Shown piece after piece: positions 1 through 64,000 of a DNA stretch of 64,000 bases (positions within the stretch are counted from its first letter, which is position 1; every line of letters begins with the position of its first letter). The stretch covers positions 793 to 64,792 of the forward strand of contig PKFB01000015.1 of the NCBI GenBank assembly GCA_002919305.1, written 5' to 3'. Below the pieces are notes generated by a model that was given only the letters and a program-made list of their open reading frames with translations, searched no databases and was not told where the DNA came from. This stretch comes from Actinomycetales bacterium. GTDB taxonomy: Bacteria > Actinomycetota > Actinomycetes > Mycobacteriales > Micromonosporaceae. The position numbers and the translations under genes are program-made.

Positions 1-771
1 CTCGGCGGCCAGGAAATCCACGAGCGCCACACCACCGGAGCCATCGTCGATGACCTTGACCCCGGCCTCACGGGGTGGGCGGGGAGCGGCGTGGAGGACC
101 TGACTGGTCGACGCGCTCAGCCCGACCTGATCCGGGGAGATCCCCAGGTCAGCCAATGACAGCGTGGTCACCGGCTTCTTCTTGGCGGCCATGATCAGCT
201 TGAAGGACGGGTAACGCGGCGTATTGATGGTGTCCCACACGCTCACGATCGCCGGCAAAGCGGCCTGCACCAGCTCATAACCGTCGTCGACCTGGCGCTC
301 CACCGTAATCTCCCCACCGGAGACGGTGATCTTCCGGGCTCCGGTGACCGCCGCAACGTCCAGACGCTCACTGAGCATGTGCGGCATCGCCTGTACTCGA
401 CCATCCGTGGACTCCGCGCCGCACAGCACCAAGTCCCACTCCAGGGTGCGCAACGCCGCCGCGAGCACTGCGGAGCTGGTGACGGCGCACGATCCGTGGA
501 TCGCCTCATCGACGATATGGACCGCCCTGTCGGGCCCCATCTGAAGCGCTTTGCGGACGGTCGATTCCAGCGCGTCGGCCGGCGCCATCGTCAGCACGGT
601 GACTTCTCCACCGTGCTCCTCAACCAGCTGCAACGCAGCCTCGATGGCGTGCTCATCGAGCTCATTCATGCGTTTGGTCGCCGCATCCCGGTCGACGGTG
701 AAGTCATCGGAGCGTAGCGAACGCTCCTCACCGGAGTCCGGCACCTGCTTCACAAGGACGACGATCTTCAT
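1..771 (-). CDS. etfB: Electron transfer flavoprotein beta subunit (EtfB/FixA); 3' end runs off the window
   Basis: Not in the supplied track because there is no stop inside the window. My translation of the minus strand from ATG 771-769 gives MKIVVLVKQVPDSGEERSLRSDDFTVDRDAATKRMNE..., a classic EtfB N-terminus. The frame stays open for 257 codons to base 1. Confidence 0.85.
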   Translation of the reverse strand, partial: MKIVVLVKQVPDSGEERSLRSDDFTVDRDAATKRMNELDEHAIEAALQLVEEHGGEVTVLTMAPADALESTVRKALQMGPDRAVHIVDEAIHGSCAVTSSAVLAAALRTLEWDLVLCGAESTDGRVQAMPHMLSERLDVAAVTGARKITVSGGEITVERQVDDGYELVQAALPAIVSVWDTINTPRYPSFKLIMAAKKKPVTTLSLADLGISPDQVGLSASTSQVLHAAPRPPREAGVKVIDDGSGGVALVDFLAAE

Positions 772-817
772 CGCTCCGGACGCCTCTCCTGCTCTCGCCT
801 CTGCACCACGAATGTTA

Positions 818-832
818 CTAGCTAGTAGCTAG
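818..832. promoter_or_regulatory. 15-bp palindrome CTAGCTA-G-TAGCTAG about 50 bp upstream of the etfB start; candidate operator
   Basis: Read directly from the sequence. It lies in a locally AT-richer stretch in the etfB promoter region. No cognate regulator identified. Confidence 0.3.
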
Positions 833-930
833 CACCCCAAGCCCATCGGATCTTCAGCCCACCCTGTCACATGACCAGGCTCGATCGTGTCGACTCGCTC
901 AGGCCGGTGTGCCTGCCCGCGTAGCCGCGC

Positions 931-971
931 CCACGTGATCGCACCCACGTGATCGCACCTACGTGACCGCG
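931..971. repeat. 14-bp tandem repeat, about 3 units (CCACGTGATCGCAC, CCACGTGATCGCAC, CTACGTGACCGCG)
   Basis: Two perfect units and one degenerate unit read directly. Each unit has a CACGTG-like palindromic core. Confidence 0.8.
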
Positions 972-1128
972 TCGTACAAGCGCTCCGTCACCTACCCGGC
1001 GCACCACCGTGCTCTCACCGCCGCGTTTCCTGCGACGGCACGGTGGTGAGTGCGGCAGCGCCTCCTGTCGACTGGGGCGGCATCGCCCGAAGGCGCCACG
1101 GAGCAGGCATGGAGCAGGAGTGACGTAT

Positions 1129-1172
1129 GTCCAGACCCAAGGCCGCCGGTGTCCAGACCCAAGGCCGCCGGC
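1129..1172. repeat. 22-bp tandem duplication (GTCCAGACCCAAGGCCGCCGG + T/C)
   Basis: Two adjacent copies, identical over 21 nt, read directly at 1129-1150 and 1151-1172. Confidence 0.85.
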
Positions 1173-1557
1173 CGTACGAGGTGCCAAACGCCGCCGTAGC
1201 GCCGCGCTCAACCAGCGACGCTCGGCTCAACCAGCCAAAACCGAGGCGTCCGACTCGTTCCGCAACGATTGGTGAGGATCAATACGTCGTGTGTTCAGTC
1301 CCAGCCGTAACGACGCTCATGTCCACGACCACGACTTGCCTCAGGCCTCCCTCCGCTCGCCGGGGTTCACGGGACCTCTGTACAGGCTGGAGATGAGCAT
1401 CTGAGGCTTTGGGCCTTTGTCCTCCACCGCGGTGGCCTTGCATAGCACGGGCCGGGCCTGAGGCGTTACGAGGACGGCGGTCGACACCCCGGCACCCCGC
1501 CATCCCCGTCTTGCTGACGTCGATCCCACTGGATACATCAAGCCATTGTGGACAGTT

Positions 1558-1645
1558 GGGGGAGACCAGTGCGGCACTGGTCTCCCCCGGTGTTGCTCCG
1601 CGGGTGGGGGTCAGCTCCGGAAAGCGGCGCAAACCCCCGGAGCTG
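1558..1645 (-). terminator. Two GC-rich hairpins immediately downstream of the cellulase stop codon
   Basis: CAGCTCCGG (1612-1620) pairs with CCGGAGCTG (1637-1645). GGGGGAGACCAGT (1558-1570) pairs with ACTGGTCTCCCCC (1576-1588) around a 5-nt loop. There is no clear U-tract, which is common in high-GC actinomycetes. Confidence 0.4.
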
Positions 1646-1648
1646 GAC

Positions 1649-4675
<3,027 letters not shown>

Positions 4676-4783
4676 TCACTTCGATTTCCGAGACAACTAG
4701 ACAGTTGACATAACAAGCGATTGACAAGCTACTTAACGCACCAGGTATCCGGCCTTGACACGGCAAGCTAGCCCAAGGCATCA

Positions 4784-4797
4784 TGGGAGCGCTCCCA
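4784..4797. promoter_or_regulatory. Second, distal CelR/CebR box TGGGAGCGCTCCCA
   Basis: Exact second copy of the 14-bp palindrome, 526 bp upstream of the cel9 ATG and about 510 bp upstream of the next plus-strand gene. Confidence 0.7.
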
Positions 4798-5307
4798 CAA
4801 CCGACTGGAGGGCAACTACCTGGACAAAGACCCACCCCAACCGACCCGCGCAGTGACCGATGAACGCACGCCATACGTACCTTGCGGCCCCCTCACACCC
4901 CCTGCGGGCCATGGCGCCGAATAATTTTCGTCCGCCATTCTCGGCTGCGTTCCCGCTATTTCATCTCACCCATTTCTAAATATCGCGCGGCTTCTGTGAG
5001 ACAGCCTGACCGAATGGGGTGCTATTCCGACCAGGATGGTCGGTTGTGGGAGCTCACAATCACCCGGCTCTCAAACGTGGAGCGGCCGGTGGGTGTTTAA
5101 TCCCCCGCCGGTCGCTCCGTTCCACTTCCCCTCACGCCACCACCCCATCGCCCCGCTCCCAGACGCCGCTCACGGTTCTTGGCTCACCCTCACCCGTTCG
5201 CCGTCGCCCCACCTTCTACCCAGGCAGTCACCCCTTGTTGAGCCGGAGCCGCCGTTTGGCTTCCTGATCAGCCTTGTGGAACGTGCCGGTGGCACTACCA
5301 TGCCTTC

Positions 5308-6048
5308 ATGCTGATCAAGGCGTGCCTGAACGGAGCGCGCGGTGCCGACGCCCACGCTCGTCTCCCGGTCACGCCTGAAGCCCTCGCTACCGATGCGGCG
5401 GCATGCGCGGCGGTCGGCGCAGGCGCCTTCCATATCCACCCCCGAAACGCCGAGGGCCGAGAGTCCCTGCACCCCGATGACGTAGGCGCCGCGGTACGCG
5501 CGGTCCGCTCGGCCTGCCCCGAGCTGCCGGTCGGTGTGACCACCGGCGCCTGGATCGAACCTGACCCCCACCGGCGTACCGCTCTCATCCGGTCCTGGTC
5601 GGATCTCCCCGCCTCCGATCAGCCGGATTTCGCGTCGGTCAATGTGTCCGAGGCCGGCTGGAAACAGGTGGCCACCACCCTGCTGGATATCGGGATCGGG
5701 GTGGAGCCGGGCATCTGGTTCGCTGATGACCCGCCTCGGTTGGCGGCCAGCGGCCTGGCGCCTCTGTGTACCCGGATCCTGGTCGAGCCCCTCTCCTCAG
5801 ACCCCGCCGCCGCGATCGGCACCGTCGAGACCTTGCTGGCGGCCCTGTCCCCCTTGGCCGGTGAGGTCCCGCTGCTGGTCCACGGGCAGGACGCCGCCGC
5901 CTGGCCTGTTTTGGAGTGGGCGCTCGACAACGATCTGGACACCAGGATCGGCCTGGAGGACACCCTCGAACTTCCCGATGGCCTGATCGCCCCGGACAAC
6001 GCGGCCCTTGTCGCGGCCGCGTTCGCCTATCTGACGGAACGCCACTGA
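5308..6048 (+). CDS. 3-keto-5-aminohexanoate cleavage enzyme family protein (BKACE / DUF849)
   Basis: Track ORF. N-terminus MLIKACLNGARG...VTPEALATDAAACAAVGAGAFHIHPRN is typical of the DUF849 TIM-barrel family. Confidence 0.75.
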   Translation: MLIKACLNGARGADAHARLPVTPEALATDAAACAAVGAGAFHIHPRNAEGRESLHPDDVGAAVRAVRSACPELPVGVTTGAWIEPDPHRRTALIRSWSDLPASDQPDFASVNVSEAGWKQVATTLLDIGIGVEPGIWFADDPPRLAASGLAPLCTRILVEPLSSDPAAAIGTVETLLAALSPLAGEVPLLVHGQDAAAWPVLEWALDNDLDTRIGLEDTLELPDGLIAPDNAALVAAAFAYLTERH

Positions 6049-6101
6049 AGGACGAACCCTCCCCAGCGGTCTCTGACACAGCGCGTAAGACAAGGCATGA
6101 T

Positions 6102-6554
6102 ATGAAGGTGGCCCGCGCCTTCATGTTCGTGTTCCTGCTCAATATCGCCCTGATGGCTATCGCCTTGGTGGACTGCCTCGGGCGAGACGAGCCGCCGCGC
6201 CGGCTTCCTCGACCGCTGTGGACCGTGATCATCCTGGCGGTGTTTCTGGCAGGACCGATCGCCTGGTTCGTGGCTGGCCGTCCCCGGCCCGGTTTGGCTG
6301 CCCCTCACGCTCCGCGTCCGATAGCACCCGATGACGACCCGGAGTTCCTGGCCAGCCTGGACCGGATGCGGCTCCGTGGTGCTGGTGGTCTGTCCCCACA
6401 GCCGGAGCCGCGGCAGCGACGGTCTGATTCCACTAAGAACTCCGCGCGGGAAGACAATCATCCGCGCCGTGAATCCGGGGCCGATGGTTCATCGCCTCGG
6501 AACTCCGCCCGGGAAGGAGCGGAGCATCCTCCGGACGACGGCCCTGAGGCGTAG
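6102..6554 (+). CDS. Small membrane protein with a PLD-nuclease N-terminal (PLDc_N)-like domain and a disordered tail
   Basis: Internal ATG of track ORF 5916..6554. MKVARAFMFVFLLNIALMAIALVDCL...PLWTVIILAVFLAGPIAWFVAGRPRP gives two TM helices. The tail has two NSARE-containing repeats. Confidence 0.55.
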   Translation: MKVARAFMFVFLLNIALMAIALVDCLGRDEPPRRLPRPLWTVIILAVFLAGPIAWFVAGRPRPGLAAPHAPRPIAPDDDPEFLASLDRMRLRGAGGLSPQPEPRQRRSDSTKNSAREDNHPRRESGADGSSPRNSAREGAEHPPDDGPEA

Positions 6555-6605
6555 CCAGATCCCAGCCGCTCACGGCCACACCGACATACGGTTCAATAAC
6601 GCGCG

Positions 6606-7886
6606 ATGCGCGTGTTGATGTTGTCGTGGGAGTATCCCCCTGTCCTGGTTGGCGGGCTGGGACGGCATGTTCATGCTCTGGCTACCTCGCTGGCCGCCGC
6701 TGGCCACGACGTCACCGTGGTGACTCGGTACGGTGACGGAGCCGCTCTGGACGAGCGGGTCGAGGGGGTACGCGTGGTGCGTGCTCCAGAGGATCCGCCG
6801 TTGTTCCCGCTCACCAACCACACTTTGCTGGCGTGGACGATGGCCTTCAACCACGCCCTCACCCGGGCGGCGCTGGCGGTCACCGTGGACACCCCCGTCG
6901 ACGTGGTTCACGCCCATGACTGGCTCGTCACCCACGCGGCGGTCACCCTTAAACACCATCTGGGCGCTCCGTTGGTGGCCACCGTGCACGCCACCGAGGC
7001 AGGCCGGCATCAGGGCTGGTTACCCAACGACACCAACCGCTGTATCCATTCGGTGGAGTGGTGGCTGACTTACGAAGCGCGCCGTGTCCTGGTCTGCTCT
7101 GACCACATGCGATGGGAGGTCTCCCGCCTGTTCGACCTGCCCGGCGGCAAGGTGGAGGTGATCCCCAACGGAGTGGACATCCAGGCCTGGCAGGCCCCCT
7201 CGTCCGCGATCGCTCGGGTACGGCAGCAGTACGCCGGTTCCGGCCCGCTCCTGGTCTATGCCGGTCGCCTGGTTTACGAAAAGGGAGTCCAAGACCTGAT
7301 CGCCGCGTTGCCGCGGCTACGCCGTCGGCATCCTGGGCTCCGGCTGGTAGTGGCCGGGGAGGGGCCGCACGGTGATGCGCTCCGGGACGAGGTGAAACGC
7401 CGTCGTCTGCAGCGCTGCGTCACCTTCACCGGCTTCCTCTCCCAAGACCAGCTGCCGCCCCTCCTTGGCGCGGCCGACTGCGTCGTGGTTCCCAGCCTCT
7501 ATGAGCCTTTCGGCATGATCGCGCTGGAGGCTGGAGCCGCCGGCACGCCCGTGGTCGCTGCCGCCTCCGGTGGGCTCGCTAAGCTCATCGAGCCGGGCGT
7601 GACCGGCATGACTTTCCCCGCTGGGGATCAGGACCGGTTGGTTGAAGCGGTCAGCTCTGTCCTCAGCGACGAGATACTGGCCCGGCGCCTGGCGCGACGG
7701 GCGCGGGAAGTCGCCGCTGCGCGCTATGGATGGCCCTCGATCGCGGAACGAACCGTGGCCGCATACCAGCGCGCGCTCCGTGACGAGCAGGTGCTGCAGG
7801 AACGCCTCGCCGCGGGTGCGGCTCCCACCGTCATGCCCCGGATCGTGGTTCCCGAGGGGAATCTGCTCGCGCAGGATGCCACCTAG
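6606..7886 (+). CDS. GT4 glycogen-synthase-like alpha-1,4-glucosyltransferase (M. tuberculosis Rv3032-like)
   Basis: MRVLMLSWEYPPVLVGGLGRHVHALATSLAAAGHDVTVVTR is a glycos_transf_4 N-terminus. The C-terminal GT1 motif reads VVPSLYEPFGMIALEAGAAGTPVVAAASGGL. Confidence 0.85.
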   Translation: MRVLMLSWEYPPVLVGGLGRHVHALATSLAAAGHDVTVVTRYGDGAALDERVEGVRVVRAPEDPPLFPLTNHTLLAWTMAFNHALTRAALAVTVDTPVDVVHAHDWLVTHAAVTLKHHLGAPLVATVHATEAGRHQGWLPNDTNRCIHSVEWWLTYEARRVLVCSDHMRWEVSRLFDLPGGKVEVIPNGVDIQAWQAPSSAIARVRQQYAGSGPLLVYAGRLVYEKGVQDLIAALPRLRRRHPGLRLVVAGEGPHGDALRDEVKRRRLQRCVTFTGFLSQDQLPPLLGAADCVVVPSLYEPFGMIALEAGAAGTPVVAAASGGLAKLIEPGVTGMTFPAGDQDRLVEAVSSVLSDEILARRLARRAREVAAARYGWPSIAERTVAAYQRALRDEQVLQERLAAGAAPTVMPRIVVPEGNLLAQDAT

Positions 7887-8055
7887 CCCCAACGCCCGCA
7901 GTCGCTGACCGTCGCCCGACGGCACACCCCGGGTACGGCTCAGTCTGCCGTCAGGTCCCCGAAGCACGCTCCACACAGCGCCTGTGATCGCGGCCAGGGT
8001 TGCCTGCTCCGTTGCGCCGTCTCGGTTCGGATCGCCACTCCGTGCGTTCCCGCCC

Positions 8056-9339
8056 TTACAGGGTTTTGCCCTCGACAGTGGTAGCGGGCTCAGATCGGGG
8101 TGCGGGTTTCGTCTTAAGAGGATTGTGCGGGGGCACAGGCTCCGAAGCCCGGTCGGATCCGGCCGGCAGCCACAGGACAAATGTGCTACCGACCCCCAGC
8201 TGAGAAAACAGACGCACCTGGCCGCCATGGGATTCGGCGATCTGTCTCACGATGGCCAACCCCAGACCGGTGTGGCGCTCTGTTGAGTCGTGTTGGTGGC
8301 GCCCGCGCCAGAACCGATCAAACACCCGCGGCTGATCCTCATCGGCGATTCCAGGCCCGGCGTCGGCGACGGCCAACCACAACCACCCCTTCTCGCGCCC
8401 CGCTCCAATGACGATCTCACTGCCGGTGGGGGCTACCCGTAGGGCGTTAGACAGGAGGTTGCCCACAGCTCGACGGAGCGCGTCGGGGTCGGCGATCAGG
8501 GTCAGACCGGAACTGGTGGCGTAACGCAGCGAGATCCCACGCGTCTGCGCCAACTGCGCGAACTCCTCGCCGGCCTGCGCAGCCACCTCCGCCAGGTCCA
8601 CATCGGTGTCGGTGAAGGCCGACGCTGAACGACGGGCGGTGGCCAGCAGATCCTCCACCAGCCGCGTCATCCGACTCGTCGCCCGGTCGACGACCGCCAC
8701 CGCTCGTCGTCGGTCCTCCTCGCTGGCTTGAGGATCGGACAGCACCGCGTCCAGATTGGCCCGGATGATGGCCAACGGGGTACGCAGTTCATGCGACACG
8801 TCATCGATGAGTTGGCGTTGAGCGCGAAACGCGGCGTCGAGGCGATCGAGCATCGAATCGATGGTGTCGGCCAGGTATCGCAGCTCATCGTTAGGGCCAC
8901 GCAGCGCTATCCGGCGTGATAGATCAGTCGCCTGAATCTCCGCCGCGGCGCGGGCGATCCTGCGTACTGGCCGTAACGCCCGCCCCGACACCACCCATCC
9001 GATAGCTAGGCTCGCCAGGAACAATCCACCGAGGGTCGATAACGAATAGTTACGCAGAGCACGGAGCGTTTTGTATTTGACAACCGTCTCAATCGAGTCA
9101 ACCTCCACCACCTCGCTGGTCCCCAGATAGATTTTCCTGCCGTCCTCGGTGACGAAACGTATAACCGGATAGCTCTGGACCGATTCAGTGTCGATCTCCC
9201 GGGAGACCAGAAGATACGTCACTAGTAGCACGACGGCTGCCAATGTAAACAGCACGGTGGAGTACAGTACGGTAAGTCTGAACCGGATCGAGTGTAGTGG
9301 GGAGTGGTAACCTGACCGCGACCTGAGGCGTTCGATCAC
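8056..9339 (-). CDS. Sensor histidine kinase (2 TM, HAMP, HisKA, HATPase_c)
   Basis: H-box DVSHELRTPLAIIRANLD, N-box LLSNALRVAP, G-boxes DAGPGI and GLGLAIVRQIAESHGG. GTGA overlap with the upstream response-regulator gene. Confidence 0.85.
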   Translation of the reverse strand: MIERLRSRSGYHSPLHSIRFRLTVLYSTVLFTLAAVVLLVTYLLVSREIDTESVQSYPVIRFVTEDGRKIYLGTSEVVEVDSIETVVKYKTLRALRNYSLSTLGGLFLASLAIGWVVSGRALRPVRRIARAAAEIQATDLSRRIALRGPNDELRYLADTIDSMLDRLDAAFRAQRQLIDDVSHELRTPLAIIRANLDAVLSDPQASEEDRRRAVAVVDRATSRMTRLVEDLLATARRSASAFTDTDVDLAEVAAQAGEEFAQLAQTRGISLRYATSSGLTLIADPDALRRAVGNLLSNALRVAPTGSEIVIGAGREKGWLWLAVADAGPGIADEDQPRVFDRFWRGRHQHDSTERHTGLGLAIVRQIAESHGGQVRLFSQLGVGSTFVLWLPAGSDRASEPVPPHNPLKTKPAPRSEPATTVEGKTL

Positions 9340-10028
9340 GGGTTCTCCTTGAGGCGGTAACCCTTGCCGATCACCGTCTCGATCAGAGGAGGCTCGCCGT
9401 GTGCGGTGAGTTTACGGCGCAGGGTGCCGACCGTTACGCGGACGGTATGGGTGAACGGATCGGTGTTCTCGTCCCAGACATGCTCCAGCAATTCCTCACT
9501 GGAGACCACATACCCAGGCCGCGTCATGAGGTATTCCAGGACCCCGAACTCCTTCCGGGTCAGCGTCAACTCCCGCTGTCCCCGACGAGCGAGATGACGC
9601 GCCGTATCTAAAGTGAGGTCGCCGACCGACAGAATCGCGCCCCCGCCCCGTCCTTCCCGACGGAGCAAGGCGCGTACTCGGGCCAGTAACTCTGCCAACG
9701 CGAAGGGTTTGACCAGATAGTCGTCGGCTCCCAGGTCCAGGCCCTGTACCCGGTCGCCGAGGCTACCCCGCGCGGTGAGCATGAGGATGCGTAGTTGAGG
9801 GCCGGCGGCGGCTCTCAACTCGCCGCTGCGGATGGCTTCGCACAGTTCGAAACCATCCCCATCGGGAAGGTTGAGATCCAGTATCAGCAGGTCGTAGTCG
9901 TTAATGAGTAACCGTTCCCGGGCTTGTGCGGCGTTCAACGCCACATCAACGGCGTATCCCGCGCGGACCAACCCCGCTCGGAGGGCGCCTACCAAATCTT
10001 CCTCATCATCGACGACCAGCAGCCTCAT
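9336..10028 (-). CDS. OmpR/PhoB-family response regulator
   Basis: Receiver domain: MRLLVVDDEEDL...DLLILDLNLPDGDGF...LTARG. Winged-helix output: LTRKEFGVLEYLM...VGKGYRL. Confidence 0.9.
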   Translation of the reverse strand: MRLLVVDDEEDLVGALRAGLVRAGYAVDVALNAAQARERLLINDYDLLILDLNLPDGDGFELCEAIRSGELRAAAGPQLRILMLTARGSLGDRVQGLDLGADDYLVKPFALAELLARVRALLRREGRGGGAILSVGDLTLDTARHLARRGQRELTLTRKEFGVLEYLMTRPGYVVSSEELLEHVWDENTDPFTHTVRVTVGTLRRKLTAHGEPPLIETVIGKGYRLKENP

Positions 10029-10266
10029 ACCCCATATCCTGACTCGTCTGATACCCGGTCCCCTTCAAGGAAAACAATCTATGGCGGAAAGCGTATGACA
10101 CAGGTCACTTCCGCACTCTTTACTCTGTTGAAGTGGCCGGACATCATCTTCTGAAATCCGAACAGCGAACGAAGCCAGGGTAAATTCCACAATCTGGCCA
10201 GATCGGAATTCAGATCATATCACAATGATCTACAGTTGACGGCTTCTTCGTCAGGAACTGAACCGG

Positions 10267-11913
10267 TCAGGCTAGTGTCGCCTTCCTGGGGTAAGCATCG
10301 GCCGGGTCGGTGAGTACGTTCACCAGATAGGGGACACCAGAGTTGAACGCTCGTGCCAGCGCCGGCCCCAAATCAGCGGGCTTACGTACCGTCTCTCCCG
10401 CGCCTCCCAGAGCGCGGACTACGTCGTCATACCGCAGCTCGGGTTGGAGATCCGCCGCGACATCGTAGCCGTAAAGCTGTCGCATAGGATGCTTTTCCAG
10501 ACCCCAGATCCCGTTGTTGCCGACCACCATCACCACCGGCAGCTTCTGCCGCACCAGAGATTCAACATCCATCAAAGAGAAACCGGCCGCCCCATCACCT
10601 AGGAGCAGGCAGACCTGCCGGTCCGGATAGGTCACGCGGGCCCCCATCGCGTACCCCAACCCGGTGCCCAGGCAACCGTACGGGCCAGGGTCCAGCCAGC
10701 ATCCCGGCATACCCGGTTCCAGATACTTGCCGGCGTAGGAGACGAAGTCACCGCCGTCACCGATGATGACCGCATCCGGATCCAAGATCCGCCGTAGCTC
10801 TCCGTACACCCGGCTCGGCAGGATCGGTTCCGCGTCGGCCTGCAACGCGGCCTGTTCCGCCTCCCTGGCGGCGTTCTCCGCGTTTCGCAGCTCCTCGATC
10901 CAGGTTTCGTGGTCGGCACGCACTCCGCTGTAGGAAGCCAGATACTCCAAAGCCACCCGCAGATCACCAGCCGGTGACACGGTGGGTGTCACATGTGACG
11001 CACGTTGCGAAGGCGCGTCCACGATGTGGACCACCTGGGCGCTGCCGAAGTTCCCGAAGTTGAGCCGGAAATCCAGCGGCGTACCGATCACCACGACCGC
11101 GTCCGCCCCAGACAGAGCGGCCCGGCGGCTCCGGGAAAAAGCCAGCGGATGCTCAGGAGGCAACGCTCCCCGTCCCATCCCGTTGGTGTAGACGGGGACG
11201 CGCAGCGCCTCGGCGCACTCCCGCAACGCCCCGATCGCGCCCTGACTGTAGGTGTCCGACCCCGCCAGGATGACCGGGCGTTCGGCACGGGCGATCAGGG
11301 AGGCGGCGCGGGCCAAGTCCTCAGGATCGGGCACCACGGCCGGTGGCGGGGCGAGCGGGGGGAGCTCGGCCTGAGCCGAGGAGTAGATCACATCCAAGGG
11401 AATGTCGAGGAAAACCGGGCCACGGTGCGCGGTGAGCGCCTCTGTGACCGCCCGTCGTACCTCGACGGGGATGCGGTCCGTGGCGGTCACGGTCGCGGCG
11501 TACTTGGTGACGGGGGCCACGAGCGGAATATGGTCAATCTCCTGCAAATTTCCTGCTCCCCAACGCCACTGCGGCGCCCGCCCGGCGAGCACGACGACGG
11601 GTGCTCCGTTGAAGGAGGCGGTGGTGAGCGCGGAGACGCTGTTGGTCACTCCTGGCCCTGCGGTCACCACAGCCAAACCGGGACGGCGTTGAAGTCTGGC
11701 GACGGCCTCAGCGGCGAAGACCGCGGTCTGTTCATGCCGAACGTCGAGGATCCGCACGCCCTGGCGGCGGGCCGCGTCATAGAGCGGGAAAACATGTCCT
11801 CCGGAGAGGGTGAACATCTCGGTTACCCCGTGCCCACGCAACGCCGCGAGCGCCAGGTCTCCCCCGTGCCCCTCGATCTGCTCCGTCCCAGAATCCGTGG
11901 CGTGCTCCCTCAT
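10267..11913 (-). CDS. Thiamine-pyrophosphate enzyme, acetolactate synthase large-subunit-like
   Basis: 548 aa. The N-terminal TPP_enzyme_N reads GVTEMFTLSGGHVFPLYDA...VTAGPGVTNSVSAL. The C-terminal TPP-binding motif reads LLGDGAAGFSLMD...VVGNNG. Confidence 0.85.
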   Translation of the reverse strand: MREHATDSGTEQIEGHGGDLALAALRGHGVTEMFTLSGGHVFPLYDAARRQGVRILDVRHEQTAVFAAEAVARLQRRPGLAVVTAGPGVTNSVSALTTASFNGAPVVVLAGRAPQWRWGAGNLQEIDHIPLVAPVTKYAATVTATDRIPVEVRRAVTEALTAHRGPVFLDIPLDVIYSSAQAELPPLAPPPAVVPDPEDLARAASLIARAERPVILAGSDTYSQGAIGALRECAEALRVPVYTNGMGRGALPPEHPLAFSRSRRAALSGADAVVVIGTPLDFRLNFGNFGSAQVVHIVDAPSQRASHVTPTVSPAGDLRVALEYLASYSGVRADHETWIEELRNAENAAREAEQAALQADAEPILPSRVYGELRRILDPDAVIIGDGGDFVSYAGKYLEPGMPGCWLDPGPYGCLGTGLGYAMGARVTYPDRQVCLLLGDGAAGFSLMDVESLVRQKLPVVMVVGNNGIWGLEKHPMRQLYGYDVAADLQPELRYDDVVRALGGAGETVRKPADLGPALARAFNSGVPYLVNVLTDPADAYPRKATLA

Positions 11914-11924
11914 GCGTCGTGACG

Positions 11925-12635
11925 TTACCGCGAAACCGGCGCCACGCCAGACTCTCCACGGTGGACAAGAGAAAACGGCTCCGTTTCCGGTTCGGATACC
12001 GGCTGCGGCGCCTCCGAAGGCCGACGGCTCCGCAGCGGCCGCGCCGGCACGCCACCGGCCACCGTGTACTCCGGCAGGTCCCGAGTGACCACCGCTCCGG
12101 CGCCCACGACGCTGCCCCGCCCGATCCGCACCCCCCGGGTGACGACCACCTTGGTACCCAACCAGCAGTCAGGCCCGATCCGGACCGGACTTTTCACGAT
12201 GCCCTGGTCCTTCATGGGGATCTCAAGGTCCGTGGTCACATGATCAAAGTCGACGATGTAGACGTCGTCAGCGATCATGCAGGCCGCACCGATCTCCACA
12301 TCCAGATAGGCGTTGATGGTGACATCGGACGCCAGCACACACTTGTCCCCCACCCGCAGCGTCCCTTCATGTGCGCGCAGCGCGGTGCCGTCCCCTATGT
12401 GGGTCCACTTGCCCAGAATCAGCCGGCCGTATCCCCGGCGGGCGGTCAACTCCACCCTCTTGCCCAGGAACACCATCCCCTCGGTGACGATGTGGGGCTT
12501 GGTTAACCGGAGCCAGAACAAACGCCAGTACCGGATCAGATACCAGGGGGTGTACGCGCGGTGGCGCAACACCCACCGCACCGACGCCCACGTCAGGTAC
12601 CTGGCTTGCCGAGGATCACGCCGCCGAAACCACAT
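11925..12635 (-). CDS. Left-handed beta-helix (hexapeptide-repeat) acyl/acetyltransferase
   Basis: Hexapeptide repeats: IGDGTALRA, VGDKCVLASDVTI, IGAACMIADDVYI, IGPDCWLGTKVVV, IGRGSVVGAGAVV. Confidence 0.75.
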   Translation of the reverse strand: MWFRRRDPRQARYLTWASVRWVLRHRAYTPWYLIRYWRLFWLRLTKPHIVTEGMVFLGKRVELTARRGYGRLILGKWTHIGDGTALRAHEGTLRVGDKCVLASDVTINAYLDVEIGAACMIADDVYIVDFDHVTTDLEIPMKDQGIVKSPVRIGPDCWLGTKVVVTRGVRIGRGSVVGAGAVVTRDLPEYTVAGGVPARPLRSRRPSEAPQPVSEPETEPFSLVHRGESGVAPVSR

Positions 12636-12644
12636 ATCTGGAGG

Positions 12645-13565
12645 TCATTTAATGCCGGTGATAAGGACGTTGTAGAAGAACTCCTTAGGCACCAGGTGAC
12701 GGAGCACGCGCGCGTCCACCGCCGAGAGGATCTGCCAGGTGCGGTAGGCGAACATCGCCCAGTTCCACCCCAGCTTTTCACGGGGGACCGCCGCTTCAAA
12801 GGTACGCACCGGCCACCCGAACATCGCCGCGGTCAGCTCCTCGGTCGCCACCTTCACCTCGCGGGCGCCCGCCGCTTTGGCGGTCGCGGCGAGCTCGTCG
12901 GGATCAAAGGTGTGCAGGTCCACCACGGCCTCCAACGCCGCGGCCGCGCTGGACTCGTCCAACTCACGTTGCGGACGCCGCCATCCGGTCAGCCCAGGCA
13001 GTCGCGTCAGGTTCGTGGTGGCCCACCAGGTCAGCTGCCCCAGTCGCCGGGCGTACCAGTCACCGATCCGGGTCGGCTCCCCCGCGAACACGAAACGCCC
13101 GCCGGGTTTGAGGACCCGCAGTACCTCACGGAACGCCGCCTCCACATCCGGGATGTGGTGCAGGACCGCGTGCCCGACCACCAGATCCACCGCGTTGTCC
13201 TCAAACGGGATGCGCTCGGCGTCGGCGACCCGTCCGGAGACCTCCAGACCGAGCACCTCGGCGTTCCGCAGCGCCACCTGAACCATCCCCGGCGAGATAT
13301 CGGTGACGAAGCCGCGCTCTACCACCCCCGCCTGCATCAGGTTGAGCAGGAAGAACCCGGTACCGCACCCCACCTCCAGGGCCGTCGGATATGGCCATCC
13401 CTCACGCCCCGCGATGGTGATGAACCGATCCCGGGCGTAGGAGATGCACCGTTCGTCATAGGAGATCGACCACTTGTCCTCGTAGGTGTCGGCCTCCCAG
13501 TCGTGGTACAGCACATTCGCGCGCTTGGGGTCCTCGCGGGCGGCGTTGACCTCGTCCCAACTCAT
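12645..13565 (-). CDS. Class I SAM-dependent methyltransferase
   Basis: Motif I ALEVGCGTGFF, plus LVVGHAVLHHIPD and LKPGGRFVF. ATGA overlap with the upstream enoyl-CoA hydratase stop. Confidence 0.8.
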   Translation of the reverse strand: MSWDEVNAAREDPKRANVLYHDWEADTYEDKWSISYDERCISYARDRFITIAGREGWPYPTALEVGCGTGFFLLNLMQAGVVERGFVTDISPGMVQVALRNAEVLGLEVSGRVADAERIPFEDNAVDLVVGHAVLHHIPDVEAAFREVLRVLKPGGRFVFAGEPTRIGDWYARRLGQLTWWATTNLTRLPGLTGWRRPQRELDESSAAAALEAVVDLHTFDPDELAATAKAAGAREVKVATEELTAAMFGWPVRTFEAAVPREKLGWNWAMFAYRTWQILSAVDARVLRHLVPKEFFYNVLITGIK

Positions 13566-14428
13566 CCAGTTCCCTCCCGCCGCTGATCCGCGGACTCCGG
13601 CTCTGATGCGCCGGCTCCACCGCGGGCACTCCCGAACCGCGGTTTCTCCTTGTTCATGAAGGCACGCATCCCGATCTGCTTGTCCTCGGTGGCGAACAAC
13701 GCCGCGAACAAGTGACTCTCCAGCGCCAGGCCGTTGGCGAGATCAACCTCCAATCCCTGGTCGATCGCGGCCTTGGCGGCCCGGAGCGCGTGGGCTGGCC
13801 CGTCGACGAACCTACGCGCGTACGCGTGAGCCGTCGTGAACACCTCAGCGGCGGGGACCACCTGATCAACCAGGCCGATAGCCAACGCCTCGTCGGCGGT
13901 GACGGTGCGGCCGGTGAAAATCAAATCCTTGGCGCGGGACGGGCCGATCAGACGCGGCAACCGCTGAGTGCCTCCCGCACCAGGTATCACCCCAAGCTTG
14001 ATCTCCGGTTGCCCCAGCTGGGCATCGGCGGCGCAGATCCGGAAGTCGCAGGCGAGCGCCAGTTCACAGCCGCCCCCCAGGGCGTACCCGGTGATCGCTG
14101 CCACCACCGGCTTAGGCAGCTTCGCGACGGTGTCGAAGGCGCTGGAGAGCGCGCTAGCCCGGGCGGCCATCTCGGCGTACCCCATATTCGCCATCTCTTT
14201 GATGTCGGCGCCGGCCGCGAAGACCTTCTCCCCGCCGTATACCACGACCGCCCGGATATCCTCACGTGCGCCCGCCTCGGTCGCGACCGCCCGCAGCTCC
14301 TCCTGCATCTGAATGTTCAGGGCGTTCATCGGGGGTCTGTCCAACCGGATCACTCCGACCCCGTCGGCGACCTCCAACCGCACGAACTCCCCCACCGGCG
14401 ACCTCCCTGTGGCGTCGGGCTGGGACAT
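13562..14428 (-). CDS. Enoyl-CoA hydratase/isomerase (crotonase family)
   Basis: VIRLDRPPMNALN, VVVYGGEKVFAAGADIKEM, AAITGYALGGGCELALACDFR. Confidence 0.9.
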   Translation of the reverse strand: MSQPDATGRSPVGEFVRLEVADGVGVIRLDRPPMNALNIQMQEELRAVATEAGAREDIRAVVVYGGEKVFAAGADIKEMANMGYAEMAARASALSSAFDTVAKLPKPVVAAITGYALGGGCELALACDFRICAADAQLGQPEIKLGVIPGAGGTQRLPRLIGPSRAKDLIFTGRTVTADEALAIGLVDQVVPAAEVFTTAHAYARRFVDGPAHALRAAKAAIDQGLEVDLANGLALESHLFAALFATEDKQIGMRAFMNKEKPRFGSARGGAGASEPESADQRREGTG

Positions 14429-14569
14429 GTACGCGGAAGCCTACGCGCCGCAGGTTGCGACCGTCCGATACTCCTCCCAACCCGACAACGGAGCGCCTTA
14501 ACCAGGTTGGGGCCAGGAAGGCGTACACACGCCTAGGCTCGGCCGCCGTCTGGGCCGTGTCGTGAGCGC

Positions 14570-14977
14570 TCAGCCTCGGTTGACGACCACCACCTGGTTC
14601 GCCTCACCGGTGGGGACGATCTCATGACCCAACGGGGTCAGCGACACCGGAATCAACTTGAAGTGCGCCACCCCCAAGGGAATGCCGATGATGGTGATGC
14701 ACAGGGAGAGTCCCGAGAGCAGATGTCCCAACGCCAGCCACCACCCGGCGACCAGGATCCAGATAACGTTGCCGATGGCCGAGGCCACACCGGCATCAGG
14801 CTTGGGGGCCAGGGTCCTGCCGAACGGCCACAACGCGTAATTGGCCATTCGGAACGCGGCGATGCCGAACGGGATCGTCACGATCAGCAGGCAGCAGATC
14901 AGTCCCGCAAGCGCATACCCCAGCGCCATGAACAAACCGCCGAATACCAGCCAGAGCACATTCAGGATCAGTCTCAT
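14570..14977 (-). CDS. YccF-domain inner membrane protein
   Basis: 135 aa with duplicated motifs NVLWLVFGGLFMALGY and NVIWILVAGWWLALGH...ITIIGIPLG, typical of YccF. Confidence 0.8.
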   Translation of the reverse strand: MRLILNVLWLVFGGLFMALGYALAGLICCLLIVTIPFGIAAFRMANYALWPFGRTLAPKPDAGVASAIGNVIWILVAGWWLALGHLLSGLSLCITIIGIPLGVAHFKLIPVSLTPLGHEIVPTGEANQVVVVNRG

Positions 14978-15046
14978 GCCTCTAGCCTGACAGCTCCGGT
15001 CATCGGGGAAACTCCGTAGGCGGCTACCCTGACGACGCCTGACACC

Positions 15047-15871
15047 TTACCCCAGACGCGCGGCCAAAGCGACGGTGCGGCGGGCCGCCGCCACCATCGC
15101 ACGGTCGGCGAATCGTCCGTCCGGTAACACCACGGTGCCCGACTGACGCAGTTCAGCCTCCTCCAGCGCCGCCAGCAGCTCCGTAGCGCGCTCCACCTCC
15201 GCGGGGGACGGCCGGAAAGCCTCGACAATCACCGGTAGTTGGCGGGGGTGCAGGGCGGCACGGCCGAGGAAACCTAATCGTCTGCCGAGACGGCAGGATT
15301 CGGCCAGTCCGGCTTCATCGGCCACATTGGGGTACACCGACATAGCCGGCGGCCCCAGCTCCGCCGCCGCAGAGGCCACCACGATGCGGCTCCGGGCCCA
15401 GGCCAACCCCGCGTCATCGGTCACGTTGAGGTCAGCGCGCAGATCGGCTTCTCCCAGCCCGATCCCGGTCACCCAGGGGTGCGCCCGAGCGATCTGATAC
15501 GCCGATTCCACCCCGACCGCCGACTCCAACAGACAGTACAGCTCTGTTGGGGTATCAAGCCGCCTGGCGACCTCCACCACGTCACCGGGTGCCTGGACCT
15601 TCGGCAGACGCAGCCCAGACAACCCGGGCGCCCTCGCCACCGCTTCTAAGTCGGCCAGCAGCTCCGGGCCGGCTAACTCACCGACCCGGACCGTCACCGG
15701 GACCGGATGCGGCTGGGTCAGAAACTCCGCCACCGCACGCCTGGCGTACTCCTTACGGGACGGCGCCACCGCATCCTCTAAGTCCAAAATCACCACATCG
15801 GCGCCGCTGTCCACGGCTTTGACGAACCGATCAGGTCGGTCTCCGGGCACGTATAACCAGGTCAGACGCAT
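15047..15871 (-). CDS. CitE-like CoA-ester lyase (HpcH/HpaI aldolase / citrate lyase beta family)
   Basis: RLTWLYVPGDRPDRFVKAVDSGADVVILDLEDAV is the CitE signature. I prefer ATG 15871, which shares one base with the upstream TGA (TGATG), over the TTG at 15874. Confidence 0.85.
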   Translation of the reverse strand: MRLTWLYVPGDRPDRFVKAVDSGADVVILDLEDAVAPSRKEYARRAVAEFLTQPHPVPVTVRVGELAGPELLADLEAVARAPGLSGLRLPKVQAPGDVVEVARRLDTPTELYCLLESAVGVESAYQIARAHPWVTGIGLGEADLRADLNVTDDAGLAWARSRIVVASAAAELGPPAMSVYPNVADEAGLAESCRLGRRLGFLGRAALHPRQLPVIVEAFRPSPAEVERATELLAALEEAELRQSGTVVLPDGRFADRAMVAAARRTVALAARLG

Positions 15872-17064
15872 CAAATCACTCCCCGCTCACGCAGCGCCCC
15901 GATCTCCGCAGCGGTCAGCCCCGCCTCCGTCAGCACCTCATCGGTGTCGGCTCCGTGTGGTCGCCCCGCGAACCGAATGGCCCCCGGGGTCTCCGACAAC
16001 CGGAAGATGAGGTTCTGCATAGTGATCGGCCCCAGCTCGGAGTCATCCACGGTGATCGCTGTCTGCAGCGCGGTGTACTGCGGATCGGCGAGGATGTCCC
16101 GCACGTCGTACACCGGGGCGACCGCGGCCTCGGCCTTCTCGAAGGCCTCCACCACCTCCTGTCTGGTGTGGCGCCCCACCCACTCGGCGACGGCCGCGTC
16201 CAACTCGTCGGCGTGCGCGGCCCGCCCCCGGCCGGTCGCGAACCACGGCTGCTCGATCAGATCCGGCCGCCCCACCAGCTGCATCACCCGTTCGGCGATG
16301 CTTTGCGCGCTGGTTGACACCGCCACCCATTTGCCATCCGCGGTGCGGTAGGTGTTCCGGGGAGCGTTGTTACTGGAGCGGTTCCCCAGACGGGGCTGCA
16401 CGTAGCCGAGCTGGGTGTACCAGGTCAGGTGCGGCCCCAACAGCGCCATGATGGGCTCAATGATGGCCAGGTCAATCACCTGCCCACGTCCGGTCTGCTG
16501 CCGGGCGGCGAGGGCGACCATGACGGCGTACGCGGTCGCCAACCCGGTGATTCCGTCAGCGAGCCCGAATGGCGGCAAGGTGGGTGGCCCGTCCGGCTCC
16601 CCGGTGTAGGCGGCGAAGCCGCTCATCGCCTCCGCGAGGGTGCCGAAGCCGGGGCGACGCGCGTACGGCCCCGTCTGCCCGAAACCGGTAACCCGGGCCA
16701 GCACCAGCCCCGGGTTGTTCGCGCTCAGGGCCTCATACCCCAATCCCCACCGCTCCAAGGTGCCGGGCCGGAAGTTCTCGATGACCACGTCGGCCTGCTC
16801 CGCCAACCGCCGCAGTACCGCCGCACCTTCCTGAGTGGACAGATCGAGGGTCATCGTGCGCTTGTTGCGCCCCAGGACCTTCCCCCACAGACCCACACCG
16901 TTCTTACTGGGACCGTGCCCTCGGGCGGGATCGGGTTTGCGAGGGTGTTCGATCTTCACCACGTCAGCCCCGAAGTCCCCCAGGAAGGCACCAGCCATCG
17001 GCCCAGCGAACAGAGTCGCCAGCTCCAGTACTCGCAACCCCCGCAATGGAGTTGGCGTGCTCAT
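15871..17064 (-). CDS. Family III (CaiB/BaiF) CoA-transferase
   Basis: LRGLRVLELATLFAGPMAGAFLGDFGADVVKIEHP. Start moved to ATG 17064 (GGGGGAGGA upstream), giving an ATGA overlap with the preceding gene's stop. Confidence 0.85.
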   Translation of the reverse strand: MSTPTPLRGLRVLELATLFAGPMAGAFLGDFGADVVKIEHPRKPDPARGHGPSKNGVGLWGKVLGRNKRTMTLDLSTQEGAAVLRRLAEQADVVIENFRPGTLERWGLGYEALSANNPGLVLARVTGFGQTGPYARRPGFGTLAEAMSGFAAYTGEPDGPPTLPPFGLADGITGLATAYAVMVALAARQQTGRGQVIDLAIIEPIMALLGPHLTWYTQLGYVQPRLGNRSSNNAPRNTYRTADGKWVAVSTSAQSIAERVMQLVGRPDLIEQPWFATGRGRAAHADELDAAVAEWVGRHTRQEVVEAFEKAEAAVAPVYDVRDILADPQYTALQTAITVDDSELGPITMQNLIFRLSETPGAIRFAGRPHGADTDEVLTEAGLTAAEIGALRERGVI

Positions 17065-19142
17065 TCCTCCCCCTTTTCTGTCAAATCGACCGCGCATCGG
17101 AACCCGACCCACGCCGAGCGGGTCAGACCGGCACCGAGCAGCAGCAACTTGGCGCTCACTTGAGGTGGCTGCGGGCCGCCGTCGAAGTACCAGTCGGATC
17201 CCTCGGCCCGCCACGCCGCGCCGCCCTTGAGCATCACGAAGCGGGTACGCCCGTCGCTGTGTTCACTCTCGGTCCAGTTCCACACCAGGGGGTGACGTCG
17301 TTGGATGAGTCCCGCCTCGGCCGCCACCTGCCACTCATCCTCAGTGGGCAGGCGCCAGCCGGCCCAGGCGGCGTACGCGCGGGCGTCCGCCAAATCCACG
17401 TAGGTCACCGGCTCGTCTTCGGTCCCGGGCACCGGACGCTCGTCCACCCAGTGGGCCAGAAACCGGTCGGGGTGGCGCGGGCGATAGCCGGTGGCGGTGA
17501 GGAACTCCAGATATTCGGCGTTACTGACCTCTCGCACCCCGATCCCGACGTTCCCCAGCTCCACGGTGCGGATCAGGGTCTCCATGTGATGGAGGCGGGG
17601 TGGCAAAGGCTTCCATTCATTGACATACGGAGCGCCTCCGTACATCCCGGTCTCCCGGGCGCGGTACCGGACCGTCAACTGTCGCCGGCCCGCCGGTATG
17701 GCCACCATCCCGTCCGGAAGCGTGGAGGCGGGGGCCGCCGGGACTGGGCGTCGGATCGCGATCCGATCCGGGAACGTGGCGTCCGGATCCAGCGCTGTCC
17801 CTGTCAGCGCAGGCGGCGGGGTTCCGGGCGGCACCGCGAGAACCGCGGCGATTCCCCGGGCCGGCAGCCGTCCTCCGATGACGGTGTCGGACTCGGACCG
17901 GCATACCTCCAGCTGAGCTCCGATGGCCAGCTCGTACCAGTCCCAGTCCCGTTCCCGACCTGCCCGTGCTGTCTCCCCGGCCGGGTCCTCCTGCTGTCTC
18001 CCCACCCGCAGCCACGGGCCGGACCATTCCTCATCAGCCCGGTTCACGACCGTCCATAAGGTCGCGTCGGCACGCCGCCATCGGGAGGCGTACACCGGTG
18101 CTTCCGCCCCGGGGTGGTCAGCCAGCGGGGTCCACTCCCCCTCGGTGAAGTGGTCGGTGAAGGCCCGCTGCACCGGCAGCATGGCACGCAGCAGCGAACG
18201 ATCCCGCGCGCTCCAGCCCACCCAGGCGCCGAAAACGACGTCCCATATCAAGATCCCGCAGCCGTTGAGCCACGCCGACTGCAGCTCCGCCGTGTGATCA
18301 CGGTGCCACCGTCGGGTGTGGTGCAGCATGTGCCGCCGCTCGAACCATTTGGCCCGCAGCACCCCGGGAACGTCGGAGTCGGCGAACCATTGCGCCCATG
18401 ACATGGGGTGATCGCAGATTCGAGCCAGCGGCAGCCGGGACTCCGATTCCAAAGCGACGCCAGGGCGTGCCGCATCCAGCACATGCCGCAGCGCCGCGCC
18501 GCCCTCTTTGAGGGTGTCCAGGAAGACACCGTCGGCATCCAGCCAGGCGACCAGCTGCCCCAGAGCGGTGAAGTCGTCGACCGGTTCCCGCTGGGTCCCT
18601 CCATCCCACGGGTTGTAGTCGATGAAGACGCGTACTCCACGCCGCCGCAGGGCCGCGACCAAGTCGGGCAGCCCAGGTACCTGCCGGTAGAAGTCGAATT
18701 GGTTACGGTCGTCCAACCCGATGACGGGGTAAGCGTGCCAGAGCACCACCCCGTCCAGACCCCCATAGTCACGCTCAGCGGCGTCGAGGAACGCGTCCGG
18801 CGTGAACTCCCCCCGCTCATGGTCGTACAGCGCCTCATCCCACAACCAGACCAGCGCGACGGCGTAGCAGGACGGAATCCACGCGAACTCCGCACGCCGG
18901 TACAGGGCGTCGTCGTAGCGCAGTCGACGCCGGGCATCGGCGCGCCACGCGGCCAGCCGGCGCCGCCAGGTCGGCCACTGGGCCGGATCATCAGGGGCCG
19001 CGAAGATTTTCGCCTCATCTAGGCCGCTGAGATCATCCGTCGCCGCATCGACGTCTCGTGCGCCCCCGGAGGTGCTCTCCGGCAGCGGAACCTCGGTCGG
19101 CCGGTCAATCGGCCGCGGAATGTAGGGGTTAAATCTGCTCAC
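17061..19142 (-). CDS. Two-domain protein: N-terminal TIM-barrel glycoside-hydrolase-like region fused to a C-terminal FGE-sulfatase (SUMF1) domain
   Basis: 693 aa. N-terminal part: GVRVFIDYNPWD, DADGVFLDTLKEG. C-terminal part: WRLPTEDEWQVAAEAG, LVWNWTE, LKGGAAW, VGFRCAV. GTG start overlaps the kinase stop (GTGA). Confidence 0.7.
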   Translation of the reverse strand: MSRFNPYIPRPIDRPTEVPLPESTSGGARDVDAATDDLSGLDEAKIFAAPDDPAQWPTWRRRLAAWRADARRRLRYDDALYRRAEFAWIPSCYAVALVWLWDEALYDHERGEFTPDAFLDAAERDYGGLDGVVLWHAYPVIGLDDRNQFDFYRQVPGLPDLVAALRRRGVRVFIDYNPWDGGTQREPVDDFTALGQLVAWLDADGVFLDTLKEGGAALRHVLDAARPGVALESESRLPLARICDHPMSWAQWFADSDVPGVLRAKWFERRHMLHHTRRWHRDHTAELQSAWLNGCGILIWDVVFGAWVGWSARDRSLLRAMLPVQRAFTDHFTEGEWTPLADHPGAEAPVYASRWRRADATLWTVVNRADEEWSGPWLRVGRQQEDPAGETARAGRERDWDWYELAIGAQLEVCRSESDTVIGGRLPARGIAAVLAVPPGTPPPALTGTALDPDATFPDRIAIRRPVPAAPASTLPDGMVAIPAGRRQLTVRYRARETGMYGGAPYVNEWKPLPPRLHHMETLIRTVELGNVGIGVREVSNAEYLEFLTATGYRPRHPDRFLAHWVDERPVPGTEDEPVTYVDLADARAYAAWAGWRLPTEDEWQVAAEAGLIQRRHPLVWNWTESEHSDGRTRFVMLKGGAAWRAEGSDWYFDGGPQPPQVSAKLLLLGAGLTRSAWVGFRCAVDLTEKGEE

Positions 19143-20170
19143 AATGTGTCACTCCTGGCCGAAACCTCTCGACGCTGATGAGTGGGGAGGTATGTGGCGG
19201 CGTACAGCTGATCAATGTCGGCGCGGGTAGGCAGGGCGGTGCTGGCGCCGAGACGCTGCGCGCAGCAGGCGCCGGCGGCGCAGGCCCACCGCACCGCGTC
19301 GCGTAGCTCGCGTCCTTCCGCCCACGCCACCGCCAACGCGCCGGTGAAGGCGTCACCGGCCGCCGTGGTATCGACGGGGGTGATACGCGGCGCCGGCACC
19401 CGACAGGCCGCGGTGTCACGCGCCGCGTACACCGCGCCCGCCGCGCCTAAGGTCAGAGCGACTCGGGGCACCTTCGCCAGCAGCGTGTCAAGCAGACCGC
19501 GCACCCGCGTCGGCACCGCCTCCGCTCCGTCCGCGTCTGAACCTGCTCCGTCTGAACCCGCTCCGTCCTGTCCGGCCGCCCCGTGGGCCAGGATCGCCGC
19601 CTCCCCCTCGTTGACCACCAGCAGGTCGACCAGTTCAAGCAGGGCGTCGTTCAACGGACGGGCCGGCGCCGCGTTGAGGATCACCCGGGTCCCACCCTCC
19701 CGGGCCGCCGCCAACGCGCTGTGGACGCCGCTGACCGGGATCTCCAACTGACACAGCAGCACATCGGCGGCGGCGATGGCCGTCCGGTCCGGCTCCGTTA
19801 ACCGTTCCAGAGTGGCGTTCGCACCGGCCGCGACCAGAATGCTGTTCTCGCCACCATCATCGACCATGATCAACGCGACGCCTGAGGGACCGGCCGCCGT
19901 CCGCAGCTGTGTGATGTCCACGCCGGCCTGTTGAAGCGTGAGGCGCAGTTCAGGACCGAAGCTGTCCTCACCTACGGCACCGATGAAGGACGTAGCGGCG
20001 CCCGCCCGCGCCGCAGCCACCGCCTGATTGGCGCCTTTTCCTCCGGGTACGGTGGTGAAGTCGCGGCCCAGCACCGTCTCCCCGGGTCGCGGCAGCCGCG
20101 CCGCCCGCGCCACCAGGTCCATGTTGACGCTGCCGACGACCACGACCCGGGCTTGGCTCACGCGCTGCAT
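19139..20170 (-). CDS. PfkB-family carbohydrate kinase, ribokinase-like
   Basis: VVVVGSVNMDLV...GETVLGRDFTTVPGGKGANQAVAAA and the C-terminal DTTAAGDAFTGAL. Start moved to ATG 20170 (MQRVSQARVVVVGS). Confidence 0.85.
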   Translation of the reverse strand: MQRVSQARVVVVGSVNMDLVARAARLPRPGETVLGRDFTTVPGGKGANQAVAAARAGAATSFIGAVGEDSFGPELRLTLQQAGVDITQLRTAAGPSGVALIMVDDGGENSILVAAGANATLERLTEPDRTAIAAADVLLCQLEIPVSGVHSALAAAREGGTRVILNAAPARPLNDALLELVDLLVVNEGEAAILAHGAAGQDGAGSDGAGSDADGAEAVPTRVRGLLDTLLAKVPRVALTLGAAGAVYAARDTAACRVPAPRITPVDTTAAGDAFTGALAVAWAEGRELRDAVRWACAAGACCAQRLGASTALPTRADIDQLYAATYLPTHQRREVSARSDTL

Positions 20171-20360
20171 ACAGCTCTCCCTTCCGCACTCCCAGCCCAG
20201 TTCCCCCTGAGCCTTGGGCGGCGACGGCCGTGGAGCCTTCCCATCTCCCCACGGCCCGCCCGGCCACCCACCCGACGACCATCTCCTCGTCACCGGCCGA
20301 CTCCCCGCAGGCACCGCCCCTGACCGGAGCCGCTCCGGTTTGATCACCAAGCCGACATCG

Positions 20361-21716
20361 TCAGGATCCGACCAGCGCCACGGTTCGGGCGGCCAGAGCG
20401 TCAAAGCCGATGCCGTCGAATCCGACGAGGCTGGTGTGCAACCGGTTGGCCAACGGGGCGGTCCACTCCGTCGGGAGCGCCTGCGCCCCGACCAGCCCGC
20501 CCACCACGGAGCCCACCGTCGCTCCGTTGGAGTCGGTGTCCCAGCCGCCGGAGACCACCGCGCAGATGGACCTGACCGGATCCCCCTGGCCCCACGCCAA
20601 GGCGGCGGTCACCAGGGCCGCGTTGTTGATCACGTGCACCCAGTGCAGGTCCCCGTAGCGTTCATAGAGCGCATCCACCACGGCTTCGAAGTCCGTGGCA
20701 CCCACCGCCGCCCGACGCGCGAACCGCACCGCCGACGCCAGTCGACTGTCAGGCGGCAGCAGCGCCGCGGCCGCGTCCAGCACGCTGTCCACATCGGAGG
20801 CCACCAGGGCTGCTGAGGCCAGCCCGGCGGCGTACATGGCTCCGTAGATGCCGTTACGTACATGGCTGATCCGGGCGTCCCGCCACGCCAGCTCCGCCGC
20901 CGCGGCGGGGTTACCGGGGTTGACCCACCCGTAGACATCGGTGCGGATCTGCGCCCCGATCCATTCCCGGAACGGGTTGCGGGTGGTGGCGGTGGCCGGT
21001 GGCGTCAGCCCCAGCAGCAGATTCCGGTACGCCACACGTTCAGCGGTGAAAACCCGACCGCCGGGCAGCCACTCCAGCCAACAGGTGGCGACGTCCTCAC
21101 TGGTGAAATCCCGTCCCCGGGTCTCCAGCAGCCGCAGCGCCAGCAGCGCGAAGTTGAGGTCGTCGTCCTCGGGCATGCCGTTGATGTTTTCGGCCAGGCT
21201 GGTCGCGCGGCTGCGCCGGTTCCACGGCCACCGGGCCGCCACCTCAGGAGGCAGCCCGACCTCGGTGAAGTATCCCGACAGGGGCCAACGCCCCGTCGCC
21301 TCCAGGATTTCGCGGATCCCCTCCCGAGGGATCTTCTCCACCGGTTTGCCGAGCAGGCAGCCGACCGCCCGCCACAGCCAAGCCCCGTGGATCCTGTCAG
21401 CCAGATCCGGCCCCGGCCCAGGCAGCCCGACATCAGCCGGCCATCCCGCGCACAGCGCCTCAAGATCATCGGGTTCCCGATCGGACCCTGGGGTCGGTAG
21501 GGCGTCCAACTCGTCCAGCAACTCGGCGGCGAGGGTACGCAGGTGCGCGGGCGCGGGATCGACCGAGGCGCCGCCGACGGGTGGGTGAACGGAGCCACCC
21601 GCCGCCCGCCACCGGGCCTCGATCCGGTCAACGGCGTCCACGGAGCGCCCTACCTGACGGCTGGTGACCAGCTCGTGCCGGAGCAAATCCTCCGGCTGTA
21701 CCCAGGTCAGTCTCAT
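20361..21716 (-). CDS. ADP-ribosylglycohydrolase-family protein with an N-terminal extension of about 105 aa and a degenerate first metal motif
   Basis: C-terminal GGWDTDSNGATVGSVVG motif. The N-terminal motif reads AVGCLLGKPVE rather than GDALG. Start at ATG 21716 (MRLTWVQPEDL, GGAGG upstream) overlaps the upstream stop (ATGA). Confidence 0.75.
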   Translation of the reverse strand: MRLTWVQPEDLLRHELVTSRQVGRSVDAVDRIEARWRAAGGSVHPPVGGASVDPAPAHLRTLAAELLDELDALPTPGSDREPDDLEALCAGWPADVGLPGPGPDLADRIHGAWLWRAVGCLLGKPVEKIPREGIREILEATGRWPLSGYFTEVGLPPEVAARWPWNRRSRATSLAENINGMPEDDDLNFALLALRLLETRGRDFTSEDVATCWLEWLPGGRVFTAERVAYRNLLLGLTPPATATTRNPFREWIGAQIRTDVYGWVNPGNPAAAAELAWRDARISHVRNGIYGAMYAAGLASAALVASDVDSVLDAAAALLPPDSRLASAVRFARRAAVGATDFEAVVDALYERYGDLHWVHVINNAALVTAALAWGQGDPVRSICAVVSGGWDTDSNGATVGSVVGGLVGAQALPTEWTAPLANRLHTSLVGFDGIGFDALAARTVALVGS

Positions 21717-22894
21717 CCCGCCTCCTTCGCGGAGTGACTCCCCTCCGCGACCCCTTGGAGCAGGGCGTCGAATCGTTCGGCCCGGACACGCCACCGTTGG
21801 GTGTCCCGGGCGTACACCTCCCGCGCCACCTCGGCTAAGGCCTGGGCCAGGCCGGTCAGGTCCAACCGGCTGGCCCGGGTCACCTGCTCTGTCCACTCGG
21901 CCGGCACTGCGGCGGAGCCACCCAACGCCCCAGCCATGGCCCCCACCATCGTGGCGATGGAGTCGGCGTCTCGGCCGTAGTTGGTGGCGCCCAGCAACGC
22001 CTCCCGGGCATTACCCCGCGCCACCACCAACATCCCCAACGCGATCGGGAGTTCTTCGATGGAGTGCAGCCGGCTGGGGCGCCGCGCCCCCAGTCCGGGA
22101 TTTCGGTAGTCCTCGCCCACCGTGTCGAACGGAGCCATGGCGGCCCGCAGCGGGGCCAGCGCCTCCCGCCAGTCGGTGTACCGCTGTGCGGTGGAGCAGA
22201 CCGCTTCGATCGCCGAACGGGTGCCGTCCTTGGCCAGTTCCAGGCAGGCCGCCACCACATCGTCGACGGTCGCGGCGGCAGTCATCGCCGCCGCGACACC
22301 AGCCGCGAAAACTCCGGCCGCCTCCCGTCCGTAACTGGACTGGTGGGCGCCGGCGATCTCAATCGCCTCGGCGTAGGCCCCCGCCGGATTACCGGCGTTG
22401 ACCACGCCGACCGGGGCCATATACATCGCCGCCCCGCAGTTGACGATGTTGCCGACCCCGGCCTCCCGCGGATCGGCGTGGCCGTGCATCAAGCGCCCCA
22501 CCATGAACCGCTCGGCCAACGCCAGGCGGTGAAAGGCCACCGTTTCGCGCTCCAGGTCCGGCACGAAGGTGGGGCGCCCGACCAAATCCGGAATCAGATG
22601 CTCGGCGATGTCATAGGCATCCAAGTGGTCGCGTTTCCGCGTATAGACCCGGATCAGCGCGTGGGTGAGCAGCGTGTCATCGGTGATATGACCGTCACCC
22701 TTGTGATACGGCGCCGTCGGACGGGCGGTCTGCCAGTCGGGGTGGAACGGTGGCGCGGGGCCGTCCACCCACCCGGCGTACCGCTGCCGGATCTGATCGG
22801 GTAACGCTCCCTCGGTGGCGCCGCCTAAAGCGTCACCGACAGCCGCGCCGGTCAAACATCCAACGATCTTGTCTTCCAGAAGGGTCACCGTCAC
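21713..22894 (-). CDS. ADP-ribosylglycohydrolase-family protein (canonical motifs)
   Basis: IVGCLTGAAVGDALGGATEG and NYGRDADSIATMVGAMAGALGG. GTG start overlaps the binding-protein stop (GTGA). Confidence 0.85.
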   Translation of the reverse strand: MTVTLLEDKIVGCLTGAAVGDALGGATEGALPDQIRQRYAGWVDGPAPPFHPDWQTARPTAPYHKGDGHITDDTLLTHALIRVYTRKRDHLDAYDIAEHLIPDLVGRPTFVPDLERETVAFHRLALAERFMVGRLMHGHADPREAGVGNIVNCGAAMYMAPVGVVNAGNPAGAYAEAIEIAGAHQSSYGREAAGVFAAGVAAAMTAAATVDDVVAACLELAKDGTRSAIEAVCSTAQRYTDWREALAPLRAAMAPFDTVGEDYRNPGLGARRPSRLHSIEELPIALGMLVVARGNAREALLGATNYGRDADSIATMVGAMAGALGGSAAVPAEWTEQVTRASRLDLTGLAQALAEVAREVYARDTQRWRVRAERFDALLQGVAEGSHSAKEAG

Positions 22895-24171
22895 CGCAAC
22901 ACCTGCTCGCCGCCTTCAATCAACCGTTGTCCCAGCTCCTCCAGGGAGATCGCGTTCGCGAAGTACTCCTGGAACGCCGGGGTGGCGATTCTGGTCCGCC
23001 ACTCCGCCAGCTCCACCACCCGCTGGAACGGAGCCAGCACCAGGTTGTCGACGCTGGCCACCGCGATATCCCAGCCGTTCTCCCCGCCGGTTTCGGCCAG
23101 CACCTGCTCACCAGCGCTCCGTCCGGTGGGGACCAGCCAGTCCCCCATCGCCAGCCGGGCCATGTTCTCCGGAGCCAGGAAGAAATCGATGAACTGCATC
23201 GCCTCTTCGGGGTGCTCGGACTGCGCCGCGATCGACAACGTCTGCGGGTTCCCCGCCTGCTCCTGGCTGTCACCCAACAGCGGCGGCAGCGTCACCCACT
23301 GGAACCCCTCGGGGGCCTGCTCCACCATCTGCTGACGCAGGTAGATGGAGCCGGGCAGCATCGCGTACTGGCCGGCGAAGAAACCAGGCAACGGATCCGT
23401 CCCACCCATGCTGAGCGCGTCGGGATCCGCCGACTGGTCCCGGTACACCATGTCGTGGATCCGCTGAGGCACCTCAGCCTCGGCGTCCCCGAAGACCACC
23501 TCGGGCCGGTCCCCGTCGAATGAGAAGTACTCCCCGCCGAAGTTCAGGCTGAGATTGAGGATCCGGTTGACCGGCTGACGCAGCGCCCAGGCCACCCCGT
23601 ACCGCTCCGAGGTGGTCAAAGCCCGGGCGTGCTCAGCGAACTCATCCCAGGTCCACGGGTCGTCCACCGTGGGGATCGGGATGTTCGCCTCCTCCAACAG
23701 GGCCCGGTTGGCGATCACGACCTGCGACTCCAGCAGGAACGGCACCCCGAAGATCGCCCCGTCAGGGGTGGTGACGGTCTCCCAGATCGCGTCGCCGATC
23801 TCCTCACGCAGCGCGTCGGTCAGCAGATCCGACAGGTCCGCCAGGTAGCCGTCCCGGGCAAACTGGCTGGCCAGCGCCGCCTCGTAGTGGATGATGTCCG
23901 GCGCGTCTCCGCCTTCGAACCCGGTCAACAGCTGGTCATGCACCGAATCCCAGCTGCCCTGGATGTACTCGATCTGGATCTCGGGGTGCTCCCGGTTCCA
24001 CTGCTCGACCAGCTCCTCATTGGCCTGCACCGAGGCTTCCTGCCAGGCCAGGCTTAAAAACTGCAGCGTGACCGGACCGTCACCGGACCCCTCGTCGTCG
24101 CCGCCACAGGCGGCCAGTGACGTCAGGGCTAAACCAGCCACAGCGGTGGCGGCCGCGAATCTGCGTAACAT
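22891..24171 (-). CDS. ABC sugar transporter, extracellular solute-binding lipoprotein (family 1)
   Basis: Start moved to ATG 24171. MLRRFAAATAVAGLALTSLAACGG gives a lipobox, with GAGGAGGAA upstream. The remainder looks like an SBP_bac_1 sugar binder. Confidence 0.8.
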   Translation of the reverse strand: MLRRFAAATAVAGLALTSLAACGGDDEGSGDGPVTLQFLSLAWQEASVQANEELVEQWNREHPEIQIEYIQGSWDSVHDQLLTGFEGGDAPDIIHYEAALASQFARDGYLADLSDLLTDALREEIGDAIWETVTTPDGAIFGVPFLLESQVVIANRALLEEANIPIPTVDDPWTWDEFAEHARALTTSERYGVAWALRQPVNRILNLSLNFGGEYFSFDGDRPEVVFGDAEAEVPQRIHDMVYRDQSADPDALSMGGTDPLPGFFAGQYAMLPGSIYLRQQMVEQAPEGFQWVTLPPLLGDSQEQAGNPQTLSIAAQSEHPEEAMQFIDFFLAPENMARLAMGDWLVPTGRSAGEQVLAETGGENGWDIAVASVDNLVLAPFQRVVELAEWRTRIATPAFQEYFANAISLEELGQRLIEGGEQVLR

Positions 24172-24328
24172 CGCTTCCTCCTCAGGTGGGGGACTAGGTT
24201 GGGGGACTGAGGTGCGGACGCGCCGCACAGACGCGTCCAAGGCTGTGGATGCCCACATGGAGGGCGGCTGGGGGAGCCACCGACCCGACGGGGCCCACAA
24301 CAGACCAGATGGGGGTACGCGGAACCGA

Positions 24329-25165
24329 TCAGCCTTTGACCGCCCCGGCCAATGCGCCGGAGGTCAGGCGCCGTTGCAGGAACCCGAAGAACACCAAACT
24401 GGGAATCGTGGCCAGCAGCGAACCCGCCGCCAGCGGCCCCAGCCGTGTGATGCCCTCAATGCCAACGAAGCGCGCCAACGCCAACGGCAACGTCGCCAAC
24501 TCCGGTTGCCGCAACAGCACCAAGGCGAAGAAGAACTCATTCCACGCCGAGATGAAGGCGAACAGCGCCGCCGCGACGACCCCCGGCACCAGCAGGGGCG
24601 CCACCACCAGCCGCAGCGTCTGCAATCGGGAGGCTCCGTCGACCGCCGCCGCCTCCTCCACTTCCCGGGGGACGGAGCGGACGAAGCTCTGCAGCATCCA
24701 CAACGCAAAGGGCAGCGACCAGACCACGTACACCAGCAGCAGGCCGAACAGACTGTTGGTCAGCTCCACCTGCCGCAGGATCATGAACATTGGGATCACC
24801 AGCAGGATGAACGGGAACAGCTGGGACAGCAGAATCCATCCTGTCGCGGCGGTGTTGAGCCGAGTCCGGTAACGCGCCAGGGCGTACGCGGCCGGCAACG
24901 CGATCACCACCGTCGCCACCGCCGAGCCCAACGCGACGATCAGGCTATTGAACGCCGCACGTACCAGATCCTGCTCCGTAAAGGCCGAGATGTAGTTGTC
25001 CAGGGTGGGGTGGTGCGGGATGAGCGTGGGGTGGATCTCCACCATCTCCCGAGGCTGCTTAAACGATGTGGACAGCATCCACAGCAACGGGAACGACAAG
25101 AACGCCAGGTAGCCCACGAGCACCAGGTACTGCAGCCCACGGACCAGGGGATGGGTCTTGATCAT
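24329..25165 (-). CDS. ABC sugar transporter permease (MalG/BPD_transp_1 type)
   Basis: 278 aa, 6 TM, with EAA loop VEEAAAVDGASRLQTLRLVVAPLLVPG. Confidence 0.9.
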   Translation of the reverse strand: MIKTHPLVRGLQYLVLVGYLAFLSFPLLWMLSTSFKQPREMVEIHPTLIPHHPTLDNYISAFTEQDLVRAAFNSLIVALGSAVATVVIALPAAYALARYRTRLNTAATGWILLSQLFPFILLVIPMFMILRQVELTNSLFGLLLVYVVWSLPFALWMLQSFVRSVPREVEEAAAVDGASRLQTLRLVVAPLLVPGVVAAALFAFISAWNEFFFALVLLRQPELATLPLALARFVGIEGITRLGPLAAGSLLATIPSLVFFGFLQRRLTSGALAGAVKG

Positions 25166-25232
25166 CGGGCCTCCCGGATCGGTGACGTCGCGTGTCGTAC
25201 GGGCGGTAGCGGCAAACTCACCGTCGTCGGCC

Positions 25233-26159
25233 TCATGTCGCCTCCCGCATCCGCCGACGCAGGTACAGGCTGAGCAGGGCGACGATGATCAGCACCATCG
25301 CGCCTCCCATCGCGGCGGCGTAGCCGAAGTTGCCGTACCGGAAGGCCTCCTCGTACGCGAAGAGCATCGGCAGCATGGTTCGGCCACCAGGCCCACCGGC
25401 CGTCAACACATAGACCAGGCCGAAGGAATTGAAGTTCCAAATGAAATCCAAAGACGTGATCGCGATGATCACGGGGCGCAGCTGCGGCACCGTGATGTGC
25501 CAGAAGCGCCGCCACGCGCTGGCTCCGTCCATCGCGGCCGCTTCGTGCAGCTCGTTGGGGATCCCCTGCAGCCCGGCCAGCAGCACGATGGTGGTCTGCG
25601 GCATCCCCGCCCAGACCCCCACCACGATCACGGCGGGCAACGCTGTGGAGAAGTCACCGAGCCAGTTGGTGCTCAGCCCGTCCAGGCCGATCCGGTAGAG
25701 CAATTCGTTCAGCAGACCGGCGTCAGGGTGGTAGACGAGCTGCCACATGATGCCGACGATGACCGGCGGCATCGCCCACGGCACCAGCGCGAGGGTCCGG
25801 GCGAGCCAACGGAGACGGAGCGGCTGTTGCAGCAGCAACGCCAGCCCGAAGGCGAGCACGAACTGAATACCGGTGACCGCGAAGGCCCAGATCAGACCGA
25901 TGCGGAAGGACTCCCAAAACAGGGTGTCCTCCAGCAACTGTCGGTAGTTGTCCAGCCCCACGAAGTGGGTGTCCTGGTTCAGTCCGGCCCGGGCGTCGGT
26001 AAAGCCCAAATACAGCCCGTTGAGCAGAGGGATGACCGATAACAGCACCACCGGCAGCAGGGCCGGGATGACCAACAGGTACGCGTAGCGGGTGTCCCGC
26101 GTCGCTAATGCGTTCCGACGCCGCTCCTCCACGGCGCGGTGCTCCACGACCACGCTCAT
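25233..26159 (-). CDS. ABC sugar transporter permease (MalF type)
   Basis: 308 aa with EAA loop LHEAAAMDGASAWRRFWHITVPQLRP. The ATG overlaps the LacI stop (ATGA). Confidence 0.9.
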   Translation of the reverse strand: MSVVVEHRAVEERRRNALATRDTRYAYLLVIPALLPVVLLSVIPLLNGLYLGFTDARAGLNQDTHFVGLDNYRQLLEDTLFWESFRIGLIWAFAVTGIQFVLAFGLALLLQQPLRLRWLARTLALVPWAMPPVIVGIMWQLVYHPDAGLLNELLYRIGLDGLSTNWLGDFSTALPAVIVVGVWAGMPQTTIVLLAGLQGIPNELHEAAAMDGASAWRRFWHITVPQLRPVIIAITSLDFIWNFNSFGLVYVLTAGGPGGRTMLPMLFAYEEAFRYGNFGYAAAMGGAMVLIIVALLSLYLRRRMREAT

Positions 26160-27184
26160 GGCCGCACCGCCCGACTGGAGGCCCGGATCACCAGACGAGG
26201 CGGGACGGTGACCCTCGCCGGTGGTCGATCCGGGTCGACCAAACGGTCCAAAAGCAGCTGCGCAGCGGTCTGTCCCCGCTCTTCTGAACCCAGCGACACA
26301 CTGGACAGCTGCGGGAACGACATCCGCGCCAGGTCGGTGTCGTCCATGCCGACCAGCGCGATCTCCTCCGGCACCCGGATACCGCGGCTGAGGAGGGTGT
26401 GCAGCGCCCCCACCGCGATCAGGTCGTTGGCGCAGAAGATCGCGTCCGGGCGTACCCGGTCCAACAGCCGCTCCGTTGCCCGTCGACCGTCCTCATATCG
26501 GAAGTCCCCGATCTCGATCAGCGCATCGTCGGCGGGGAGGCCGAGCCGGTCCCGGGCAGCGAGGTACCCGGCCTGCCGCGCCGCTCCAGGAACGGTGTCC
26601 AGCGGCCCGTTGATCAACGCGATGCGGCGCCGGCCACTCTCCACCAGGTGGCTCAGGGCGAGCCCGACACCGCTGTGCGAGTCGGTCCGGACGTTGTCGA
26701 CCTCAACGTCGTCGGGCAACGCACCGACGACCACCACCGGCCCGGCGGCCCGGCTCAGGGCCTCCAGATGCGCGTCGGTCACCCGGATGGGGACGAGCAC
26801 CAACCCGTCGACGTAACGCTTGGCCAGCCCGTCCAACAGTTCGACCTCGCCGTCGGGGTCGGCTCCGGTGGCGTGGACCACCAGTCGGTATCCGGCCCGC
26901 CGGACGACGGTCTCCATGGCCCGCATCATCGCCACATAGACCGGGTTGCCGATGTCTTCGACAGCCAGCGCCAACATGTCGGTGCGGCGGGACCGGAGGG
27001 ACCGGGCCACGGCGTTGGGCACGTACCCCACCTTGGCGGCGGCGGCGCGGACCCGTTGCTCGGTCTCTGGGCTGGCTCCCAGTCCATTGAGGACACGGGA
27101 CGCCGAAGCGATCGAGACTCCCGCCAGTTTGGCCACGGTATGCACCGTGGGAGCGCGGTTTCCCTGTAAACGTTTACGCGCCAC
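26156..27184 (-). CDS. LacI/GalR-family transcriptional regulator
   Basis: N-terminal HTH TVHTVAKLAGVSIASASRVLNG...VGYVPNAVARSLRS followed by a periplasmic-binding-protein-like fold. GTG start. Confidence 0.9.
   Translation of the reverse strand: MARKRLQGNRAPTVHTVAKLAGVSIASASRVLNGLGASPETEQRVRAAAAKVGYVPNAVARSLRSRRTDMLALAVEDIGNPVYVAMMRAMETVVRRAGYRLVVHATGADPDGEVELLDGLAKRYVDGLVLVPIRVTDAHLEALSRAAGPVVVVGALPDDVEVDNVRTDSHSGVGLALSHLVESGRRRIALINGPLDTVPGAARQAGYLAARDRLGLPADDALIEIGDFRYEDGRRATERLLDRVRPDAIFCANDLIAVGALHTLLSRGIRVPEEIALVGMDDTDLARMSFPQLSSVSLGSEERGQTAAQLLLDRLVDPDRPPARVTVPPRLVIRASSRAVRP
27165..27178. promoter_or_regulatory. LacI-type operator half of a pair: TGTAAACGTTTACG (13/14 palindromic), inside the first codons of the regulator gene
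   Basis: Read directly. Together with its flanks, CCCTGTAAACGTTTAC (27162-27177) is the exact reverse complement of 27210-27225. Confidence 0.55.
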
Positions 27185-27208
27185 GCCGCACGCTCCTCCT
27201 GCCCAGGG

Positions 27209-27222
27209 TGTAAACGTTTACA
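27209..27222. promoter_or_regulatory. Perfect 14-bp palindrome TGTAAACGTTTACA about 25 bp upstream of the LacI start; candidate auto-operator
   Basis: Read directly. The CG-centred 14-bp palindrome matches LacI/GalR operator design. Its centre is 44 bp from the first site. Confidence 0.6.
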
Positions 27223-27503
27223 GGGCAGTGTGGTGCGGGTTACAGACCCCTGTCAAGAAATCCACCGACCCCTGAAATGCGATCGTGACCAGCGGAAACG
27301 CTCTGTCCGAGATCCTGTCCGATCCTGCCGCCAGGCACCATCCAGCCGCACAGATCCGGCTTGTCAGGACAGACCATCGGCGCACCCGCACACCACACCC
27401 GACGCTGCGCCCCAGGGCAACGCCGCGGCGCTACCGGACACCACCGAGGCAGCCACGTTCTCGGTACGCGGCGTCAACCATCACTGAACGCGAGCGACAA
27501 CCG

Positions 27504-28268
27504 TCACTGAACACGGGCGACGACGAAGATCCGCCGGAACGGAAAAGCCACCCTCCCCCGGCGTACCGGATACTCCTGCGCAAGGCGCTCCGCGAGCACC
27601 GCACGAAACCGCCCCCATTGGTCATCCCCAAGGACAGCGCGCACCGGCCGCAGCGCCGTACCCTCCATCCAGGTGAGCACGGGATGGTCGTCGCCCGCTG
27701 GGAGCAGATGCAGATAGGTAGTCTCCCAGACATCCAGCACACAGTCATCGAGCAGCTCGGCGTACTCGGCCGGCTCCAAGACCGCGTCCGACTTCCGCAG
27801 CACTCCAGCCAGTGCCTTTCGCCACGGCGCTGACTCAGCCAGCTCCCGCAACGCACGGTGCGACGGCGCGTTGAAGTTCCCCGGCACCTGGAACGCCAGC
27901 CAGCTTCCTGGCCGCAGGTGTGACACCCACCGCCGCAGCAGCTCCGTATGCTCCGGTATCCACTGGAGCGTGGCGTTGGAGACCACGACGTCCGCGTCAG
28001 CCGGCAGGCTCCAGTCCCGCAGATCCGCCTGAATGAAGGTGATCCCGGCCTGCAGGGCACGGGCTCGGGCGATCATGTGCGGCGATGAATCCACCCCCGT
28101 GATGTGAGCGGCGGGCCAGCGGTGGGTCAGCGTCACGGTGAGGGTTCCTGGACCGCACCCCAGATCCAGCACGACCCGGGGGTCAGACGCGCCGATCCGA
28201 GCGATCAGATCCAGGAATGGCCGCGCCCGTTCGTCCGCGTACCGCAGATAGGTCTCCGGGTCCCACAT
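27504..28268 (-). CDS. tam: Trans-aconitate 2-methyltransferase
   Basis: MWDPETYLRYADERARPFLDLIARI...VLDLGCGPGTLT...SNATLQWIPEH is the Tam signature. Confidence 0.85.
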   Translation of the reverse strand: MWDPETYLRYADERARPFLDLIARIGASDPRVVLDLGCGPGTLTVTLTHRWPAAHITGVDSSPHMIARARALQAGITFIQADLRDWSLPADADVVVSNATLQWIPEHTELLRRWVSHLRPGSWLAFQVPGNFNAPSHRALRELAESAPWRKALAGVLRKSDAVLEPAEYAELLDDCVLDVWETTYLHLLPAGDDHPVLTWMEGTALRPVRAVLGDDQWGRFRAVLAERLAQEYPVRRGRVAFPFRRIFVVARVQ

Positions 28269-28496
28269 CAGCTTCCCCTCTTTTAAAAACCGTACGTACG
28301 TCTTGTAAAGAGACTCTAGCGCACCACTAACCGCGCCACATCATCCCATACTTCCTAGGAAGCTAGATAGAAGCGGGACAATAAAACAGGACGCAATCTC
28401 CTGTACGCCGCATCGTCGCCGGCATAACACGCCCGATGACGATGGAATGCCTCGGAAGGGCCAGACCGCACAAACCGGCCCTACCGCACCCCTACG

Positions 28497-29336
28497 TCAC
28501 GCGGCCCGAGCGTGGAAACGGCCCCCAGAGTGCTCCACCACCAGCGGCATCCCGAATGTCTTGGACAGGTTCTCGCTCGTGATCACGTCGTGGATTAAGC
28601 CCTGAGCCACCACCGTGCCATTCGCCAACAGCAGGGCGTGTGTGAAATCCGGCGGGATCTCCTCGACGTGGTGGGTGACCAACAGCAAGGTGGGAGCATC
28701 CGGATCGGCCGCCAACTCCGACAACCGTCGCAGCAGGTCCTCCCGACCCCCTAGATCCAATCCGGCCGCCGGCTCGTCCAGCAGCAACAGCTCCGGGTCG
28801 GTCATGAGAGCCCGGGCGATCTGCACCCGTTTCCGCTCTCCCTCCGACAAGGTGCCGTACCGCCGCTCGGCCAGATGCGCCACGCCCAGCTGCTTCAGCA
28901 GGCTCCGCGCGCGTTCCTCATCGAGCTCGTCATACCGCTCACGGAACCGACCCACCACCGCCCACGCCGCGGTCAACACCACGTTGTGCACGGTCTCTGC
29001 CGGTGGGATCCGTTCAGCCAGCGCCGCGGTGGACAACCCGATTCGAGTACGCAGCTCCGAAATATCGGTACGCCCGAGCCGCTCGCCCAAAATGTACGCG
29101 GTACCGGAGGTGGGGTGCAGGCCCCCCGCGATGAGATTCAGCAGCGTCGTCTTCCCCGCCCCGTTAGGGCCGAGTACGACCCACCGTTCATCCAACTCAA
29201 CGGTGTAGGTAACAGAACGGAGTAGATCATTCCCACCGCGGGTGACGGTGACCCCGTCCAGCGCAATGACGACGTCAGGACTTAGGTCACGGTCCTTCGC
29301 AGACACGGCCCCTATCCAACCATGGTTACCGTCCAC
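28497..29336 (-). CDS. ABC transporter ATP-binding protein (stand-alone NBD)
   Basis: Walker A GPNGAGKTTL, signature LSEGERKRVQIA, Walker B LLLLDEPAAGLD. The start is uncertain (GTG 29336 or GTG 29306). Confidence 0.8.
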   Translation of the reverse strand: MDGNHGWIGAVSAKDRDLSPDVVIALDGVTVTRGGNDLLRSVTYTVELDERWVVLGPNGAGKTTLLNLIAGGLHPTSGTAYILGERLGRTDISELRTRIGLSTAALAERIPPAETVHNVVLTAAWAVVGRFRERYDELDEERARSLLKQLGVAHLAERRYGTLSEGERKRVQIARALMTDPELLLLDEPAAGLDLGGREDLLRRLSELAADPDAPTLLLVTHHVEEIPPDFTHALLLANGTVVAQGLIHDVITSENLSKTFGMPLVVEHSGGRFHARAA

Positions 29337-29433
29337 CCTGTGAACAGGCCGGTGCCCGCGGCGTGCGTGTCACATCCCCACCACGATGATGCGAAGGGCT
29401 TAAGGTGAGGCGCCAGAGAGGAAGGGGGAAGCC

Positions 29434-30618
29434 GTGACGCCGGTGATCGAAATCAACGGTCTCCGTAAGACGTACCAAAGCCGGCGGGGCGGTCCCGGAC
29501 TCGCCCTGGACGGATTGGATCTGTTGGTTGAGCCGGGGCAGGTCCACGGCTTCCTGGGTCCCAACGGATCCGGCAAGACCACCACGCTCCGCATCCTGCT
29601 CGGCTTGGTACGCGCCGACTCAGGTCGGATTCACATCTTCGGTGAGCCGGTTCCCGAGCGCCTACCGCAGATCATCAACCAGATCGGCGCGATCGTGGAA
29701 AGCCCACGCTTTTTCGAGAACTTCACCGCCCGACGCACTCTCCGGCTTCTGGCGACGGCGGGTGGGGTACGCCGACGCCGAGTCGATGAAGTGTTGGAGT
29801 TGGTCGGACTCCGGGACCGCGCCAAGGAACGGGTGAAAACCTTCTCCTTGGGAATGAAGCAGCGGTTGGCCGTGGCCGCCGCATTGCTTAAACAACCCCG
29901 CCTGCTGATCCTTGATGAGCCCGTCAACGGCCTGGATCCGGCGGGTATTCATCAAATGCGGGACCTGATCCGTAACCTGACCTCCGAAGGGGTCACGGTC
30001 CTGTTGTCCAGTCACATCCTGGCCGAGGTCCAGCAGATCTGTGACTCGGTTTCAATCATTTCGCGCGGCCGCCGGGTGGCCTACGGCCGAGTGGCGGACG
30101 TGCTCGCTCGATACGACAAGGGTGATGTACGCGTGAAAGCGGCCGATCTGGCTACGGCCGCGAAGATCATCTCGGACGCTGGCCTACCGGTCCAGGTCTA
30201 CGACGACCACATGATCGTCTCGGACCTGGCCGATCCGGCATGGATCACCGAGACGCTCGCCAAGCGGCGGATCTTCGTCTCTGAGCTCACCCCTCTCATG
30301 CCTGACCTGGAGAGCGTCTTCCTGTCGCTGACGGGCACCGCTCCGCGACAGGACGGATACCCGCAGGTTGACGAGAGCGTGCTGCCCCCTTCGGATTTCC
30401 ACGCGGCTCCGGTCTCCCCGCCCACCGTCACGGCCCCGTCATCCCCCGGCCCGGTCCTTCCGCACCAGCCGGGGTCCTCACCCCCCGAAACGACCTCGCC
30501 CGTCCCGGTGTCTGGCGGCCCGGCCGGGCAACCGGCCCCCCAGTCGGTCACCCCACCCGCCAGTCGACCGACCACCTCGAACGGAACGGGCGGTACGCGG
30601 AACGAGGAGGCGCGGTAA
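29434..30618 (+). CDS. ABC-2-type exporter ATP-binding protein with a Pro/Ser/Thr-rich C-terminal tail of about 90 aa
   Basis: Walker A GPNGSGKTTT, signature FSLGMKQRLAVA, Walker B LLILDEPVNGLD. The tail reads PPSDFHAAPVSPPTVTAPSSPGPVLPHQPGSSPPETTSPVP... Confidence 0.9.
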   Translation: MTPVIEINGLRKTYQSRRGGPGLALDGLDLLVEPGQVHGFLGPNGSGKTTTLRILLGLVRADSGRIHIFGEPVPERLPQIINQIGAIVESPRFFENFTARRTLRLLATAGGVRRRRVDEVLELVGLRDRAKERVKTFSLGMKQRLAVAAALLKQPRLLILDEPVNGLDPAGIHQMRDLIRNLTSEGVTVLLSSHILAEVQQICDSVSIISRGRRVAYGRVADVLARYDKGDVRVKAADLATAAKIISDAGLPVQVYDDHMIVSDLADPAWITETLAKRRIFVSELTPLMPDLESVFLSLTGTAPRQDGYPQVDESVLPPSDFHAAPVSPPTVTAPSSPGPVLPHQPGSSPPETTSPVPVSGGPAGQPAPQSVTPPASRPTTSNGTGGTRNEEAR

Positions 30619-31604
30619 TGCGGCTGCTGCGCGCGGAGTGGACGAGGCTGTTCGCCCGCCGGTTCACCCAAGTGATGCTCCTGCTGTTGCTGTTGGTGTT
30701 GGGTGCCATCGCCGGCGGTATCGCCTTCGACAGCAGCTCGCCGAGTGAGGCCGAGTACGCCGCCGCCGAGCGAGAGGCACAGTGGTACAACCAGGAAGCG
30801 CTCCAACAAGTCCAGGAATGTGAGCAGGCCCACGCGGCGGGTGGTGACGCGGCGCTGGAGTGGCCGACGGACTGTTCGATACTCGCGGCGGAGTACACGG
30901 CCGACATGTTCCTGCCGTGGACATTCAACTTCCGCGCCGAAGCGCCCGAACTGGTCATAGGGTTCGGCGGGCTGCTGGCGCTGTTCGGCCTGTTGGTCGG
31001 GGCCTCCTTCATCGGGGCGGAACACTCCAGCGGCGGGGTGACCAACCTGCTGCTGTGGCAGCCGCGGCGGATCCCACTGCTGTTGGGCAAGCTCACCGCG
31101 CTGCTCACCGGTGTGCTGCTGATCGGCGTGGTGATAGGTGGCGCGTGGGTGGCTGGTCTGTGGCTGATCGCCCGCTGGCGGGGCGTGACCGGGGAGCTCA
31201 CCCGAGGCTTCCAGGAGTCCTTGGCGTTGACCGGTGCCCGTTCCCTGGGTCTGGCCTTGGCGGTCACGATCGTGGGCTTCGCCCTGGCTTCGCTGGGCCG
31301 GCGTACCTCGACGGCCTTGGGCGCCCTCCTGGCCTACGGGGTGATCGGCGAGATCGGAATCCGCATGGTGCTGGGTCTGTTGGAGGTCGATTACGTCGAG
31401 CGTTACGTGCTGTCCAGCTACGTGGCGGCCTGGTTGGATAAGCAGTACGAAATCTTCGGCAGCTACTCCTGTGACGACTACGGCAGCTGCATCGGCGAGA
31501 GCTACACCATCCCCCTGTGGCAGGGCGCGGTCGTGCTGGGGGTCTTGACGACGGTGTTGCTGGTCGCGGCTGTGGCGGTCTTCCGACGTCGGGACATCAC
31601 ATGA
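30618..31604 (+). CDS. ABC-2 family membrane permease
   Basis: 328 aa: an N-terminal TM, a large loop, then 5 TM helices. The ATG shares a base with the upstream TAA (TAATG). Confidence 0.7.
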   Translation: MRLLRAEWTRLFARRFTQVMLLLLLLVLGAIAGGIAFDSSSPSEAEYAAAEREAQWYNQEALQQVQECEQAHAAGGDAALEWPTDCSILAAEYTADMFLPWTFNFRAEAPELVIGFGGLLALFGLLVGASFIGAEHSSGGVTNLLLWQPRRIPLLLGKLTALLTGVLLIGVVIGGAWVAGLWLIARWRGVTGELTRGFQESLALTGARSLGLALAVTIVGFALASLGRRTSTALGALLAYGVIGEIGIRMVLGLLEVDYVERYVLSSYVAAWLDKQYEIFGSYSCDDYGSCIGESYTIPLWQGAVVLGVLTTVLLVAAVAVFRRRDIT

Positions 31605-33739
31605 CTCACGGGGCCCTGGAGGTCTGGCCTGGCTCCCCTCACCCCCTCGGCGCGACGGTGACCGCCGAGGGGGTGAACTTCGCGCTGTGGAGCGCCGGGG
31701 CCGAAGCGGTCGAGCTGTGCCTGTTCGGCACCCCGGAGGATCCGGACGGGCCGGAGCGGCGTATCCCGCTGACGGAGCAGACCTACCACATCTGGCACGG
31801 TTTCGTGCCCGGGATCCGGCCGGGGCAACGCTACGGGTACCGGGTTCACGGGCCGTGGCGCCCCTCCGAGGGGCTACGGTTCAACCCCGCCAAACTGCTG
31901 GTCGATCCCTACGCCCGGGCCTACGCCGGCACCGTCACCTACACCGACGCGATCTACGGGCAGCGCCCGGACGGTACGCCCGACCCGACCGACTCCGCCC
32001 CGTTCGTGCCCCGCTCCATCGTGGTGGCGCCCGATCCCAATCCCAACCTCGGCCCTCGGCCCCGGGTGCCGTGGGAGGACACCATCATCTACGAGGTCCA
32101 CGTCAAAGGGTTCACACAGCTGCATCCGGGGGTCCCCGAACATCTCCGCGGCACCTACGCCGGTTTCGCTCATCCCGCCGCGATCGAGCATCTGCTCAAG
32201 TTGGGTGTCACCACGGTGGAGCTGCTCCCGGTCCACCACCGGATCTCCGAGCCGTTCCTGGCCACCCGTGGGCTGAGCAACTACTGGGGGTACAACACCC
32301 TGGGCTTCTTCGCGCCTGACGCCCGGTTCTCTGCCAGCGGCGACGGCGGCGACCAGGTCGCTGAGTTCAAATCCATGGTGCGGGCGCTGCACGAAGCCGG
32401 GCTCGAGGTGATCCTGGACGTCGTCTACAACCACACCGCCGAAGGCCCACCGGACGGGCCGATGCTGGCGTTCAAAGGCATCGACAACCAGCGGTACTAC
32501 CGGCTGGATCCGAATGACTGGTCCCGGTACCGGGACTACACGGGTACCGGGAACACCCTGGATCTGCGGCAGTTCCACCCGCTTCAGCTGGTCATGGACT
32601 CGCTCCGGTACTGGATCACCGAGATGGGGGTGGACGGCTTCCGTTTTGACCTGGCTTCAGCCCTAGCCCGCTCCCTGCACGATGTGGACCGGCTGTCGTC
32701 GTTCATGGCCGTCGTTCACCAGGACCCTGTGGTGAGCCGGTGCAAGCTGATCGCTGAGCCGTGGGACCTGGGGCCTGGCGGCTACCAGGTCGGTGAGTTC
32801 CCGCCCTTGTGGACGGAGTGGAACGGGCGCTACCGGGACGCGGTGCGGGACTTCTGGCGCGGGGCCCCCACCGGGATGGCCGAACTGGGGTGGCGGCTGA
32901 CCGGCTCGGCGGACCTGTACGCCGATGACGGTCGCAAACCGTTCGCGTCGATCAACTTCATCACCGCCCACGACGGCTTCACGATGCGGGACCTGGTCAC
33001 CTACGAGTACAAGCACAACGAGGCCAACGGCGAGCACAACCGTGACGGCACCGACGACAACCGCGCATACAACTTCGGGGTGGAGGGCGAGACCGACGAC
33101 CCGGAGATCAACGCCGCCCGTCGGCGGCAGGTGCGCAACCTGTTGGCCACACTGCTGCTGTCCACCGGGGTGCCGATGCTGGTGGCCGGCGACGAGATGT
33201 ACCGCACCCAGCACGGCAATAACAACCCCTACTGCCAGGACAACGAGATCTCCTGGTTGAACTGGGACCTGGATGACCACGCCCGTACCTTGTTGGACTT
33301 CACCCGCCGGCTGGTGACGTTGCGCCGTCAGTCACCGGTGTTCCGGCAGCCCGCTTTCTTCCTGGGAGAGCCGGCGGGGGACGACGGCACCGTGAAGGAT
33401 CTAGCGTGGTTCCGTCCCGACGGTCACGAAATGACCCCTGCTGACTGGCACTCCCCCCAGGCCCGCACCCTCGGTATGTACCTCAATGGTGAGCGGCTGC
33501 GGCAGCGTGGTCCTCGTGGGGAGGAGATCACGGACGACTCCTACCTGCTATGGCTCCACGCTGGACAGTCTCACGTGGACGTTGAATTGCCGGCCGGCGT
33601 GTGGGCTGACGGGTATGACGTGGTGTTTGACACCGCCGCGGAGGACGGGGACGGTGACCGGAGGATTCCAGCCGGCACTTCACTGCGTCTGGTGCCCCGT
33701 TCCGTTGTTCTGCTGCGGGTCATCCGTTCCACGACCTGA
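31601..33739 (+). CDS. glgX: Glycogen debranching enzyme GlgX (GH13)
   Basis: MTHGALEVWPGSPHPLGATVTAEGVNFALWS; GH13 regions VILDVVYNHT, GVDGFRFDLA, LIAEPWD, FITAHDGF. Start moved to ATG 31601, which overlaps the permease stop (ATGA). Confidence 0.9.
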   Translation: MTHGALEVWPGSPHPLGATVTAEGVNFALWSAGAEAVELCLFGTPEDPDGPERRIPLTEQTYHIWHGFVPGIRPGQRYGYRVHGPWRPSEGLRFNPAKLLVDPYARAYAGTVTYTDAIYGQRPDGTPDPTDSAPFVPRSIVVAPDPNPNLGPRPRVPWEDTIIYEVHVKGFTQLHPGVPEHLRGTYAGFAHPAAIEHLLKLGVTTVELLPVHHRISEPFLATRGLSNYWGYNTLGFFAPDARFSASGDGGDQVAEFKSMVRALHEAGLEVILDVVYNHTAEGPPDGPMLAFKGIDNQRYYRLDPNDWSRYRDYTGTGNTLDLRQFHPLQLVMDSLRYWITEMGVDGFRFDLASALARSLHDVDRLSSFMAVVHQDPVVSRCKLIAEPWDLGPGGYQVGEFPPLWTEWNGRYRDAVRDFWRGAPTGMAELGWRLTGSADLYADDGRKPFASINFITAHDGFTMRDLVTYEYKHNEANGEHNRDGTDDNRAYNFGVEGETDDPEINAARRRQVRNLLATLLLSTGVPMLVAGDEMYRTQHGNNNPYCQDNEISWLNWDLDDHARTLLDFTRRLVTLRRQSPVFRQPAFFLGEPAGDDGTVKDLAWFRPDGHEMTPADWHSPQARTLGMYLNGERLRQRGPRGEEITDDSYLLWLHAGQSHVDVELPAGVWADGYDVVFDTAAEDGDGDRRIPAGTSLRLVPRSVVLLRVIRSTT

Positions 33740-34637
33740 CGGGGCCCACGTCCTGGTGTCCCGCCTGGTATCTCGCGGCGGCTGCCGCCTTCTCCCGAAT
33801 CGGATCGATCAATTTTGCTGCCGCACTACGCGGAGGAGCGCCATCGCCGCCGCTGTTGGGGCTATCACGCAGTTTGATATCCCGAGTGGGCGTGATCCAC
33901 GCTGAGACAGCGATGATCCTTTATGTGGATGGCGACGGATACGCGCCTGACAACCACCTACACTTCCGCCCGCACGAAATTCTCTCTTCTCGTAACAGAA
34001 TCATGACAGGCGTACCGTTCTTTCGTTAAGTTAAAGTTTAAAACAGCACAGCCACCCTCTACCACACTCACTTTCAGACGCGGGCGCGCGACACGCCACA
34101 TGACACCACATATTTCGTCACTTAACCGAGAATTACCTCCTCGGAAGCCTCGGCGCTCCCATCAGAAACATCGACGGGAAACGCACCACACCCCCTGTGA
34201 CCAGGACCTACCCCCACGACGGATCCTTCAATGGCGTTGAATGCACCTCAGGAAAACGTTATGAAATTTTTTACATGATCAAGTCATCGTGAACGACGCC
34301 CTTTCCAGCATCACGGCGACCACCACACGAGCGAACCTCATCCTTAGAAAACAACCAAATCACTGTCAGGAATCCGCACCCCTTTACAGCGATGGTTCAT
34401 CTCACTCCCCCGCCGACGGCATTATTCCGCCGCGAGCCTACGCCCCATCCCCGCAAGAGATCTCATCTCGAGACACCCACCGACCTCCATTCCCCAGCCC
34501 AGTTTTCCCTCACACAACAGCGTGATACCCGCATGGATCAACGTGTTTCATCTTGCGTTCACATCATTACCTCCTTACCGTTAGTCAAGCCAAGCTAACG
34601 GTGGGTATACGTCGGAACGCCGGCGCTGGGGAACGGT

Positions 34638-35822
34638 GTGGGTGAACAGACCAGGATGACGCGCCCGTCATGGCTCTCCCGCCTCGTCCCTAGCCTTCTG
34701 GGGTTACTCCTCACCGCCGTGGTCGTCACCGTGGCCGGCCGACTGACCCGTGACCAGGTCCCGGGCTGGCAGCTGGCGCTGGCCTTAGTGACCGTGATCG
34801 TGGCGGCGTTAGTGCATCTGCACCACGCATGGCACGTCATGACCGCTCGCCGCCCGATCGCCTGGCCGGTGACGCTGGCGTTGCTGGCGGCGCTGACCTG
34901 CCTCCCCTTGCCGTGGCTCGCACTGGGCTGGGACTGCGTCCCCGGGCTCTTGGTGGGCTCGGTGTTGATGCTGCTGCCTTTCCCCCGCTCCTGGTGCGTC
35001 GTAGCTGTGCTCCTCTGCGCGGAGTTCATGACGTTGCACCTCAGTGGTGTCCCCCGCGGCCCCGACTTAAACGGGATGGTCGCCGCCTGGGTGGTGGGCG
35101 TACTCAGCTGTGGCCTAGTCCGATTAGGCGCCACGGCCGACCAGCCCGTGGCCACCCGGGTGGACTTAGCGCGGGCCGCGGTGATGCGCGAGCGTGTACG
35201 TTTCGCACGGGATCTGCATGACCTGGTGGGTCACCAACTGTCCGCGATCGCCCTACGCTGCGAGGTCGCGCTTCGCCTGTTGGACCGGGACCTCGAACGC
35301 GCCCGGGCCGAGATGGGCACCATGCTCACGCTCATCCGGCAAGCCGTCGCCGACGCCCGTGCGACTGCCCACGGATACCGCGAGATGTCGGTGGCCGCGG
35401 AGCTGGCCTCGGCCCAGTCGATCCTGAAGGCCGCGGGGATCGACTGCCGCGTCGACCTCGACGGCGCGGTGCCGACAGGTGCGGCGGGTCAGGCCCTGGC
35501 CGGCGTCATCCGAGAGTGTGTCACGAACGTGCTGCGCCACAGCCGGGCCCGCCGATGCCGGATCGAGATGGCGCGTCGGGACCGTTGGCTTCGGCTCGCG
35601 ATCTCTAACGACGGTGCCAGCGGGCCGCTGCAGCCGACCGGGATCGGTCTGGACAACATCCACCACCGAATCACCTCTGTCGGTGGGTGGTCGACGGTGC
35701 AACAGCGACCAGACGGCTGGTTCCAGGTGGTCGCCGAGATCCCGGTCTCGCAGTACTCCCTCGCCGATCATGACGAGCGCTCACTGGGCGCTATGCATTC
35801 TTCACTGTCAGAACATGACTGA
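34638..35822 (+). CDS. Membrane sensor histidine kinase, HisKA_3 (NarX/DesK-like) class
   Basis: About 5 N-terminal TM helices; H-box RFARDLHDLVGHQLSAIAL; HATPase_c ECVTNVLRHS...ISNDG...GIGLDNI. The start may be ATG 34656. Confidence 0.85.
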   Translation: MGEQTRMTRPSWLSRLVPSLLGLLLTAVVVTVAGRLTRDQVPGWQLALALVTVIVAALVHLHHAWHVMTARRPIAWPVTLALLAALTCLPLPWLALGWDCVPGLLVGSVLMLLPFPRSWCVVAVLLCAEFMTLHLSGVPRGPDLNGMVAAWVVGVLSCGLVRLGATADQPVATRVDLARAAVMRERVRFARDLHDLVGHQLSAIALRCEVALRLLDRDLERARAEMGTMLTLIRQAVADARATAHGYREMSVAAELASAQSILKAAGIDCRVDLDGAVPTGAAGQALAGVIRECVTNVLRHSRARRCRIEMARRDRWLRLAISNDGASGPLQPTGIGLDNIHHRITSVGGWSTVQQRPDGWFQVVAEIPVSQYSLADHDERSLGAMHSSLSEHD

Positions 35823-36057
35823 TGCGACTGGTTCCACCCCCCTCCCTCATTGGATCGTGTCTATGCACGACGGAACACACCTCACGGCGCATACCGCGTG
35901 AATCGTGGTTTTAAGCGCATACCTGGTTGTTCCGTGCCGTTATTGCACGTGGGTCATTGGTGAGGCAACCGGAGCACGCCGTCGCACGGCAGGTCCGCTG
36001 TGGCTGCGTGCCCGGTTGCCCGGCACCTGGCCCGGCGCCTGGATCGGAGGGAAGGTC

Positions 36058-38673
36058 GTGGACAAGCGCTACGAGTCGTTCTGCCTGGTCGATCCGCTGT
36101 TTTATGACCTGCCCACCTCCGCCGGTGCCGATCTTGACTTCCCTATCGCCTCCCGAGCGTTGCCGCCAGGCTGGCGTCGGACACGTCATGAAGACTGGGT
36201 GATCCTGGACCCCCCGAAGGGCGACCTGCCCCCACAGGGCTGGAAGATCCACGTCTCGGCCACTCTGGAGAACGCTGAGCGGGTACTGGACACCGTCTGG
36301 GGTTACTGCGTGGCGCGCCAGCTGCCTTTCAAGTTCCTCAGTGGACGTCACGTACTCCAGCTCCGGAACGCCAAGTACGCCCACCGCGGCTCCAGCGGCA
36401 AATTGGTCACGATCTATCCGGCCGATGAGGCCACTCTGGAAACGGTCTGTACAGAGCTGGGCGAGGCCCTGGCCGGAGAGCCCGGCCCGTACATCCTGTC
36501 CGATCTGCGCTGGGGCCCCGGTCCTCTCTATGTCCGCTACGGCGGCTTCGCCCGGCGTTACTGCGTCTCCGATCGCGGTGAGCTGGTGCCGGCCATCGCT
36601 CGCCCTGACGGCACCCTGGTGCCGGATCGGCGCGGCCCGGTGTTCTCGTTGCCCGACTGGGTGACGCTGCCGGACTTTTTAGCGCCCCACCTGGCGGCCC
36701 GGCAGGCCACGACCGTCAACGACCTGCCCTATGAGATCAGGCAGGTGCTGCACTTCTCCAACGGCGGCGGCCTGTACCGGGGGGTGGATCGCCGAACCGG
36801 CCAAACCGTCATCCTGAAGGAAGCCCGCCCGCACGCCGGGCTGGACGCCACCGGTGCGGACGCGGTGGCCCGCCTGGAACGGGAACGCATGATCCTGGAA
36901 CGACTCGCCGGTTTAGACGTCGTTCCGGCCCTCATCGACTACGTCGTTGTCGGGGAGCACCACTTCCTCGTTGAGCAGTTCGTTGAAGGCTCCCCCTTGA
37001 ACAAACTGTTCGCCGACCGGTACCCCCTGTCCGATCCGTCGGCCGGTCCGGAGCGGTACGCGCAGTACCGCCGCTGGGCGATGGGGATCTACGAGCGGGT
37101 CGAGGCCGCGGTGCACGCCCTGCACCAACGGGGTGTCGTCTTCGGAGACCTGCACCTTTACAACATCCTGGTCGGCCCCGACGACCGGATCACGCTGATC
37201 GACTTCGAGGTGGCCTCGCTGATTGACGAGCAACGTCGTCCCGGCATCGGCAATCCCGGTTTCAGCGCCCCCGCCGACCGGACCGGTTTCGACATTGACC
37301 GGTACGCGCTGGCGTGCCTCCGTCTGGCGCTGTTCTTGCCGATGACCGCGCTGATCAAGCTGGCGCCGGGCAAGGCCGCCCACTTCGCCCAGATCATTCA
37401 GGAACAGTTCGATGTTCCGGATGACTTCCTGCGGCCGGCGGTCCACACCATCGATCAGGCTGACGCCCCCGACGCCTCCGCGCTTCCCCCCTCGGTCGTC
37501 GAGTTCGCCCCGGCCCCGAACACCTGGGAATGCAGCCGTGACCAGATCGCCCGCTCGATCCTGGCCAGCGCCACCCCGGACCGGTCGGATCGGCTGTTCC
37601 CCGGTGACATCGAACAGTTCACCAGCGGCGGTCTGTCCTTTGGGTACGGAGCCGCGGGCGTCCTGTACGCGCTGGCGGTGACCGGAGCCGGACGCTACCC
37701 CGCGTACGAGCAGTGGCTCCTGGAGCGGGTCCAGCGCCCCGGGCCCGGCGCGCGGCTGGGGTTCTACGACGGTTTACACGGCATCGGGTACGCGCTTGCC
37801 GAACTGGGGTACCGCCAGCAGGCACTCGATCTGATCGAGATGGTCCACTCGGAGCGCTGGGAGGACCTCAGCCTGGATCTGGCGAGCGGCTTGGCGGGAG
37901 TGGGCCTGAACCTAGCGCATCTGGCGCAGCTCACCGGTGAGTCGCACTTGCGGGATCTGGCGCTGCGGGTGGCCGAGGTCGTGGCGTCCCGCTTAGGAGG
38001 CGTCACAGATGTCCCCACCGTGTCGGGCGGCCGGCATCCATACGCCGGACTCATGCGTGGCTCCTCTGGACCGGCGTTGCTGTTCATCCGGTTGTATGAG
38101 CTCACCGGCCAGACAGCGTTACTTGATTACGCCGCCACCGCGCTGCGTCAGGATCTACGGCGGTGTGTGCGCCGCCCCGACGGCAGCCTGCACGTCAACG
38201 AAGGCTGGCGCACCTTGCCCTACCTGGATCGCGGCAGCGCCGGGATCGGTATGGTGCTCGACCACTACCTGCTGCACCGGGAGGACGAGGAGTTCGCCCA
38301 AGCCTCCGGCGACATCCTGCCGGCCGCGCTCTCTCCGTTCTATATCCAGCCGGGCTTGTTCGCCGGTCGCGCCGGGCTGATTGTGTACCTGGCTCACCGG
38401 TACGGCCCGGCAGCCGCCTCCCAACCTGACACGCTCCGGCAGATGCGGCGCCTGAACTGGCATGCCATCGCGCACGCCGATGGCATCGCCTTCCCGGGTG
38501 AACAGCTGCTACGGCTCTCGACCGACCTGGCCACCGGCTCCGCCGGGATCCTGCTCGCCCTCGGTGCGGTCCTCAACGACCAGCCGATCGGGCTGCCGTT
38601 CCTGCACTCCCCTCGGTCGCATCAGCGGTCGGTCGGCTCCATGCCGGCTTCCCCGCTCGCTGGTGCACGGTGA
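36058..38673 (+). CDS. ramC: Class III lanthipeptide synthetase (LanKC; RamC/AmfT-like): lyase, Ser/Thr kinase and Zn-ligand-less cyclase domains
   Basis: Lyase region: YESFCLVDPLFYD, GWKIHVSA. Kinase region: VILKEARPHAG, FGDLHLYNILV, LIDFE. The LanC-like repeats (GLMRGSSGPA, LDRGSAGIG, LATGSAGIL) lack Cys/His ligands. Start moved to GTG 36058 (GGAGGGAAGG upstream); the track ORF begins at 35905. Confidence 0.85.
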   Translation: MDKRYESFCLVDPLFYDLPTSAGADLDFPIASRALPPGWRRTRHEDWVILDPPKGDLPPQGWKIHVSATLENAERVLDTVWGYCVARQLPFKFLSGRHVLQLRNAKYAHRGSSGKLVTIYPADEATLETVCTELGEALAGEPGPYILSDLRWGPGPLYVRYGGFARRYCVSDRGELVPAIARPDGTLVPDRRGPVFSLPDWVTLPDFLAPHLAARQATTVNDLPYEIRQVLHFSNGGGLYRGVDRRTGQTVILKEARPHAGLDATGADAVARLERERMILERLAGLDVVPALIDYVVVGEHHFLVEQFVEGSPLNKLFADRYPLSDPSAGPERYAQYRRWAMGIYERVEAAVHALHQRGVVFGDLHLYNILVGPDDRITLIDFEVASLIDEQRRPGIGNPGFSAPADRTGFDIDRYALACLRLALFLPMTALIKLAPGKAAHFAQIIQEQFDVPDDFLRPAVHTIDQADAPDASALPPSVVEFAPAPNTWECSRDQIARSILASATPDRSDRLFPGDIEQFTSGGLSFGYGAAGVLYALAVTGAGRYPAYEQWLLERVQRPGPGARLGFYDGLHGIGYALAELGYRQQALDLIEMVHSERWEDLSLDLASGLAGVGLNLAHLAQLTGESHLRDLALRVAEVVASRLGGVTDVPTVSGGRHPYAGLMRGSSGPALLFIRLYELTGQTALLDYAATALRQDLRRCVRRPDGSLHVNEGWRTLPYLDRGSAGIGMVLDHYLLHREDEEFAQASGDILPAALSPFYIQPGLFAGRAGLIVYLAHRYGPAAASQPDTLRQMRRLNWHAIAHADGIAFPGEQLLRLSTDLATGSAGILLALGAVLNDQPIGLPFLHSPRSHQRSVGSMPASPLAGAR

Positions 38674-38727
38674 CCCTCCATCCACTCCGGGTGCCCGACG
38701 GCGCCCCGTCCCGAAAGAGGTGTTCCC

Positions 38728-38841
38728 ATGGCTCTGCTCGACCTTCAAGGCTTGGAGCCGCCCCAGGACGCTCCCTCGCACGGCGGTAGCGCCCTCAGCC
38801 TCGCGCTGTGTAGCGAGTTCAGCCTGCTGCTGTGCCTGTGA
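38728..38841 (+). CDS. ramS: Class III lanthipeptide precursor 1 (37 aa): MALLDLQGLEPPQDAPSHGGSALSLALCSEFSLLLCL
   Basis: Below the ORF-track size cutoff; translated by me. AAAGAGG RBS 7 nt upstream. LLDLQ leader motif, then two back-to-back S-x-x-S-x-x-x-C motifs (SALSLALC, SEFSLLLC). The N-terminus resembles AmfS (MALLDLQ...). Confidence 0.8.
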   Translation: MALLDLQGLEPPQDAPSHGGSALSLALCSEFSLLLCL

Positions 38842-38847
38842 CCGCTT

Positions 38848-38908
38848 CCCGGAGGGCACGGGGCCCTTTCTGGACGTCCCTTCTGACGCCGACGCCCCGC
38901 CCTCCGGG
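38848..38908 (+). terminator. Imperfect hairpin (9 + 6 bp with a 2-nt bulge) 7 nt after the precursor-1 stop; candidate attenuator or processing site
   Basis: CCCGGAGGG (38848-38856) pairs with CCCTCCGGG (38900-38908). CGGGGC (38859-38864) pairs with GCCCCG (38894-38899). Confidence 0.35.
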
Positions 38909-38986
38909 GCCCATGGACAACCGGCCCTTCCACGTTCCTGCCCCCGGTGCCGGTGATGACCGATCTCACGGAAGGAGGTGTACGCC

Positions 38987-39106
38987 ATGGCGATCCTCGA
39001 CCTGCAGGGCCTGGAGCTGGCCGACGAGGCCCAGTACGGCGGCCACAGCAGCCACAGCCACAGCTGCGGTGGCGGCGGCAGCTACCTGAGCCTGCTGCTG
39101 TGCTGA
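38987..39106 (+). CDS. Class III lanthipeptide precursor 2 (39 aa): MAILDLQGLELADEAQYGGHSSHSHSCGGGGSYLSLLLC
   Basis: Translated by me. GAAGGAGG RBS 8 nt upstream and the same ILDLQGLE leader motif. C-terminal SYLSLLLC is a canonical motif. The upstream SSHSHSC only fits a shortened S-x-x-S-x-x-C. Confidence 0.8.
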   Translation: MAILDLQGLELADEAQYGGHSSHSHSCGGGGSYLSLLLC

Positions 39107-39129
39107 CAGACGGGTCAGTGTGACTGGCC

Positions 39130-39201
39130 GGCTGTGTCCGCGTCCGCTCCGGACACAGCCTTCGTCGGCCCTGGACTCGCGCCACCGGTCCAGGGCCGAC
39201 G
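39130..39201 (+). terminator. Two strong adjacent hairpins between precursor 2 and the first ABC gene; candidate partial terminator
   Basis: GGCTGTGTCCG (39130-39140) pairs with CGGACACAGCC (39150-39160). A 14-bp stem joins 39163-39176 and 39188-39201 (core GGCCCTGGAC / GTCCAGGGCC). Confidence 0.5.
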
Positions 39202-39254
39202 CCGCGTACCGGATTACCTGTGGATACCTGTGCGGCCCGCCCCGAGGAGTACCC

Positions 39255-40943
39255 GTGGATCAACCGCGGCCCACCGCCGACCGGATATTGCTGCGCACCG
39301 CCGGCCACGGAGGCCCGTGGGTGGTGTTGCTGGTGGTCGCCACGGTGGCCGGTGCTGTCGCCGAGCTCCTGTTGCCCGCCGCGGTGGGGGTAGCCTTGGA
39401 CCGGGTGCTCACCGCGGCCCCGGCCACCGGTTGGCTTATCGGGTGTGTTCTGCTGATCGGGGTGATCGCCGGCGGTGAAGTCCTCACCGACATCGCTTCC
39501 GGCGTCAGTGGCGCGCGAGCGACGAGTTGGCTGCGCCGTCACCTGGTTGCCCATGTCCTCGCCGCCGGGCCGCACACCACCCGCCGTTTCGAGGCTGGGG
39601 ACCTGGTCAGTCGGATCGTCGCCAGCGGCGCCGATGTCGGAGGAGGCGCGACCCAGGCGGTTCTGACGCTGGCCGCTCTGCTCCCCGCTATCGGCAGCGT
39701 GGTCGCCCTGCTGGTGATCGACCCATGGCTGGCTATGACCTTCATCAGCGGCATGGCCGTGATCGGGGTCCTGGTGCACGGCTTTGTCCGCGACGCTACC
39801 GATATCACGGCCCGCTACCAGCGCAGTCAGGCGGCGATCGCCGCCGGTCTGCTCGATGCGTTGACCGGCGCGCGGACCATCGCCGCCGCCGGCACGGTGC
39901 GTCGGGAGTGTGCGCGGGTGTTGGCTCCGTTATCCGCGCTCCGCGTTGACGGAGCAGGAATGTGGCGTACCCAGACCACCATGTCCTGGCGGGCGGCGTT
40001 GGTGATGCCGTCCCTGCAGCTGGTGGTGATCGCGGTGGCTGGCCTGGAGCTGTGGTGGGATCGCCTCAGCCCGGGAGAGCTGCTGGCGGCCAGTCGGTAC
40101 GCGGTGCTCGGCGGTGGCCTGACCGCCGCGGTGACCTTCGCCAACCGGTGGGCGCGGGCGCGGGGCGCCGCCCAGCGGGTCGCTGACCTGCTGGCCACCC
40201 CGGTCATCCGGTACGGAGCGGCTCGCCTGCCGGAGGGCGGTGGCCGGCTGGAGTTCCGCGGCGTCACCGCCGGTGACCCGCCGGTCCTGTCGGGGTTGGA
40301 CTTGACGATCCCCGCTGGATTGACGGTGGCCGTGGTGGGGCGGTCCGGCTCCGGCAAATCGCTGCTGGCGGCGTTGGCCGGCAGGCTGGTCGATCCCGTG
40401 GCGGGGGAGGTGCGGTTGGACGGAGTCCAACTGTCCACAGTTGACCGTGACGCGTTGCGGAACGCCGTGACGTACGCCTTCGCCCGACCGGTCCTCATCG
40501 GGGACACCGTGGGCGACGCCATCGCGTTGGGCCCGTATCCGGCCGCTCCGGCGGCGGTACGCAGCGCGGCGCGGGCCGCCTGCGCCGAGGAGTTCATCGC
40601 GCGGATGCCAGCCGGGTACGCCACTCCGCTGTCAGCGGCCCCGATGTCCGGCGGGGAGCGGCAACGTGTCGGCCTGGCCCGGGCCTTCGCGCATCCTGGA
40701 CGGCTGCTGATCCTCGACGACGCGACCTCAAGCCTGGACACCGCCACCGAGAGCCGGGTGGCCGCCGTGTTGACCGGACATACCCGGACCCCGTCTCAGA
40801 CTCGCCTGGTGATCGCGCACCGCGCCAGCACCGCCGCCCGCGCCGACCTGGTGGCGTGGTTGCAGGACGGGAAGGTCCGGGCCCTAGCCCCACACCATCA
40901 GCTGTGGCATGACCCCGACTATCGGGCGGTGTTCCATGAGTGA
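39255..40943 (+). CDS. ramA: ABC exporter, fused TMD-NBD half-transporter (RamA/AmfB-like)
   Basis: Six-TM ABC_membrane region; Walker A GRSGSGKS, signature MSGGERQRVGLA, Walker B LLILDDATS. Start moved to GTG 39255 (GAGGAG 5 nt upstream), downstream of the hairpins. The track ORF begins at 39120. Confidence 0.8.
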   Translation: MDQPRPTADRILLRTAGHGGPWVVLLVVATVAGAVAELLLPAAVGVALDRVLTAAPATGWLIGCVLLIGVIAGGEVLTDIASGVSGARATSWLRRHLVAHVLAAGPHTTRRFEAGDLVSRIVASGADVGGGATQAVLTLAALLPAIGSVVALLVIDPWLAMTFISGMAVIGVLVHGFVRDATDITARYQRSQAAIAAGLLDALTGARTIAAAGTVRRECARVLAPLSALRVDGAGMWRTQTTMSWRAALVMPSLQLVVIAVAGLELWWDRLSPGELLAASRYAVLGGGLTAAVTFANRWARARGAAQRVADLLATPVIRYGAARLPEGGGRLEFRGVTAGDPPVLSGLDLTIPAGLTVAVVGRSGSGKSLLAALAGRLVDPVAGEVRLDGVQLSTVDRDALRNAVTYAFARPVLIGDTVGDAIALGPYPAAPAAVRSAARAACAEEFIARMPAGYATPLSAAPMSGGERQRVGLARAFAHPGRLLILDDATSSLDTATESRVAAVLTGHTRTPSQTRLVIAHRASTAARADLVAWLQDGKVRALAPHHQLWHDPDYRAVFHE

Positions 40944-42757
40944 AGCAACCTGCGATGCTTAGGAGCTCGACAACCTCGGATGGGGGGTTACGGCCCCCCG
41001 AGCGGCCAGCCGCCGTCCTGATCGCTGCTCTGCGTCGTCACCCCCGTCGTCTGGTCCAGTTGGCCGCCTGGTCGGTGGTGGAGGCGCTCCCCGCTCTGGT
41101 GTCCGGTCTGGCGGTGGCGCGTGCCCTGGACACCGGCTTCCTGGCGGGGCGGCTTGATCTGGGCCTGCTGTGGCTGGGCCTGCTCGCCCTGGCCGTGGTG
41201 GCGGGGGCCGTGGCCACCCGGGCTTTATATCCGACGCTGGCCAGCATCGTCGAACCGTTCCGGGACGACCTGATCCGGCGCGTGGTGACCGGGGCGATCC
41301 GGCGGGCGACGCACCCGCCGTACCATGCCGACACCGCCGCCGTCGCCCGCCTCACCCACCAGGTGGAGACCGTGCGGGACACGTTTGCCGGTCTGGTGAT
41401 GGTGGTGCGGTCGTTCCTGTTCACCGCCACCAGCGCCCTCGTGGGCCTGGTCAGCCTCGCGCCGGTCATCGCGCTCCTGGTGACGCCGCCCCTGCTGGCC
41501 GGGCTGGCCTTATTCGGGGCCGGACTGCCCGCCCTGGCCCGCCGGCACCGCGCCTTGGTGGTAGCCGACGAACACGTCGCCGCGGCGACCGCCGAGCTCG
41601 CGGAGGGCCTGCGGGACGTGGTGGCGTGTGGCGCCGAATGGAGCGTCCAGGACCGGGTGGGCCAACGGGTGACCGACCAAGCCACCGCCACCCGCCGTCT
41701 GGCGTACAGCACCGCCCTGCGGACCGCCTCCCTGGCCCTGGGGGGTTGGGTGCCTGTGGCGCTGCTGGTGGTGTCGGCCGAGTGGCTCACGCGGCAGGGG
41801 GTGACCGCCGGGGTCATCGTGGGCTCCGTCACCTATCTGCTCCACGGCCTGATGCCCGCATTGAACGCGTTGATTCACGGCGTGGGGGCCAGCGGGGTGC
41901 GGCTGGTTGTCACCCTGTCCCGGCTGCTGGAGACCTCGTCCGTGCCCTGGGCGCTCCATGACGCCCCTGCTCCCCGCCCCAGGCGACAGGCCCCGCTACC
42001 CCGTGGTTTTCAAGTGGTCACCCACGGGTTGACCTTCGCCTACGGCCCCCACGCCGCCCCGATCCTCGACGATCTGGACTTGGTGATCCCCGAAGGAGAG
42101 CACCTGGTGATCGTCGGCCCCAGCGGCATCGGGAAATCCACGCTGGCCGGGCTGCTGGCTGGTCTACTCACCCCCACCCGGGGCACGGTCACCCTCGGCG
42201 ATGTGGCGGTCACGGCGCTGTCAGCGGCGGAACGGGCCCGGTGGCGGGTCCTCATCCCTCAGGAGGCGTACCTGTTCGCCGGCTCCCTCGCCGCCAACCT
42301 GACCTACCTGCGTCCGGACGCTCCCAAGGCCATGGTGGACGCCGCCGTGGAGGCCCTTGGGCTGTGGGACCTGGAGCGCCGGCTGGGTGGCCGCCACGTG
42401 GAGTTGAACAGTACGCTCCGCGCCACGCTCTCCCCCGGGGAACGGCAGCTGATCGCGCTGGCGCGCTGTTATCTGTCGCCCGCGCCGGTGGTGATTCTCG
42501 ATGAGGCGACCTGCCACCTGGACCCGGTCGCCGAAGCACGAGTCGAGGAGGCGTTCGCCCGACGCCCCGGCACACTGATCGTGATCGCACACCGGATCAG
42601 TTCGGCGCGCCGGGCCGACCGGATCCTGGTGCTCGACGGCGCCTCGACGGCCGTGGGTACACACCACGATCTGGTCGCCACCTGCCCGTCCTACCGGGAC
42701 CTGGTCAACCACTGGAACCCAGTCTCTCCCGGCGCGGCCCCGGCTCCCCTGCCCTGA
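40940..42757 (+). CDS. ramB: ABC exporter, fused TMD-NBD half-transporter (RamB/AmfA-like)
   Basis: Walker A GPSGIGKST, signature LSPGERQLIALA, Walker B VVILDEATCHLD. GTGA overlap with the preceding ABC gene. Confidence 0.8.
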   Translation: MKQPAMLRSSTTSDGGLRPPERPAAVLIAALRRHPRRLVQLAAWSVVEALPALVSGLAVARALDTGFLAGRLDLGLLWLGLLALAVVAGAVATRALYPTLASIVEPFRDDLIRRVVTGAIRRATHPPYHADTAAVARLTHQVETVRDTFAGLVMVVRSFLFTATSALVGLVSLAPVIALLVTPPLLAGLALFGAGLPALARRHRALVVADEHVAAATAELAEGLRDVVACGAEWSVQDRVGQRVTDQATATRRLAYSTALRTASLALGGWVPVALLVVSAEWLTRQGVTAGVIVGSVTYLLHGLMPALNALIHGVGASGVRLVVTLSRLLETSSVPWALHDAPAPRPRRQAPLPRGFQVVTHGLTFAYGPHAAPILDDLDLVIPEGEHLVIVGPSGIGKSTLAGLLAGLLTPTRGTVTLGDVAVTALSAAERARWRVLIPQEAYLFAGSLAANLTYLRPDAPKAMVDAAVEALGLWDLERRLGGRHVELNSTLRATLSPGERQLIALARCYLSPAPVVILDEATCHLDPVAEARVEEAFARRPGTLIVIAHRISSARRADRILVLDGASTAVGTHHDLVATCPSYRDLVNHWNPVSPGAAPAPLP

Positions 42758-43241
42758 CTGCCCGGCTGGAGCAGCGGATTCCGCTCCGGCGAGGGGCGCG
42801 GAGGCGGTGAGGTGGCGGTCGGGTCAGCGCCCCGTCCCGCCCGATCCGCCGCGGTTCGGGCGGGCGCGCCGTGCCCCGCGCCCCGCATCACAGCGCCTGT
42901 CACTGACGCCCAGCGGGGTGCGTCGACGCGCCCGTGGCATGCCCTACACCGCCATACCGGATACGCTGCCGGCGCCTGAGCAGCGCGTGCCGCACGATCG
43001 TGTGGTCACGATCGTGCCTGCTCATCGATTCCTGACTTGGATCGATGTCCGCACCATGAGCTGATAAACATGGCCTGATCAATCAGTCAGAGCTGCCCAG
43101 CGGTACGGCGCTATCCCTCACGCAAGGGGACCGTATTCCAGATTCCGGAATCTATCCCGCCACTGCGTCCGACCGCCGATGACGCCACCAATCGCCACTG
43201 TTTCTCTATCAGAAATCCAATACCCCCAATATTCGGGAATG

Positions 43242-43973
43242 TCAGATCCAACCGGCGTTTTGGGCGATCCGGACCGCCTCGATACGGGTCCGACCGCCGG
43301 TTTTGCAGATAATGGTGGACAGATAATTACGGACCGTGCCCCGGGCCAGTGACAGCCGCTCGGCGATCTCGCCCACCGGGGCTCCCTCCGCCGCCAAGCG
43401 CAGCACGTCCAACTCCCGGTTGGTGAAGGGATTAGGGGCGGCGTCCAAAGCAGCCACCGCCAGTTCAGGATCGATCACCCGCTCACCGCGGGCGACGCGC
43501 CGAATGCTGTCGGCGAGCTGGGCGGGAGGTGCGTCTTTGACCACAAAACCCGCGACAGAGGCATCGAGGGCACGCCGCAGAGTCCCCGGCGCCCCCAACG
43601 CGGTCAGAATCAGGGTTCGACATTGAGGTAACTCGCGACGTAACAGACGGGCCGCCTCGATGCCATCCATCCCCGGTAGATCGATGTCGATGACCGCCAC
43701 ATCGGGCCGGTGCTCCAAAGCGGCCGCGACGATCTGATCGCCCCTGGCCAGCTCACTGACTACTTCAATGTCGTCCTCGTACGACAGCAGAGCCACCAGC
43801 GCACCGCGTACCAGTCCCATATCCTCGGCGAGAAGGATCCGAATCGCCTCGGCCCCCTCCCGCCGGCGCTCACCACGTCCCGTCCGAGCCCGAGGCGGCC
43901 AGATGTCCTCATCGGACAGTTCGGCGACGCGGGTCGACACTGATCCCACTCTTCTCATCGCGCAATACCTCAC
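43242..43973 (-). CDS. ramR: NarL/FixJ (LuxR-type HTH) response regulator, convergent to the lanthipeptide operon (RamR/AmfR position)
   Basis: Receiver: IRILLAEDMGLV...VAVIDIDLPGMDG...LTALG. Output: LTNRELDVLRLAAEGAPVGEIAERLSLARGTVRNYLSTI. The N-terminal extension is probably shorter than the track ORF. Confidence 0.8.
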   Translation of the reverse strand: MRYCAMRRVGSVSTRVAELSDEDIWPPRARTGRGERRREGAEAIRILLAEDMGLVRGALVALLSYEDDIEVVSELARGDQIVAAALEHRPDVAVIDIDLPGMDGIEAARLLRRELPQCRTLILTALGAPGTLRRALDASVAGFVVKDAPPAQLADSIRRVARGERVIDPELAVAALDAAPNPFTNRELDVLRLAAEGAPVGEIAERLSLARGTVRNYLSTIICKTGGRTRIEAVRIAQNAGWI

Positions 43974-44180
43974 CGGTGACGGGAACCGCAGGAACGACCT
44001 GACGACAAATACGCATCATAATCAATGACTCACTGTGCGTAGCCTCAGATCTGACGTGCCCCATAACCAATGAGACCAAAGTGGACGCATGATCACTTAT
44101 TGATCAGCGTCAACCCCAACAGACGCTCCGTTCCGATTCCCGACCCGGGCCGGCAGGTTGTCAGACTCGCGACATGGACA

Positions 44181-45425
44181 TCAGCTGACCAGGTGCACCG
44201 GGAGCTCTGTCAATCCCCGGATGAAACTGGGGCGCCACGTCAACTGCTCCCACGGCACCGCCAGCTGGATGTCCTGAAAACGCCGCAGCAACCCACTGAG
44301 TGCGATCTCTGTCTCCATACGCGCCAGGGCCGCGCCGATACAAAAGTGCGTGCCGTGCCCGAAGCTCAGATGAGGATTAGGGGACCGGTCAGGTATCAGC
44401 TCCTCCGGCCGCGGGAAGACCTCGGGATCCCGGTTGGCCGACCCCACGGCCAACAACACGATGTCCCCCTTGGGGATCGGCGCCCCGGCGATCGTGGTGT
44501 CGGCCGCGACGAACTTCATGATGCCCGGCACGATCGGGCTGTCATAGCGCAGCATCTCCTCCACCATGGGCGCCACCAGGCCCGGATCGGCCCGCACCGC
44601 ATCGAGCACCTGCGGGTGACGCAGCAGCGCCAACATCCCGTTGCCGATGAGATTCACCGTGGTCTCATGACCGGCGGTGAGCAGCAGACTCACCGTGGAC
44701 AACAGCTCTATCTCGGTCAATCCACCGTGCTGATCCCGGGCCGCGATGAGTTCACTGACCACATCGTCGGCGGGCTGTCGGCGGCGCTGCGCGATGAGGT
44801 CGGTCAGATACTGATGGATCATCTCGCGGGCCCGCGCGGCGTTGGCCACGGTCGCCTCATCCACCCGGTACGCCAGGACCGCACCGGTCCACTCCCGCAT
44901 CTGATCTCGGTCCTGCTCCGGGATCCCCAGCAGCTCACAAATTACGGTGATCGGTAACGGGAATGCCAAGCCGGCGATCAGGTCCACCGGTCCGGTGACG
45001 CACGCCATCTTCTCCAGCAGCGCGTCGGTCACCTGGATGATCCGGGGACGCAGCCGCTGCACGCGGCGAGCGGTGAAGGCGGATGCGGTGAGGCGACGCA
45101 GCCGGGTGTGCCGCGGCGGGTCGGTCCGCAGCATGTTGTGCAGATTCTCCGGCCGCCATCGCCCGTCGCCGGCGTCCTCCCCGGCTCCGAAGGCCGCGGT
45201 CGCGTACCGAGGATCATTGCTGAGGGCCGGGTTGGCCAGCGCCGCCCGGACATCCCGGTAGCGGGTGACCAGCCACACGGGCACACCGTCGGGCATCTCC
45301 ACCCGGTGCACAGGACCGGCCTGGCGCAGGGCCTGGTAGGCCGGGTACGGGTCAGGTCCGTCCGGCAGGGAGATCACACCCTCATCTTCCGCTGTGTCCC
45401 CCGCTGAGCCAAGACGCGTACCCAT
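44181..45425 (-). CDS. Cytochrome P450 monooxygenase
   Basis: I-helix LLTAGHETT, EMLRY (ExxR), heme loop FGHGTHFCIGAALAR. Confidence 0.9.
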   Translation of the reverse strand: MGTRLGSAGDTAEDEGVISLPDGPDPYPAYQALRQAGPVHRVEMPDGVPVWLVTRYRDVRAALANPALSNDPRYATAAFGAGEDAGDGRWRPENLHNMLRTDPPRHTRLRRLTASAFTARRVQRLRPRIIQVTDALLEKMACVTGPVDLIAGLAFPLPITVICELLGIPEQDRDQMREWTGAVLAYRVDEATVANAARAREMIHQYLTDLIAQRRRQPADDVVSELIAARDQHGGLTEIELLSTVSLLLTAGHETTVNLIGNGMLALLRHPQVLDAVRADPGLVAPMVEEMLRYDSPIVPGIMKFVAADTTIAGAPIPKGDIVLLAVGSANRDPEVFPRPEELIPDRSPNPHLSFGHGTHFCIGAALARMETEIALSGLLRRFQDIQLAVPWEQLTWRPSFIRGLTELPVHLVS

Positions 45426-45515
45426 GTGCGAATGTGGATCGGAAGCAGAATGGGTACGCGTCGCCCCACCGGTCAGGAATATCCCACTGCCCCGGGTGGA
45501 CCAGGGAGGAGCGGC

Positions 45516-48083
45516 TCAGGCGTAGGTGACCAGTCCGAGCTCGGCAGGGCTGGTCAGCAACTCGTGCCGCGGCACCACCCGGACCGTGTAGCCGAAGGAG
45601 CCGGCGCGCGTCAGCGGGATATCCGCCTCGTAGTGGTAGACCCCGTCGCTGTCCCCGACGTACTCCATCGGCTGTACCGCCACGTCGATCAACGTGTCGT
45701 CGGTGCCGTCCACCCGACCCGAACAGGCCTGGACCTCGACCTCCTTCACCGACAGCTCCCCGAGCACCACTTCGGCGCGCAGGTGCAGTCGCGCTCCCAG
45801 CTGCGGGGTATCTCCGGCTCCGGAAGACTCCACGTGCACCACCCGAATGTCGCTCCAGGCGCGTCGCGCCCGGGAGCGGAACGCCGCCAGCGCGCGGGCG
45901 CCCGCGTACCCCTCCTCCCGCATCCGGCGCGAGGATTCGCTGGCCGGCTGGTACAGCCGCTCGACGTACTCCCGGACCATCCGGGAGGCCAGTACCTGCG
46001 GCCCCAGCGAGGTCAACGTGTGCCGCACCATCGCCACCCAGCGCGCCGGGATGCCCTGCTCGTCGCGGTCGTAAAACAGTGGCGCGACCTGAGTCTCGAT
46101 CAAGTCGTAGAGCGCGGCCGCCTCCAGATCATCCCGTCGGTTGGGGTCAAGCACCCCTCGGGCGGTGGGGATCGACCAGCCGTTGCGGCCGTCGTACATC
46201 TCGTCCCACCAGCCGTCCCGGATGGACAGGTTCAGTCCGCCGTTGAGCGCGGCCTTCATGCCGGAGGTACCGCACGCCTCCAGGGGGCGCAGCGGATTGT
46301 TCAGCCAGACGTCACTGCCCGCGACGAGGTGCCGGGCCAACCCCATGTCGTAGTCGGGCAGGAACACGATCCGGTGCCGCACCGCGGGGTCATCGGTGAA
46401 CCACACCATCTCCTGGATCAGCTTCTTGCCCCCGTCATCGGCCGGGTGCGCCTTCCCCGCGATGATGATCTGGATGGGCTGCCGGGGGTTGAGCAGCAGC
46501 CGCTTGAGCCGCTCGCGGTCCCGCAGCATCAGCGTCAGACGCTTGTAACTGGGGACCCGGCGTGCGAAGCCGATGGTGAGGATGTCGGGGTCCAGCGCTT
46601 CATCGATCCACCCCAGTTCGGCTTCGGTGGCGCCTCGCGCCAGGTGCGAAGCGCGCAGTCGACGCCGCGCCTCGGCGACCAGCTCCGCCCGCATCTGCCG
46701 GCGGATCCGCCAGATCTCGGCGTCGCTGAGCTCGTTCACGATGTCAAAGCCCGGGTCCCCGCCGTACGCGGCGGTGTCGATCCCTTCGCGGGTGATCAGT
46801 TCATGCCCGCTGCGTGACAGCCAGGTAGCGGCATGGACCCCGTTGGTGACCGAGGTGATCGGGATCTCGTCAAGATCGAATCCGGGCCACAGGGAGGCGA
46901 ACATCTCCCGGCTGACGGCCTCATGCAACCGGGACACCCCGTTGCAGCGCTGCGCCAACCGCAGCCCCATGTGCGCCATGTTGAACACGTTGGGGTCGTG
47001 TTCGGCGCCCAGATCCAGGATCCGATCTACCGGCACCCCAGGACATACCGCGCCGTCGGCGAAGACTCGGGCGATGAGCTCTCGCGGGAAACGGTCGATA
47101 CCAGCCGGTACCGGGGTGTGGGTGGTGAACACCGTCCCGGCGCGGACCGCTTGATGAGCGGCGTCAAAGTCCAGGCCCTCCGTCTCCATCAACTCCCGGA
47201 TCCGCTCCAGGCCCATGAAGCCGGCGTGTCCCTCGTTGGTGTGGTAGACCTCCGGCTCCGGCTCGCCGGTCAGGGCACACCAGGCCCGCAGCGCCCGGAC
47301 CCCTCCGACGCCCAGCAAGATCTCCTGGAGCAGTCGGTGCTCCACCCCGCCCCCGTACAGCCGGTCGGTGACTCCACGCTCCCCCGGCGCGTTCTCCTCG
47401 ATGTCACTGTCGAGCAGCAACAGCCGGACCCGCCCGACCTGGGCCTGCCAAATCTGAGCCCTGAGAGTGCGTCCCTCTGGGAGCGACACCGCCACCTGCA
47501 CCGGGGTGCCGTCCTTATCCCGCAGCAGGGTCAAGGGCAGACCGTGCGGATCGATCGAGGGGTAGTGTTCCTGCTGCCATCCGTCCGGCGTCAGGCTCTG
47601 GGTGAAGTAGCCCGAACGGTACAGCAGCCCCACCCCCACGATCGGGACCCCCAGGTCGCTGGCGGTCTTCAGGTGGTCACCGGCCAGGATCCCCAGGCCG
47701 CCGGAGTACTGCGGCAGCACCTCGGTAAGGCCGAACTCCGGAGAGAAGTAGGCGATGTTACGCGGCATATGGTCGCCGAGGCTCTGGTACCACCGCGGCT
47801 CGGACAGATAACGGGACAGGTCCTCATGCGCGGCGGCCAGACGAGCCCGGAACCCGCTGTCAGCAGCGAGCTCATTGAGCCGGTCGGCGGAGACCTCTCC
47901 GAGCAGACGCACCGGATCGTGGCCTACCCGCTCCCACAATCCCGGATCTATACTCGCAAAAAGATCCAATGTGGACGGATGCCAGGACCAGCGCAGGTTC
48001 ATCACGAGCTCACCCAGGGGAGCGAGCTGGGGCGGCAGGGCGGCACGGACGGTAAACCGACGAAGCGCTCTCACGAACAGCAC
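45516..48083 (-). CDS. glgP: Alpha-1,4-glucan (glycogen/maltodextrin) phosphorylase, GT35, actinobacterial type
   Basis: 855 aa: LGELVMNLRWSWHP, FSPEFGLTEVLPQYSGGLGILAGDHLK, and GKAHPADDGGK containing the PLP lysine. Confidence 0.9.
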   Translation of the reverse strand: MLFVRALRRFTVRAALPPQLAPLGELVMNLRWSWHPSTLDLFASIDPGLWERVGHDPVRLLGEVSADRLNELAADSGFRARLAAAHEDLSRYLSEPRWYQSLGDHMPRNIAYFSPEFGLTEVLPQYSGGLGILAGDHLKTASDLGVPIVGVGLLYRSGYFTQSLTPDGWQQEHYPSIDPHGLPLTLLRDKDGTPVQVAVSLPEGRTLRAQIWQAQVGRVRLLLLDSDIEENAPGERGVTDRLYGGGVEHRLLQEILLGVGGVRALRAWCALTGEPEPEVYHTNEGHAGFMGLERIRELMETEGLDFDAAHQAVRAGTVFTTHTPVPAGIDRFPRELIARVFADGAVCPGVPVDRILDLGAEHDPNVFNMAHMGLRLAQRCNGVSRLHEAVSREMFASLWPGFDLDEIPITSVTNGVHAATWLSRSGHELITREGIDTAAYGGDPGFDIVNELSDAEIWRIRRQMRAELVAEARRRLRASHLARGATEAELGWIDEALDPDILTIGFARRVPSYKRLTLMLRDRERLKRLLLNPRQPIQIIIAGKAHPADDGGKKLIQEMVWFTDDPAVRHRIVFLPDYDMGLARHLVAGSDVWLNNPLRPLEACGTSGMKAALNGGLNLSIRDGWWDEMYDGRNGWSIPTARGVLDPNRRDDLEAAALYDLIETQVAPLFYDRDEQGIPARWVAMVRHTLTSLGPQVLASRMVREYVERLYQPASESSRRMREEGYAGARALAAFRSRARRAWSDIRVVHVESSGAGDTPQLGARLHLRAEVVLGELSVKEVEVQACSGRVDGTDDTLIDVAVQPMEYVGDSDGVYHYEADIPLTRAGSFGYTVRVVPRHELLTSPAELGLVTYA

Positions 48084-48155
48084 ACCTTACCCGCGACGCC
48101 ACGGACTACCCGGCAGATCGGCACCTTCTTACTGAAAGTTTCACCAAATCCGCCC

Positions 48156-49328
48156 TTAATCTGCCGTTGACTCGAAAATTTCTTCACGCGCCCTGTCCAC
48201 CGCCGTCAACAAGGCTCCCCGCAGCACCGGGGCGTCCGGTACCTGCGTAGGGACCACCCGCGGCGCCACCGGCGCGATCGTGGCGACCTCGGTGGCCACC
48301 CGGTCGGCCAGCTGCTGACCGCCGGCCTGTCCAATGTCGCCTGCGAGCACCACCAGAGCGGGGTCGAGCACCACACACACCGCCGCCACACCGAGCGCGA
48401 GCCGCTGGGCCAACTCGTCCAGAGCCGCCGCGCCCTTCTCCCCCGCCGCCACCGCGTCGGCCACCGCCTGCGCCGCCGAGTCAGCCCGGAAGCCGTGCCG
48501 GCGCAGCAGCGACCGCACCGCATCCCCACCGGCCAGTCGGGCGAAGGAGGGCTTGGAGCGGCGGGAGACGTCGTGCGGCACCGTGGCCCCGGGGACCGGT
48601 AAATACCCGATCTCGCCGGCCCCACCGGTGGCGCCGCGGTGCAGCCTGCCTCCCAGTAGCACCGCCAGCCCCAGCCCACGCCCTACCCACACCAACACGA
48701 AGTCCTCAACCCCGACGGCGGCGCCGTCCCGGGACTCCGCGATGGCCGCCAGGTTCACGTCGTTTTCGATCACCACCTGGGCCGAGAACTCTTCCCGCAG
48801 GCGCGCCAGTACCCCACGGTCCCAACGGGGCAGCTCCCAGGAGAAAGACATCTCACCGGTGGTGGGGTCCACGACCCCGGGCGTGCCGAGCACCACCTGG
48901 CGTACCCCGTCGACGGATATGTTGGCCGCCTCGCAGGCCGCGGTCACCGCCTGCCGCACCGCGGCGCCCGGATCGGTCGATCCCCGCATGGCCACCTGGA
49001 CCCGCTCGCCGGCGGCCCCGGTGATGTCGGCGGTGGCCGCGGTCACCCCATGCGGCCCCACATCGAGCCCGACCACGTACGCCGCCGAGGGCACCGCCGC
49101 GTACATCTGGGCGTTGGGGCCTCGCCCCCCGACCTGGACGCCGACCCGTTCCACCAAACCGCGCGCCTCCAGCCGCTCCACCAACTGGGAGGCGGTGACC
49201 TTGGACAGGCCCGTCATCTCTCCCAACTGGGCCCGGGTGAGCGGTCCGTGATTGAGCAGCAACTCCAAGGCCGCGCGATCGTTCAGGGCGCGCAGCAAAG
49301 TGGGTGTCCCGGGTCTGCGTCGAGTCAT
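48156..49328 (-). CDS. ROK-family transcriptional regulator
   Basis: N-terminal wHTH LLRALNDRAALELLLNHGPLTRAQLGEMTGLSKVTASQLV, followed by a ROK sugar-kinase-like fold (GLDVGPHG, GEIGY). Confidence 0.85.
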   Translation of the reverse strand: MTRRRPGTPTLLRALNDRAALELLLNHGPLTRAQLGEMTGLSKVTASQLVERLEARGLVERVGVQVGGRGPNAQMYAAVPSAAYVVGLDVGPHGVTAATADITGAAGERVQVAMRGSTDPGAAVRQAVTAACEAANISVDGVRQVVLGTPGVVDPTTGEMSFSWELPRWDRGVLARLREEFSAQVVIENDVNLAAIAESRDGAAVGVEDFVLVWVGRGLGLAVLLGGRLHRGATGGAGEIGYLPVPGATVPHDVSRRSKPSFARLAGGDAVRSLLRRHGFRADSAAQAVADAVAAGEKGAAALDELAQRLALGVAAVCVVLDPALVVLAGDIGQAGGQQLADRVATEVATIAPVAPRVVPTQVPDAPVLRGALLTAVDRAREEIFESTAD

Positions 49329-49716
49329 CCGACCCTCCGGCTCCGTCCCGAACCGTGATCGCCACGGCCGGTCTGTTCTGCGCGAACAGCTAGTCTTAAG
49401 GAAGGTTTACTATTATCTTCTCCCGAGGCACTAGCTTACGATCACCGCGGTCCCCGAAGGCGCAGTGGAACGCGGGGTAAGGGACTAAAAGCGCCGGTCA
49501 TCCGGTGACGCCCTTCCCCTCCCGTTCACCCCCTTTCCCATCCTGTCCCACCCCATCCACGCCCTGATGCTGTGAGCCCGAGCGGCGACCGTCCTGACGC
49601 ATGGCGCTTCGATCGCGATGTGCCGCTCATCGGGTGTCGGGCCGCGCCGTCACGGACGGAGCCGGCTTGTCCCCGGGGTGCTCAACCGATGACCCTGACC
49701 TGACTGTGGAGGAAGC

Positions 49717-51210
49717 GTGACCAACCCGCCGGATGGCGCACTGCGTGAACTCGCGCTGGGAACCCTGCTCGCGTCGTTCACCGGCCCCACCCCACCGACC
49801 TGGGCCTGCGATCTGCTCCGCGACGGGCTAGCCGGCTACGTGCTGTTCGGATATAACGTCGTCGATCCTCCGCAACTCGGTCGCCTGGTCGAATCGCTCC
49901 GGGAACACCGGGCGGACGTGGTGATCGGGATTGATGAGGAGGGCGGTGACGTCACCCGGCTCGCCCACGCCCAGGGCAGCCCGTATCCCGGCAACGCGGC
50001 CTTGGGCGCGGCGGACGATCCTGATTTGACCCGCGCTGTCTATCGCGCCATCGGCACCGAGTTGGCGGAGCTGGGCATCAACCTCAACCTCGCCCCAACC
50101 GTGGACGTCAACGTCGCCGACGAAAACCCAATCATCGGTACGCGCTCCTTCGGGGTTGACCCCGCCCGGGTAGCCGCGCACACCGCGGCGGCCGTGACCG
50201 GCCTGCAGGAGGCAGGGGTGGCGGCCTGCGCCAAACACTTCCCGGGGCACGGCGCCACCGTGGTCGACTCCCACCTCGAACTGCCGGTCGTGGACGTGCC
50301 CCCGCAGGTGCTCTGGGAGCGAGAGCTGCCACCGTTTAAAGCCGCCATCGCCGCCGGCACCCGCGCCATCATGAGCGCGCACATCCGGGTCCCCGTCCTG
50401 ACCGGCGATGACCCCGCCACCCTCAGCCCGGCGGCGCTGACCACCCTGCTCCGCCAGGAACTGGGCTTCACCGGTGTAGTGATCACCGATGCCCTCGAGA
50501 TGAAAGGCGCCAGCGCCAGCCTGGGAATCGCCGAGGCGGCGGTACGCGCCCTGGCGGCGGGGGCGGATCTGCTGTGCTTGGGCGCGCGGGTGGACGCCGC
50601 TTTGGTGGAGTCGGTGGTCACGGCGATCGTCGCGGCGCTACGGCAGGGCCGGCTGGAGGTGGCCCGACTGGAGGAGGCGGTCGCCCGGAACGCGTCGCTG
50701 GGAGGTATCCCCCGCCCTTCCGACACCGCGGGCGCCCGCGATGCCTCCGGCGCCTCCCTCGGACTGGAGGCCGCCCGGCGGGCGCTGCGGATGGAGGGGG
50801 ATCTGCCGCCGCTGCGCAGCCCATTCATCGTGCAGTTGGAGTCCCCCGCCACCATCGCCGCCGGCGAGGTGCCGTGGGGGCTGGCCGCCCATCTGCGCGC
50901 CGCTGGCGCCACCCAGCAGGTACTGCGGGTAGGCCCCGACCACGTTGTCGACCCCGATGGTTTCGCGACCGACCTCGCGACCCGGGCGGCGGGCCAGGAG
51001 ATCGTGGTGGTCGCACGCGACATCCGGCGGTATCCCTGGGCTCGTTCCCTGGTGGAGCGTCTGACCGTCCACCATCCCACGGTGGTGCTGGTGGAGATGG
51101 GGTGGCCGACGGCGTGGCGCCCGACCGGGCTGCGCGCCTACGTGACGACCTACGGAGCGGCGCAGGCGAACGCGCGAGCGGCGGCTGAGGCCCTCCTGGC
51201 CACGGGGTGA
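49717..51210 (+). CDS. GH3 beta-N-acetylhexosaminidase (NagZ-like)
   Basis: GIDEEGGDVTRL, NLNLAPTVDV, KHFPGHG, ITDALEM. GTG start preceded by GGAGGAAGC. Confidence 0.85.
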   Translation: MTNPPDGALRELALGTLLASFTGPTPPTWACDLLRDGLAGYVLFGYNVVDPPQLGRLVESLREHRADVVIGIDEEGGDVTRLAHAQGSPYPGNAALGAADDPDLTRAVYRAIGTELAELGINLNLAPTVDVNVADENPIIGTRSFGVDPARVAAHTAAAVTGLQEAGVAACAKHFPGHGATVVDSHLELPVVDVPPQVLWERELPPFKAAIAAGTRAIMSAHIRVPVLTGDDPATLSPAALTTLLRQELGFTGVVITDALEMKGASASLGIAEAAVRALAAGADLLCLGARVDAALVESVVTAIVAALRQGRLEVARLEEAVARNASLGGIPRPSDTAGARDASGASLGLEAARRALRMEGDLPPLRSPFIVQLESPATIAAGEVPWGLAAHLRAAGATQQVLRVGPDHVVDPDGFATDLATRAAGQEIVVVARDIRRYPWARSLVERLTVHHPTVVLVEMGWPTAWRPTGLRAYVTTYGAAQANARAAAEALLATG

Positions 51211-51338
51211 TCTTGTCCTGATGAGGTGACGTGGTGGGCCGACGGGCTGATGAACCTTGTGAGGCGACCTGATGAACGCGGAAGTTGATCTGCGCGGCAC
51301 GCTGCGCATCAGGCCACGGCCCACTACCGTGAACACCG

Positions 51339-53330
51339 ATGAGCGGACGCATCCCGATTGAAGACATCTCGCCGGTGGTCGCGTGCGGACGTTACCCCGC
51401 CAAGGCCGTCGTCAGCGAGCAAGTCCCTATTACGGCCACAGTCTATCGAGAGGGGCATGAAGCCGTCGGATGCAACGTCGTCTGGCGGGGCCCCGACCGA
51501 AAGCGCAGGCCCTTCACCCGGATGTCGTTGGTCGCTCCGGGTACCGACCGGTGGCGGGCCGAGATCGTCCCCGACGCCGTTGGGCGCTGGACCTTCACCA
51601 TCGAGGCCTGGAGCGATCCCTACCTGACCTGGAAAGACGCGATCGAGAAGAAGATCGAGGCGGGTCAGGAGGCCGAGGATCTCTACAACGACCTGGAGGA
51701 GGGGGCCCGGATACTCGTACGCGCCGCTTTGGCGGCGATCCGAGCCCAGGATCGAGAGCGCCGTGCCCGCCTGTTCGCCGCCGCGACGGCGTTGCGCGAC
51801 GACAGCCTCGACTTGGCTCATCGGGTTGCGCCCGCGCTCGAGTTGGCCGATGTCATGTGGCAACACCCTGTCCGGGATCTGGTGACCCGCTCGGCCACCT
51901 ACAGCATCTGGGTGGATCGCGAACGCGCGCTGTTCAGCGCCTGGTACGAGTTCTTCCCCCGCTCAGAAGGCGCGGTGGTGCCTGAACCCGGCAGTGAGGC
52001 CGTCGGCCCGCCGGTGCACGGCACGTTCCTCACCGCCGCCGAACGCCTGCCCGCCATCGCGGCCATGGGGTTCGACGTCGTCTACCTGCCCCCCATCCAC
52101 CCGATCGGCAAGATCAACCGGAAGGGGCCCAACAATTCTCTGGTCGCGGGCCCGTACGACGTGGGCTCCCCCTGGGCCATCGGCTCCGATGAGGGGGGAC
52201 ACGACGCGATCCATCCGCAGCTGGGCACGCTGGAGGACTTCCGCGAGTTTGTGAACCGGGCCCGTCAGCTCGGGCTCGAGGTCGCGATGGACCTGGCGCT
52301 GCAGTGCGCCCCCGACCACCCCTGGGTGAAGGAGCACCCGGAGTGGTTCACCACCCGCGCCGACGGCAGCATCGCGTACGCCGAGAATCCCCCCAAGAAA
52401 TATCAGGACATCTATCCGCTGAACTTCGACAACGACCCCGAGGGGATCTACGCCGAGGTACGGCGGATCGTCACCTACTGGATTCAGCAGGGGATCCAGA
52501 TCTTCCGGGTGGACAACCCCCACACCAAACCGGTGTCCTTCTGGCACCGGTTGATCTGGGACATCAAATCCAAGCACCCCGATGTGCTGTTCCTGTCTGA
52601 GGCGTTCACCCGGCCCGCCATGCTCAAAGGGCTGGCCAAGATCGGCTTCACCCAGTCGTACACCTACTTCACGTGGCGGACCACCAAGGCCGAGCTGACC
52701 GACTACTGTACGGAGCTGGTCGACTGCCTGGACTTCCTCCGGCCCAACTTCTGGGTCAACACCCCTGACATCCTCCATGCCACCTTGCAGCACGGCGGAC
52801 CGCCGATGTTCAAGATCCGAGCGGTGCTGGCGAGCATGCTCTCCTCCAATTGGGGCATGTACTCCGGTTATGAGCTCTATGAGCACGTGGCCCGGCCGGG
52901 TACGGAGGAATATCTCGACAGCGAGAAATATCAGCTGCGCCCCCGGGACTGGGCACGCGCAGCCGCCGAGCATCGGACCTTGGCTCCCTTCATCACCCGG
53001 CTCAACGAAATCCGACGCGCCAACCCAGCGCTCCACCGGATGCGTAATCTCCGCTTCCACTGGATCGACAACGACGCGATGTTGTGTTGGTCCAAGCGGG
53101 ACGACCGAACCGGGAACGCCGTGCTCGTGGTGTGTCTGCTCGACCCACACAACGTGCACTGGGGCAACACCAGCCTGGACATGCCGGCGTTGGGTTTCGA
53201 CTGGCACGAGCGGTTCCTCGTTCGTGACGAGCTCACTGGCGCGACGTATGAATGGGGGCAGCACAACGCCGTCCGGCTCGATCCCCACTATGAGCCCGCC
53301 CACATCTTCACGATTCATCCCCTCACGTAG
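51339..53330 (+). CDS. glgE: Alpha-1,4-glucan:maltose-1-phosphate maltosyltransferase GlgE
   Basis: MSGRIPIEDISPVVACGRYPAKAVV is a typical GlgE N-terminus. GH13_3 regions: FDVVYLPPIHP, FRVDNPHTKP. Confidence 0.9.
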   Translation: MSGRIPIEDISPVVACGRYPAKAVVSEQVPITATVYREGHEAVGCNVVWRGPDRKRRPFTRMSLVAPGTDRWRAEIVPDAVGRWTFTIEAWSDPYLTWKDAIEKKIEAGQEAEDLYNDLEEGARILVRAALAAIRAQDRERRARLFAAATALRDDSLDLAHRVAPALELADVMWQHPVRDLVTRSATYSIWVDRERALFSAWYEFFPRSEGAVVPEPGSEAVGPPVHGTFLTAAERLPAIAAMGFDVVYLPPIHPIGKINRKGPNNSLVAGPYDVGSPWAIGSDEGGHDAIHPQLGTLEDFREFVNRARQLGLEVAMDLALQCAPDHPWVKEHPEWFTTRADGSIAYAENPPKKYQDIYPLNFDNDPEGIYAEVRRIVTYWIQQGIQIFRVDNPHTKPVSFWHRLIWDIKSKHPDVLFLSEAFTRPAMLKGLAKIGFTQSYTYFTWRTTKAELTDYCTELVDCLDFLRPNFWVNTPDILHATLQHGGPPMFKIRAVLASMLSSNWGMYSGYELYEHVARPGTEEYLDSEKYQLRPRDWARAAAEHRTLAPFITRLNEIRRANPALHRMRNLRFHWIDNDAMLCWSKRDDRTGNAVLVVCLLDPHNVHWGNTSLDMPALGFDWHERFLVRDELTGATYEWGQHNAVRLDPHYEPAHIFTIHPLT

Positions 53331-53455
53331 GATGCGGACACTCGGCGTCTGCCCCTCACCGGCAATAGCAACAGATGTGGGCCCTGGTGTGCCCGTGGTA
53401 CGCCGACCACTGGCTCCGGCAGGGTGTCCACCGGTGCAACGTGTGAGGTGAAATC

Positions 53456-55246
53456 GTGGAGTCAGGGCACAAGAACCCTCCCCGGAAAAAGCCCATTGAG
53501 GGCAGCCATGTCACCGATGAGGGTCTGGTGACGCACCCAAAGGCAGCCGAGTACCGTCACGCGTACGCCATGCCGGTGGAGCCGCTATGGTTCAAGCGAG
53601 CAGTCTTCTATGAGGTTCTCGTCCGCGCCTTCTACGACTCCAACGCTGACGGCTGCGGCGATCTGCGGGGCTTGATCGAGAAACTGGATTATCTGGAATG
53701 GCTCGGCGTTGACTGCCTGTGGCTGCCGCCTTTCTACGATTCCCCACTGCGGGATGGCGGCTATGACATCAGTGACTTCTACCGGATTCTTCCCGAATTC
53801 GGGGACATCGACGACTTCGTGGCGCTGTTGGACGCCGCTCACCGCCGCGGCATTCGGGTCATCACCGATCTGGTGATGAACCATACGTCTGACCAGCACC
53901 CCTGGTTTCAAGAATCACGCCGGGACCCCGACGGGCCGTACGGGGACTATTACGTGTGGCGGGACACCGACACCGGTTATCCCGATGCACGCATCATTTT
54001 CGTGGATACTGAAGAGTCCAACTGGACCTTCGACCCGGTGCGGCGCCAGTTTTATTGGCACCGATTCTTCAGCCACCAGCCGGACCTGAACTACGACAAC
54101 CCTGCGGTGCAGGAGGAGATGCTGGGGGTGATCCGGTTCTGGCTGGATCTAGGGATCGACGGTTTCCGGCTTGACGCTGTCCCTTACCTGTTCGAACGCG
54201 AAGGCACCAACTGCGAGAACCTTCCGGAGACCCACAGCTTCCTCCGCCGCATCCGCAAGATCGTCGACGACGAGTACCCTGGCCGGGTCCTACTCGCCGA
54301 GGCCAACCAGTGGCCCAGCGACGTGGTTCAGTACTTCGGGGACCCCTCGGTCGGCGGCGACGAGTGCCACATGGCCTTCCACTTCCCGCTGATGCCGCGG
54401 ATTTTCATGGCGGTACGCCGAGAATCCCGCTTCCCGATCTCGGAGATCCTGGCACAGACACCCGAGATCCCGTCCAGCAGCCAATGGGGGATCTTCCTGC
54501 GTAATCACGACGAGCTCACGTTGGAGATGGTCACCGACGAAGAGCGCGACTACATGTACGCGGAGTACGCGAAAGATCCTCGTATGCGCGCCAACATCGG
54601 GATCCGGCGCCGGCTGGCCCCGCTGCTGGAGAACGACCGCAACCAATTGGAACTGTTCACGGCGCTGCTGTTGTCCCTCCCTGGTTCCCCGGTGCTTTAT
54701 TACGGGGACGAGATCGGCATGGGGGATAACATTTGGCTGGGTGACCGAGACGGCGTGCGTACCCCCATGCAATGGACGCCCGACCGCAACGCTGGTTTCT
54801 CCCAGGCCAACCCCGGCCGGTTGTATCTGCCGGTCATTATGGACCCCATCTACGGGTACCAGGCGGTCAACGTGGAGGCGCAGTTGAACAACTCGACCTC
54901 CCTCCTGCACTGGACCCGGCGCATGATCGAGATTCGGAAACGCCATCTCGCCTTCGCCTTGGGTTCCTTCCACGATCTGGGCGGCTCCAATCCCTGTGTG
55001 CTGTCCTACATCCGGGAATACAACCCACCGGACGGCGATAAGCCTGACATCGTGCTGTGCGTTAACAACCTGTCGCGTTTCCCGCAACCGATCGAACTCA
55101 ATCTCCGCCAGTGGGAGGGGTATGTTCCCGTGGAATTGACCGGCCGGGTGCCCTTCCCTCCCATCGGTGAGCTTCCTTATCTGCTGACTCTGCCCGGCCA
55201 CGGCTTCTACTGGTTCCAACTCAGCCCGCGGGAGGACGCGCAATGA
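53456..55246 (+). CDS. treS: Trehalose synthase / maltose alpha-D-glucosyltransferase TreS
   Basis: [71 protein letters not shown]. Confidence 0.9.
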
Positions 55247-56661
55247 GCGTAGGCGCCAGCGACGACAACCGGGCCCTCGTCTTCCAACTCACCGACGCCC
55301 TCGCCACCTGGCTACCGACACAGCGGTGGTTCGCGGCCAAAGACCGCCCGATCGCGCGGGTGGAGCCGGTCTCGGTGGCGGTCCTCCACCACCGGGAGGA
55401 CGAGGATCCGGTGCGCCTGGAGCACACCATCCAGGCGGTGTCCTTCGCCGACAACGGAGAGGTACAGCTTTACCAGCTCTTCGTGGGGTACCGGCGGATC
55501 CTTCCAGAGCGGTTGCAGCACGTCAGGATCGCGGACGTCCAGGAGGACGGCCACTGGCTGATCGCCTTCGACGGATTGTGGGACGACGAACTGGCCTCCT
55601 CGCTGCTGCCTCTGATGGCCAGCGGGGAGACCCGCAACGGAGTCCAGTTCGCCACCGAGCCGGGGATGTCGATCCCGAAGGTCACCTCCAGCCGGGTCGT
55701 CGACACGGAACAGACCAACACCAGCGTGATCTACGACGACGCCGCCATCCTGAAGGTTTTCCGGCGGCTGGTTCTGGGGACCAACCCGGACCTGGAGCTG
55801 TGCCGCGCCCTGCGCCGGGTCGGGTGCCCCTACGTCCCCGGCCTACTGGGCAGCATTGAGGGCGGGTACGCGGGTGAGCAGGTCACCTACGCCATGCTCA
55901 GCGCGTACGCGGTGAACTCCGCCGATGGCTGGTCCATGGCCACCGCCAGCGTGCGGGACCTGATCGCCGAACAGGACCTGCGCGCCCACGAGGTGGGTGG
56001 GGACTTCGCCGCCGAGGCGTACCGGTTGGGGGAGGCGGTGGCGGCCGTCCATGGTGACCTCGCCACCGCGCTGGGCACCTCCAGCCTGAACAGCGACGGC
56101 CTTGTGGCGCTCAGCGGCGCGATGTCCAGCCGGCTCGACGCCGCCATCGCGGTGGTGCCGGCTCTGGCGCAATACGCGCCCGCGGTGCGGACCGCCTTCG
56201 AGGCGATCCATGACCTGACCCCACCGGTGCCGGTGCAGCGCGTCCACGGCGATTTGCACCTCGGCCAGGTGCTGCGGACCCCCACCGGCTGGCTGTTGAT
56301 CGACTTTGAGGGAGAGCCGGCCAAGCCGCTTTCTGAGCGGCTTCGGCCGGACTCGGTCCTGCGGGACGTGGCGGGGATGCTGCGGTCGTTCGACTACGCC
56401 GCCCAGCACCTGCTCCTCACCGGTGACTCCGACCACCAGCGGGAGTACCGCGCGTTGGAGTGGACCGAGCGTAACCGGGCGGCGTTCTGCTCGGGGTACG
56501 CGGCGGTCTCCGACTTCAACCCGGCCGAACAGCGCACTCTTCTGCGGGCCTATGAGTTGGACAAGGCGGTCTACGAGGCCGTCTACGAACGTCAGCACCG
56601 GCCGGCCTGGGTGGAGATCCCGCTCCGCTCAATCGCGCGTCTCACCCAGCAGCTCACCTGA
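55243..56661 (+). CDS. pep2: Maltokinase (Pep2/Mak)
   Basis: ATGA overlap with treS. Motifs: [41 protein letters not shown]. Confidence 0.85.
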
Positions 56662-56711
56662 TTTCCTGTTGTTCCGCGTTGTTCCGCGCCAGCCCACCCT
56701 CACCCGGCGAG

Positions 56712-56981
56712 TCAGCGTGCTGAGCAGGACGGATCATGGGGCCGCGGCGGCGTAGGCAGATCGAGTGTGCCGGCCTTCACCGCGGCCAGGAACGTGGCCC
56801 AGTCCTCAGCATTGATCACGAGCATCGGCCCGTCCTGGTCCTTGGAGTCGCGTAAGAAGACCCGTTCGGAGCTCACCGCGACCTCGACGCAGTTGCCGTC
56901 TCCGTCGGGCGACCGCGTACTTTTGCGCCACACCGTCGGGGGCAAATCCGGTTCCGCCATCATGGCTCCTCTCGGGGTCAC
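56712..56981 (-). CDS. DUF397 (BldB-like) small protein
   Basis: WRKSTRSPDGDGNCVEVA is the DUF397 signature. The true start is probably one of the internal Met codons (about 56960-56963). Confidence 0.75.
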   Translation of the reverse strand: MTPRGAMMAEPDLPPTVWRKSTRSPDGDGNCVEVAVSSERVFLRDSKDQDGPMLVINAEDWATFLAAVKAGTLDLPTPPRPHDPSCSAR

Positions 56982-57252
56982 CTCACGACCGACCGCGAAC
57001 AGCGCTCCTGCGAGGAAGATTCAGGATCGGCGCCCCTGGGAGCTGCGGGTTAAGCCGGAGCACCGCCGGATACGTGAAGCGCTGTGCGTCGCCACGCTGC
57101 GAGCACTCCCATGTGTCATATGGCCATATGTGGGAGGATCGGGTCGTGGTCTGACTGTACCCGGAGAAATTGACTTAAGGCTATGAGTCGCCCACTCCGG
57201 CGGACCGCCCCGAGCCGGAGCCGTAGGGTATCGATGAATTGCCGACGGTGAA

Positions 57253-58134
57253 TCAGGCCAGCTCGTCCTTCACCCTCTCCACCAACGCCAAGGAATCGGC
57301 GGGGTCCAGCGCCAACTGTTGAAGCTTCTGGAAGACGCGGTGGTAATAGTCCAGGTTGCTGGGCGCTTCCTTAATCATCGACTCGGCCATGGCGTCCAGG
57401 TACAGCACATCCCCCACGGCCGGGTCGGCGAACTCCAGAATCGTGAAGGCACCGTTCACCCCTGGGTGCGCGCCCCGCTCAAACGGCAGGATGCGCAACT
57501 CGATGGTGGGTCGGTTCGCCAGCGTGGCGAGGTAGTTCAACTGCTCGCGCATCACCGCGGGACCCCCCACCTGCCGCCGAATGGCCGCCTCGTCCAGGAC
57601 CAGGTACAGCTCAGGCGGGTCGTCCCGGTTGAGGACCTCCTGCCCGCGCCGCATCCGGACCTCCAGCTGCCGCTCGGCGCGGCGGCGCGCCTCCCCTGTC
57701 AGCTCACCGGGCACGCTGTCGAAGATGACGGTCCGCGCGTACGCCTCGGTCTGCAGCAGTCCCGGCATCAGCGCGAAGTGGAACTGCCGCATCACCACCG
57801 CCTCGGCCTCGTAGCCGATGTAGGAGATCAGCTGCGGTGACACCGCGTCCTTGTAGGCGCTCCACCACATGCGTTGCCGGGACGCCTTGGCCAGCTCGAC
57901 CATCGCGTCGATCTGATGGCGGTCCTTGACCCCGTACAGGTTCAGCAACGCTTTCAAGTCGTTGGTGGAGATTCCCACCGCACCAGACTCAATCCGGATC
58001 AGTTTGGACAACGACCAGTCCATGGCCTCGGCGACTTGTTCCTGAGTCATCTCGGCCGCTTCCCGCCGCTGCCGCAGCTCCGACCGGAGCCGTCGACGCC
58101 GGATCGACGGTCCCTGTCCGGTAGCGGTGGTCAC
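57253..58134 (-). CDS. XRE-family HTH regulator with a DUF5753-like C-terminal domain (WhiJ-like)
   Basis: LRQRREAAEMTQEQVAEAMDWSLSKLIRIESG is the HTH_31 part. The long C-terminal domain is the type that typically pairs with DUF397 genes in actinomycetes. Confidence 0.85.
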   Translation of the reverse strand: MTTATGQGPSIRRRRLRSELRQRREAAEMTQEQVAEAMDWSLSKLIRIESGAVGISTNDLKALLNLYGVKDRHQIDAMVELAKASRQRMWWSAYKDAVSPQLISYIGYEAEAVVMRQFHFALMPGLLQTEAYARTVIFDSVPGELTGEARRRAERQLEVRMRRGQEVLNRDDPPELYLVLDEAAIRRQVGGPAVMREQLNYLATLANRPTIELRILPFERGAHPGVNGAFTILEFADPAVGDVLYLDAMAESMIKEAPSNLDYYHRVFQKLQQLALDPADSLALVERVKDELA

Positions 58135-58487
58135 TTTCTCCCCTCCGCCCTATGCCTTGTGTTCCGACCAGTCGTGGACACCATGCCCTTCGCCTGATCG
58201 AGGCGACGCCCACACACCACCTTACGGCGACATATCGAACAGATATCTAGCAGTTATCAACAATGCATTGAGGAACTCTGCAAACTGCCGGTTCTACGTC
58301 TGCAAGGTGGCTGTCGAAAACCTTAGCACCGGACAGGTTCGGGTTCTGGATGGGATCGGTCTGTCCCGGCAGGCGACCGGTCACGCCCCTTTTCCCTGTC
58401 CTTTTCTGCCCTGCCTTTTCCCTGCTCACCGCGCCGCCACACCCACGATCGTGAGGGCCGGCCCCACCGCCGCCGCGCATGACAAAG

Positions 58488-58524
58488 GCGGTGGCCGGTG
58501 AGCCCCTCACTCACCGGCCACCGC
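58488..58524 (-). terminator. 15-bp perfect-stem hairpin downstream of the 58596 gene
   Basis: GCGGTGGCCGGTGAG (58488-58502) pairs with CTCACCGGCCACCGC (58510-58524) around a 7-nt loop. On the minus strand it is followed by CCTTTGTC. Confidence 0.5.
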
Positions 58525-58595
58525 TCACGGACCCGGCTCTGGTGTGGTCCAGCTTTGGGCCGTCATTCACGGCGTGTCGTTGTTCATGGCGTGTC

Positions 58596-59177
58596 TCAAT
58601 CCGTCGGCGGATCGGTCCACGCCTGGCGTACCAGGTCATAGATCTCACTGCCGACCGCCGCCACCAGCAGCACAACCCCGAGGCTCCGGACCGGCCAGGC
58701 CAGGGCCGTCAGCAGTACCCCGACCGCCGCCAGAAGCGTGAAAGCCGCGGCGAGCAGGGTCCGACACACCGCCTCACGGGCCTGAAGAGTCCGGTCAATG
58801 GCCTCGTCGGTCTGGGCGGTCGCCGGCACCATGGCCCGCGCCACCGGCCTGACCACGAAGGGGAGGATGACCACCAGCGGTAGGGCGACGATGAGAGCCT
58901 CGGCGGCGCTCCAGGCGATGAGCGCGATAGCGGCGGCGATCCAGTGCCGCACCGCCATGATCCGCTCGTCCAGATACTGCGGGATGTCGCGCAGCACGCC
59001 CGACTCGGATCGACCTTCCCGCTCACTCGTCACAGACGGAGCCAGCGACATGGGCGCGGCCTGCGGGGCGGTGGTTACCGGCCCCCGGTATCCGCAGTGG
59101 ACACACGAGGCGTGCTGTTCCACCTCGGCCACCTGAGCGCAGCGTGGACAGTTCGTCGTGGAACTCGTCGCGGGCAT
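58596..59177 (-). CDS. Hypothetical membrane protein with an N-terminal zinc-ribbon (CPRC...CVHC) and about 4 TM helices
   Basis: Start moved to ATG 59177 (GGGAGG upstream): MPATSSTTNCPRCAQVAEVEQHASCVHCGY. The hydrophobic C-terminal half is consistent with a membrane protein. No family recognised. Confidence 0.5.
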   Translation of the reverse strand: MPATSSTTNCPRCAQVAEVEQHASCVHCGYRGPVTTAPQAAPMSLAPSVTSEREGRSESGVLRDIPQYLDERIMAVRHWIAAAIALIAWSAAEALIVALPLVVILPFVVRPVARAMVPATAQTDEAIDRTLQAREAVCRTLLAAAFTLLAAVGVLLTALAWPVRSLGVVLLVAAVGSEIYDLVRQAWTDPPTD

Positions 59178-59569
59178 CGCAAACCTCCCACGGCCGGTGG
59201 TTCGACGGGACGTGGCCTCCCAGCACCGCTGCCAGAAGCCAGGGAGTAGGGCGTCGGCTCCGCCGCGCGGGGTCACCGCGACCGGCGGCGCTCACCGTCA
59301 CATGAGTGACTGATCGAGCGTTTAGCAGGTACTTCGATACTCATCCCGACAGGTAGCAGAAGTCAATAGACAATTTGCCACCTGTCACATTGGCACAGAG
59401 CTTTCGTCTAACGGCATTCGGAATATAGCACATAGCGACTGTCACATAGCGGACACGCAGCTTGCATGGTTACCCGGTTAAGCTCTAGCGACGCTCCTCT
59501 CGAACCGAGACGCCACCGCCTACACCGGCGCCCAATCCCCGGCACCCGCACGCCGCCGCTGCTGTCCCG

Positions 59570-59634
59570 GCGCCTACTCAGGCGCGTCTCTCAGATACGT
59601 CTCTCAGATGCGCCTCTCAGGCGCGTCGATGAGC
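59570..59634. repeat. Degenerate 13-bp tandem repeat, about 5 units (consensus near YGCGYCTCTCAGR), in the glgB upstream region
   Basis: Units read directly: GCGCCTACTCAGG, CGCGTCTCTCAGA, TACGTCTCTCAGA, TGCGCCTCTCAGG, CGCGTCGATGAGC. Confidence 0.7.
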
Positions 59635-59793
59635 GTCCAGCGCCACGCTGTGGTGCGATCTACCTTGTGTTTCGTTGCGCTGTTTAGGAAAAGTCAGCGC
59701 AGTAAAGCCTGTCGCCATACCCCGTGGCCCGGCTTTGAGCGATGCTGAGCGCAGCATCCCGGTTGATGATCCGGTTGATGAAGGGAGCCCACG

Positions 59794-61992
59794 GTGCCAG
59801 CCACGACCGTCAGCCGTGACGAGCTGGAGCGCCTCATATCCGGTGCGCATCACGACCCCCACGCGATCCTTGGCGCACATCCCACCGGCGACGGCACCGT
59901 GATTCGAGCCCTACGCCGAGGCGCGGAGTCGGTCACCGTCCTGTACCCGGACTCCACGCGGTACCCGATGCGACGGATCCACGATGTGGGCGTGTTCGAG
60001 GTCGAGGTACCCGGCTCACCGAATGACTACCGGCTTGAGATCACCGACGGCTTCGGCACCCGGGTGGTCGACGATCCCTACCGGTGGCTGCCCACCCTCG
60101 GCGAGATGGACCTACACCTGATCTCCGAGGGCCGACACGAAAAGCTGTGGCAGGTCCTCGGGGCTCACCTGCGGACCTACCAGACCCCTCAGGGGCCGGT
60201 GGCGGGTACCTCGTTCGCCGTGTGGGCTCCCAACGCCCGCGGGGTCCGGGTGATCGGCGACTTCATCGGCTGGGGCCCGTATGACGGATGGCCCATGCGC
60301 TCTATGGGGTCCTCCGGGATCTGGGAGATCTTCGTTCCCGAGGCCGGCCCCGGAGCCTGCTACAAATACCGCATTCTGGGCCCGGACGGTACGTGGCATG
60401 AGCGGGCCGATCCGCTCGCCCAAGCCACCGAGGTACCCCCGCGTACCGCCTCCCGCATCTACCAATCCCGCTATCAGTGGGGGGATGAGGAGTGGATGCG
60501 GCAGCGGGCGCGGACCCAGTGGCACAAGAGCCCCATGTCGATCTACGAGGTGCACCTCGGCTCGTGGCGGCCGGGCCTGACCTACCGTCAGCTCGCCGAT
60601 GAGCTGGTCGCCTACGTCACGGACTTGGGTTTTACGCACGTCGAGCTGCTCCCGATCGCCGAGCACCCCTTCGGGGGCTCATGGGGCTATCAGGTCACTA
60701 GCTATTACGCGCCCACCGCGCGCTACGGGGAGCCCGATGACCTGCGGTACCTGATCGACCGGCTGCACCAGGCGGGCATCGGCGTGATCCTGGACTGGGT
60801 GCCGGCCCACTTCCCCCGGGACGACTGGGCCCTGGCCCGTTTCGACGGCACCCCCTGCTATGAGAACGCAGATCCACGCCGCAGCGAACACCCCGACTGG
60901 GGCACCTACGTGTTCGACTACGGCCGGCGTGAGGTTCGCAATTTCCTCGTCGCCAACGCCCTGTACTGGTGCGAGGAATTCCACGTCGACGGGCTACGGG
61001 TCGACGCTGTCGCCTCCATGCTCTACCTGGACTACTCCCGCAAACCCGGCGAGTGGGTTCCCAACGTCTACGGCGGCCGGGAGAACCTGGACGCCATCTC
61101 ATTCCTGCAGGAGATGAACGCCACCGTCTACCGATACAACCCAGGCGTCATCACCATCGCCGAGGAATCCACCGCCTGGCCAGGGGTCACCAGGCCGACT
61201 CACCTTGGCGGTCTGGGCTTCGGCTTTAAGTGGAACATGGGCTGGATGCACGACACCCTGACCTACGTCTCCAAGGACCCCATCTATCGGCAGTACCACC
61301 ACCATCAGATGACGTTCTCGATGATGTACGCCTGGAGCGAGAACTTCATCCTGCCGATCAGCCACGACGAGGTGGTTCACCTCAAGGGGTCGCTGTACGG
61401 CAAGATGCCCGGGGACCACTGGCAGAAGCTGGCTAACCTGCGGGCGCTGCTGGCGTACATGTGGGCGCACCCCGGCAAGCAGCTGCTGTTCTCCGGGTGC
61501 GAGTTCGCCCAGCCCTCCGAATGGAGCGAACAACATGGCCTGGAATGGTCGGCGCTGCAGGAGCCGGACCGGGCGGCCGTGCAGCAGCTCGTCCGCGATC
61601 TGAACCGGATCTACCGGGAATCTCCCGCGCTGTGGAGCCAGGACACCACCCCGGACGGCTTCCGATGGATCGACGCCAACGACGCCACCGGGAACGTCTT
61701 CTCCTTCCTGCGCTGGGGGTCGGACGGTTCGGTCCTGGCGTGCGTGGCAAACTTCGCCGGCATTCCACACGAGAACTACCGGTTGGGTCTGCCCTGGGCG
61801 GGCCGGTGGGAGGAGATCCTCAACACCGACGCCGAGGCCTACGGCGGCTCCGGGTGGGGGAACTACGGCGCCGTGGAGGCCGTGGAGGAGCCGATGCACG
61901 GCGAACCGTGCAGCGCCACCCTCCACCTGCCTCCACTCGGCACTCTCTGGCTGCGACCGGCCAAACCGGACCGTTCTCGGCGGCACCGCTAA
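59794..61992 (+). CDS. glgB: 1,4-alpha-glucan branching enzyme GlgB (GH13_9)
   Basis: [70 protein letters not shown] start with AAGGGAG upstream. Confidence 0.9.
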
Positions 61993-62089
61993 GGACAACC
62001 CGGCACCTCCGGGTGAGACGGTGCCGCCGAGGAGCTGTCACGACCAGCCGATGGGCTTGCGACCGGTGGGCGCTCAGGCGCTTAACCGC

Positions 62090-64000
62090 TCAGGACGCCA
62101 CAGAGGACTGCACCAGGGTGCGGATCTGCCGCAGCAGCACCGACAACGCCGCCAGATCCGCCCGGGAGTCCTCGAACTCTCCGATGGCGTTACGCACCCG
62201 CGTGATGCTGGAGGCGTTCTGCTGCTCCCACCGGTCCACTCGGGACTCGGCGGACTCGTCGGGCGGCGTCTCCGCCAGCACTTCGCTGGTGAGCGCCGCG
62301 AGCGCTGCGTACAGGTCATAGCGCAGCGCCATCCGCGCCAGGGTCTGCCACCGGTCCTCACGAGGCAAGGCCGCGACGCTCTCCAAAAGATCGTCCACCC
62401 GGAACCGGGCCGACAGCACGTAGTACACCCCGGCCACCTCGACGACGTCCCGGGCGGTGGAGTGCGCCACTCGCACGATGTCCAGCAAGCCGAACCCGTA
62501 CATCAGGCGGGTGGTCCAGTCGGCGAGCTCCTCCGGTACGCCGACCGCGACCAGTCCCGCGGTGTGGCGGCGCAGCGCCTCGCGCTCCCGCCCCTGGAAT
62601 AGGCTTCCAAGCTCGGGTAGCAACTTGGCCACCCCAGGCCGGAAGCGGGTGATCTCAGCCTCCACGTCCAAGGGGGTACGCCGGTTCTGGACCAACCACC
62701 GCACGGCGCGGTCCACCAGCCGCCGCACCTCCAGACGCACGGTGGTCTGAGCCGCGGCGGGGATCTGGTTATCCAGCGCCTCGACCGCCCGCCACAGGTC
62801 GGTCAGGCCGAACACCTCACGCACCACCATGTACGCCCGCAGCACATCGGTGGGGTCGGCGCCGGTCTCCTCCACCGCGCGGTAGACGAACGTGATACCG
62901 CACCGGTTGACCACTTCGTTGACCAGTTGTGTGGTGACGATCTCGCGGCGCAGCGGGTGCTCGGCCATCAGATCCGCGTACCGCTCCCGCAGCGGAGTGG
63001 GGAAGTACTCCTCCAACAGGCCGCGGGTCCACTCCTCATCCGGGAGCCCGGAGGCGATGACCTCGTCCTCCAGAGTGATCTTGACGTGGGCGATCAGCAC
63101 CGCAAACTCGGGCGAGGTCAGCCCGACATCGGCGCGCTCATCCAGCTCTTCCTCGGTAGGCAGCGCCTCCAATTCCCGGTCGATCCGGCCGCTGCGCTCC
63201 AGATCGGTGATCAGGCGCCGGTGCACCGGCAGCAGCGCTGCCGCCTGGGCCCGGGAGTTGGCCAGCGCGGTCGCCTGCTCATAGTTGGTCCGCAGCACCA
63301 GGGCGGCGACCTCGTCGGTCATCTCGGCGAGCAGCTCATTGCGCTGGTCGGGATCCAGGTCCCCAGTGGCCATGGCGCGGCTGAGCAGGATCTTGATGTT
63401 GACCTCGTGGTCGGAGCAGTCCACGCCGGCCGAGTTGTCGATGAAGTCGGTGTTGATCCGGCCTCCCGCCAGCGCGTACTCGATCCGGCCGCGCTGTGTG
63501 AAGCCGAGGTTGCCGCCCTCACCGACCACCCGGCACCGCAACTGCCGCCCGTTGACCCGGACCGCGTCATTGGCCTTGTCGCCTACATCGGCGTGCGACT
63601 CGTCCGTGGCCTTGACGTAGGTCCCGATCCCGCCGTTCCACAACAGGTCGACGGGGGCCCGCAGAATCGCCTTGATCAACTCCGGGGGCGACAACTCGGT
63701 GACGGACGGCTCCAGGCCGAGCACAGTACGCGCCTGCGAAGAGATCGGGATCAATTTCGCGGTCCGGGGCCACACGCCACCGCCCGGGCTGATCAACGCT
63801 GGGTTGTAGTCGGCCCAGCTGGAGCGGGGCAGGTGGAACAGGCGTTGCCGCTCGGCGTACGACACCTCTGGATCCGGGTCGGGGTCGATGAAGATGTGCC
63901 GGTGGTCGAAAGCGGCCACCAGGCGGATGTGGCGGGAGCACAGCATCCCGTTCCCGAAGACATCGCCGGACATGTCGCCGATACCGACCACGGTGAAGTC
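62090..64000 (-). CDS. gdh: Large NAD-specific glutamate dehydrogenase (Bac_GDH family), C-terminal ~636 codons; 5' end lies outside the window
   Basis: The frame is open to base 64000 (FTVVGIGDMSGDVFGNGMLCSRHIRLVAAFDHRHIFIDP...). The long helical C-terminal region is typical of the roughly 1600-aa NAD-GDH. Confidence 0.85.
   Translation of the reverse strand, partial: DFTVVGIGDMSGDVFGNGMLCSRHIRLVAAFDHRHIFIDPDPDPEVSYAERQRLFHLPRSSWADYNPALISPGGGVWPRTAKLIPISSQARTVLGLEPSVTELSPPELIKAILRAPVDLLWNGGIGTYVKATDESHADVGDKANDAVRVNGRQLRCRVVGEGGNLGFTQRGRIEYALAGGRINTDFIDNSAGVDCSDHEVNIKILLSRAMATGDLDPDQRNELLAEMTDEVAALVLRTNYEQATALANSRAQAAALLPVHRRLITDLERSGRIDRELEALPTEEELDERADVGLTSPEFAVLIAHVKITLEDEVIASGLPDEEWTRGLLEEYFPTPLRERYADLMAEHPLRREIVTTQLVNEVVNRCGITFVYRAVEETGADPTDVLRAYMVVREVFGLTDLWRAVEALDNQIPAAAQTTVRLEVRRLVDRAVRWLVQNRRTPLDVEAEITRFRPGVAKLLPELGSLFQGREREALRRHTAGLVAVGVPEELADWTTRLMYGFGLLDIVRVAHSTARDVVEVAGVYYVLSARFRVDDLLESVAALPREDRWQTLARMALRYDLYAALAALTSEVLAETPPDESAESRVDRWEQQNASSITRVRNAIGEFEDSRADLAALSVLLRQIRTLVQSSVAS

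Follow-up and report, generated by a model that had tools for sequence, protein, structure and literature searches.

A conserved ten-gene actinobacterial operon predicted to take up and break down a ribofuranose-bearing glycoside

Gene content, junctions and candidate operators

The window (the whole stretch of DNA analysed, 64,000 nucleotides of contig PKFB01000015.1) carries ten minus-strand open reading frames between positions 15047 and 27184, and a gene prediction made independently on the source contig recovers the same ten. The features of the cluster are listed below in the direction of transcription, all on the minus strand.

27209..27222, minus strand: candidate operator O1, perfect 14-bp palindrome TGTAAACGTTTACA, ~37 bp upstream of the LacI start
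27165..27178, minus strand: candidate operator O2, one mismatch, overlapping LacI codons 3-7, its centre 44 bp from that of O1
26156..27184, minus strand: LacI-family repressor, 342 aa, GTG start (Pfam LacI and Peripla_BP_3; syntenic in 74/80 loci)
25233..26159, minus strand: ABC permease 1, MalF/UgpA-like, CUT1 type (Pfam BPD_transp_1; ATGA overlap with LacI)
24329..25165, minus strand: ABC permease 2, MalG/GlcU-like (Pfam BPD_transp_1)
22891..24171, minus strand: solute-binding lipoprotein, CUT1 oligosaccharide/glycoside type (SBP_bac_1; lipobox LTSLAAC)
21713..22894, minus strand: ARH1, ADP-ribosylglycohydrolase-fold protein, 393 aa (Pfam ADP_ribosyl_GH)
20361..21716, minus strand: ARH2, divergent ARH paralog, 451 aa (Pfam ADP_ribosyl_GH)
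20171..20360, minus strand: ARH2-kinase spacer, 190 bp, lineage-specific, without significant structure
19139..20170, minus strand: PfkB kinase, ribokinase-like, 343 aa (Pfam PfkB)
17061..19142, minus strand: 693-aa protein, three domains in the AlphaFold2 model (Pfam FGE-sulfatase match only at aa 520-628)
15871..17064, minus strand: family III CoA-transferase, CaiB/Frc/SUGCT-type, 397 aa (Pfam CoA_transf_3; syntenic in 78/80 loci)
15047..15871, minus strand: CitE/HpcH-type acyl-CoA lyase, 274 aa from ATG (Pfam HpcH/CitE; syntenic in 78/80 loci)

The ORFs and their Pfam matches bear out the ten genes and the families named in the initial annotation, and every overlapping junction that it listed was found in the sequence. 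Specifically, these are LacI/permease 1 (ATGA, 26156-26159), binding protein/ARH1 (GTGA, 22891-22894), ARH1/ARH2 (ATGA, 21713-21716), kinase/693-aa gene (GTGA, 19139-19142), 693-aa gene/CoA-transferase (ATGA, 17061-17064) and CoA-transferase/lyase (TGATG, 15873-15869). No ATPase gene for the ABC importer is present within the cluster.

Both candidate operators map to the cluster head, and the motif has two matches within the window compared to 0.24 expected. Of the 74 orthologous loci that possess a LacI start, roughly 68 have O1 at about -37; O2 is found at +6 in nearly all orthologous loci, and no further sites were detected elsewhere in the 22-kb orthologous loci, save one in L080. Moreover, TTGACA at 27251-27256 is a putative -35-like hexamer (the -35/-10 elements were picked by eye). 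These paired palindromic sites at the promoter, kept in the orthologs, suggest that the operon is LacI-repressed, with binding of the repressor to both sites being predicted.

The 190-bp gap between ARH2 and the kinase (20171-20360), to which the initial annotation had assigned a small hairpin, is present, but the predicted fold of the spacer is no better than that of shuffled sequence (z = -1.56). The corresponding junction is ≤10 bp in about 70% of 77 orthologous loci, and junctions in these loci are tight overall. The suggestion that the gap might separate two transcription units is unsupported because the spacer is lineage-specific and the conserved LacI operators are located only at the cluster head.

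Conservation of the cluster and gene fusions

The cluster was compared with loci in 80 species genomes, for which resemblance to the 693-aa protein was the sole selection criterion. The remaining nine genes are each present in 74-78 of the 80 loci with order and orientation kept, and the whole set in ~77, while none of the genes flanking the cluster in the window is kept in more than 11. The set occurs in Micromonosporales, Catenulispora, Jiangellales, Pseudonocardiales, Nocardioides, Micrococcales and one Chloroflexota MAG (L071), and the same cluster is seen in Allokutzneria, Nocardioides, Plantibacter (which lacks the kinase gene) and Okibacterium. Part of this synteny reflects shared ancestry because the loci were chosen via one gene and most belong to Micromonosporaceae.

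Gene fusions provide a second line of evidence. The PfkB kinase is fused N-terminally to a 693-aa-type protein in at least 18 clusters, a fusion that occurs in Nocardioides and Actinophytocola; in Plantibacter the ARH (ARH2) is fused at the N-terminus of the GH-like protein, and in some relatives an esterase is fused C-terminally to the 693-aa-type protein. Such Rosetta-stone fusions imply a functional link of the kinase, the ARH or the esterase with the 693-aa protein. Together, synteny and fusions agree with the earlier proposal that the ten genes form a coupled operon, i.e. one co-conserved functional unit, and the gene-neighbourhood comparison that it had called for strongly shows co-conservation in other genomes. 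As judged from sequence comparison, the ten-gene set is a real operon that is conserved across soil actinobacteria.

An orthologous Sec/Tat-secreted PF00756 esterase is encoded in 32 of the 80 loci (forty percent), as a frequent eleventh member of the cluster that is missing from this window. If this esterase works extracellularly, an acid freed there would not enter via the transporter encoded here.

Predicted enzymes and alternative readings

We consider it on balance probable that the ten genes make up one catabolic operon, repressed by LacI, for the use of an imported glycoside or small oligosaccharide that bears ribofuranose.

The last two genes encode a CoA-transferase, which matches its Pfam profile with 412 bits (profile positions 1-366 of 366), and a CitE-type lyase (102 bits, cutoff 25). 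The CoA-transferase is under every NCBIfam equivalog cutoff (258 vs 750) and is nearest to CaiB/BaiF, Frc and SUGCT (NCBIfam, PDB), while the lyase has 3qll (RipC), 8khl, 6aq4 (M. tuberculosis CitE) and 5vxc (CLYBL) as PDB neighbours and a RipC equivalog score of 154 vs the NCBIfam cutoff of 375. A CoA-transferase is likewise coupled with a CitE-family lyase in the itaconate/C5-dicarboxylate route (Ict/RipA, Ich/RipB, Ccl/RipC), and Ccl/RipC, M. tuberculosis CitE Rv2498c and human CLYBL are the nearest relatives of the lyase, with human SUGCT among those of the transferase; in contrast to that route, the operon lacks a hydratase, its CoA pair sits inside an operon for sugar uptake and the scores are far under the cutoffs.

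The resemblance of the pair to itaconate and C4-C5 dicarboxylate routes, and the occurrence of distant relatives of the 693-aa protein without CoA-transferase and CitE, would fit two unrelated adjoining modules, one for ribose/glycoside uptake (from LacI through the kinase and perhaps the 693-aa protein) and one for an organic acid (e.g. itaconate, citramalate or malate). This is unlikely, however, considering that the pair is found behind the 693-aa gene in 78 of the 80 loci and also in four other orders, that the CoA-transferase start overlaps the 693-aa gene by 4 nt, and that the median gap between the two genes is ~10 bp unless the esterase is inserted. Moreover, no operator or regulator of its own precedes the pair, and the cluster has no itaconyl-CoA hydratase gene.

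ARH1 and ARH2 score 155.7 and 168.2 bits, respectively, against Pfam PF03747 (cutoff 26.2) and are 26% identical, with ARH2 having a 110-aa N-terminal extension. The binuclear Mg/Mn pattern G..G...E, (T/E)DD, D-x-D-(S/T) is present in both: the motifs GDALGGATE, TDDT and DADS are intact in ARH1 (motif residues kept in 77/77 orthologs), as are GKPVE, EDDD and DTDS in ARH2 (79/79). Both paralogs thus look catalytically competent. Their equivalog scores are low (NCBIfam; Tri1 49 vs cutoff 490, DraG 41 vs 337), and ARH2 has no NCBIfam equivalog family and no PDB sequence match. To our knowledge, ARH-fold enzymes have experimental activity only on ADP-ribosyl substrates.

It is conceivable but distinctly unlikely that the operon serves to salvage ADP-ribose, NAD or material derived from nucleotides, or to undo ADP-ribosylation in the style of DraG, Tri1 or ARH3. 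Pfam and NCBIfam tie both ARHs, with their intact metal sites, to ARH, DraG and Tri1, and Bacteroides rus systems enable growth on ADP-ribose, their natural ribose-containing substrates being unknown (Glowacki et al., bioRxiv 10.1101/574913). However, the transporter is of the CUT1 sugar/glycoside type, and the cluster is without Nudix, phosphatase, phosphodiesterase, macrodomain, ART toxin and nucleosidase genes. The partner ribokinase needs a free 5-OH on ribose, two to four ARH paralogs are encoded per cluster among the orthologous loci next to a glycosidase-like protein, and the resemblance to characterised ARHs is weak and confined to the motif regions. The cluster context argues for release of free ribose by the ARHs.

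The kinase scores 280.1 bits against TIGR02152, just under the equivalog cutoff of 299.65, with 5-dehydro-2-deoxygluconokinase as the runner-up family (91 bits). In an alignment with E. coli RbsK, the ribose ligands N14, D16, G41, G42, K43, N46, E143 and D255 all align, and the eight positions are kept in 79 of 79 kinase orthologs; the PfkB kinases beside two distant relatives of the 693-aa protein (L087 and L088) lack N14 and D16. Retention of all ribose-binding residues supports the initial designation of the gene as a ribokinase-like kinase.

These residues also bear on whether the sugar might be another pentofuranose, e.g. the D-arabinofuranose of acylated fragments of actinobacterial cell-wall arabinan, with the ARHs as novel furanosidases. 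PF00756, to which the accessory esterase belongs, is also the family of the mycolyl/antigen-85-type and CE1 esterases, and a GH116 gene, from a family that includes D-arabinofuranosidases, adjoins one distant relative of the 693-aa protein. This reading is nevertheless very improbable, since the kinase keeps each RbsK ribose ligand in every ortholog, the cluster has no pentose isomerase or epimerase gene, and the metals in ARH3/DraG structures are bound to the cis-2'',3''-diol of ribose, a group that arabinose does not have.

The 693-aa protein had been described as an FGE-domain fusion, an assignment that has to be revised. Its AlphaFold2 model (pLDDT 87, pTM 0.89) comprises a (β/α)8 barrel (~aa 90-340, with eight alternating β/α units at aa 94-300), a β-sandwich (~350-437) and a truncated FGE-fold domain (~520-690) lacking the catalytic cysteines. 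Foldseek searches against the PDB gave GH13 as the best match (E 1.5e-11, probability 1.0), followed by GH27/GH36 (likewise probability 1.0), with low TM-scores to the solved glycosidases (0.3-0.5) and 9-15% identity. Pfam-A searches with aa 1-494 gave no family at E ≤ 0.1, and the N-terminal 500 residues have no PDB sequence match; since no sequence family is recognised, the hydrolase chemistry is proposed at the level of the fold.

A barrel followed by a β-sandwich is also the arrangement in clans GH-H/GH-D (GH13 neopullulanase and branching enzyme, GH27/GH36 α-galactosidases). D209, after the strand 205-208 at the end of β4, and E234, after the strand 230-233 at the end of β5, correspond to the nucleophile and acid/base positions of GH13, and the DGVFLD motif resembles GH13 region II. 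Neither residue varies among 81 orthologs or among 50 distant homologs, and D144, D204, D209 and E234 are unchanged even in homologs that are ~30% identical. We infer from the model that D209 and E234 are candidate catalytic residues. Differences from these clans are the lack of a detectable sequence family and of a conserved Asp after β7 (D282 is kept in just 54/81 orthologs), and an obligatory C-terminal FGE-fold domain, which is retained in 47 of 50 distant relatives.

Relatives of the barrel form at least 1,485 clusters at 50% identity. Some distant relatives are secreted, with dockerin, Ig or CHB_HEX_C domains of the kind common on carbohydrate-active enzymes, and distant relatives are encoded in other sugar loci with GH97, GH116, GH127, ABC transporters and PfkB kinases as neighbours. 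The model thus points to a glycosidase-like enzyme of an undescribed family, with a GH-H/GH-D-like barrel.

Homologs of the protein are named 'SUMF1/EgtB/PvdO nonheme iron enzyme' in databases. The last ~170 residues do carry fold-defining motifs of FGE/EgtB/SenA proteins (PF03781), RLPTE.EW and GFRCA among them, but a full FGE fold comprises about 255-280 residues, the Pfam match spans profile positions 25-138 of 255, and the stretch from the conserved core to the GFRCA motif has ~24 residues against ~87 in T. curvata FGE, such that ~60 FGE residues, the catalytic-cysteine loop included, are absent. The active site of FGE has two cysteines that bind Cu(I), and in EgtB, OvoA and SenA the iron ligands (a three-histidine site) are carried by an N-terminal DinB_2 domain. 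In the 693-aa protein, C683 of the GFRC motif is the sole cysteine kept at ≥90% (in sets of 11 and 60 homologs), there is no Cys between aa 651 and 680, Pfam gives no match to DinB_2, and the NCBIfam scores are 49 vs 420 bits for SenA and 40 vs 360 bits for EgtB; no sulfatase gene is present in the cluster or its flanks.

A copper or non-haem-iron oxidase of SUMF1/EgtB/PvdO type, in an operon handling a sulfur/selenium-containing or sulfated compound, is scarcely credible in spite of these partial and weak matches, the database names and a sulfatase gene that adjoins one distant relative, because the domain is ~60+ residues shorter and has neither the Cu-binding cysteine pair, DinB nor a sulfatase partner, and because the invariant residues sit in the barrel rather than in the FGE-fold domain.

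Proposed pathway and relation to known systems

For a single operon acting on a ribofuranose-bearing compound we propose the following steps. In many relatives, the secreted esterase, the gene for which is missing here, would first free or de-acylate the compound extracellularly. Uptake would occur via the CUT1-type ABC importer, consisting of the lipoprotein binding protein, the two permeases and an ATPase presumably encoded elsewhere. Inside the cell, the two divergent ARH-fold hydrolases, with their intact metal sites, may strip ribosyl groups, and the ribokinase would trap the freed D-ribose as ribose-5-phosphate. The 693-aa GH-like protein most likely cuts the remaining glycosidic bond, its lectin-like FGE-fold domain packing against the barrel in the model. 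Finally, the CoA-transferase and the CitE-type lyase would convert a hydroxy-dicarboxylate moiety (malate, citramalate or HMG type) into a CoA ester and cleave it, with acetyl-CoA and a 2-oxo or aldehyde acid as the products that their families suggest.

Two known systems share part of this design. The Bacteroides rus loci combine a ribokinase, a transporter, a regulator and variable hydrolases, and the operon likewise has a ribokinase, a transporter, a regulator and predicted ribose-liberating hydrolases; LacI is the second commonest regulator type in rus (Glowacki et al., bioRxiv 10.1101/574913). The two differ in that rus uses SusC/D plus RusT while import here is of the Gram-positive CUT1 ABC type, in the fixed set of two ARH paralogs and a GH-like/FGE-fold protein here, and in the CoA-transferase/CitE pair, which has no counterpart in the published rus description. 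In E. coli yegTUV, the function of which is unknown, a nucleoside-type MFS transporter (YegT), an ARH (YegU) and a PfkB kinase (YegV) are controlled by the repressor GgaR/YegW (PMC10819704), i.e. transporter, ARH-fold hydrolase and PfkB kinase share one dedicated repressor, as in the operon. In contrast, yegTUV has an MFS transporter, a GntR-family repressor and a single ARH instead of an ABC importer, LacI and two ARHs, and has neither the GH-like protein nor the CoA module.

Our literature search gave no described pathway that matches the operon, as the initial annotation had also stated. We suggest, tentatively and as a possibility that falls short of an even prospect, an undescribed pathway for an unrecognised nutrient, a ribofuranosylated glycoside with a hydroxy-dicarboxylate that is often ester-masked, in which jointly the ARH-fold proteins would be ribofuranosidases, the 693-aa protein would represent a new GH family, and sugar catabolism would be wired to a CoA-transferase/CitE pair. 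If true, this would be the first metabolic role for ARH-fold enzymes, acting as ribofuranosidases on non-nucleotide substrates. Moreover, the 693-aa protein would found a GH family in which an FGE-fold domain completes the active site, and thousands of members of this family would at present be mis-annotated as FGE or non-haem-iron enzymes.

Gene organisation and conservation of the cluster

ORF calling in this high-GC DNA gave ten co-directional open reading frames on the minus strand in 15047-27184, and independent gene calls on the source metagenome contig, ena:ERZ27254884:k141_536415 with a length of 84 kb, returned the identical ten genes. Starting from the LacI end, the Pfam scan assigned a LacI regulator, two BPD_transp_1 permeases, an SBP_bac_1 binding protein (with the lipobox LAAC), two ADP_ribosyl_GH proteins (ARH1 and ARH2), a PfkB kinase, a CoA_transf_3 CoA-transferase and an HpcH/CitE lyase (CitE). 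For the 693-residue protein encoded between the kinase and CoA-transferase genes (17061-19142) the sole Pfam match was FGE-sulfatase at residues 520-628. The families named for all ten genes in the initial annotation are thereby confirmed, and all junctions it listed were exact when read off the sequence.

Full-length relatives of the 693-residue protein (57-65% identity) number in the hundreds. Scanning one genome per GTDB species for such relatives gave 489 positive genomes, and the best 80 loci were examined together with 10-kb flanks (L numbers below denote loci extracted from other genomes around relatives of this protein). Using tblastn with all window proteins, each of the other nine genes was found in 74-78 of the 80 loci, in identical order and orientation, and each of the window's flanking genes in at most 11; the co-conservation expected of a coupled operon was hence borne out in other genomes. 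The loci are mostly from Micromonosporaceae, and the cluster is also present in Catenulispora (L042), Phytoactinopolyspora (order Jiangellales; L045), Allokutzneria (order Pseudonocardiales), Nocardioides, Plantibacter and Okibacterium (order Micrococcales) and, partially, in a Candidatus Limnocylindria MAG of the phylum Chloroflexota (L071).

Moreover, homologs of the 693-residue protein carry an N-terminal PfkB fusion in at least 18 sequence clusters (Nocardioides and Actinophytocola among them), an N-terminal ARH2 fusion in Plantibacter, and a natural C-terminal fusion to an esterase, and these three fusion types tie the parts of the cluster together. The operon is real and strongly conserved, and its ten genes make up a co-conserved unit and no chance neighbourhood. 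It is unusual for a glycoside importer to be linked directly to a CoA-transferase/CitE lyase pair. A rival reading has two independent modules lying side by side; given the conserved order of all ten genes, we regard this as improbable.

Across orthologs the median intergenic gap is -16 to +10 bp at seven of the nine junctions, with larger values between permease 2 and the binding protein (50 bp) and between the genes for the 693-residue protein and the CoA-transferase (10.5 bp). The ARH2-kinase junction is at most 10 bp in 70% of orthologous loci, so the 190-bp spacer in the window (20171-20360) is a lineage peculiarity. This spacer, which had been proposed to contain a hairpin and to separate two transcription units, is indeed present, is G-rich and is missing from most orthologous clusters; its predicted fold is no better than that of shuffled sequence (z = -1.56). 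Within the cluster, generic scans for promoters and terminators gave no more than chance would (1 vs 0.7 expected; 5 vs 5.3 expected). With a non-significant fold, a spacer that is not conserved and scans at chance level, we rejected the division into two units. A TTG-started upstream ORF extension (to 20404) crosses the spacer and seems unlike a protein sequence. In Dactylosporangium darangshiense (L021, 7872-9842) an IS605-family TnpB gene (OrfB_IS605 plus a Cas12f-like TNB domain) on the opposite strand splits the operon between the kinase and the 693-residue homolog; it was set aside as irrelevant.

Two LacI-type operators were predicted at the head of the operon. O1 is a perfect 14-bp palindrome, TGTAAACGTTTACA, at 27209-27222, and O2, at 27165-27178, is a copy with one mismatch that is placed 44 bp downstream and covers LacI codons 3-7; the window has these two sites, where chance predicts 0.24. 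Of 74 loci in which the LacI start is included, ~68 have the same pair at about -37 and +6 from that start, and the only further operator sites in the 22-kb loci are one upstream in L074 and one internal in L080. The predicted pair fits a single LacI-controlled promoter at the operon head, for which a TTGACA hexamer (27251-27256) and a weak -10 element ahead of O1, spotted by eye, are candidates.

Downstream of the cluster the following genes were identified, of which those at 10267-14428 constitute a second tight co-directional set:

14570-14977, minus strand, YccF-family inner-membrane protein (135 aa), 69 bp downstream of CitE
13562-14428, minus strand, enoyl-CoA hydratase
12645-13565, minus strand, SAM methyltransferase, overlapping the hydratase gene by 4 nt
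11925-12635, minus strand, hexapeptide acyltransferase
10267-11913, minus strand, ThDP enzyme of the acetolactate-synthase/oxalyl-CoA-decarboxylase type

The YccF gene accompanies the cluster in just 4 of 80 loci, and the hydratase and ThDP genes are found downstream of it also in L053, L054 and L069 and in none of the remaining loci. Since these two genes adjoin the cluster in so few loci, the 10267-14428 set is probably a separate acyl-CoA operon, and all five genes were rejected as pathway members, none being conserved with the cluster in more than 4 of 80 loci. In Nocardioides (L089, 15810-22808) a second LacI and CUT1 ABC operon, with PF10091 'Glycoamylase' and GH39 proteins, directly follows the cluster.

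Fold and family of the 693-residue protein

Residues 1-494 of the 693-residue protein matched no Pfam family at E <= 0.1, and in a PDB profile search matches were confined to the FGE-fold part, with none to the N-terminal residues. An AlphaFold2 model based on 60 homologs (pLDDT 87, pTM 0.89) comprises:

about residues 94-300, eight alternating β/α units
about residues 350-437, β-sandwich
about residues 520-690, small FGE-fold domain, preceded by a linker

Foldseek against the PDB ranked GH13 enzymes best (neopullulanase 1j0h, E 1.5e-11, then branching enzymes), followed by GH27 and GH36 α-galactosidases and related barrels, all with probability 1.0 and with TM-scores of just 0.3-0.5 and 9-15% identity. 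In the model D209 directly follows β4, inside the motif DGVFLD, and E234 directly follows β5; in clan GH-H enzymes the nucleophile and the acid/base occupy these positions, and both residues are candidate catalytic ones. Both are invariant in 81 orthologs and, together with D144 and D204, across 50 distant homologs (~30% identity).

The initial annotation had labelled this protein an FGE-domain fusion. Its Pfam match spans profile positions 25-138 of 255, and relative to the T. curvata FGE ~60 residues are missing. The sole cysteine conserved in >=90% of the 60 homologs is C683, in the terminal GFRC motif, and the protein therefore lacks the cysteine pair that binds Cu in FGE. The iron site of EgtB, OvoA and SenA is carried by a DinB domain, which Pfam did not find in the 693-residue protein. 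With a barrel plus β-sandwich model, a truncated FGE-fold part and no Cu cysteine pair, the label does not hold, and a genuine FGE/EgtB-type oxidase, the reading that the Pfam match itself would favour, is very unlikely. We conclude that the protein belongs to an undescribed glycosidase-like family, in which a lectin-like FGE-fold appendage is obligatory.

When the N-terminal 500 residues were used in an exhaustive HMMER search, at least 1,485 representatives of 50% clusters (E <= 1e-3) from several phyla were obtained, and the FGE-fold domain is kept in 47 of 50 long distant members. Certain distant members are secreted or lipoproteins with dockerin, Ig or CHB_HEX_C modules, and distant members also occur in carbohydrate loci of other kinds, which lack ARH and CoA genes. 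Four sugar loci with distant members (~30% identity; L084, L085, L087 and L088) were noted, and the contexts of such members include:

a Bacteroidota-like lipoprotein adjoining GH97, sulfatase and GH127
GH116 and a CUT1 ABC operon
a GntR/UTRA regulator, a non-ribokinase PfkB, an ABC system and a DeoC-like aldolase (called by eye from sequence)
a GntR/UTRA regulator, a PhyH dioxygenase, a non-ribokinase PfkB and an ABC system

The family appears to have branched out to several substrates, and we conclude that the window's clade is a subfamily specialised for the cluster. Databases label family members as formylglycine-generating or non-haem-iron enzymes, which, given their glycosidase-like architecture, is a mis-annotation.

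ARH-fold proteins, kinase and CoA module

ARH-fold proteins are common across bacteria and, to our knowledge, have been assigned no metabolic role there except as DraG-type and Tri1-type regulators. ARH1 and ARH2 share just 26% identity, and three metal-site motifs are kept in both and are invariant in all orthologs. Against PDB sequences ARH2 had no match and ARH1 weak, motif-level matches. Certain clusters have three or four ARH genes: two additional ones are present in Phytoactinopolyspora (L045, 4470-6562; four in total), and Allokutzneria has three, one encoding 676 aa (L086, 4573-6603).

The kinase is closest to ribokinase (TIGR02152, 280 bits vs a cutoff of 299.65; next family 91 bits) and, in an alignment with E. 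coli RbsK, retains every ribose ligand; PfkB kinases adjoining distant relatives of the 693-residue protein lack two of these. The ARH folds would suit scavenging of ADP-ribose or NAD, a function that we consider unlikely for a cluster also encoding a glycosidase-like protein and a CUT1 importer. To a pentofuranose other than ribose we assign, with the ligand set complete, a low probability. The PDB neighbours of the binding protein were generic CUT1 oligosaccharide binders (E about 1e-21 or weaker) and gave no clue to specificity.

The CoA-transferase, a family III enzyme over its full length, is closest to CaiB/BaiF, Frc and SUGCT and scores far under every equivalog cutoff; for the lyase the closest relatives are RipC/Ccl, CitE of M. 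tuberculosis and CLYBL. In many orthologous loci ~2 kb of extra DNA corresponds to an esterase gene, and an orthologous PF00756 esterase follows the 693-residue protein gene in 32 of 80 loci (after CitE instead in Micrococcales); none is present in the window's 64 kb. Examples are:

L005, 11944-14091, esterase
L089, 12796-13755, esterase
L090, 13177-15654, esterase
L091, 14337-16847, esterase

It has a Sec or Tat signal (twin-arginine SRRQAL in L089), often SBBP β-propeller repeats, and 57-60% identity across orders. This recurrent, predicted secreted esterase suggests that the natural substrate may be ester-masked or polymer-bound.

Proposed pathway and relation to known systems

Most likely, the operon allows a glycoside or small oligosaccharide that bears ribofuranose to be imported and broken down. 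The analysis shows the gene families, co-conservation, fusions, operators, the fold and intact active-site motifs, whereas the substrates, step order and origin of the acid that we infer are as follows. The esterase, where present, would unmask the compound extracellularly, and the CUT1 ABC system would import it; the ARH-fold hydrolases would then release ribose for phosphorylation by the ribokinase, the GH-like enzyme would cut the remaining glycosidic bond, and the CoA-transferase would activate a hydroxy-dicarboxylate part for splitting by the CitE-type lyase. As the data do not discriminate among them, the following were dropped as specific substrates: bacillithiol-type GlcN-malate, methanopterin fragments, HMG-glycosides, succinylated arabinan, acyl-ADP-ribose and polymalate.

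The claim that no described pathway matches was upheld by a full-text literature search, which returned neither a matching pathway nor an account of the 693-residue family; the nearest items were a preprint on Bacteroides rus loci and a paper on yegTUV, and one further apparent match, PMC8938411, proved irrelevant. As the preprint describes them, the rus loci combine ribokinases, a transporter and variable hydrolases, among them ADP-ribosylglycohydrolases, esterases and a glycoside hydrolase not assigned to a family (bioRxiv 10.1101/574913). They are the nearest described system, and by that description their natural substrates are likewise not established; the uncharacterised E. coli yegTUV (PMC10819704) is second-nearest. 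The pairing of ARH with PfkB recurs in all three systems, whereas neither yegTUV nor, going by its description, rus has the GH-like/FGE-fold protein or the CoA-transferase/CitE pair. The operon is best classed with ribose- and glycoside-scavenging systems, with an undescribed central enzyme family.

In this cluster the ARH-PfkB pairing is fixed, conserved over a wide range and amenable to genetics. There are cultured carriers in Micromonospora, including M. globbae and M. chersina, in Nocardioides, including Nocardioides sp. T2.26MG-1, in Plantibacter and in Catenulispora, including C. subtropica, and the dedicated binding protein and repressor could serve as baits for the ligand. From the link between importer and CoA module one may suspect that soil bacteria mineralise a class of glycosides containing an acid, and a corrected family annotation would alter many database entries and could add a CAZy family. 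The operon is experimentally tractable and bears on two questions, the role of bacterial ARH-PfkB modules and the nature of the large 'FGE-like' family.

Follow-up and report, generated by a model that had tools for sequence, protein, structure and literature searches.

The known roles of the fold of the formylglycine-generating enzymes (FGEs) are those of a copper oxidase, of a part of the sulfoxide synthases, and of a scaffold of secretion machines; the question raised by the present locus is what this fold is doing when it is found, devoid of the Cu-binding cysteine pair, at the C-terminal end of a TIM-barrel protein encoded among genes of sugar catabolism. The protein is best read as a carbohydrate-active enzyme with two domains, located in the cytoplasm and belonging to a family not yet described; the whole explanation favoured here, to which we assign a probability of about 0.6, is a GH13-like glycosidase barrel combined with a non-redox FGE-fold module, within an operon devoted to a ribose-containing compound.

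The Fusion Gene and Its Operon

In the window (the whole stretch of 64,000 nucleotides that was analysed), the fusion gene is an intact reading frame with a GTG start at 19142 and a TGA stop at 17061–17063 (Table 1); its limits are exactly those given by the first-pass annotation, which had left out that the gene lies on the minus strand, and all the motifs quoted there (WRLPTEDEWQVAAEAG, LVWNWTE, LKGGAAW, VGFRCAV, VFIDYNPWD, and DADGVFLDTLKEG) are present in the translation. Full-length homologues share 57–65% identity with the protein, which contains five cysteines (92, 243, 295, 414, and 683); no signal peptide was found, the sequence, read directly, having no hydrophobic N-terminal stretch. 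Both neighbouring genes overlap the fusion gene, in agreement with the translational coupling proposed earlier, and a GGAG-type ribosome-binding site lies ahead of each junction.

Table 1: Features of the fusion gene, its product, and the surrounding operon (positions in the window).
Feature	Positions	Strand	Basis or remark
CitE/HpcH-type acyl-CoA lyase	15047–15874	−	PF03328, E 4e-29
Downstream family III CoA-transferase	15871–17064	−	PF02515, E 4e-123
Barrel and FGE-like fusion, whole gene (693 aa)	17061–19142	−	ORF listing and translation; homologues
Fusion stop/CoA-transferase start, ATGA overlap	17061–17064	−	Sequence read
FGE/SUMF1-fold domain, residues ~475–690, compact (~215 aa)	17073–17720	−	Pfam, PDB matches
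KGGAAW...GSDWYFDGGPQPP...RSAWVGFR, in place of the FGE Cu-binding CxxxxC loop	17097–17228	−	Cys-free
Invariant loop R494-x-RETG...EWKPLPPRLH518, start of the FGE-like domain	17592–17660	−	Alignment; low AF2 confidence
Linker, residues ~441–474, poorly conserved, of variable length	17721–17822	−	Alignment columns 480–560 gap-rich
β-sandwich, residues ~346–440, placed after the barrel as α-amylase domain C	17823–18107	−	AF2 strands 350–437
(β/α)8 barrel, residues ~91–345	18108–18872	−	AF2 models, Foldseek
E234, end of β5 in ALESES, candidate general acid/base	18441–18443	−	Conservation, weak hhalign
D209, end of β4 in DGVFLD, candidate catalytic nucleophile	18516–18518	−	Conservation, weak hhalign
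N-terminal ~90 residues, conserved leader (NPYxPRPID, LDEAKIFAAP) and long helix on barrel	18873–19142	−	Alignment, AF2
Kinase stop/fusion start, GTGA overlap	19139–19142	−	Sequence read
PfkB/ribokinase-like kinase, upstream of fusion	19139–20404	−	PF00294, E 2e-59
ADP-ribosylglycohydrolase-family tandem pair	20361–22894	−	PF03747, E 6e-49 and 3e-45
ARH2	20361–~21716	−	
ARH1	21713–22894	−	
Sugar-type ABC importer and LacI	22891–27184	−	SBP_bac_1 E 6e-40, synteny
ABC binding protein	22891–24300	−	
ABC permeases	24329–25165 and 25233–26159	−	
LacI regulator	26156–27184	−	

The fusion gene belongs to a ten-gene operon comprising a LacI regulator, an ABC sugar importer, two ADP-ribosylglycohydrolases, a ribokinase (279 bits against TIGR02152, cut-off 300; true start probably near 20170), the fusion itself, a CoA-transferase, and a CitE lyase. 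Among the best-matching 80 of the 527 prokaryotic species that encode the fusion protein, most of them actinobacteria, this operon is kept in about 77 of the 80 loci, including those of Catenulispora and Phytoactinopolyspora; in the same 80 loci the ADP-ribosylglycohydrolase genes are found in 77-78, the importer and LacI genes in 74–77, and the CoA-transferase and lyase genes in 78, even when an esterase gene is inserted, which occurs in 32 of 79 loci and always at one position. A short contig of a Chloroflexota MAG (L071) retains the kinase-fusion-CoA-transferase-lyase segment. The catabolic setting noted in the first-pass annotation is borne out by gene content and by synteny, although the tie of the CoA-transferase and the lyase to the sugar genes is one of synteny only.

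By gene content (Pfam, NCBIfam) and synteny, the operon contains the regulator, the transporter, the ribokinase, and the hydrolases typical of a Rus-like locus, and it probably serves the breakdown of a ribose-containing compound. The Rus loci of Bacteroidetes, which combine a regulator, a transporter, one or more ribokinases, variable glycoside hydrolases, ADP-ribosylglycohydrolases, and esterases, have been proposed to release ribose from unknown conjugates (Glowacki et al., bioRxiv 10.1101/574913). Unlike these loci, the present operon has a Gram-positive ABC importer instead of SusC/D, its gene set is fixed, and it adds the barrel/FGE fusion and the CoA-transferase/CitE pair; the link to ribose is here a prediction from gene content.

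A Fixed Domain Architecture

The FGE-like domain directly follows the barrel in 20 of 20 long relatives scanned, and, of the 82 representatives whose barrel is complete, 64 have an FGE domain behind it; the remaining 18 are mostly too short to accommodate one, and frameshifts affect the three longer ones that were inspected. The pairing, a point new in this analysis, looks obligate, and the fusion, far from being a local oddity, is shared as a fixed architecture by a large and widespread family. Relatives carry accessory modules (dockerin, cohesin, CHB_HEX_C, Ig, and GH2_N-like) that speak for a role in carbohydrate metabolism, and a barrel-FGE-esterase fusion (P0122), like the esterase gene inserted in some loci, links the enzyme to an esterase; the gene contexts of the distant secreted relatives are heterogeneous, which counts against the favoured explanation.

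The N-Terminal Barrel

Residues ~90–440 are modelled with confidence as a (β/α)8 barrel followed by a β-sandwich (AlphaFold2, barrel only: pLDDT 83.9, pTM 0.88), the barrel strands being 94–99, 131–135, 171–176, 205–208, 230–234, 247–251, 272–276, and 296–300; in the secondary structure of the model, a long helix (53–74) of the N-terminal region packs against the barrel. The glycoside-hydrolase-like TIM barrel suggested in the first-pass annotation is supported both by the model of the whole fusion (pLDDT 82.6, pTM 0.86) and by Foldseek, since nearly all of the top 50 matches of the barrel-only model are GH13 enzymes of the α-amylase family (prob 1.0, E down to 3e-12, TMq 0.44–0.54), in alignments of ~500 columns that cover barrel and sandwich. 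The closest solved structures, with TM ~0.5 and 10–15% identity, are GH13 enzymes as well, a level of similarity which indicates a common fold and does not establish a common mechanism. At the sequence level, Pfam, NCBIfam, and the PDB sequences contain no characterised family to which the barrel can be assigned, the absence of a Pfam match holding even at E 10 for 25 family members; the match to a well-characterised family that would have spoken against the first-pass annotation did not turn up.

With the GH13 superfamily (neopullulanase 1j0h, branching enzyme 8zqa, trehalose synthase 3zo9), the fusion shares the succession of barrel and β-sandwich, an Asp after β4 (motif DG(V/F)(F/R)xD), and a Glu after β5; it differs in having no Pfam Alpha-amylase match at E 10, no domain B, no conserved third catalytic Asp, and an appended FGE-like domain. 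When the barrel family was aligned by hhalign with 11 GH13 paralogues from the same genome, at a probability of only 19%, D209 fell opposite the region II Asp (DGFRVD), E234 opposite the region III Glu, and T284 at the place of the third catalytic Asp (β7). Among 61 family members, with identities down to 28%, D209 and E234 are conserved to 98% and 97%, respectively, and near-invariance extends to the aromatic residues of the barrel mouth (W135, Y138, W179, W249, and W300). Judged from their conservation and from this alignment, D209 is likely to be the nucleophile and E234 the acid/base; we infer that barrel and sandwich form the catalytic part, resembling a distant glycosidase of the α-amylase superfamily (GH13 type).

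Several GH13-type enzymes are not hydrolases, among them sucrose or glucosylglycerate phosphorylases, trehalose synthase, and branching enzymes. It is conceivable, though rather unlikely, that the barrel is likewise a catalyst other than a hydrolase, i.e. a glycoside phosphorylase, transglycosylase, or isomerase acting on the imported compound, with the FGE-like domain still as a binding module: trehalose synthases and branching enzymes stand beside hydrolases among the Foldseek matches, the conserved D209/E234 pair would serve such an enzyme too, and the cytoplasmic location and the adjoining kinase would equally suit an energy-saving phosphorolysis. The secreted relatives bearing dockerin or cohesin, however, fit hydrolases better, phosphorylases being intracellular.

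The C-Terminal FGE-Like Domain

The assignment of the C-terminal fold relies on PF03781, which matches residues 520–628 (E 2.3e-18; 67.2 bits, cut-off 23.3) in an alignment spanning only profile positions 25–138 of 255, and on the PDB sequences, where FGE, SUMF2, CalU17, and EgtB are matched, the entries of real FGEs at E 1e-15 to 1e-16 by profile. With the aerobic FGEs (human SUMF1 and the enzymes of Thermomonospora curvata and Streptomyces coelicolor; PDB 1y1e, 6s07, 2q17), the domain shares, besides fold and Pfam family, the core motifs EVTN..Y..F, DARAYAAWAG.RLPTE.EW, W.WT, KGGS, and GFRCA; in contrast to them, it counts ~215 residues instead of ~280, has no ~40-residue insert, follows a glycosidase-like barrel, and has no sulfatase substrate in its genome. 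The Cu-binding Cys pair is absent, because the domain has a single cysteine, C683, which belongs to the structural FRC motif, and the translation contains none between LKGGAAW and VGFRCAV. The earlier claim of an FGE fold without the catalytic pair is strengthened by the relatives: across 190 of them, no Cys pair is conserved at the place of the catalytic loop, and a CxxxxC occurs in that region in only one, at a different offset.

The replaced Cu loop carries instead a signature of the family, GSxWYxDGGPQ...RS..GFRC, in which the conservation of W651, Y652, R675, and R682 across the family is 92% or more. At the other end of the domain, E497 is 95% conserved, and residues 497–517 have pLDDT below 50 although their alignment columns are invariant; the family-specific invariant residues of the domain sit in loops that AlphaFold2 cannot order. 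Given a mean column identity of 71% for the FGE-like domain and of 64% for the barrel, the domain is under strong constraint.

Retention of the fold, loss of the Cys pair, and absence of a redox cofactor site place the domain, as far as its sequence tells, with the non-catalytic FGE folds of the SUMF2/pFGE, PvdO, and PorK/GldK type. SUMF2/pFGE (1y4j), PvdO (5hha), PorK/GldK (9mzu), and CalU17 (7ml6) have likewise kept the fold and lost the catalytic cysteines, and SUMF2 is the only PDB entry aligning through the W.WT...GFRCA segment; unlike the fusion, they are stand-alone proteins or ring-forming lipoproteins with no barrel attached, and they do not have the GSxWYxDGGPQ loop signature, which is specific to the fusion family. 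The sulfoxide and selenoxide synthases EgtB, OvoA, and SenA provide a different likeness, in that their FGE-fold domain binds the substrate for a non-FGE reaction; their iron-binding DinB_2 domain is replaced here by the (β/α)8 barrel, and residues 1–475 contain neither DinB nor any other Pfam domain. Membership of the EgtB/OvoA/SenA group was rejected, since DinB_2 with its 3-His iron site is absent and the best NCBIfam matches, SenA (E 7e-13, 48.8 against a cut-off of 420) and EgtB (E 2e-10, 40.3 against 360), are far below the equivalog cut-offs. Of the two analogies drawn in the first-pass annotation, that with EgtB is therefore imperfect, its iron site being in the DinB domain, while PvdO, together with SUMF2/pFGE and PorK/GldK, comes closer. 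Since the Cu-binding Cys pair is lost and no iron-binding DinB partner is present, redox chemistry is not expected in the FGE-like domain, which is most likely a built-in module for substrate recognition or for completing the active site.

The converse arrangement, in which the FGE-like domain carries out the key chemistry independently of cysteine (for example cleaving or forming a C–N, C–S, or ester bond of the aglycone) and the barrel mainly holds the sugar, is improbable. It would fit the conservation of the domain, higher than that of the barrel, the many invariant charged residues of the actinobacterial clade (R494, R496, E497, K511, R516, H518, E627, H628, D630, R632, R634, D654, and R675), and the diverse chemistry displayed by EgtB, OvoA, and SenA on the same fold; family-wide, however, the polar invariants reduce to E497, D586, E603, D630, R597, R675, and R682, mostly core-fold residues common to all FGE-fold proteins, no His or Cys is conserved in the domain among 61 members to hold a metal, and the metal site of the EgtB type belongs to a separate DinB domain that the fusion does not have. 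To our knowledge, the characterised Cys-less FGE folds (SUMF2, PorK/GldK) are all non-catalytic, which also counts against such chemistry. PMC12421860 points in the same direction.

A non-enzymatic role of the entire fusion, be it in binding, as a scaffold, or as a pseudo-enzyme organising the ARH enzymes and the kinase, is more improbable still: the protein has no family assignment and the FGE fold is repeatedly reused as a scaffold (PorK ring, T6SS immunity proteins), but the acidic pair D209/E234 and the aromatics of the barrel mouth are near-invariant down to 28% identity, and the multi-modular secreted relatives (dockerin, CBM-like) look like enzymes.

As to a sulfatase partner, the first-pass annotation had found none in the window, and this extends to the whole genome (4.94 Mb, 96.9% complete), where PF00884 has zero matches (10 of 14 control genomes gave matches) and where the fusion is the only match to PF03781, no other FGE-fold gene being present. 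That the fusion is a genuine FGE, or another maturase with a non-canonical target protein, is favoured by nothing beyond its Pfam family name and the way public databases annotate it, and is effectively refuted by the single Cys outside the catalytic loop, the sulfatase-free genome, and the sugar-catabolic operon.

Proposed Function and Implications

In the favoured explanation, that of a GH13-like glycosidase barrel with a non-redox FGE-fold module, LacI would control the operon and the oligosaccharide-type ABC transporter would bring in a ribose-containing glycoside, in some lineages probably acylated, to be dismantled by the fusion enzyme and the two ADP-ribosylglycohydrolase-family hydrolases. 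The substrate might be bound by the face of the FGE-like domain that is equivalent to the peptide-binding face of real FGEs and that carries the conserved GSxWYxDGG, R675, and D630; the released pentose would then be phosphorylated by the ribokinase, and an organic-acid moiety disposed of by the CoA-transferase and the CitE-type lyase. A bolder version is advanced here only tentatively: the fusion would be the catalytic unit of a glycoside-hydrolase (or phosphorylase) family of its own, its active site being a composite one in which the FGE fold provides aglycone or +1-subsite recognition, and the operon would be an undescribed pathway, with ADP-ribosylglycohydrolase-type enzymes working as catabolic ribosidases on an imported, partly acylated, ribose-containing glycoside, the acid being burned via the CoA-transferase and the CitE lyase.

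Neither Pfam nor the PDB contains the barrel, and the family is therefore a candidate for a new CAZy family. If the proposal is true, the partnership with a glycosidase barrel adds to the roles of the FGE fold that of a recognition module built into a carbohydrate-active enzyme, and the ADP-ribosylglycohydrolase family gains a plain catabolic job; the conserved operon, in turn, points to a soil nutrient containing ribose. The public names given to thousands of proteins of this family ("formylglycine-generating enzyme family protein", "SUMF1/EgtB/PvdO family nonheme iron enzyme") are misleading.

Natural PfkB-barrel-FGE fusions, found in two relatives (P0126, P0129), link the enzyme to the kinase. 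They have a precedent in the α-galactosidase-sucrose kinase AgaSK (PDB 2yfn), where a glycosidase barrel is joined to the kinase of its product sugar; AgaSK belongs to another glycoside hydrolase family (GH36), has another type of kinase, and carries no FGE-like domain.

The Fusion Gene and Its Junctions

In the simplest account, the fusion protein is a glycosidase-type enzyme of the cytoplasm, though it could be a phosphorylase. Catalysis would fall to the barrel, which would be a remote relative of the α-amylase superfamily, and the FGE (formylglycine-generating enzyme) fold would have been recast as a non-redox recognition module. Together with two hydrolases of the ADP-ribosylglycohydrolase (ARH) type, a ribokinase and a pair of enzymes for acid disposal, the protein would act on an imported glycoside that contains ribose. 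The gene is intact (see the table), the plus-strand reading of the same stretch being interrupted by stops throughout, and it lies in a window of 64–70% GC from an actinobacterial assembly of 4.94 Mb (96.9% complete). Every motif cited in the first-pass annotation is found in the minus-strand translation, and the translational coupling proposed there is borne out at both ends: the GTGA at the fusion start includes the stop of the kinase upstream, and the ATGA at the fusion stop includes the ATG of the CoA-transferase downstream, each junction being preceded by a GGAG-type ribosome-binding site.

Coordinates of features in the window and in two related loci
Feature	Coordinates	Strand	Remarks
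Fusion gene	17061-19142	-	single ORF, 693 codons, GTG start
Kinase stop/fusion start overlap	19139-19142		
Fusion stop/CoA-transferase start overlap	17061-17064		
Kinase ORF as listed	start 20404	-	TTG start; would overlap ARH2 by 44 nt
ARH2 gene	20361-21896	-	stop at 20361
Trehalose-synthase-like GH13 gene	~53440-55240	+	
Branching-enzyme-like GH13 gene	~59780-61990	+	
Esterase gene (PF00756), related locus L003	~11950-14090		between fusion and CoA-transferase
P0198 gene, related locus L084	6095-8824		GCA_000399785.1

The FGE-Like Domain and Its Cysteines

PF03781 (FGE-sulfatase) is the sole Pfam family in the fusion (residues 520–628, E 2.3e-18); judged from secondary structure and conservation, the FGE-like domain extends over residues ~475–690. 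When a profile of the C-terminal 194–214 residues is compared with the PDB, the best matches are the FGEs of Thermomonospora, Streptomyces and human (E 1e-16 to 1e-14), followed in descending order by SUMF2, CalU17, EgtB, OvsA and SenA, ToxD, and PorK (E ~1e-4); PvdO is matched by the whole-protein profile only (E 0.008). The domain falls short of the length of a true FGE, an insert of about 40 residues being absent in the PDB profile alignments.

In FGE, a characteristic loop carries the motif GGSxxCxxxxC; the segment found in its place is AAWRAEGSDWYFDGGPQPPQVSAKLLLLGAGLTRSAW, and the loss of the cysteine pair, originally read from the sequence, is confirmed, C683 of the structural GFRC motif being the only one of the five cysteines of the protein to fall in the FGE-like domain. 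In the 190 relatives whose flanking motifs could be recognised, the loop stretch includes some cysteine in 54 cases and a CxxxxC in one (P0198), at another offset. The lack of a sulfatase, at first reported for the window, holds for the whole genome, where PF00884 has no match, control genomes having matched as expected. The lone cysteine, the missing CxxxxC loop and the missing sulfatase therefore indicate that the domain is not a formylglycine generator, and a genuine FGE is ruled out. An EgtB-like iron enzyme is likewise ruled out: the DinB domain, which carries the iron site of EgtB and SenA, was not found in the fusion by Pfam, and the NCBIfam equivalog scores are far under their cut-offs (SenA, 49 bits against 420; EgtB, 40 bits against 360). 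The public name "nonheme iron enzyme" is without support. Cysteine-less FGE folds are known in SUMF2, PvdO, PorK/GldK, T6SS immunity proteins and DGR variable proteins.

Two observations may be added. In the whole genome PF03781 is matched once, by the fusion, so that EgtB, like any sulfatase, is apparently absent, which seems notable for an actinobacterium. P0198, a distant secreted relative with a GH5/GH35-like protein, a ROK kinase and a SIS-domain protein as neighbours, carries its CxxxxC (WYAPCGPQPCSTH) where the query has DGGPQPP; this is probably a disulfide and not a copper site.

The Barrel

No family was matched by residues 1–475 in Pfam (25 members, E up to 10), in NCBIfam or among PDB sequences (single-sequence and profile searches), and for the barrel neither a solved structure nor a Pfam model was found. 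The TIM barrel suggested by the first-pass annotation is recovered in the AlphaFold2 models, both of the whole protein (pLDDT 82.6, pTM 0.86; 25-sequence alignment) and of residues 1–440 (pLDDT 83.9, pTM 0.88; 18-sequence alignment), with eight β/α units from residue ~94 to ~340 and a β-sandwich at 350–437. Its likeness to glycoside hydrolases also holds, the top 50 Foldseek matches of the barrel model in the PDB being almost all GH13 (neopullulanase, branching enzymes, maltogenic amylases, trehalose synthase, α-glucosidase), with E down to 3e-12, a query-normalised TM of 0.44–0.54 and 10–15% identity; GH30 and GH36 contribute a few entries, and the whole-protein model adds matches in GH29, GH129 and GH27. 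GH13-like barrels are commonplace; the genome itself has at least 11 GH13 paralogues, two GH13 genes lying inside the window (see the table).

When the barrel profile was aligned by hhalign with a GH13 alignment of 11 paralogues from the same genome, the probability was only 19% (E 1.2e-3), and the register of this 19% alignment would place VFIDYN on GH13 region I, DGVFLD209 on region II (DGFRVD, with the nucleophile), E234 on the Glu of region III and T284 at the Asp of region IV. The 61 two-domain members compared (identity to the query, 28–61%) share 58 positions with conservation of 90% or more, and at none of these does the query depart from the consensus. Those of the barrel include D102, D130, D144, R146, D180, D204, D209, E234, R278 and N293 and the aromatics W135, Y138, W179, W249 and W300, the pattern expected of a catalytic pocket that binds sugar at the C-terminal strand ends.

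In the FGE-like domain the conserved positions belong mostly to the fold core (A587, Y590, W593, RLP, E603, W604, W621, GG, GFR), those specific to the family being E497, D630, W651, Y652 and R675; among actinobacterial orthologues its mean column identity is 71%, against 64% for the barrel. Its most invariant stretches, R494–H518 and G648–G656, are also the only internal segments modelled by AlphaFold2 at pLDDT below 50, as would be expected if contact with a ligand or partner surface brings these loops into order.

The Fixed Domain Pairing

Full-length homologues number more than 2,400 at E ≤ 1e-3 among 8,000 candidates tested, the best being 57–65% identical, and 527 species of a species-representative genome collection encode one; among 1.8 billion cluster representatives, 1,980 proteins match a barrel-only profile at E ≤ 1e-3, of which 483 reach E ≤ 1e-30. 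In 20 of 20 longer relatives analysed with Pfam, the FGE-sulfatase domain directly follows the barrel whatever other domains are attached: a PfkB kinase at the N-terminus (P0126, P0129), a PF00756 esterase at the C-terminus (P0122, residues ~690–972), dockerin, CHB_HEX_C and Fn3_assoc (P0187), cohesin and FIVAR (P0250), Ig domains (P0161), or a GH2_N-like sugar-binding domain (P0209).

Purpose-built HMMs detect the FGE-like domain in 64 of 82 complete-barrel representatives. The remaining 18 would argue for separable domains, but in most the post-barrel stretch is too short to hold one, and the three longer ones inspected, the metagenomic members P0134, P0141 and P0226, are gene calls frameshifted just past the domain start, where the domain begins (RVRECGFY, IPGGRFVMRVRA) and then gives way to an out-of-frame Arg/Pro-rich tail; these exceptions having failed, barrel and FGE-like domain behave as one unit. 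Stand-alone FGE-like domains were sought among the best 120 short matches (51–71% identical), which mostly lie on contigs of ~1 kb or look like split genes; they are therefore fragments of the same fusion, silent on independent existence. Full-text literature searches turned up no description of the fixed pairing of this barrel with a cysteine-less FGE-like domain.

The Operon and Its Possible Substrate

Gene order is constant: LacI, two permeases, a binding protein, ARH1, ARH2, the ribokinase-like kinase, the fusion, a family III CoA-transferase and a CitE-type lyase. By tblastn of the window proteins, each gene is present in 74–78 of the best 80 loci, which span Micromonosporaceae, Catenulispora and Phytoactinopolyspora; a Limnocylindria (Chloroflexota) MAG has kinase, fusion, CoA-transferase and lyase on a contig of only 7.9 kb. 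The distribution is patchy in the way typical of accessory catabolic operons, with no case in an even sample of 400 genomes from across the phylum, 7 among 36 further genera in the family, and none in 24 genomes of other families of the order.

The kinase comes near the ribokinase equivalog (279 bits, cut-off 300), and both ARH proteins have no more than a remote relationship with the characterised ARH3, DraG and MJ1187. P0126 and P0129, of metagenomic/actinobacterial origin, are natural three-part proteins in which a PfkB ribokinase-like kinase, the barrel and the FGE-like domain follow one another, Rosetta-stone evidence for the kinase acting on the fusion enzyme's product. A PF00756 esterase gene, absent from the operon of the window, stands between fusion and CoA-transferase in 32 of 79 loci; in Micromonospora the esterase looks secreted, having a signal peptide as well as a tail rich in repeats, and P0122 has the same esterase, devoid of signal peptide, joined C-terminally to the barrel/FGE protein. 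This insertion, or fusion in one lineage, hints that in some lineages the substrate is acylated, and the kinase and esterase fusions together tie the fusion enzyme functionally to the other steps of the pathway proposed for the operon.

Acylated ribosides, O-acyl-ADP-ribose derivatives, ribose-containing capsule fragments, bacillithiol-like sugar-malate conjugates and D-arabinofuranosides are candidate substrates, none being favoured. Distant secreted relatives were dropped as a clue, their carbohydrate neighbourhoods being heterogeneous (GH2, GH9, ROK kinase with SIS, DeoC, peptidases), with no adjoining sulfatases and no consistent theme. Full-text searches on FGE-like domains in glycosidases, on operons of ARH, ribokinase and CoA-transferase, and on ribofuranosidases gave one analogue, the preprint on the Bacteroides ribose utilisation (Rus) loci (Glowacki et al., bioRxiv 10.1101/574913); this Bacteroidetes system, the nearest described, likewise combines ribokinases with ADP-ribosylglycohydrolases, esterases and glycosidases of no assigned family, and is proposed to free ribose from conjugates. 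The significance of the fusion would rise if a composite active site or a new ribose-conjugate pathway were confirmed.

As to gene starts, homologues and fused forms point to an ATG near 20170 (MQRVSQARVVVVG), which suggests that the true kinase start lies there; a gap of ~190 nt would then follow the ARH2 stop, the sole sizeable one in the operon. ARH2 has an N-terminal extension of ~100 residues, its Pfam ARH match beginning at residue 171.

Follow-up and report, generated by a model that had tools for sequence, protein, structure and literature searches.

What does the region at positions 34638-43973 of a 64,000-nt stretch from an Actinomycetales bacterium (the window) encode, and does it add anything to a family whose clusters have been annotated in the thousands? 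Filamentous bacteria break surface tension when they grow into air, and SapB-type peptides are the model for this step. The SapB/AmfS family already counts > 4,000 annotated precursors (PMC13380574), and one more cluster adds little alone. Standard tools pick up clusters of this type. We consider it very probable that the explanation as a whole, including the mechanism and products proposed below, is correct: the locus would be a chromosomal class III lanthipeptide cluster of the ramCSAB/ramR type (SapB/AmfS family) in an uncultured actinomycete. Clusters of this kind are standard and very common, and this one is unusual only in its two dissimilar precursors and its adjoining sensor kinase.

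The arrangement of the genes places the locus in this family. On the plus strand lie, in order, lanKC, the precursor genes A1 and A2, and two ABC exporter genes, with a NarL-type regulator gene convergent to them on the minus strand. This is the ramCSAB/ramR order, and an earlier interpretation of the same DNA (the sequence-only reading) had recognized it along with the components of the amf cluster. The order recurs in > 50 related actinomycete loci, at least 45 of them in genomes and others in metagenomes. In place of the single precursor gene of ram loci there are two divergent ones, and the exact proteins of the locus are known only from metagenome or MAG contigs. TTA codons, a frequent but non-universal feature of ramC-like and ramR-like genes, occur five times in lanKC, twice in the regulator gene, and six times in the kinase gene. 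They are more frequent in the cluster than elsewhere in the window (p about 0.001). Beyond the cluster, ~1.5% of Leu codons are TTA, so that the codon is not very rare in the genome. A TTA/bldA link has been described for amf-type clusters (PMC4255298).

Domain searches and gene calls found no transporter with a C39 peptidase and no clustered protease, nor any immunity or extra tailoring genes at the locus. The nearby P450 (44181-45425) was considered as a tailoring enzyme and is unsupported, being missing from all related loci. No Rfam-type RNA elements or tRNAs were found within the window, and a scan for sigma-70 promoters and T-tract terminators returned zero promoters and terminator-like sites at chance level.

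The biosynthetic enzyme gives the class of the product. The gene at 36058-38673 (+) encodes LanKC, a class III lanthipeptide synthetase of 871 residues that combines a lyase, a Ser/Thr kinase, and a zinc-free LanC-like cyclase. These three domains had been proposed from short motifs, and all three were recovered as HMM matches (Pfam RamC_N for the OspF/SpvC-like phospho-Ser/Thr lyase, 1e-85; Pkinase, 1.8e-11; LANC_like). The strings quoted in their favor are all present in the translation (YESFCLVDPLFYD, GWKIHVS, VILKEARPHAG, FGDLHLYNILV, LIDFE, GLMRGSSGPA, LDRGSAGIG, and LATGSAGIL). Translation starts at a GTG at 36058 with the Shine-Dalgarno sequence GGAGGGAAGG just 5' of it, and gene calls made independently on metagenomes agree on this start. 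Against NCBIfam, the protein scored 1132.5 bits with lanthi_synth_III (NF038151, cutoff 575) and 393 with lanthi_synth_IV (NF038150), which is under the latter's cutoff of 650. Its matches in the PDB include 9wop (4e-93), the CurKC kinase domain (7wj6, 9e-85), and ThurKC (8sap, 3e-81).

Aligning LanKC with ThurKC, whose lyase and kinase catalytic residues have been described (PMC10604976), revealed that all of these residues are conserved. In the lyase domain, K63, H65, K92, K106, K115, D149, R160, and R192 align with ThurKC K65, H67, K94, K108, K117, D152, R163, and R191. The kinase domain keeps K254 (the beta3 Lys), E276 (the alphaC Glu), D364..N369 (the catalytic loop), and D382-F-E384 (DFE). 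Mapped through the same alignment, the equivalents of the NisC residues C284, C330, and H331 are D724 (in YLDRGS), F768, and A769 (in GLFAG), and catalytic His212 of NisC corresponds to R667. The only Cys residues of the LanC-like domain are at 492 and 703. Hence, the claim that the zinc-ligand positions carry no Cys or His stands, although its third motif, LATGSAGIL, had been misassigned and the true site reads GLFAG. Class IV (LanL) was ruled out by the NF038150 score below cutoff and by the zinc-ligand positions without Cys or His. Because HMM cutoffs, catalytic-residue mapping, and missing zinc ligands all agree, we assign the enzyme to class III and not class IV, as the sequence-only reading had done. 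It is predicted to dehydrate and cyclize (Lan/Lab) both precursors.

The intergenic region 5' of lanKC (35823-36057, +) holds the lanKC Shine-Dalgarno sequence and is presumed to be the promoter and response regulator-binding region. In S. coelicolor, RamR controls ramC (PMC9739842, PMC4255298), from which we infer this regulatory function. A search of 35823-36057 for a sigma-70-like consensus was negative. A candidate regulator motif, TCGTGACA, was enriched 5' of lanKC in 24 of 49 relatives, many of these loci being close Micromonospora relatives, and is absent from the upstream region of this locus.

Directly downstream of lanKC, two small open reading frames had been picked out for a class III leader and Ser/Cys ring motifs, and both now pass family-specific cutoffs. 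A1 (38728-38841, +) encodes 37 residues, MALLDLQGLEPPQDAPSHGGSALSLALCSEFSLLLCL, with the leader MALLDLQGLE, and A2 (38987-39106, +) encodes 39 residues, MAILDLQGLELADEAQYGGHSSHSHSCGGGGSYLSLLLC, with the leader MAILDLQGLE. The role of the (L/I)LDLQ recognition motif has been described (PMC13380574), and LDLQ is present in all of the at least 45 related precursors. A1 matched Pfam RamS (PF19402) at 6.7e-11 and 42.9 bits (cutoff 24.3) and NF033212 SapB_AmfS_lanti at 45.9 bits (cutoff 25). A2 matched RamS at 4.3e-10 and 40.3 bits, NF038159 lanthi_III_b at 38.3 bits (cutoff 30), and NF033212 at 32.4 bits. Since RamS and NCBIfam cutoffs are passed, both matches are far beyond chance. Each gene has a Shine-Dalgarno sequence 8 nt 5' of its ATG (AAGAGG for A1 and GGAAGGAGG for A2), and both were called by public metagenome gene callers.

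The two peptides share 46% identity overall and differ in the character of their cores. The ring motifs are of the form Sx2Sx2-3C, within the class III definition Sx2Sx2-5C (PMC8341899). In A1 the core is very hydrophobic, with the abutting Sx2Sx3C motifs SALSLALC and SEFSLLLC, which are encoded by an internal 24-nt direct repeat, followed by a C-terminal Leu. Its GRAVY of 1.4-1.8 about equals that of the durhapeptin core (1.61). In the amphipathic A2 core, a Gly4 linker separates the His-rich Sx2Sx2C motif SSHSHSC from the hydrophobic Sx2Sx3C motif SYLSLLLC, with which the peptide ends. From these motifs, we predict that A1 yields a two-ring, very hydrophobic product similar to avermipeptin and durhapeptin, and that in the amphipathic product of A2 a Gly4 linker joins a polar, His-rich ring to a hydrophobic one. 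Both precursors are singletons at 90% clustering, and a full-text literature search with their core strings, which does not reach sequences printed in figures, returned nothing relevant. Both results agree with the initial judgement that the peptides are neither SapB nor AmfS and have no characterized counterpart. The closest relatives of A2 are 62-76% identical and include a peptide of Actinomadura sp. HBU206391; by similarity, A2 falls in a His-rich Actinomadura-type subfamily without a characterized representative. This subfamily was found by exhaustive HMMER search, with a word-indexed search giving only A2 itself and one leader-only match.

Two half-ABC exporter genes follow. ABC exporter 1 (39255-40943, +) is RamA-like, with ABC_membrane and ABC_tran domains in a fused TMD-NBD arrangement that lacks a peptidase domain, and its identity to the corresponding first exporter at related loci is 44-53%. 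ABC exporter 2 (40940-42757, +) is RamB-like (ABC_tran, 1e-23) and aligns over its full length with MsbA-like proteins; its N-terminus was also aligned, with an alternative ATG lying at 40955. The GTGA overlap between the stop of the first gene and the start of the second, described at the outset for this pair of fused exporters, is real (40940-40943), and four-nt overlaps are the rule in relatives. A few coordinates of the locus needed correction, among them the ORF-maximal start of the first exporter at 39120. We dropped it in favor of 39255, as relatives begin 7-10 residues before the conserved ADRLLL and both perfect hairpins would otherwise fall within coding sequence. The start at 39255, most likely the correct one, is set by aligning the N-terminus with those of five relatives and by a metagenome gene call.

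The spacers around the precursor genes differ in their folding potential. After A1, a possible stem-loop (38848-38908, +) has a perfect 10-bp outer stem, CCCGGAGGGC/GCCCTCCGGG, round an inner stem, and the fold of the A1-A2 spacer is near chance (z of -0.5 for the whole spacer; best 60-nt window -36 kcal/mol, z of -2.3). Between A2 and the first exporter, inverted repeats form two consecutive perfect stem-loops on the plus strand at 39130-39160 (11 bp) and 39163-39201 (14 bp). This 148-nt spacer folds at -76.5 kcal/mol (z of -2.8), with one of 200 shuffles as good, and 35 of 40 related loci have an equivalent strong hairpin. The terminator scan missed these hairpins because they lack a T-tract. 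They presumably constitute an attenuator or an mRNA-stabilizing element. The 484-nt convergent intergenic spacer (42758-43241) contains a G+C-rich hairpin at 42836-42864 and an 11-bp perfect palindrome pair at 42992-43017. At the other end of the locus, the gene-free, lower-GC stretch 5' of the kinase (33740-34637), a possible part of the cluster, could represent a promoter, a 5' region, or the junction of an insertion. Its GC content is 53-55% and its GC skew -0.26 to -0.37 over 33900-34500; metagenome annotations place zero genes in it and Rfam gave zero matches. The small ORFs of both 33740-34637 and 42758-43241 had no Pfam family matches.

The range first outlined for the cluster begins with a gene that had been left undescribed. 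It encodes a sensor histidine kinase of the HisKA_3 (DesK/NarX) class (34638-35822, +; HisKA_3, 7e-16, and HATPase_c) with about five N-terminal hydrophobic segments in residues 16-165 by hydropathy. The convergent regulator gene (43242-43958, or to 43973, -) encodes, as anticipated, a NarL/LuxR-family response regulator, which is RamR-like (Response_reg, 9e-20; GerE, 7e-11). Its phospho-acceptor pocket is intact: E/D, D (VIDIDLPGMDG), T (LILT), and K (VVKD). We give about an even chance that the kinase is a partner of this regulator. The pairing is plausible because the HisKA_3 and NarL classes match, gene calls found no other response regulator near the kinase, the two homologues of the kinase that were examined each have a convergent NarL response regulator, and the pocket is complete. 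Such a candidate partner of a RamR-like regulator might help to explain which signal switches on these morphogens.

We would put only slightly lower than even the chance that the kinase is an unrelated neighbor, with an orphan regulator like RamR and a functional unit of lanKC-A1-A2-ABC-ABC plus the regulator. RamR is classed as an orphan NarL-type response regulator in S. coelicolor (PMC9739842), and the kinase is missing from all related ram-type loci examined (> 50), with no close relative in the metagenome contig collection; on this survey it appears specific to this lineage. Its best homologues, DesK-type proteins of Streptosporangiales, are at most 44% identical, and the two whose neighborhoods were examined lie in non-lanthipeptide contexts. 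Against a chance neighborhood, each of those two is convergent to a NarL response regulator, HisKA_3 kinases normally adjoin one, and the regulator of this locus is the only one in reach. The kinase gene is also on the operon strand, 235 nt 5' of lanKC, and shares the TTA enrichment of the cluster. Sequence identity of the regulator speaks about equally for both readings, at 55-56% to regulators from other ram-type loci (orphan RamR-like) and 58% to the partner regulator of a homologue of the kinase.

Taking the locus as a ram-type cluster, we propose the following mechanism. The response regulator would activate transcription from 5' of lanKC, and hairpins after the precursor genes would stop or stabilize most transcripts, leaving more precursor mRNA than enzyme and transporter mRNA. 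LanKC would bind the leader, phosphorylate core Ser residues, and eliminate the phosphate to yield dehydroalanines; by adding each Cys to these, it would close two rings in each peptide. The rings would be lanthionine or labionin, a choice that is not predictable from sequence (PMC8341899, PMC13380574). The RamAB-like ABC pair would export the peptides, and the leader would be trimmed by an unclustered peptidase of the AlpP type. Such processing (PMC8341899) fits because the ABC proteins lack a peptidase domain and the cluster lacks a protease. Most likely, A1 and A2 would act as surface-active morphogens that aid hyphae out of the aqueous phase. This role is established for SapB and AmfS; a report on durhapeptin S26T describes it as well, with hydrophobicity being indispensable (PMC13380574). 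Morphogen function in this host is extrapolated from Streptomyces.

It is rather unlikely that the same cluster makes peptides that are mainly antimicrobial or otherwise bioactive and not developmental surfactants. Activity against Gram-positive bacteria has been reported for avermipeptin B, whose core type is A1-like (PMC6060280), antiviral or antiallodynic effects are known for further class III peptides (PMC8341899), and the A2 type offers no characterized member for comparison. However, the locus carries no immunity or extra tailoring genes, its architecture is entirely that of ram/amf morphogen loci, most class III peptides are weakly or not antibacterial (PMC8341899), and the morphogen activity of durhapeptin needed extreme hydrophobicity (PMC13380574). 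We find it quite improbable that only one small ORF is a real substrate and the other a decaying or silent duplicate: all closest A2-type relatives carry a single precursor directly after lanKC and the cores are only ~40-46% alike, so that one enzyme must take two quite different cores, but both ORFs keep the leader, two full ring motifs, a strong ribosome-binding site, and high GC3 (0.82 for A1 and 0.95 for A2), LanKC enzymes recognize the leader and tolerate core variation (PMC8341899), and multi-precursor class III loci are common. One enzyme apparently serving two very different cores makes the cluster a compact test case for LanKC tolerance and for the choice between lanthionine and labionin. 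A more elaborate version, a sensor-coupled two-peptide variant of SapB, strikes us as a long shot. In it, the DesK-like intramembrane kinase would respond to the exported peptides or to a disturbance of the membrane or surface and would phosphorylate the regulator, closing an autoinduction loop, and A1 and A2 would act jointly, for instance as a surfactant pair that responds to pH or metals. If true, such a loop would be something that orphan-RamR systems lack.

Other multi-precursor systems resemble the locus in part. Some Micromonospora loci have two to three precursor copies that are near-identical, unlike the divergent A1 and A2. The labyrinthopeptin cluster of Actinomadura namibiensis (labKC-labA1-labA2-labT1-labT2) likewise has one LanKC gene followed by two different precursors, LabA1 and LabA2, that share the one LabKC, and two ABC transporters. 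It is not known to have a RamR-type regulator or kinase, and its labyrinthopeptin cores are not known to be related to those of A1 and A2. The structurally characterized LanKCs (PMC10604976, PMC9828337) CurKC (curvopeptin, Thermomonospora curvata) and ThurKC (Bacillus thuringiensis) align with the LanKC of this locus over the kinase domain and the full length, respectively. In the latter alignment, the position of ThurKC Asp771, a proposed general base, is Ala here and that of Ser726 is Asp, and the precursors and biological role of both systems differ from those of this locus.

Among characterized peptides, A1 is like avermipeptin and durhapeptin (core TGASTASLLSCVSAASVLLCL) in its near-abutting Sx2Sx3C pair, its C-terminal ...LLCL, and its high GRAVY (PMC13380574, PMC6060280). 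Only about 50% of core positions are identical; in A1 the motifs adjoin directly, with no residue to separate them, and the second ring, unlike theirs, contains Glu and Phe. The closest named LanKC, at 60% identity, is that of Actinomadura sp. HBU206391 (GCA_014323665.1), whose precursor MALLDLQGMELAEIPGGHSSHSKSCGGGGASTLSLLLC is of the A2 type: a Gly linker connects its His-rich Sx2Sx2C motif to a C-terminal SxLSLLLC. This cluster type and related MAGs have the same ABC-ABC-regulator order as found here. However, Actinomadura-type loci have a single precursor right after lanKC, no A1-type peptide, and no upstream kinase, and in two of them (L059 and L060) the convergent regulator has no detected receiver domain.

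The ram and amf clusters themselves are the natural reference. LanKC here is only ~52% identical to the enzymes of loci encoding SapB-type cores, there are two precursors where ram and amf have one, and the cores are not those of SapB or AmfS. Relative to ram, a HisKA_3 kinase adjoins the operon here whereas RamR is an orphan, and the host is not Streptomyces. Yet gene order and orientation are the same as in ramCSAB/ramR (SapB, S. coelicolor) and amfTSBA/amfR (AmfS, S. griseus), and in all three clusters the leader carries LDLQ, Sx2Sx3C motifs come in pairs, the genes for enzyme and regulator contain TTA codons, and the precursor is followed by a hairpin (PMC4255298, PMC13380574).

By its profile matches, lanKC (36058-38673, + strand) encodes a class III enzyme. 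Its 871 amino acids matched RamC_N (1e-85), Pkinase and LANC_like in Pfam, the lyase, kinase and LanC-like domains that a prior sequence-only reading had anticipated, and every motif string quoted in that reading was found in the translation. The protein scored 1132.5 bits against the NCBIfam class III LanKC equivalog (cutoff 575) and 393 bits against the class IV LanL model, which is below that model's cutoff of 650. Its kinase domain aligned to that of CurKC at an E-value of 9e-85. We mapped catalytic residues by aligning LanKC to ThurKC, whose residues have been probed by mutagenesis (PMC10604976). All eight lyase residues (K63, H65, K92, K106, K115, D149, R160 and R192) were conserved, as were all of the kinase residues (K254, E276, the catalytic loop D364..N369 and the motif D382-F-E384). 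The equivalents of NisC C284, C330 and H331 were D724 (in YLDRGS) and F768-A769 (in GLFAG), the His212 position was R667, and the cyclase domain had just two cysteines, 492 and 703, neither of which is a ligand site. The preference for class III over class IV therefore stands on the HMM cutoffs, the catalytic residues and the lack of Cys or His at the ligand positions. Three zinc-site motifs had been proposed previously; the conclusion that they contain no Cys or His held, but LATGSAGIL is not a ligand position, as the ThurKC alignment places GLFAG there. Translation of lanKC starts with a GTG at 36058, preceded by GGAGGGAAGG, and the same start was called in several independent metagenome assemblies.

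Two small genes follow on the same strand, A1 (38728-38841, +; MALLDLQGLEPPQDAPSHGGSALSLALCSEFSLLLCL) and A2 (38987-39106, +; MAILDLQGLELADEAQYGGHSSHSHSCGGGGSYLSLLLC), both preceded by strong Shine-Dalgarno sequences. The proposal that these are class III precursors was borne out, as both peptides pass the curated thresholds for RamS in Pfam and for SapB_AmfS_lanti / lanthi_III_b in NCBIfam. They are 46% identical overall, differ mostly in the core, and are both singletons at 90% clustering. The extremely hydrophobic A1 core (for example as GGSALSLALCSEFSLLLCL; computed mass 1895.97 Da, or 1823.93 Da with the expected loss of 4 H2O) comprises two directly abutting Sx2Sx3C motifs coded by an internal 24-nt repeat. 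Its nearest resemblance is to the avermipeptin/durhapeptin subgroup, with a ...LLLCL end and ~50% core identity (PMC13380574, PMC6060280). In the A2 core (for example as GGHSSHSHSCGGGGSYLSLLLC; computed mass 2114.93 Da, or 2042.88 to 2006.86 Da with the expected loss of 4 to 6 H2O), a Gly4 linker joins a His-rich Sx2Sx2C motif to a hydrophobic SYLSLLLC end. Exhaustive searching with HMMER revealed a small subfamily of this design at 62-76% identity, including the precursor of Actinomadura sp. HBU206391, whose LanKC is the closest named one to that described here. Since the A2-type peptide is the sole precursor, directly after lanKC, in all loci of the subfamily, the present locus looks like an Actinomadura-type cluster plus an acquired hydrophobic precursor. 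A full-text search of published papers, blind to sequences printed in figures, returned none of the A1 or A2 core strings, in keeping with the earlier statement that no characterised product has these cores.

Downstream of A2 are two fused TMD-NBD exporter genes, ABC1 and ABC2 (+ strand), which overlap by GTGA at 40940-40943 as previously described. Alignment with five relatives placed the most likely start of ABC1 at 39255 rather than 39120, giving an A2-ABC1 spacer of 148 nt. This spacer contains two perfect stem-loops, one of 11 bp (39130-39160) and one of 14 bp (39163-39201), and folds at -76.5 kcal/mol (z = -2.8), which was equalled by 1 of 200 shuffles. Among related loci (L007-L060), 35 of 40 had a hairpin with z < -2 in the spacer that separates the first ABC gene from the last precursor (median z -3.6, median best 60-nt MFE -44 kcal/mol). 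Therefore, a strong, attenuator-like hairpin at this position is a conserved, family-wide feature. Lantibiotic operons usually have more structural-gene transcript than enzyme and transporter message, and the spacer hairpin may serve such an excess of precursor transcript. A second, weaker hairpin follows A1. Elsewhere, ABC2 and the convergent regulator gene are separated by a 484-nt spacer, which contains a perfect 11-bp inverted repeat (GCACGATCGTG/CACGATCGTGC, 4 nt apart) at 42992-43017.

The convergent NarL/LuxR response regulator recognised earlier, RR (43242-43958, - strand), carries Response_reg and GerE domains on the strand opposite to the operon. Its receiver pocket is complete, with E/D, the phospho-acceptor Asp in VIDIDLPGMDG, Thr and Lys. 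At the other end of the locus, HK (34638-35822, + strand) encodes a HisKA_3 kinase of 394 aa with roughly five hydrophobic segments and scarcely any extracellular loop sequence, a membrane layout shared with DesK; residues ~170-394 make up its predicted cytoplasmic part. The sequence-only reading had begun the cluster at this gene but left it undescribed. None of the best HK homologues exceeds 44% identity, and most come from Streptosporangiales. We put the chances that HK pairs with RR at about even. In favour of HK belonging to the lanthipeptide system, HisKA_3 kinases go with NarL-type regulators, no other regulator is near HK, and both HK homologues with examined neighbourhoods are convergent to a NarL regulator, one of which is 58% identical to RR. 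However, no comparable kinase occurred in any related ram-type locus examined, RR is equally similar (55-56%) to the regulators of kinase-less ram-type loci, and RamR of S. coelicolor is an orphan regulator (PMC9739842).

The 8-mer TCGTGACA was present in the 300 nt preceding lanKC in 24 of 49 loci (L007-L059), many of them close Micromonospora relatives, whereas shuffled sequences reached 12 at most. This putative RamR-type binding half-site does not occur in the region upstream of lanKC in the window.

TTA codons were found in HK (6), lanKC (5), ABC1 (1), ABC2 (3) and RR (2), and in none of the five flanking glycogen genes glgX, glgP, glgE, treS and glgB. Over ORFs, the cluster has 16 TTA codons among 341 for Leu and the rest of the window 21 among 1429 (Fisher p ~0.001), in a genome where TTA is not very rare. 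Most Streptomyces amf-like clusters have a TTA in a ramC- or ramR-like gene (PMC4255298), a link to bldA that the enrichment echoes. The enrichment, HK included, is suggestive of similar developmental control. Outside the cluster, a 275-aa ORF (15047-15874, - strand) had the top TTA fraction in the window, at 6 of 34 Leu codons.

The cluster lies within a chromosomal glycogen/trehalose (GlgE-pathway) region, which flanks it at 31517-33739 and 44181-61992. On one side is glgX (31517-33739); on the other are a P450 gene (44181-45425), on the same strand as RR and directly upstream of it, glgP (45516-48083), and then a ROK regulator, a GH3 enzyme, glgE, treS, maltokinase and glgB. The P450 gene is missing from all related loci. 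The ~900-nt gene-free stretch before HK (33740-34637) has a GC content of 53-55% versus ~67% for the window, a strong excess of C over G on the + strand (skew -0.26 to -0.37), and no Pfam or Rfam matches. It may be the junction of an insertion or an extended regulatory region. Neither Rfam matches nor tRNAs were found across the window. An HTH_31 + DUF5753 regulator is encoded at 57253-58134 (- strand), a combination that we take to be a WhiJ-like domain pair typical of actinomycete developmental loci, and the adjoining 226-aa ORF (58596-59276) had no Pfam match.

At the level of sequence, the family membership and catalytic residues of the system are shown, and a pathway can be proposed. RR would activate the operon. 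LanKC would bind the LDLQ leader helix and phosphorylate core serines, then eliminate phosphate and cyclise each Cys to close two rings, Lan or Lab, in each peptide, where lanthionine versus labionin is not predictable from sequence (PMC8341899, PMC13380574). The peptides would be exported by the RamAB-like ABC pair, which is without a peptidase domain, and the leader would be trimmed by an unclustered AlpP-type Zn peptidase, with ragged N-termini probable (PMC8341899). As to function, the peptides are most likely surface-active morphogens: durhapeptin requires hydrophobicity to induce aerial hyphae (PMC13380574), and A1 (GRAVY 1.4-1.8) matches the durhapeptin core (1.61) in this respect. The leading alternative is that they are antibacterial (PMC6060280).

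Proteins identical to those of the cluster were confined to metagenome or MAG contigs of up to 280 kb. Among 5.8 billion proteins, the next-best LanKC were ~60-62% identical and belonged to Actinomadura, Pseudonocardiaceae MAGs and Micromonospora. A genome scan yielded 45 related loci, and nearly all complete ones were ordered lanKC, precursor(s), ABC, ABC and convergent regulator, such that the ramCSAB/ramR order noted earlier recurs. All of their precursors start M(A/T/S)(L/V)LDLQ, and several types of core can be distinguished. In one, the cores end ...SRASLLLCGDSSLS(I/V)TTCN and are identical or nearly so among themselves; we take this to be the SapB core. The remainder include avermipeptin-type cores ending ...LCL, three-motif cores and others. 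SapB-type cores, carried by many Micromonospora loci, reach well outside Streptomyces.

With more than 4,000 "SapB/AmfS family lanthipeptide" sequences at NCBI (PMC13380574), this kind of peptide is very well known. The locus belongs to a very well-populated and well-understood family, and standard tools would flag such clusters. Its original annotation was right and careful, save for where ABC1 starts, one wrongly assigned motif, and HK, which it left undescribed. Notable in this locus are the predicted use of one enzyme for two dissimilar cores, the uncharacterised His-rich Actinomadura-type core of A2, the DesK-like HK adjoining the operon, and the TTA enrichment. Class III loci with more than one precursor have precedents. 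A single LabKC serves labyrinthopeptins A1 and A2. Micromonospora loci (L010, L015-L019, L021, L036, L039, L042, L048 and L049) also have 2-3 precursors in tandem, but these are near-identical copies, with cores the same or nearly the same as the SapB-type ...SRASLLLCGDSSLS(I/V)TTCN core.
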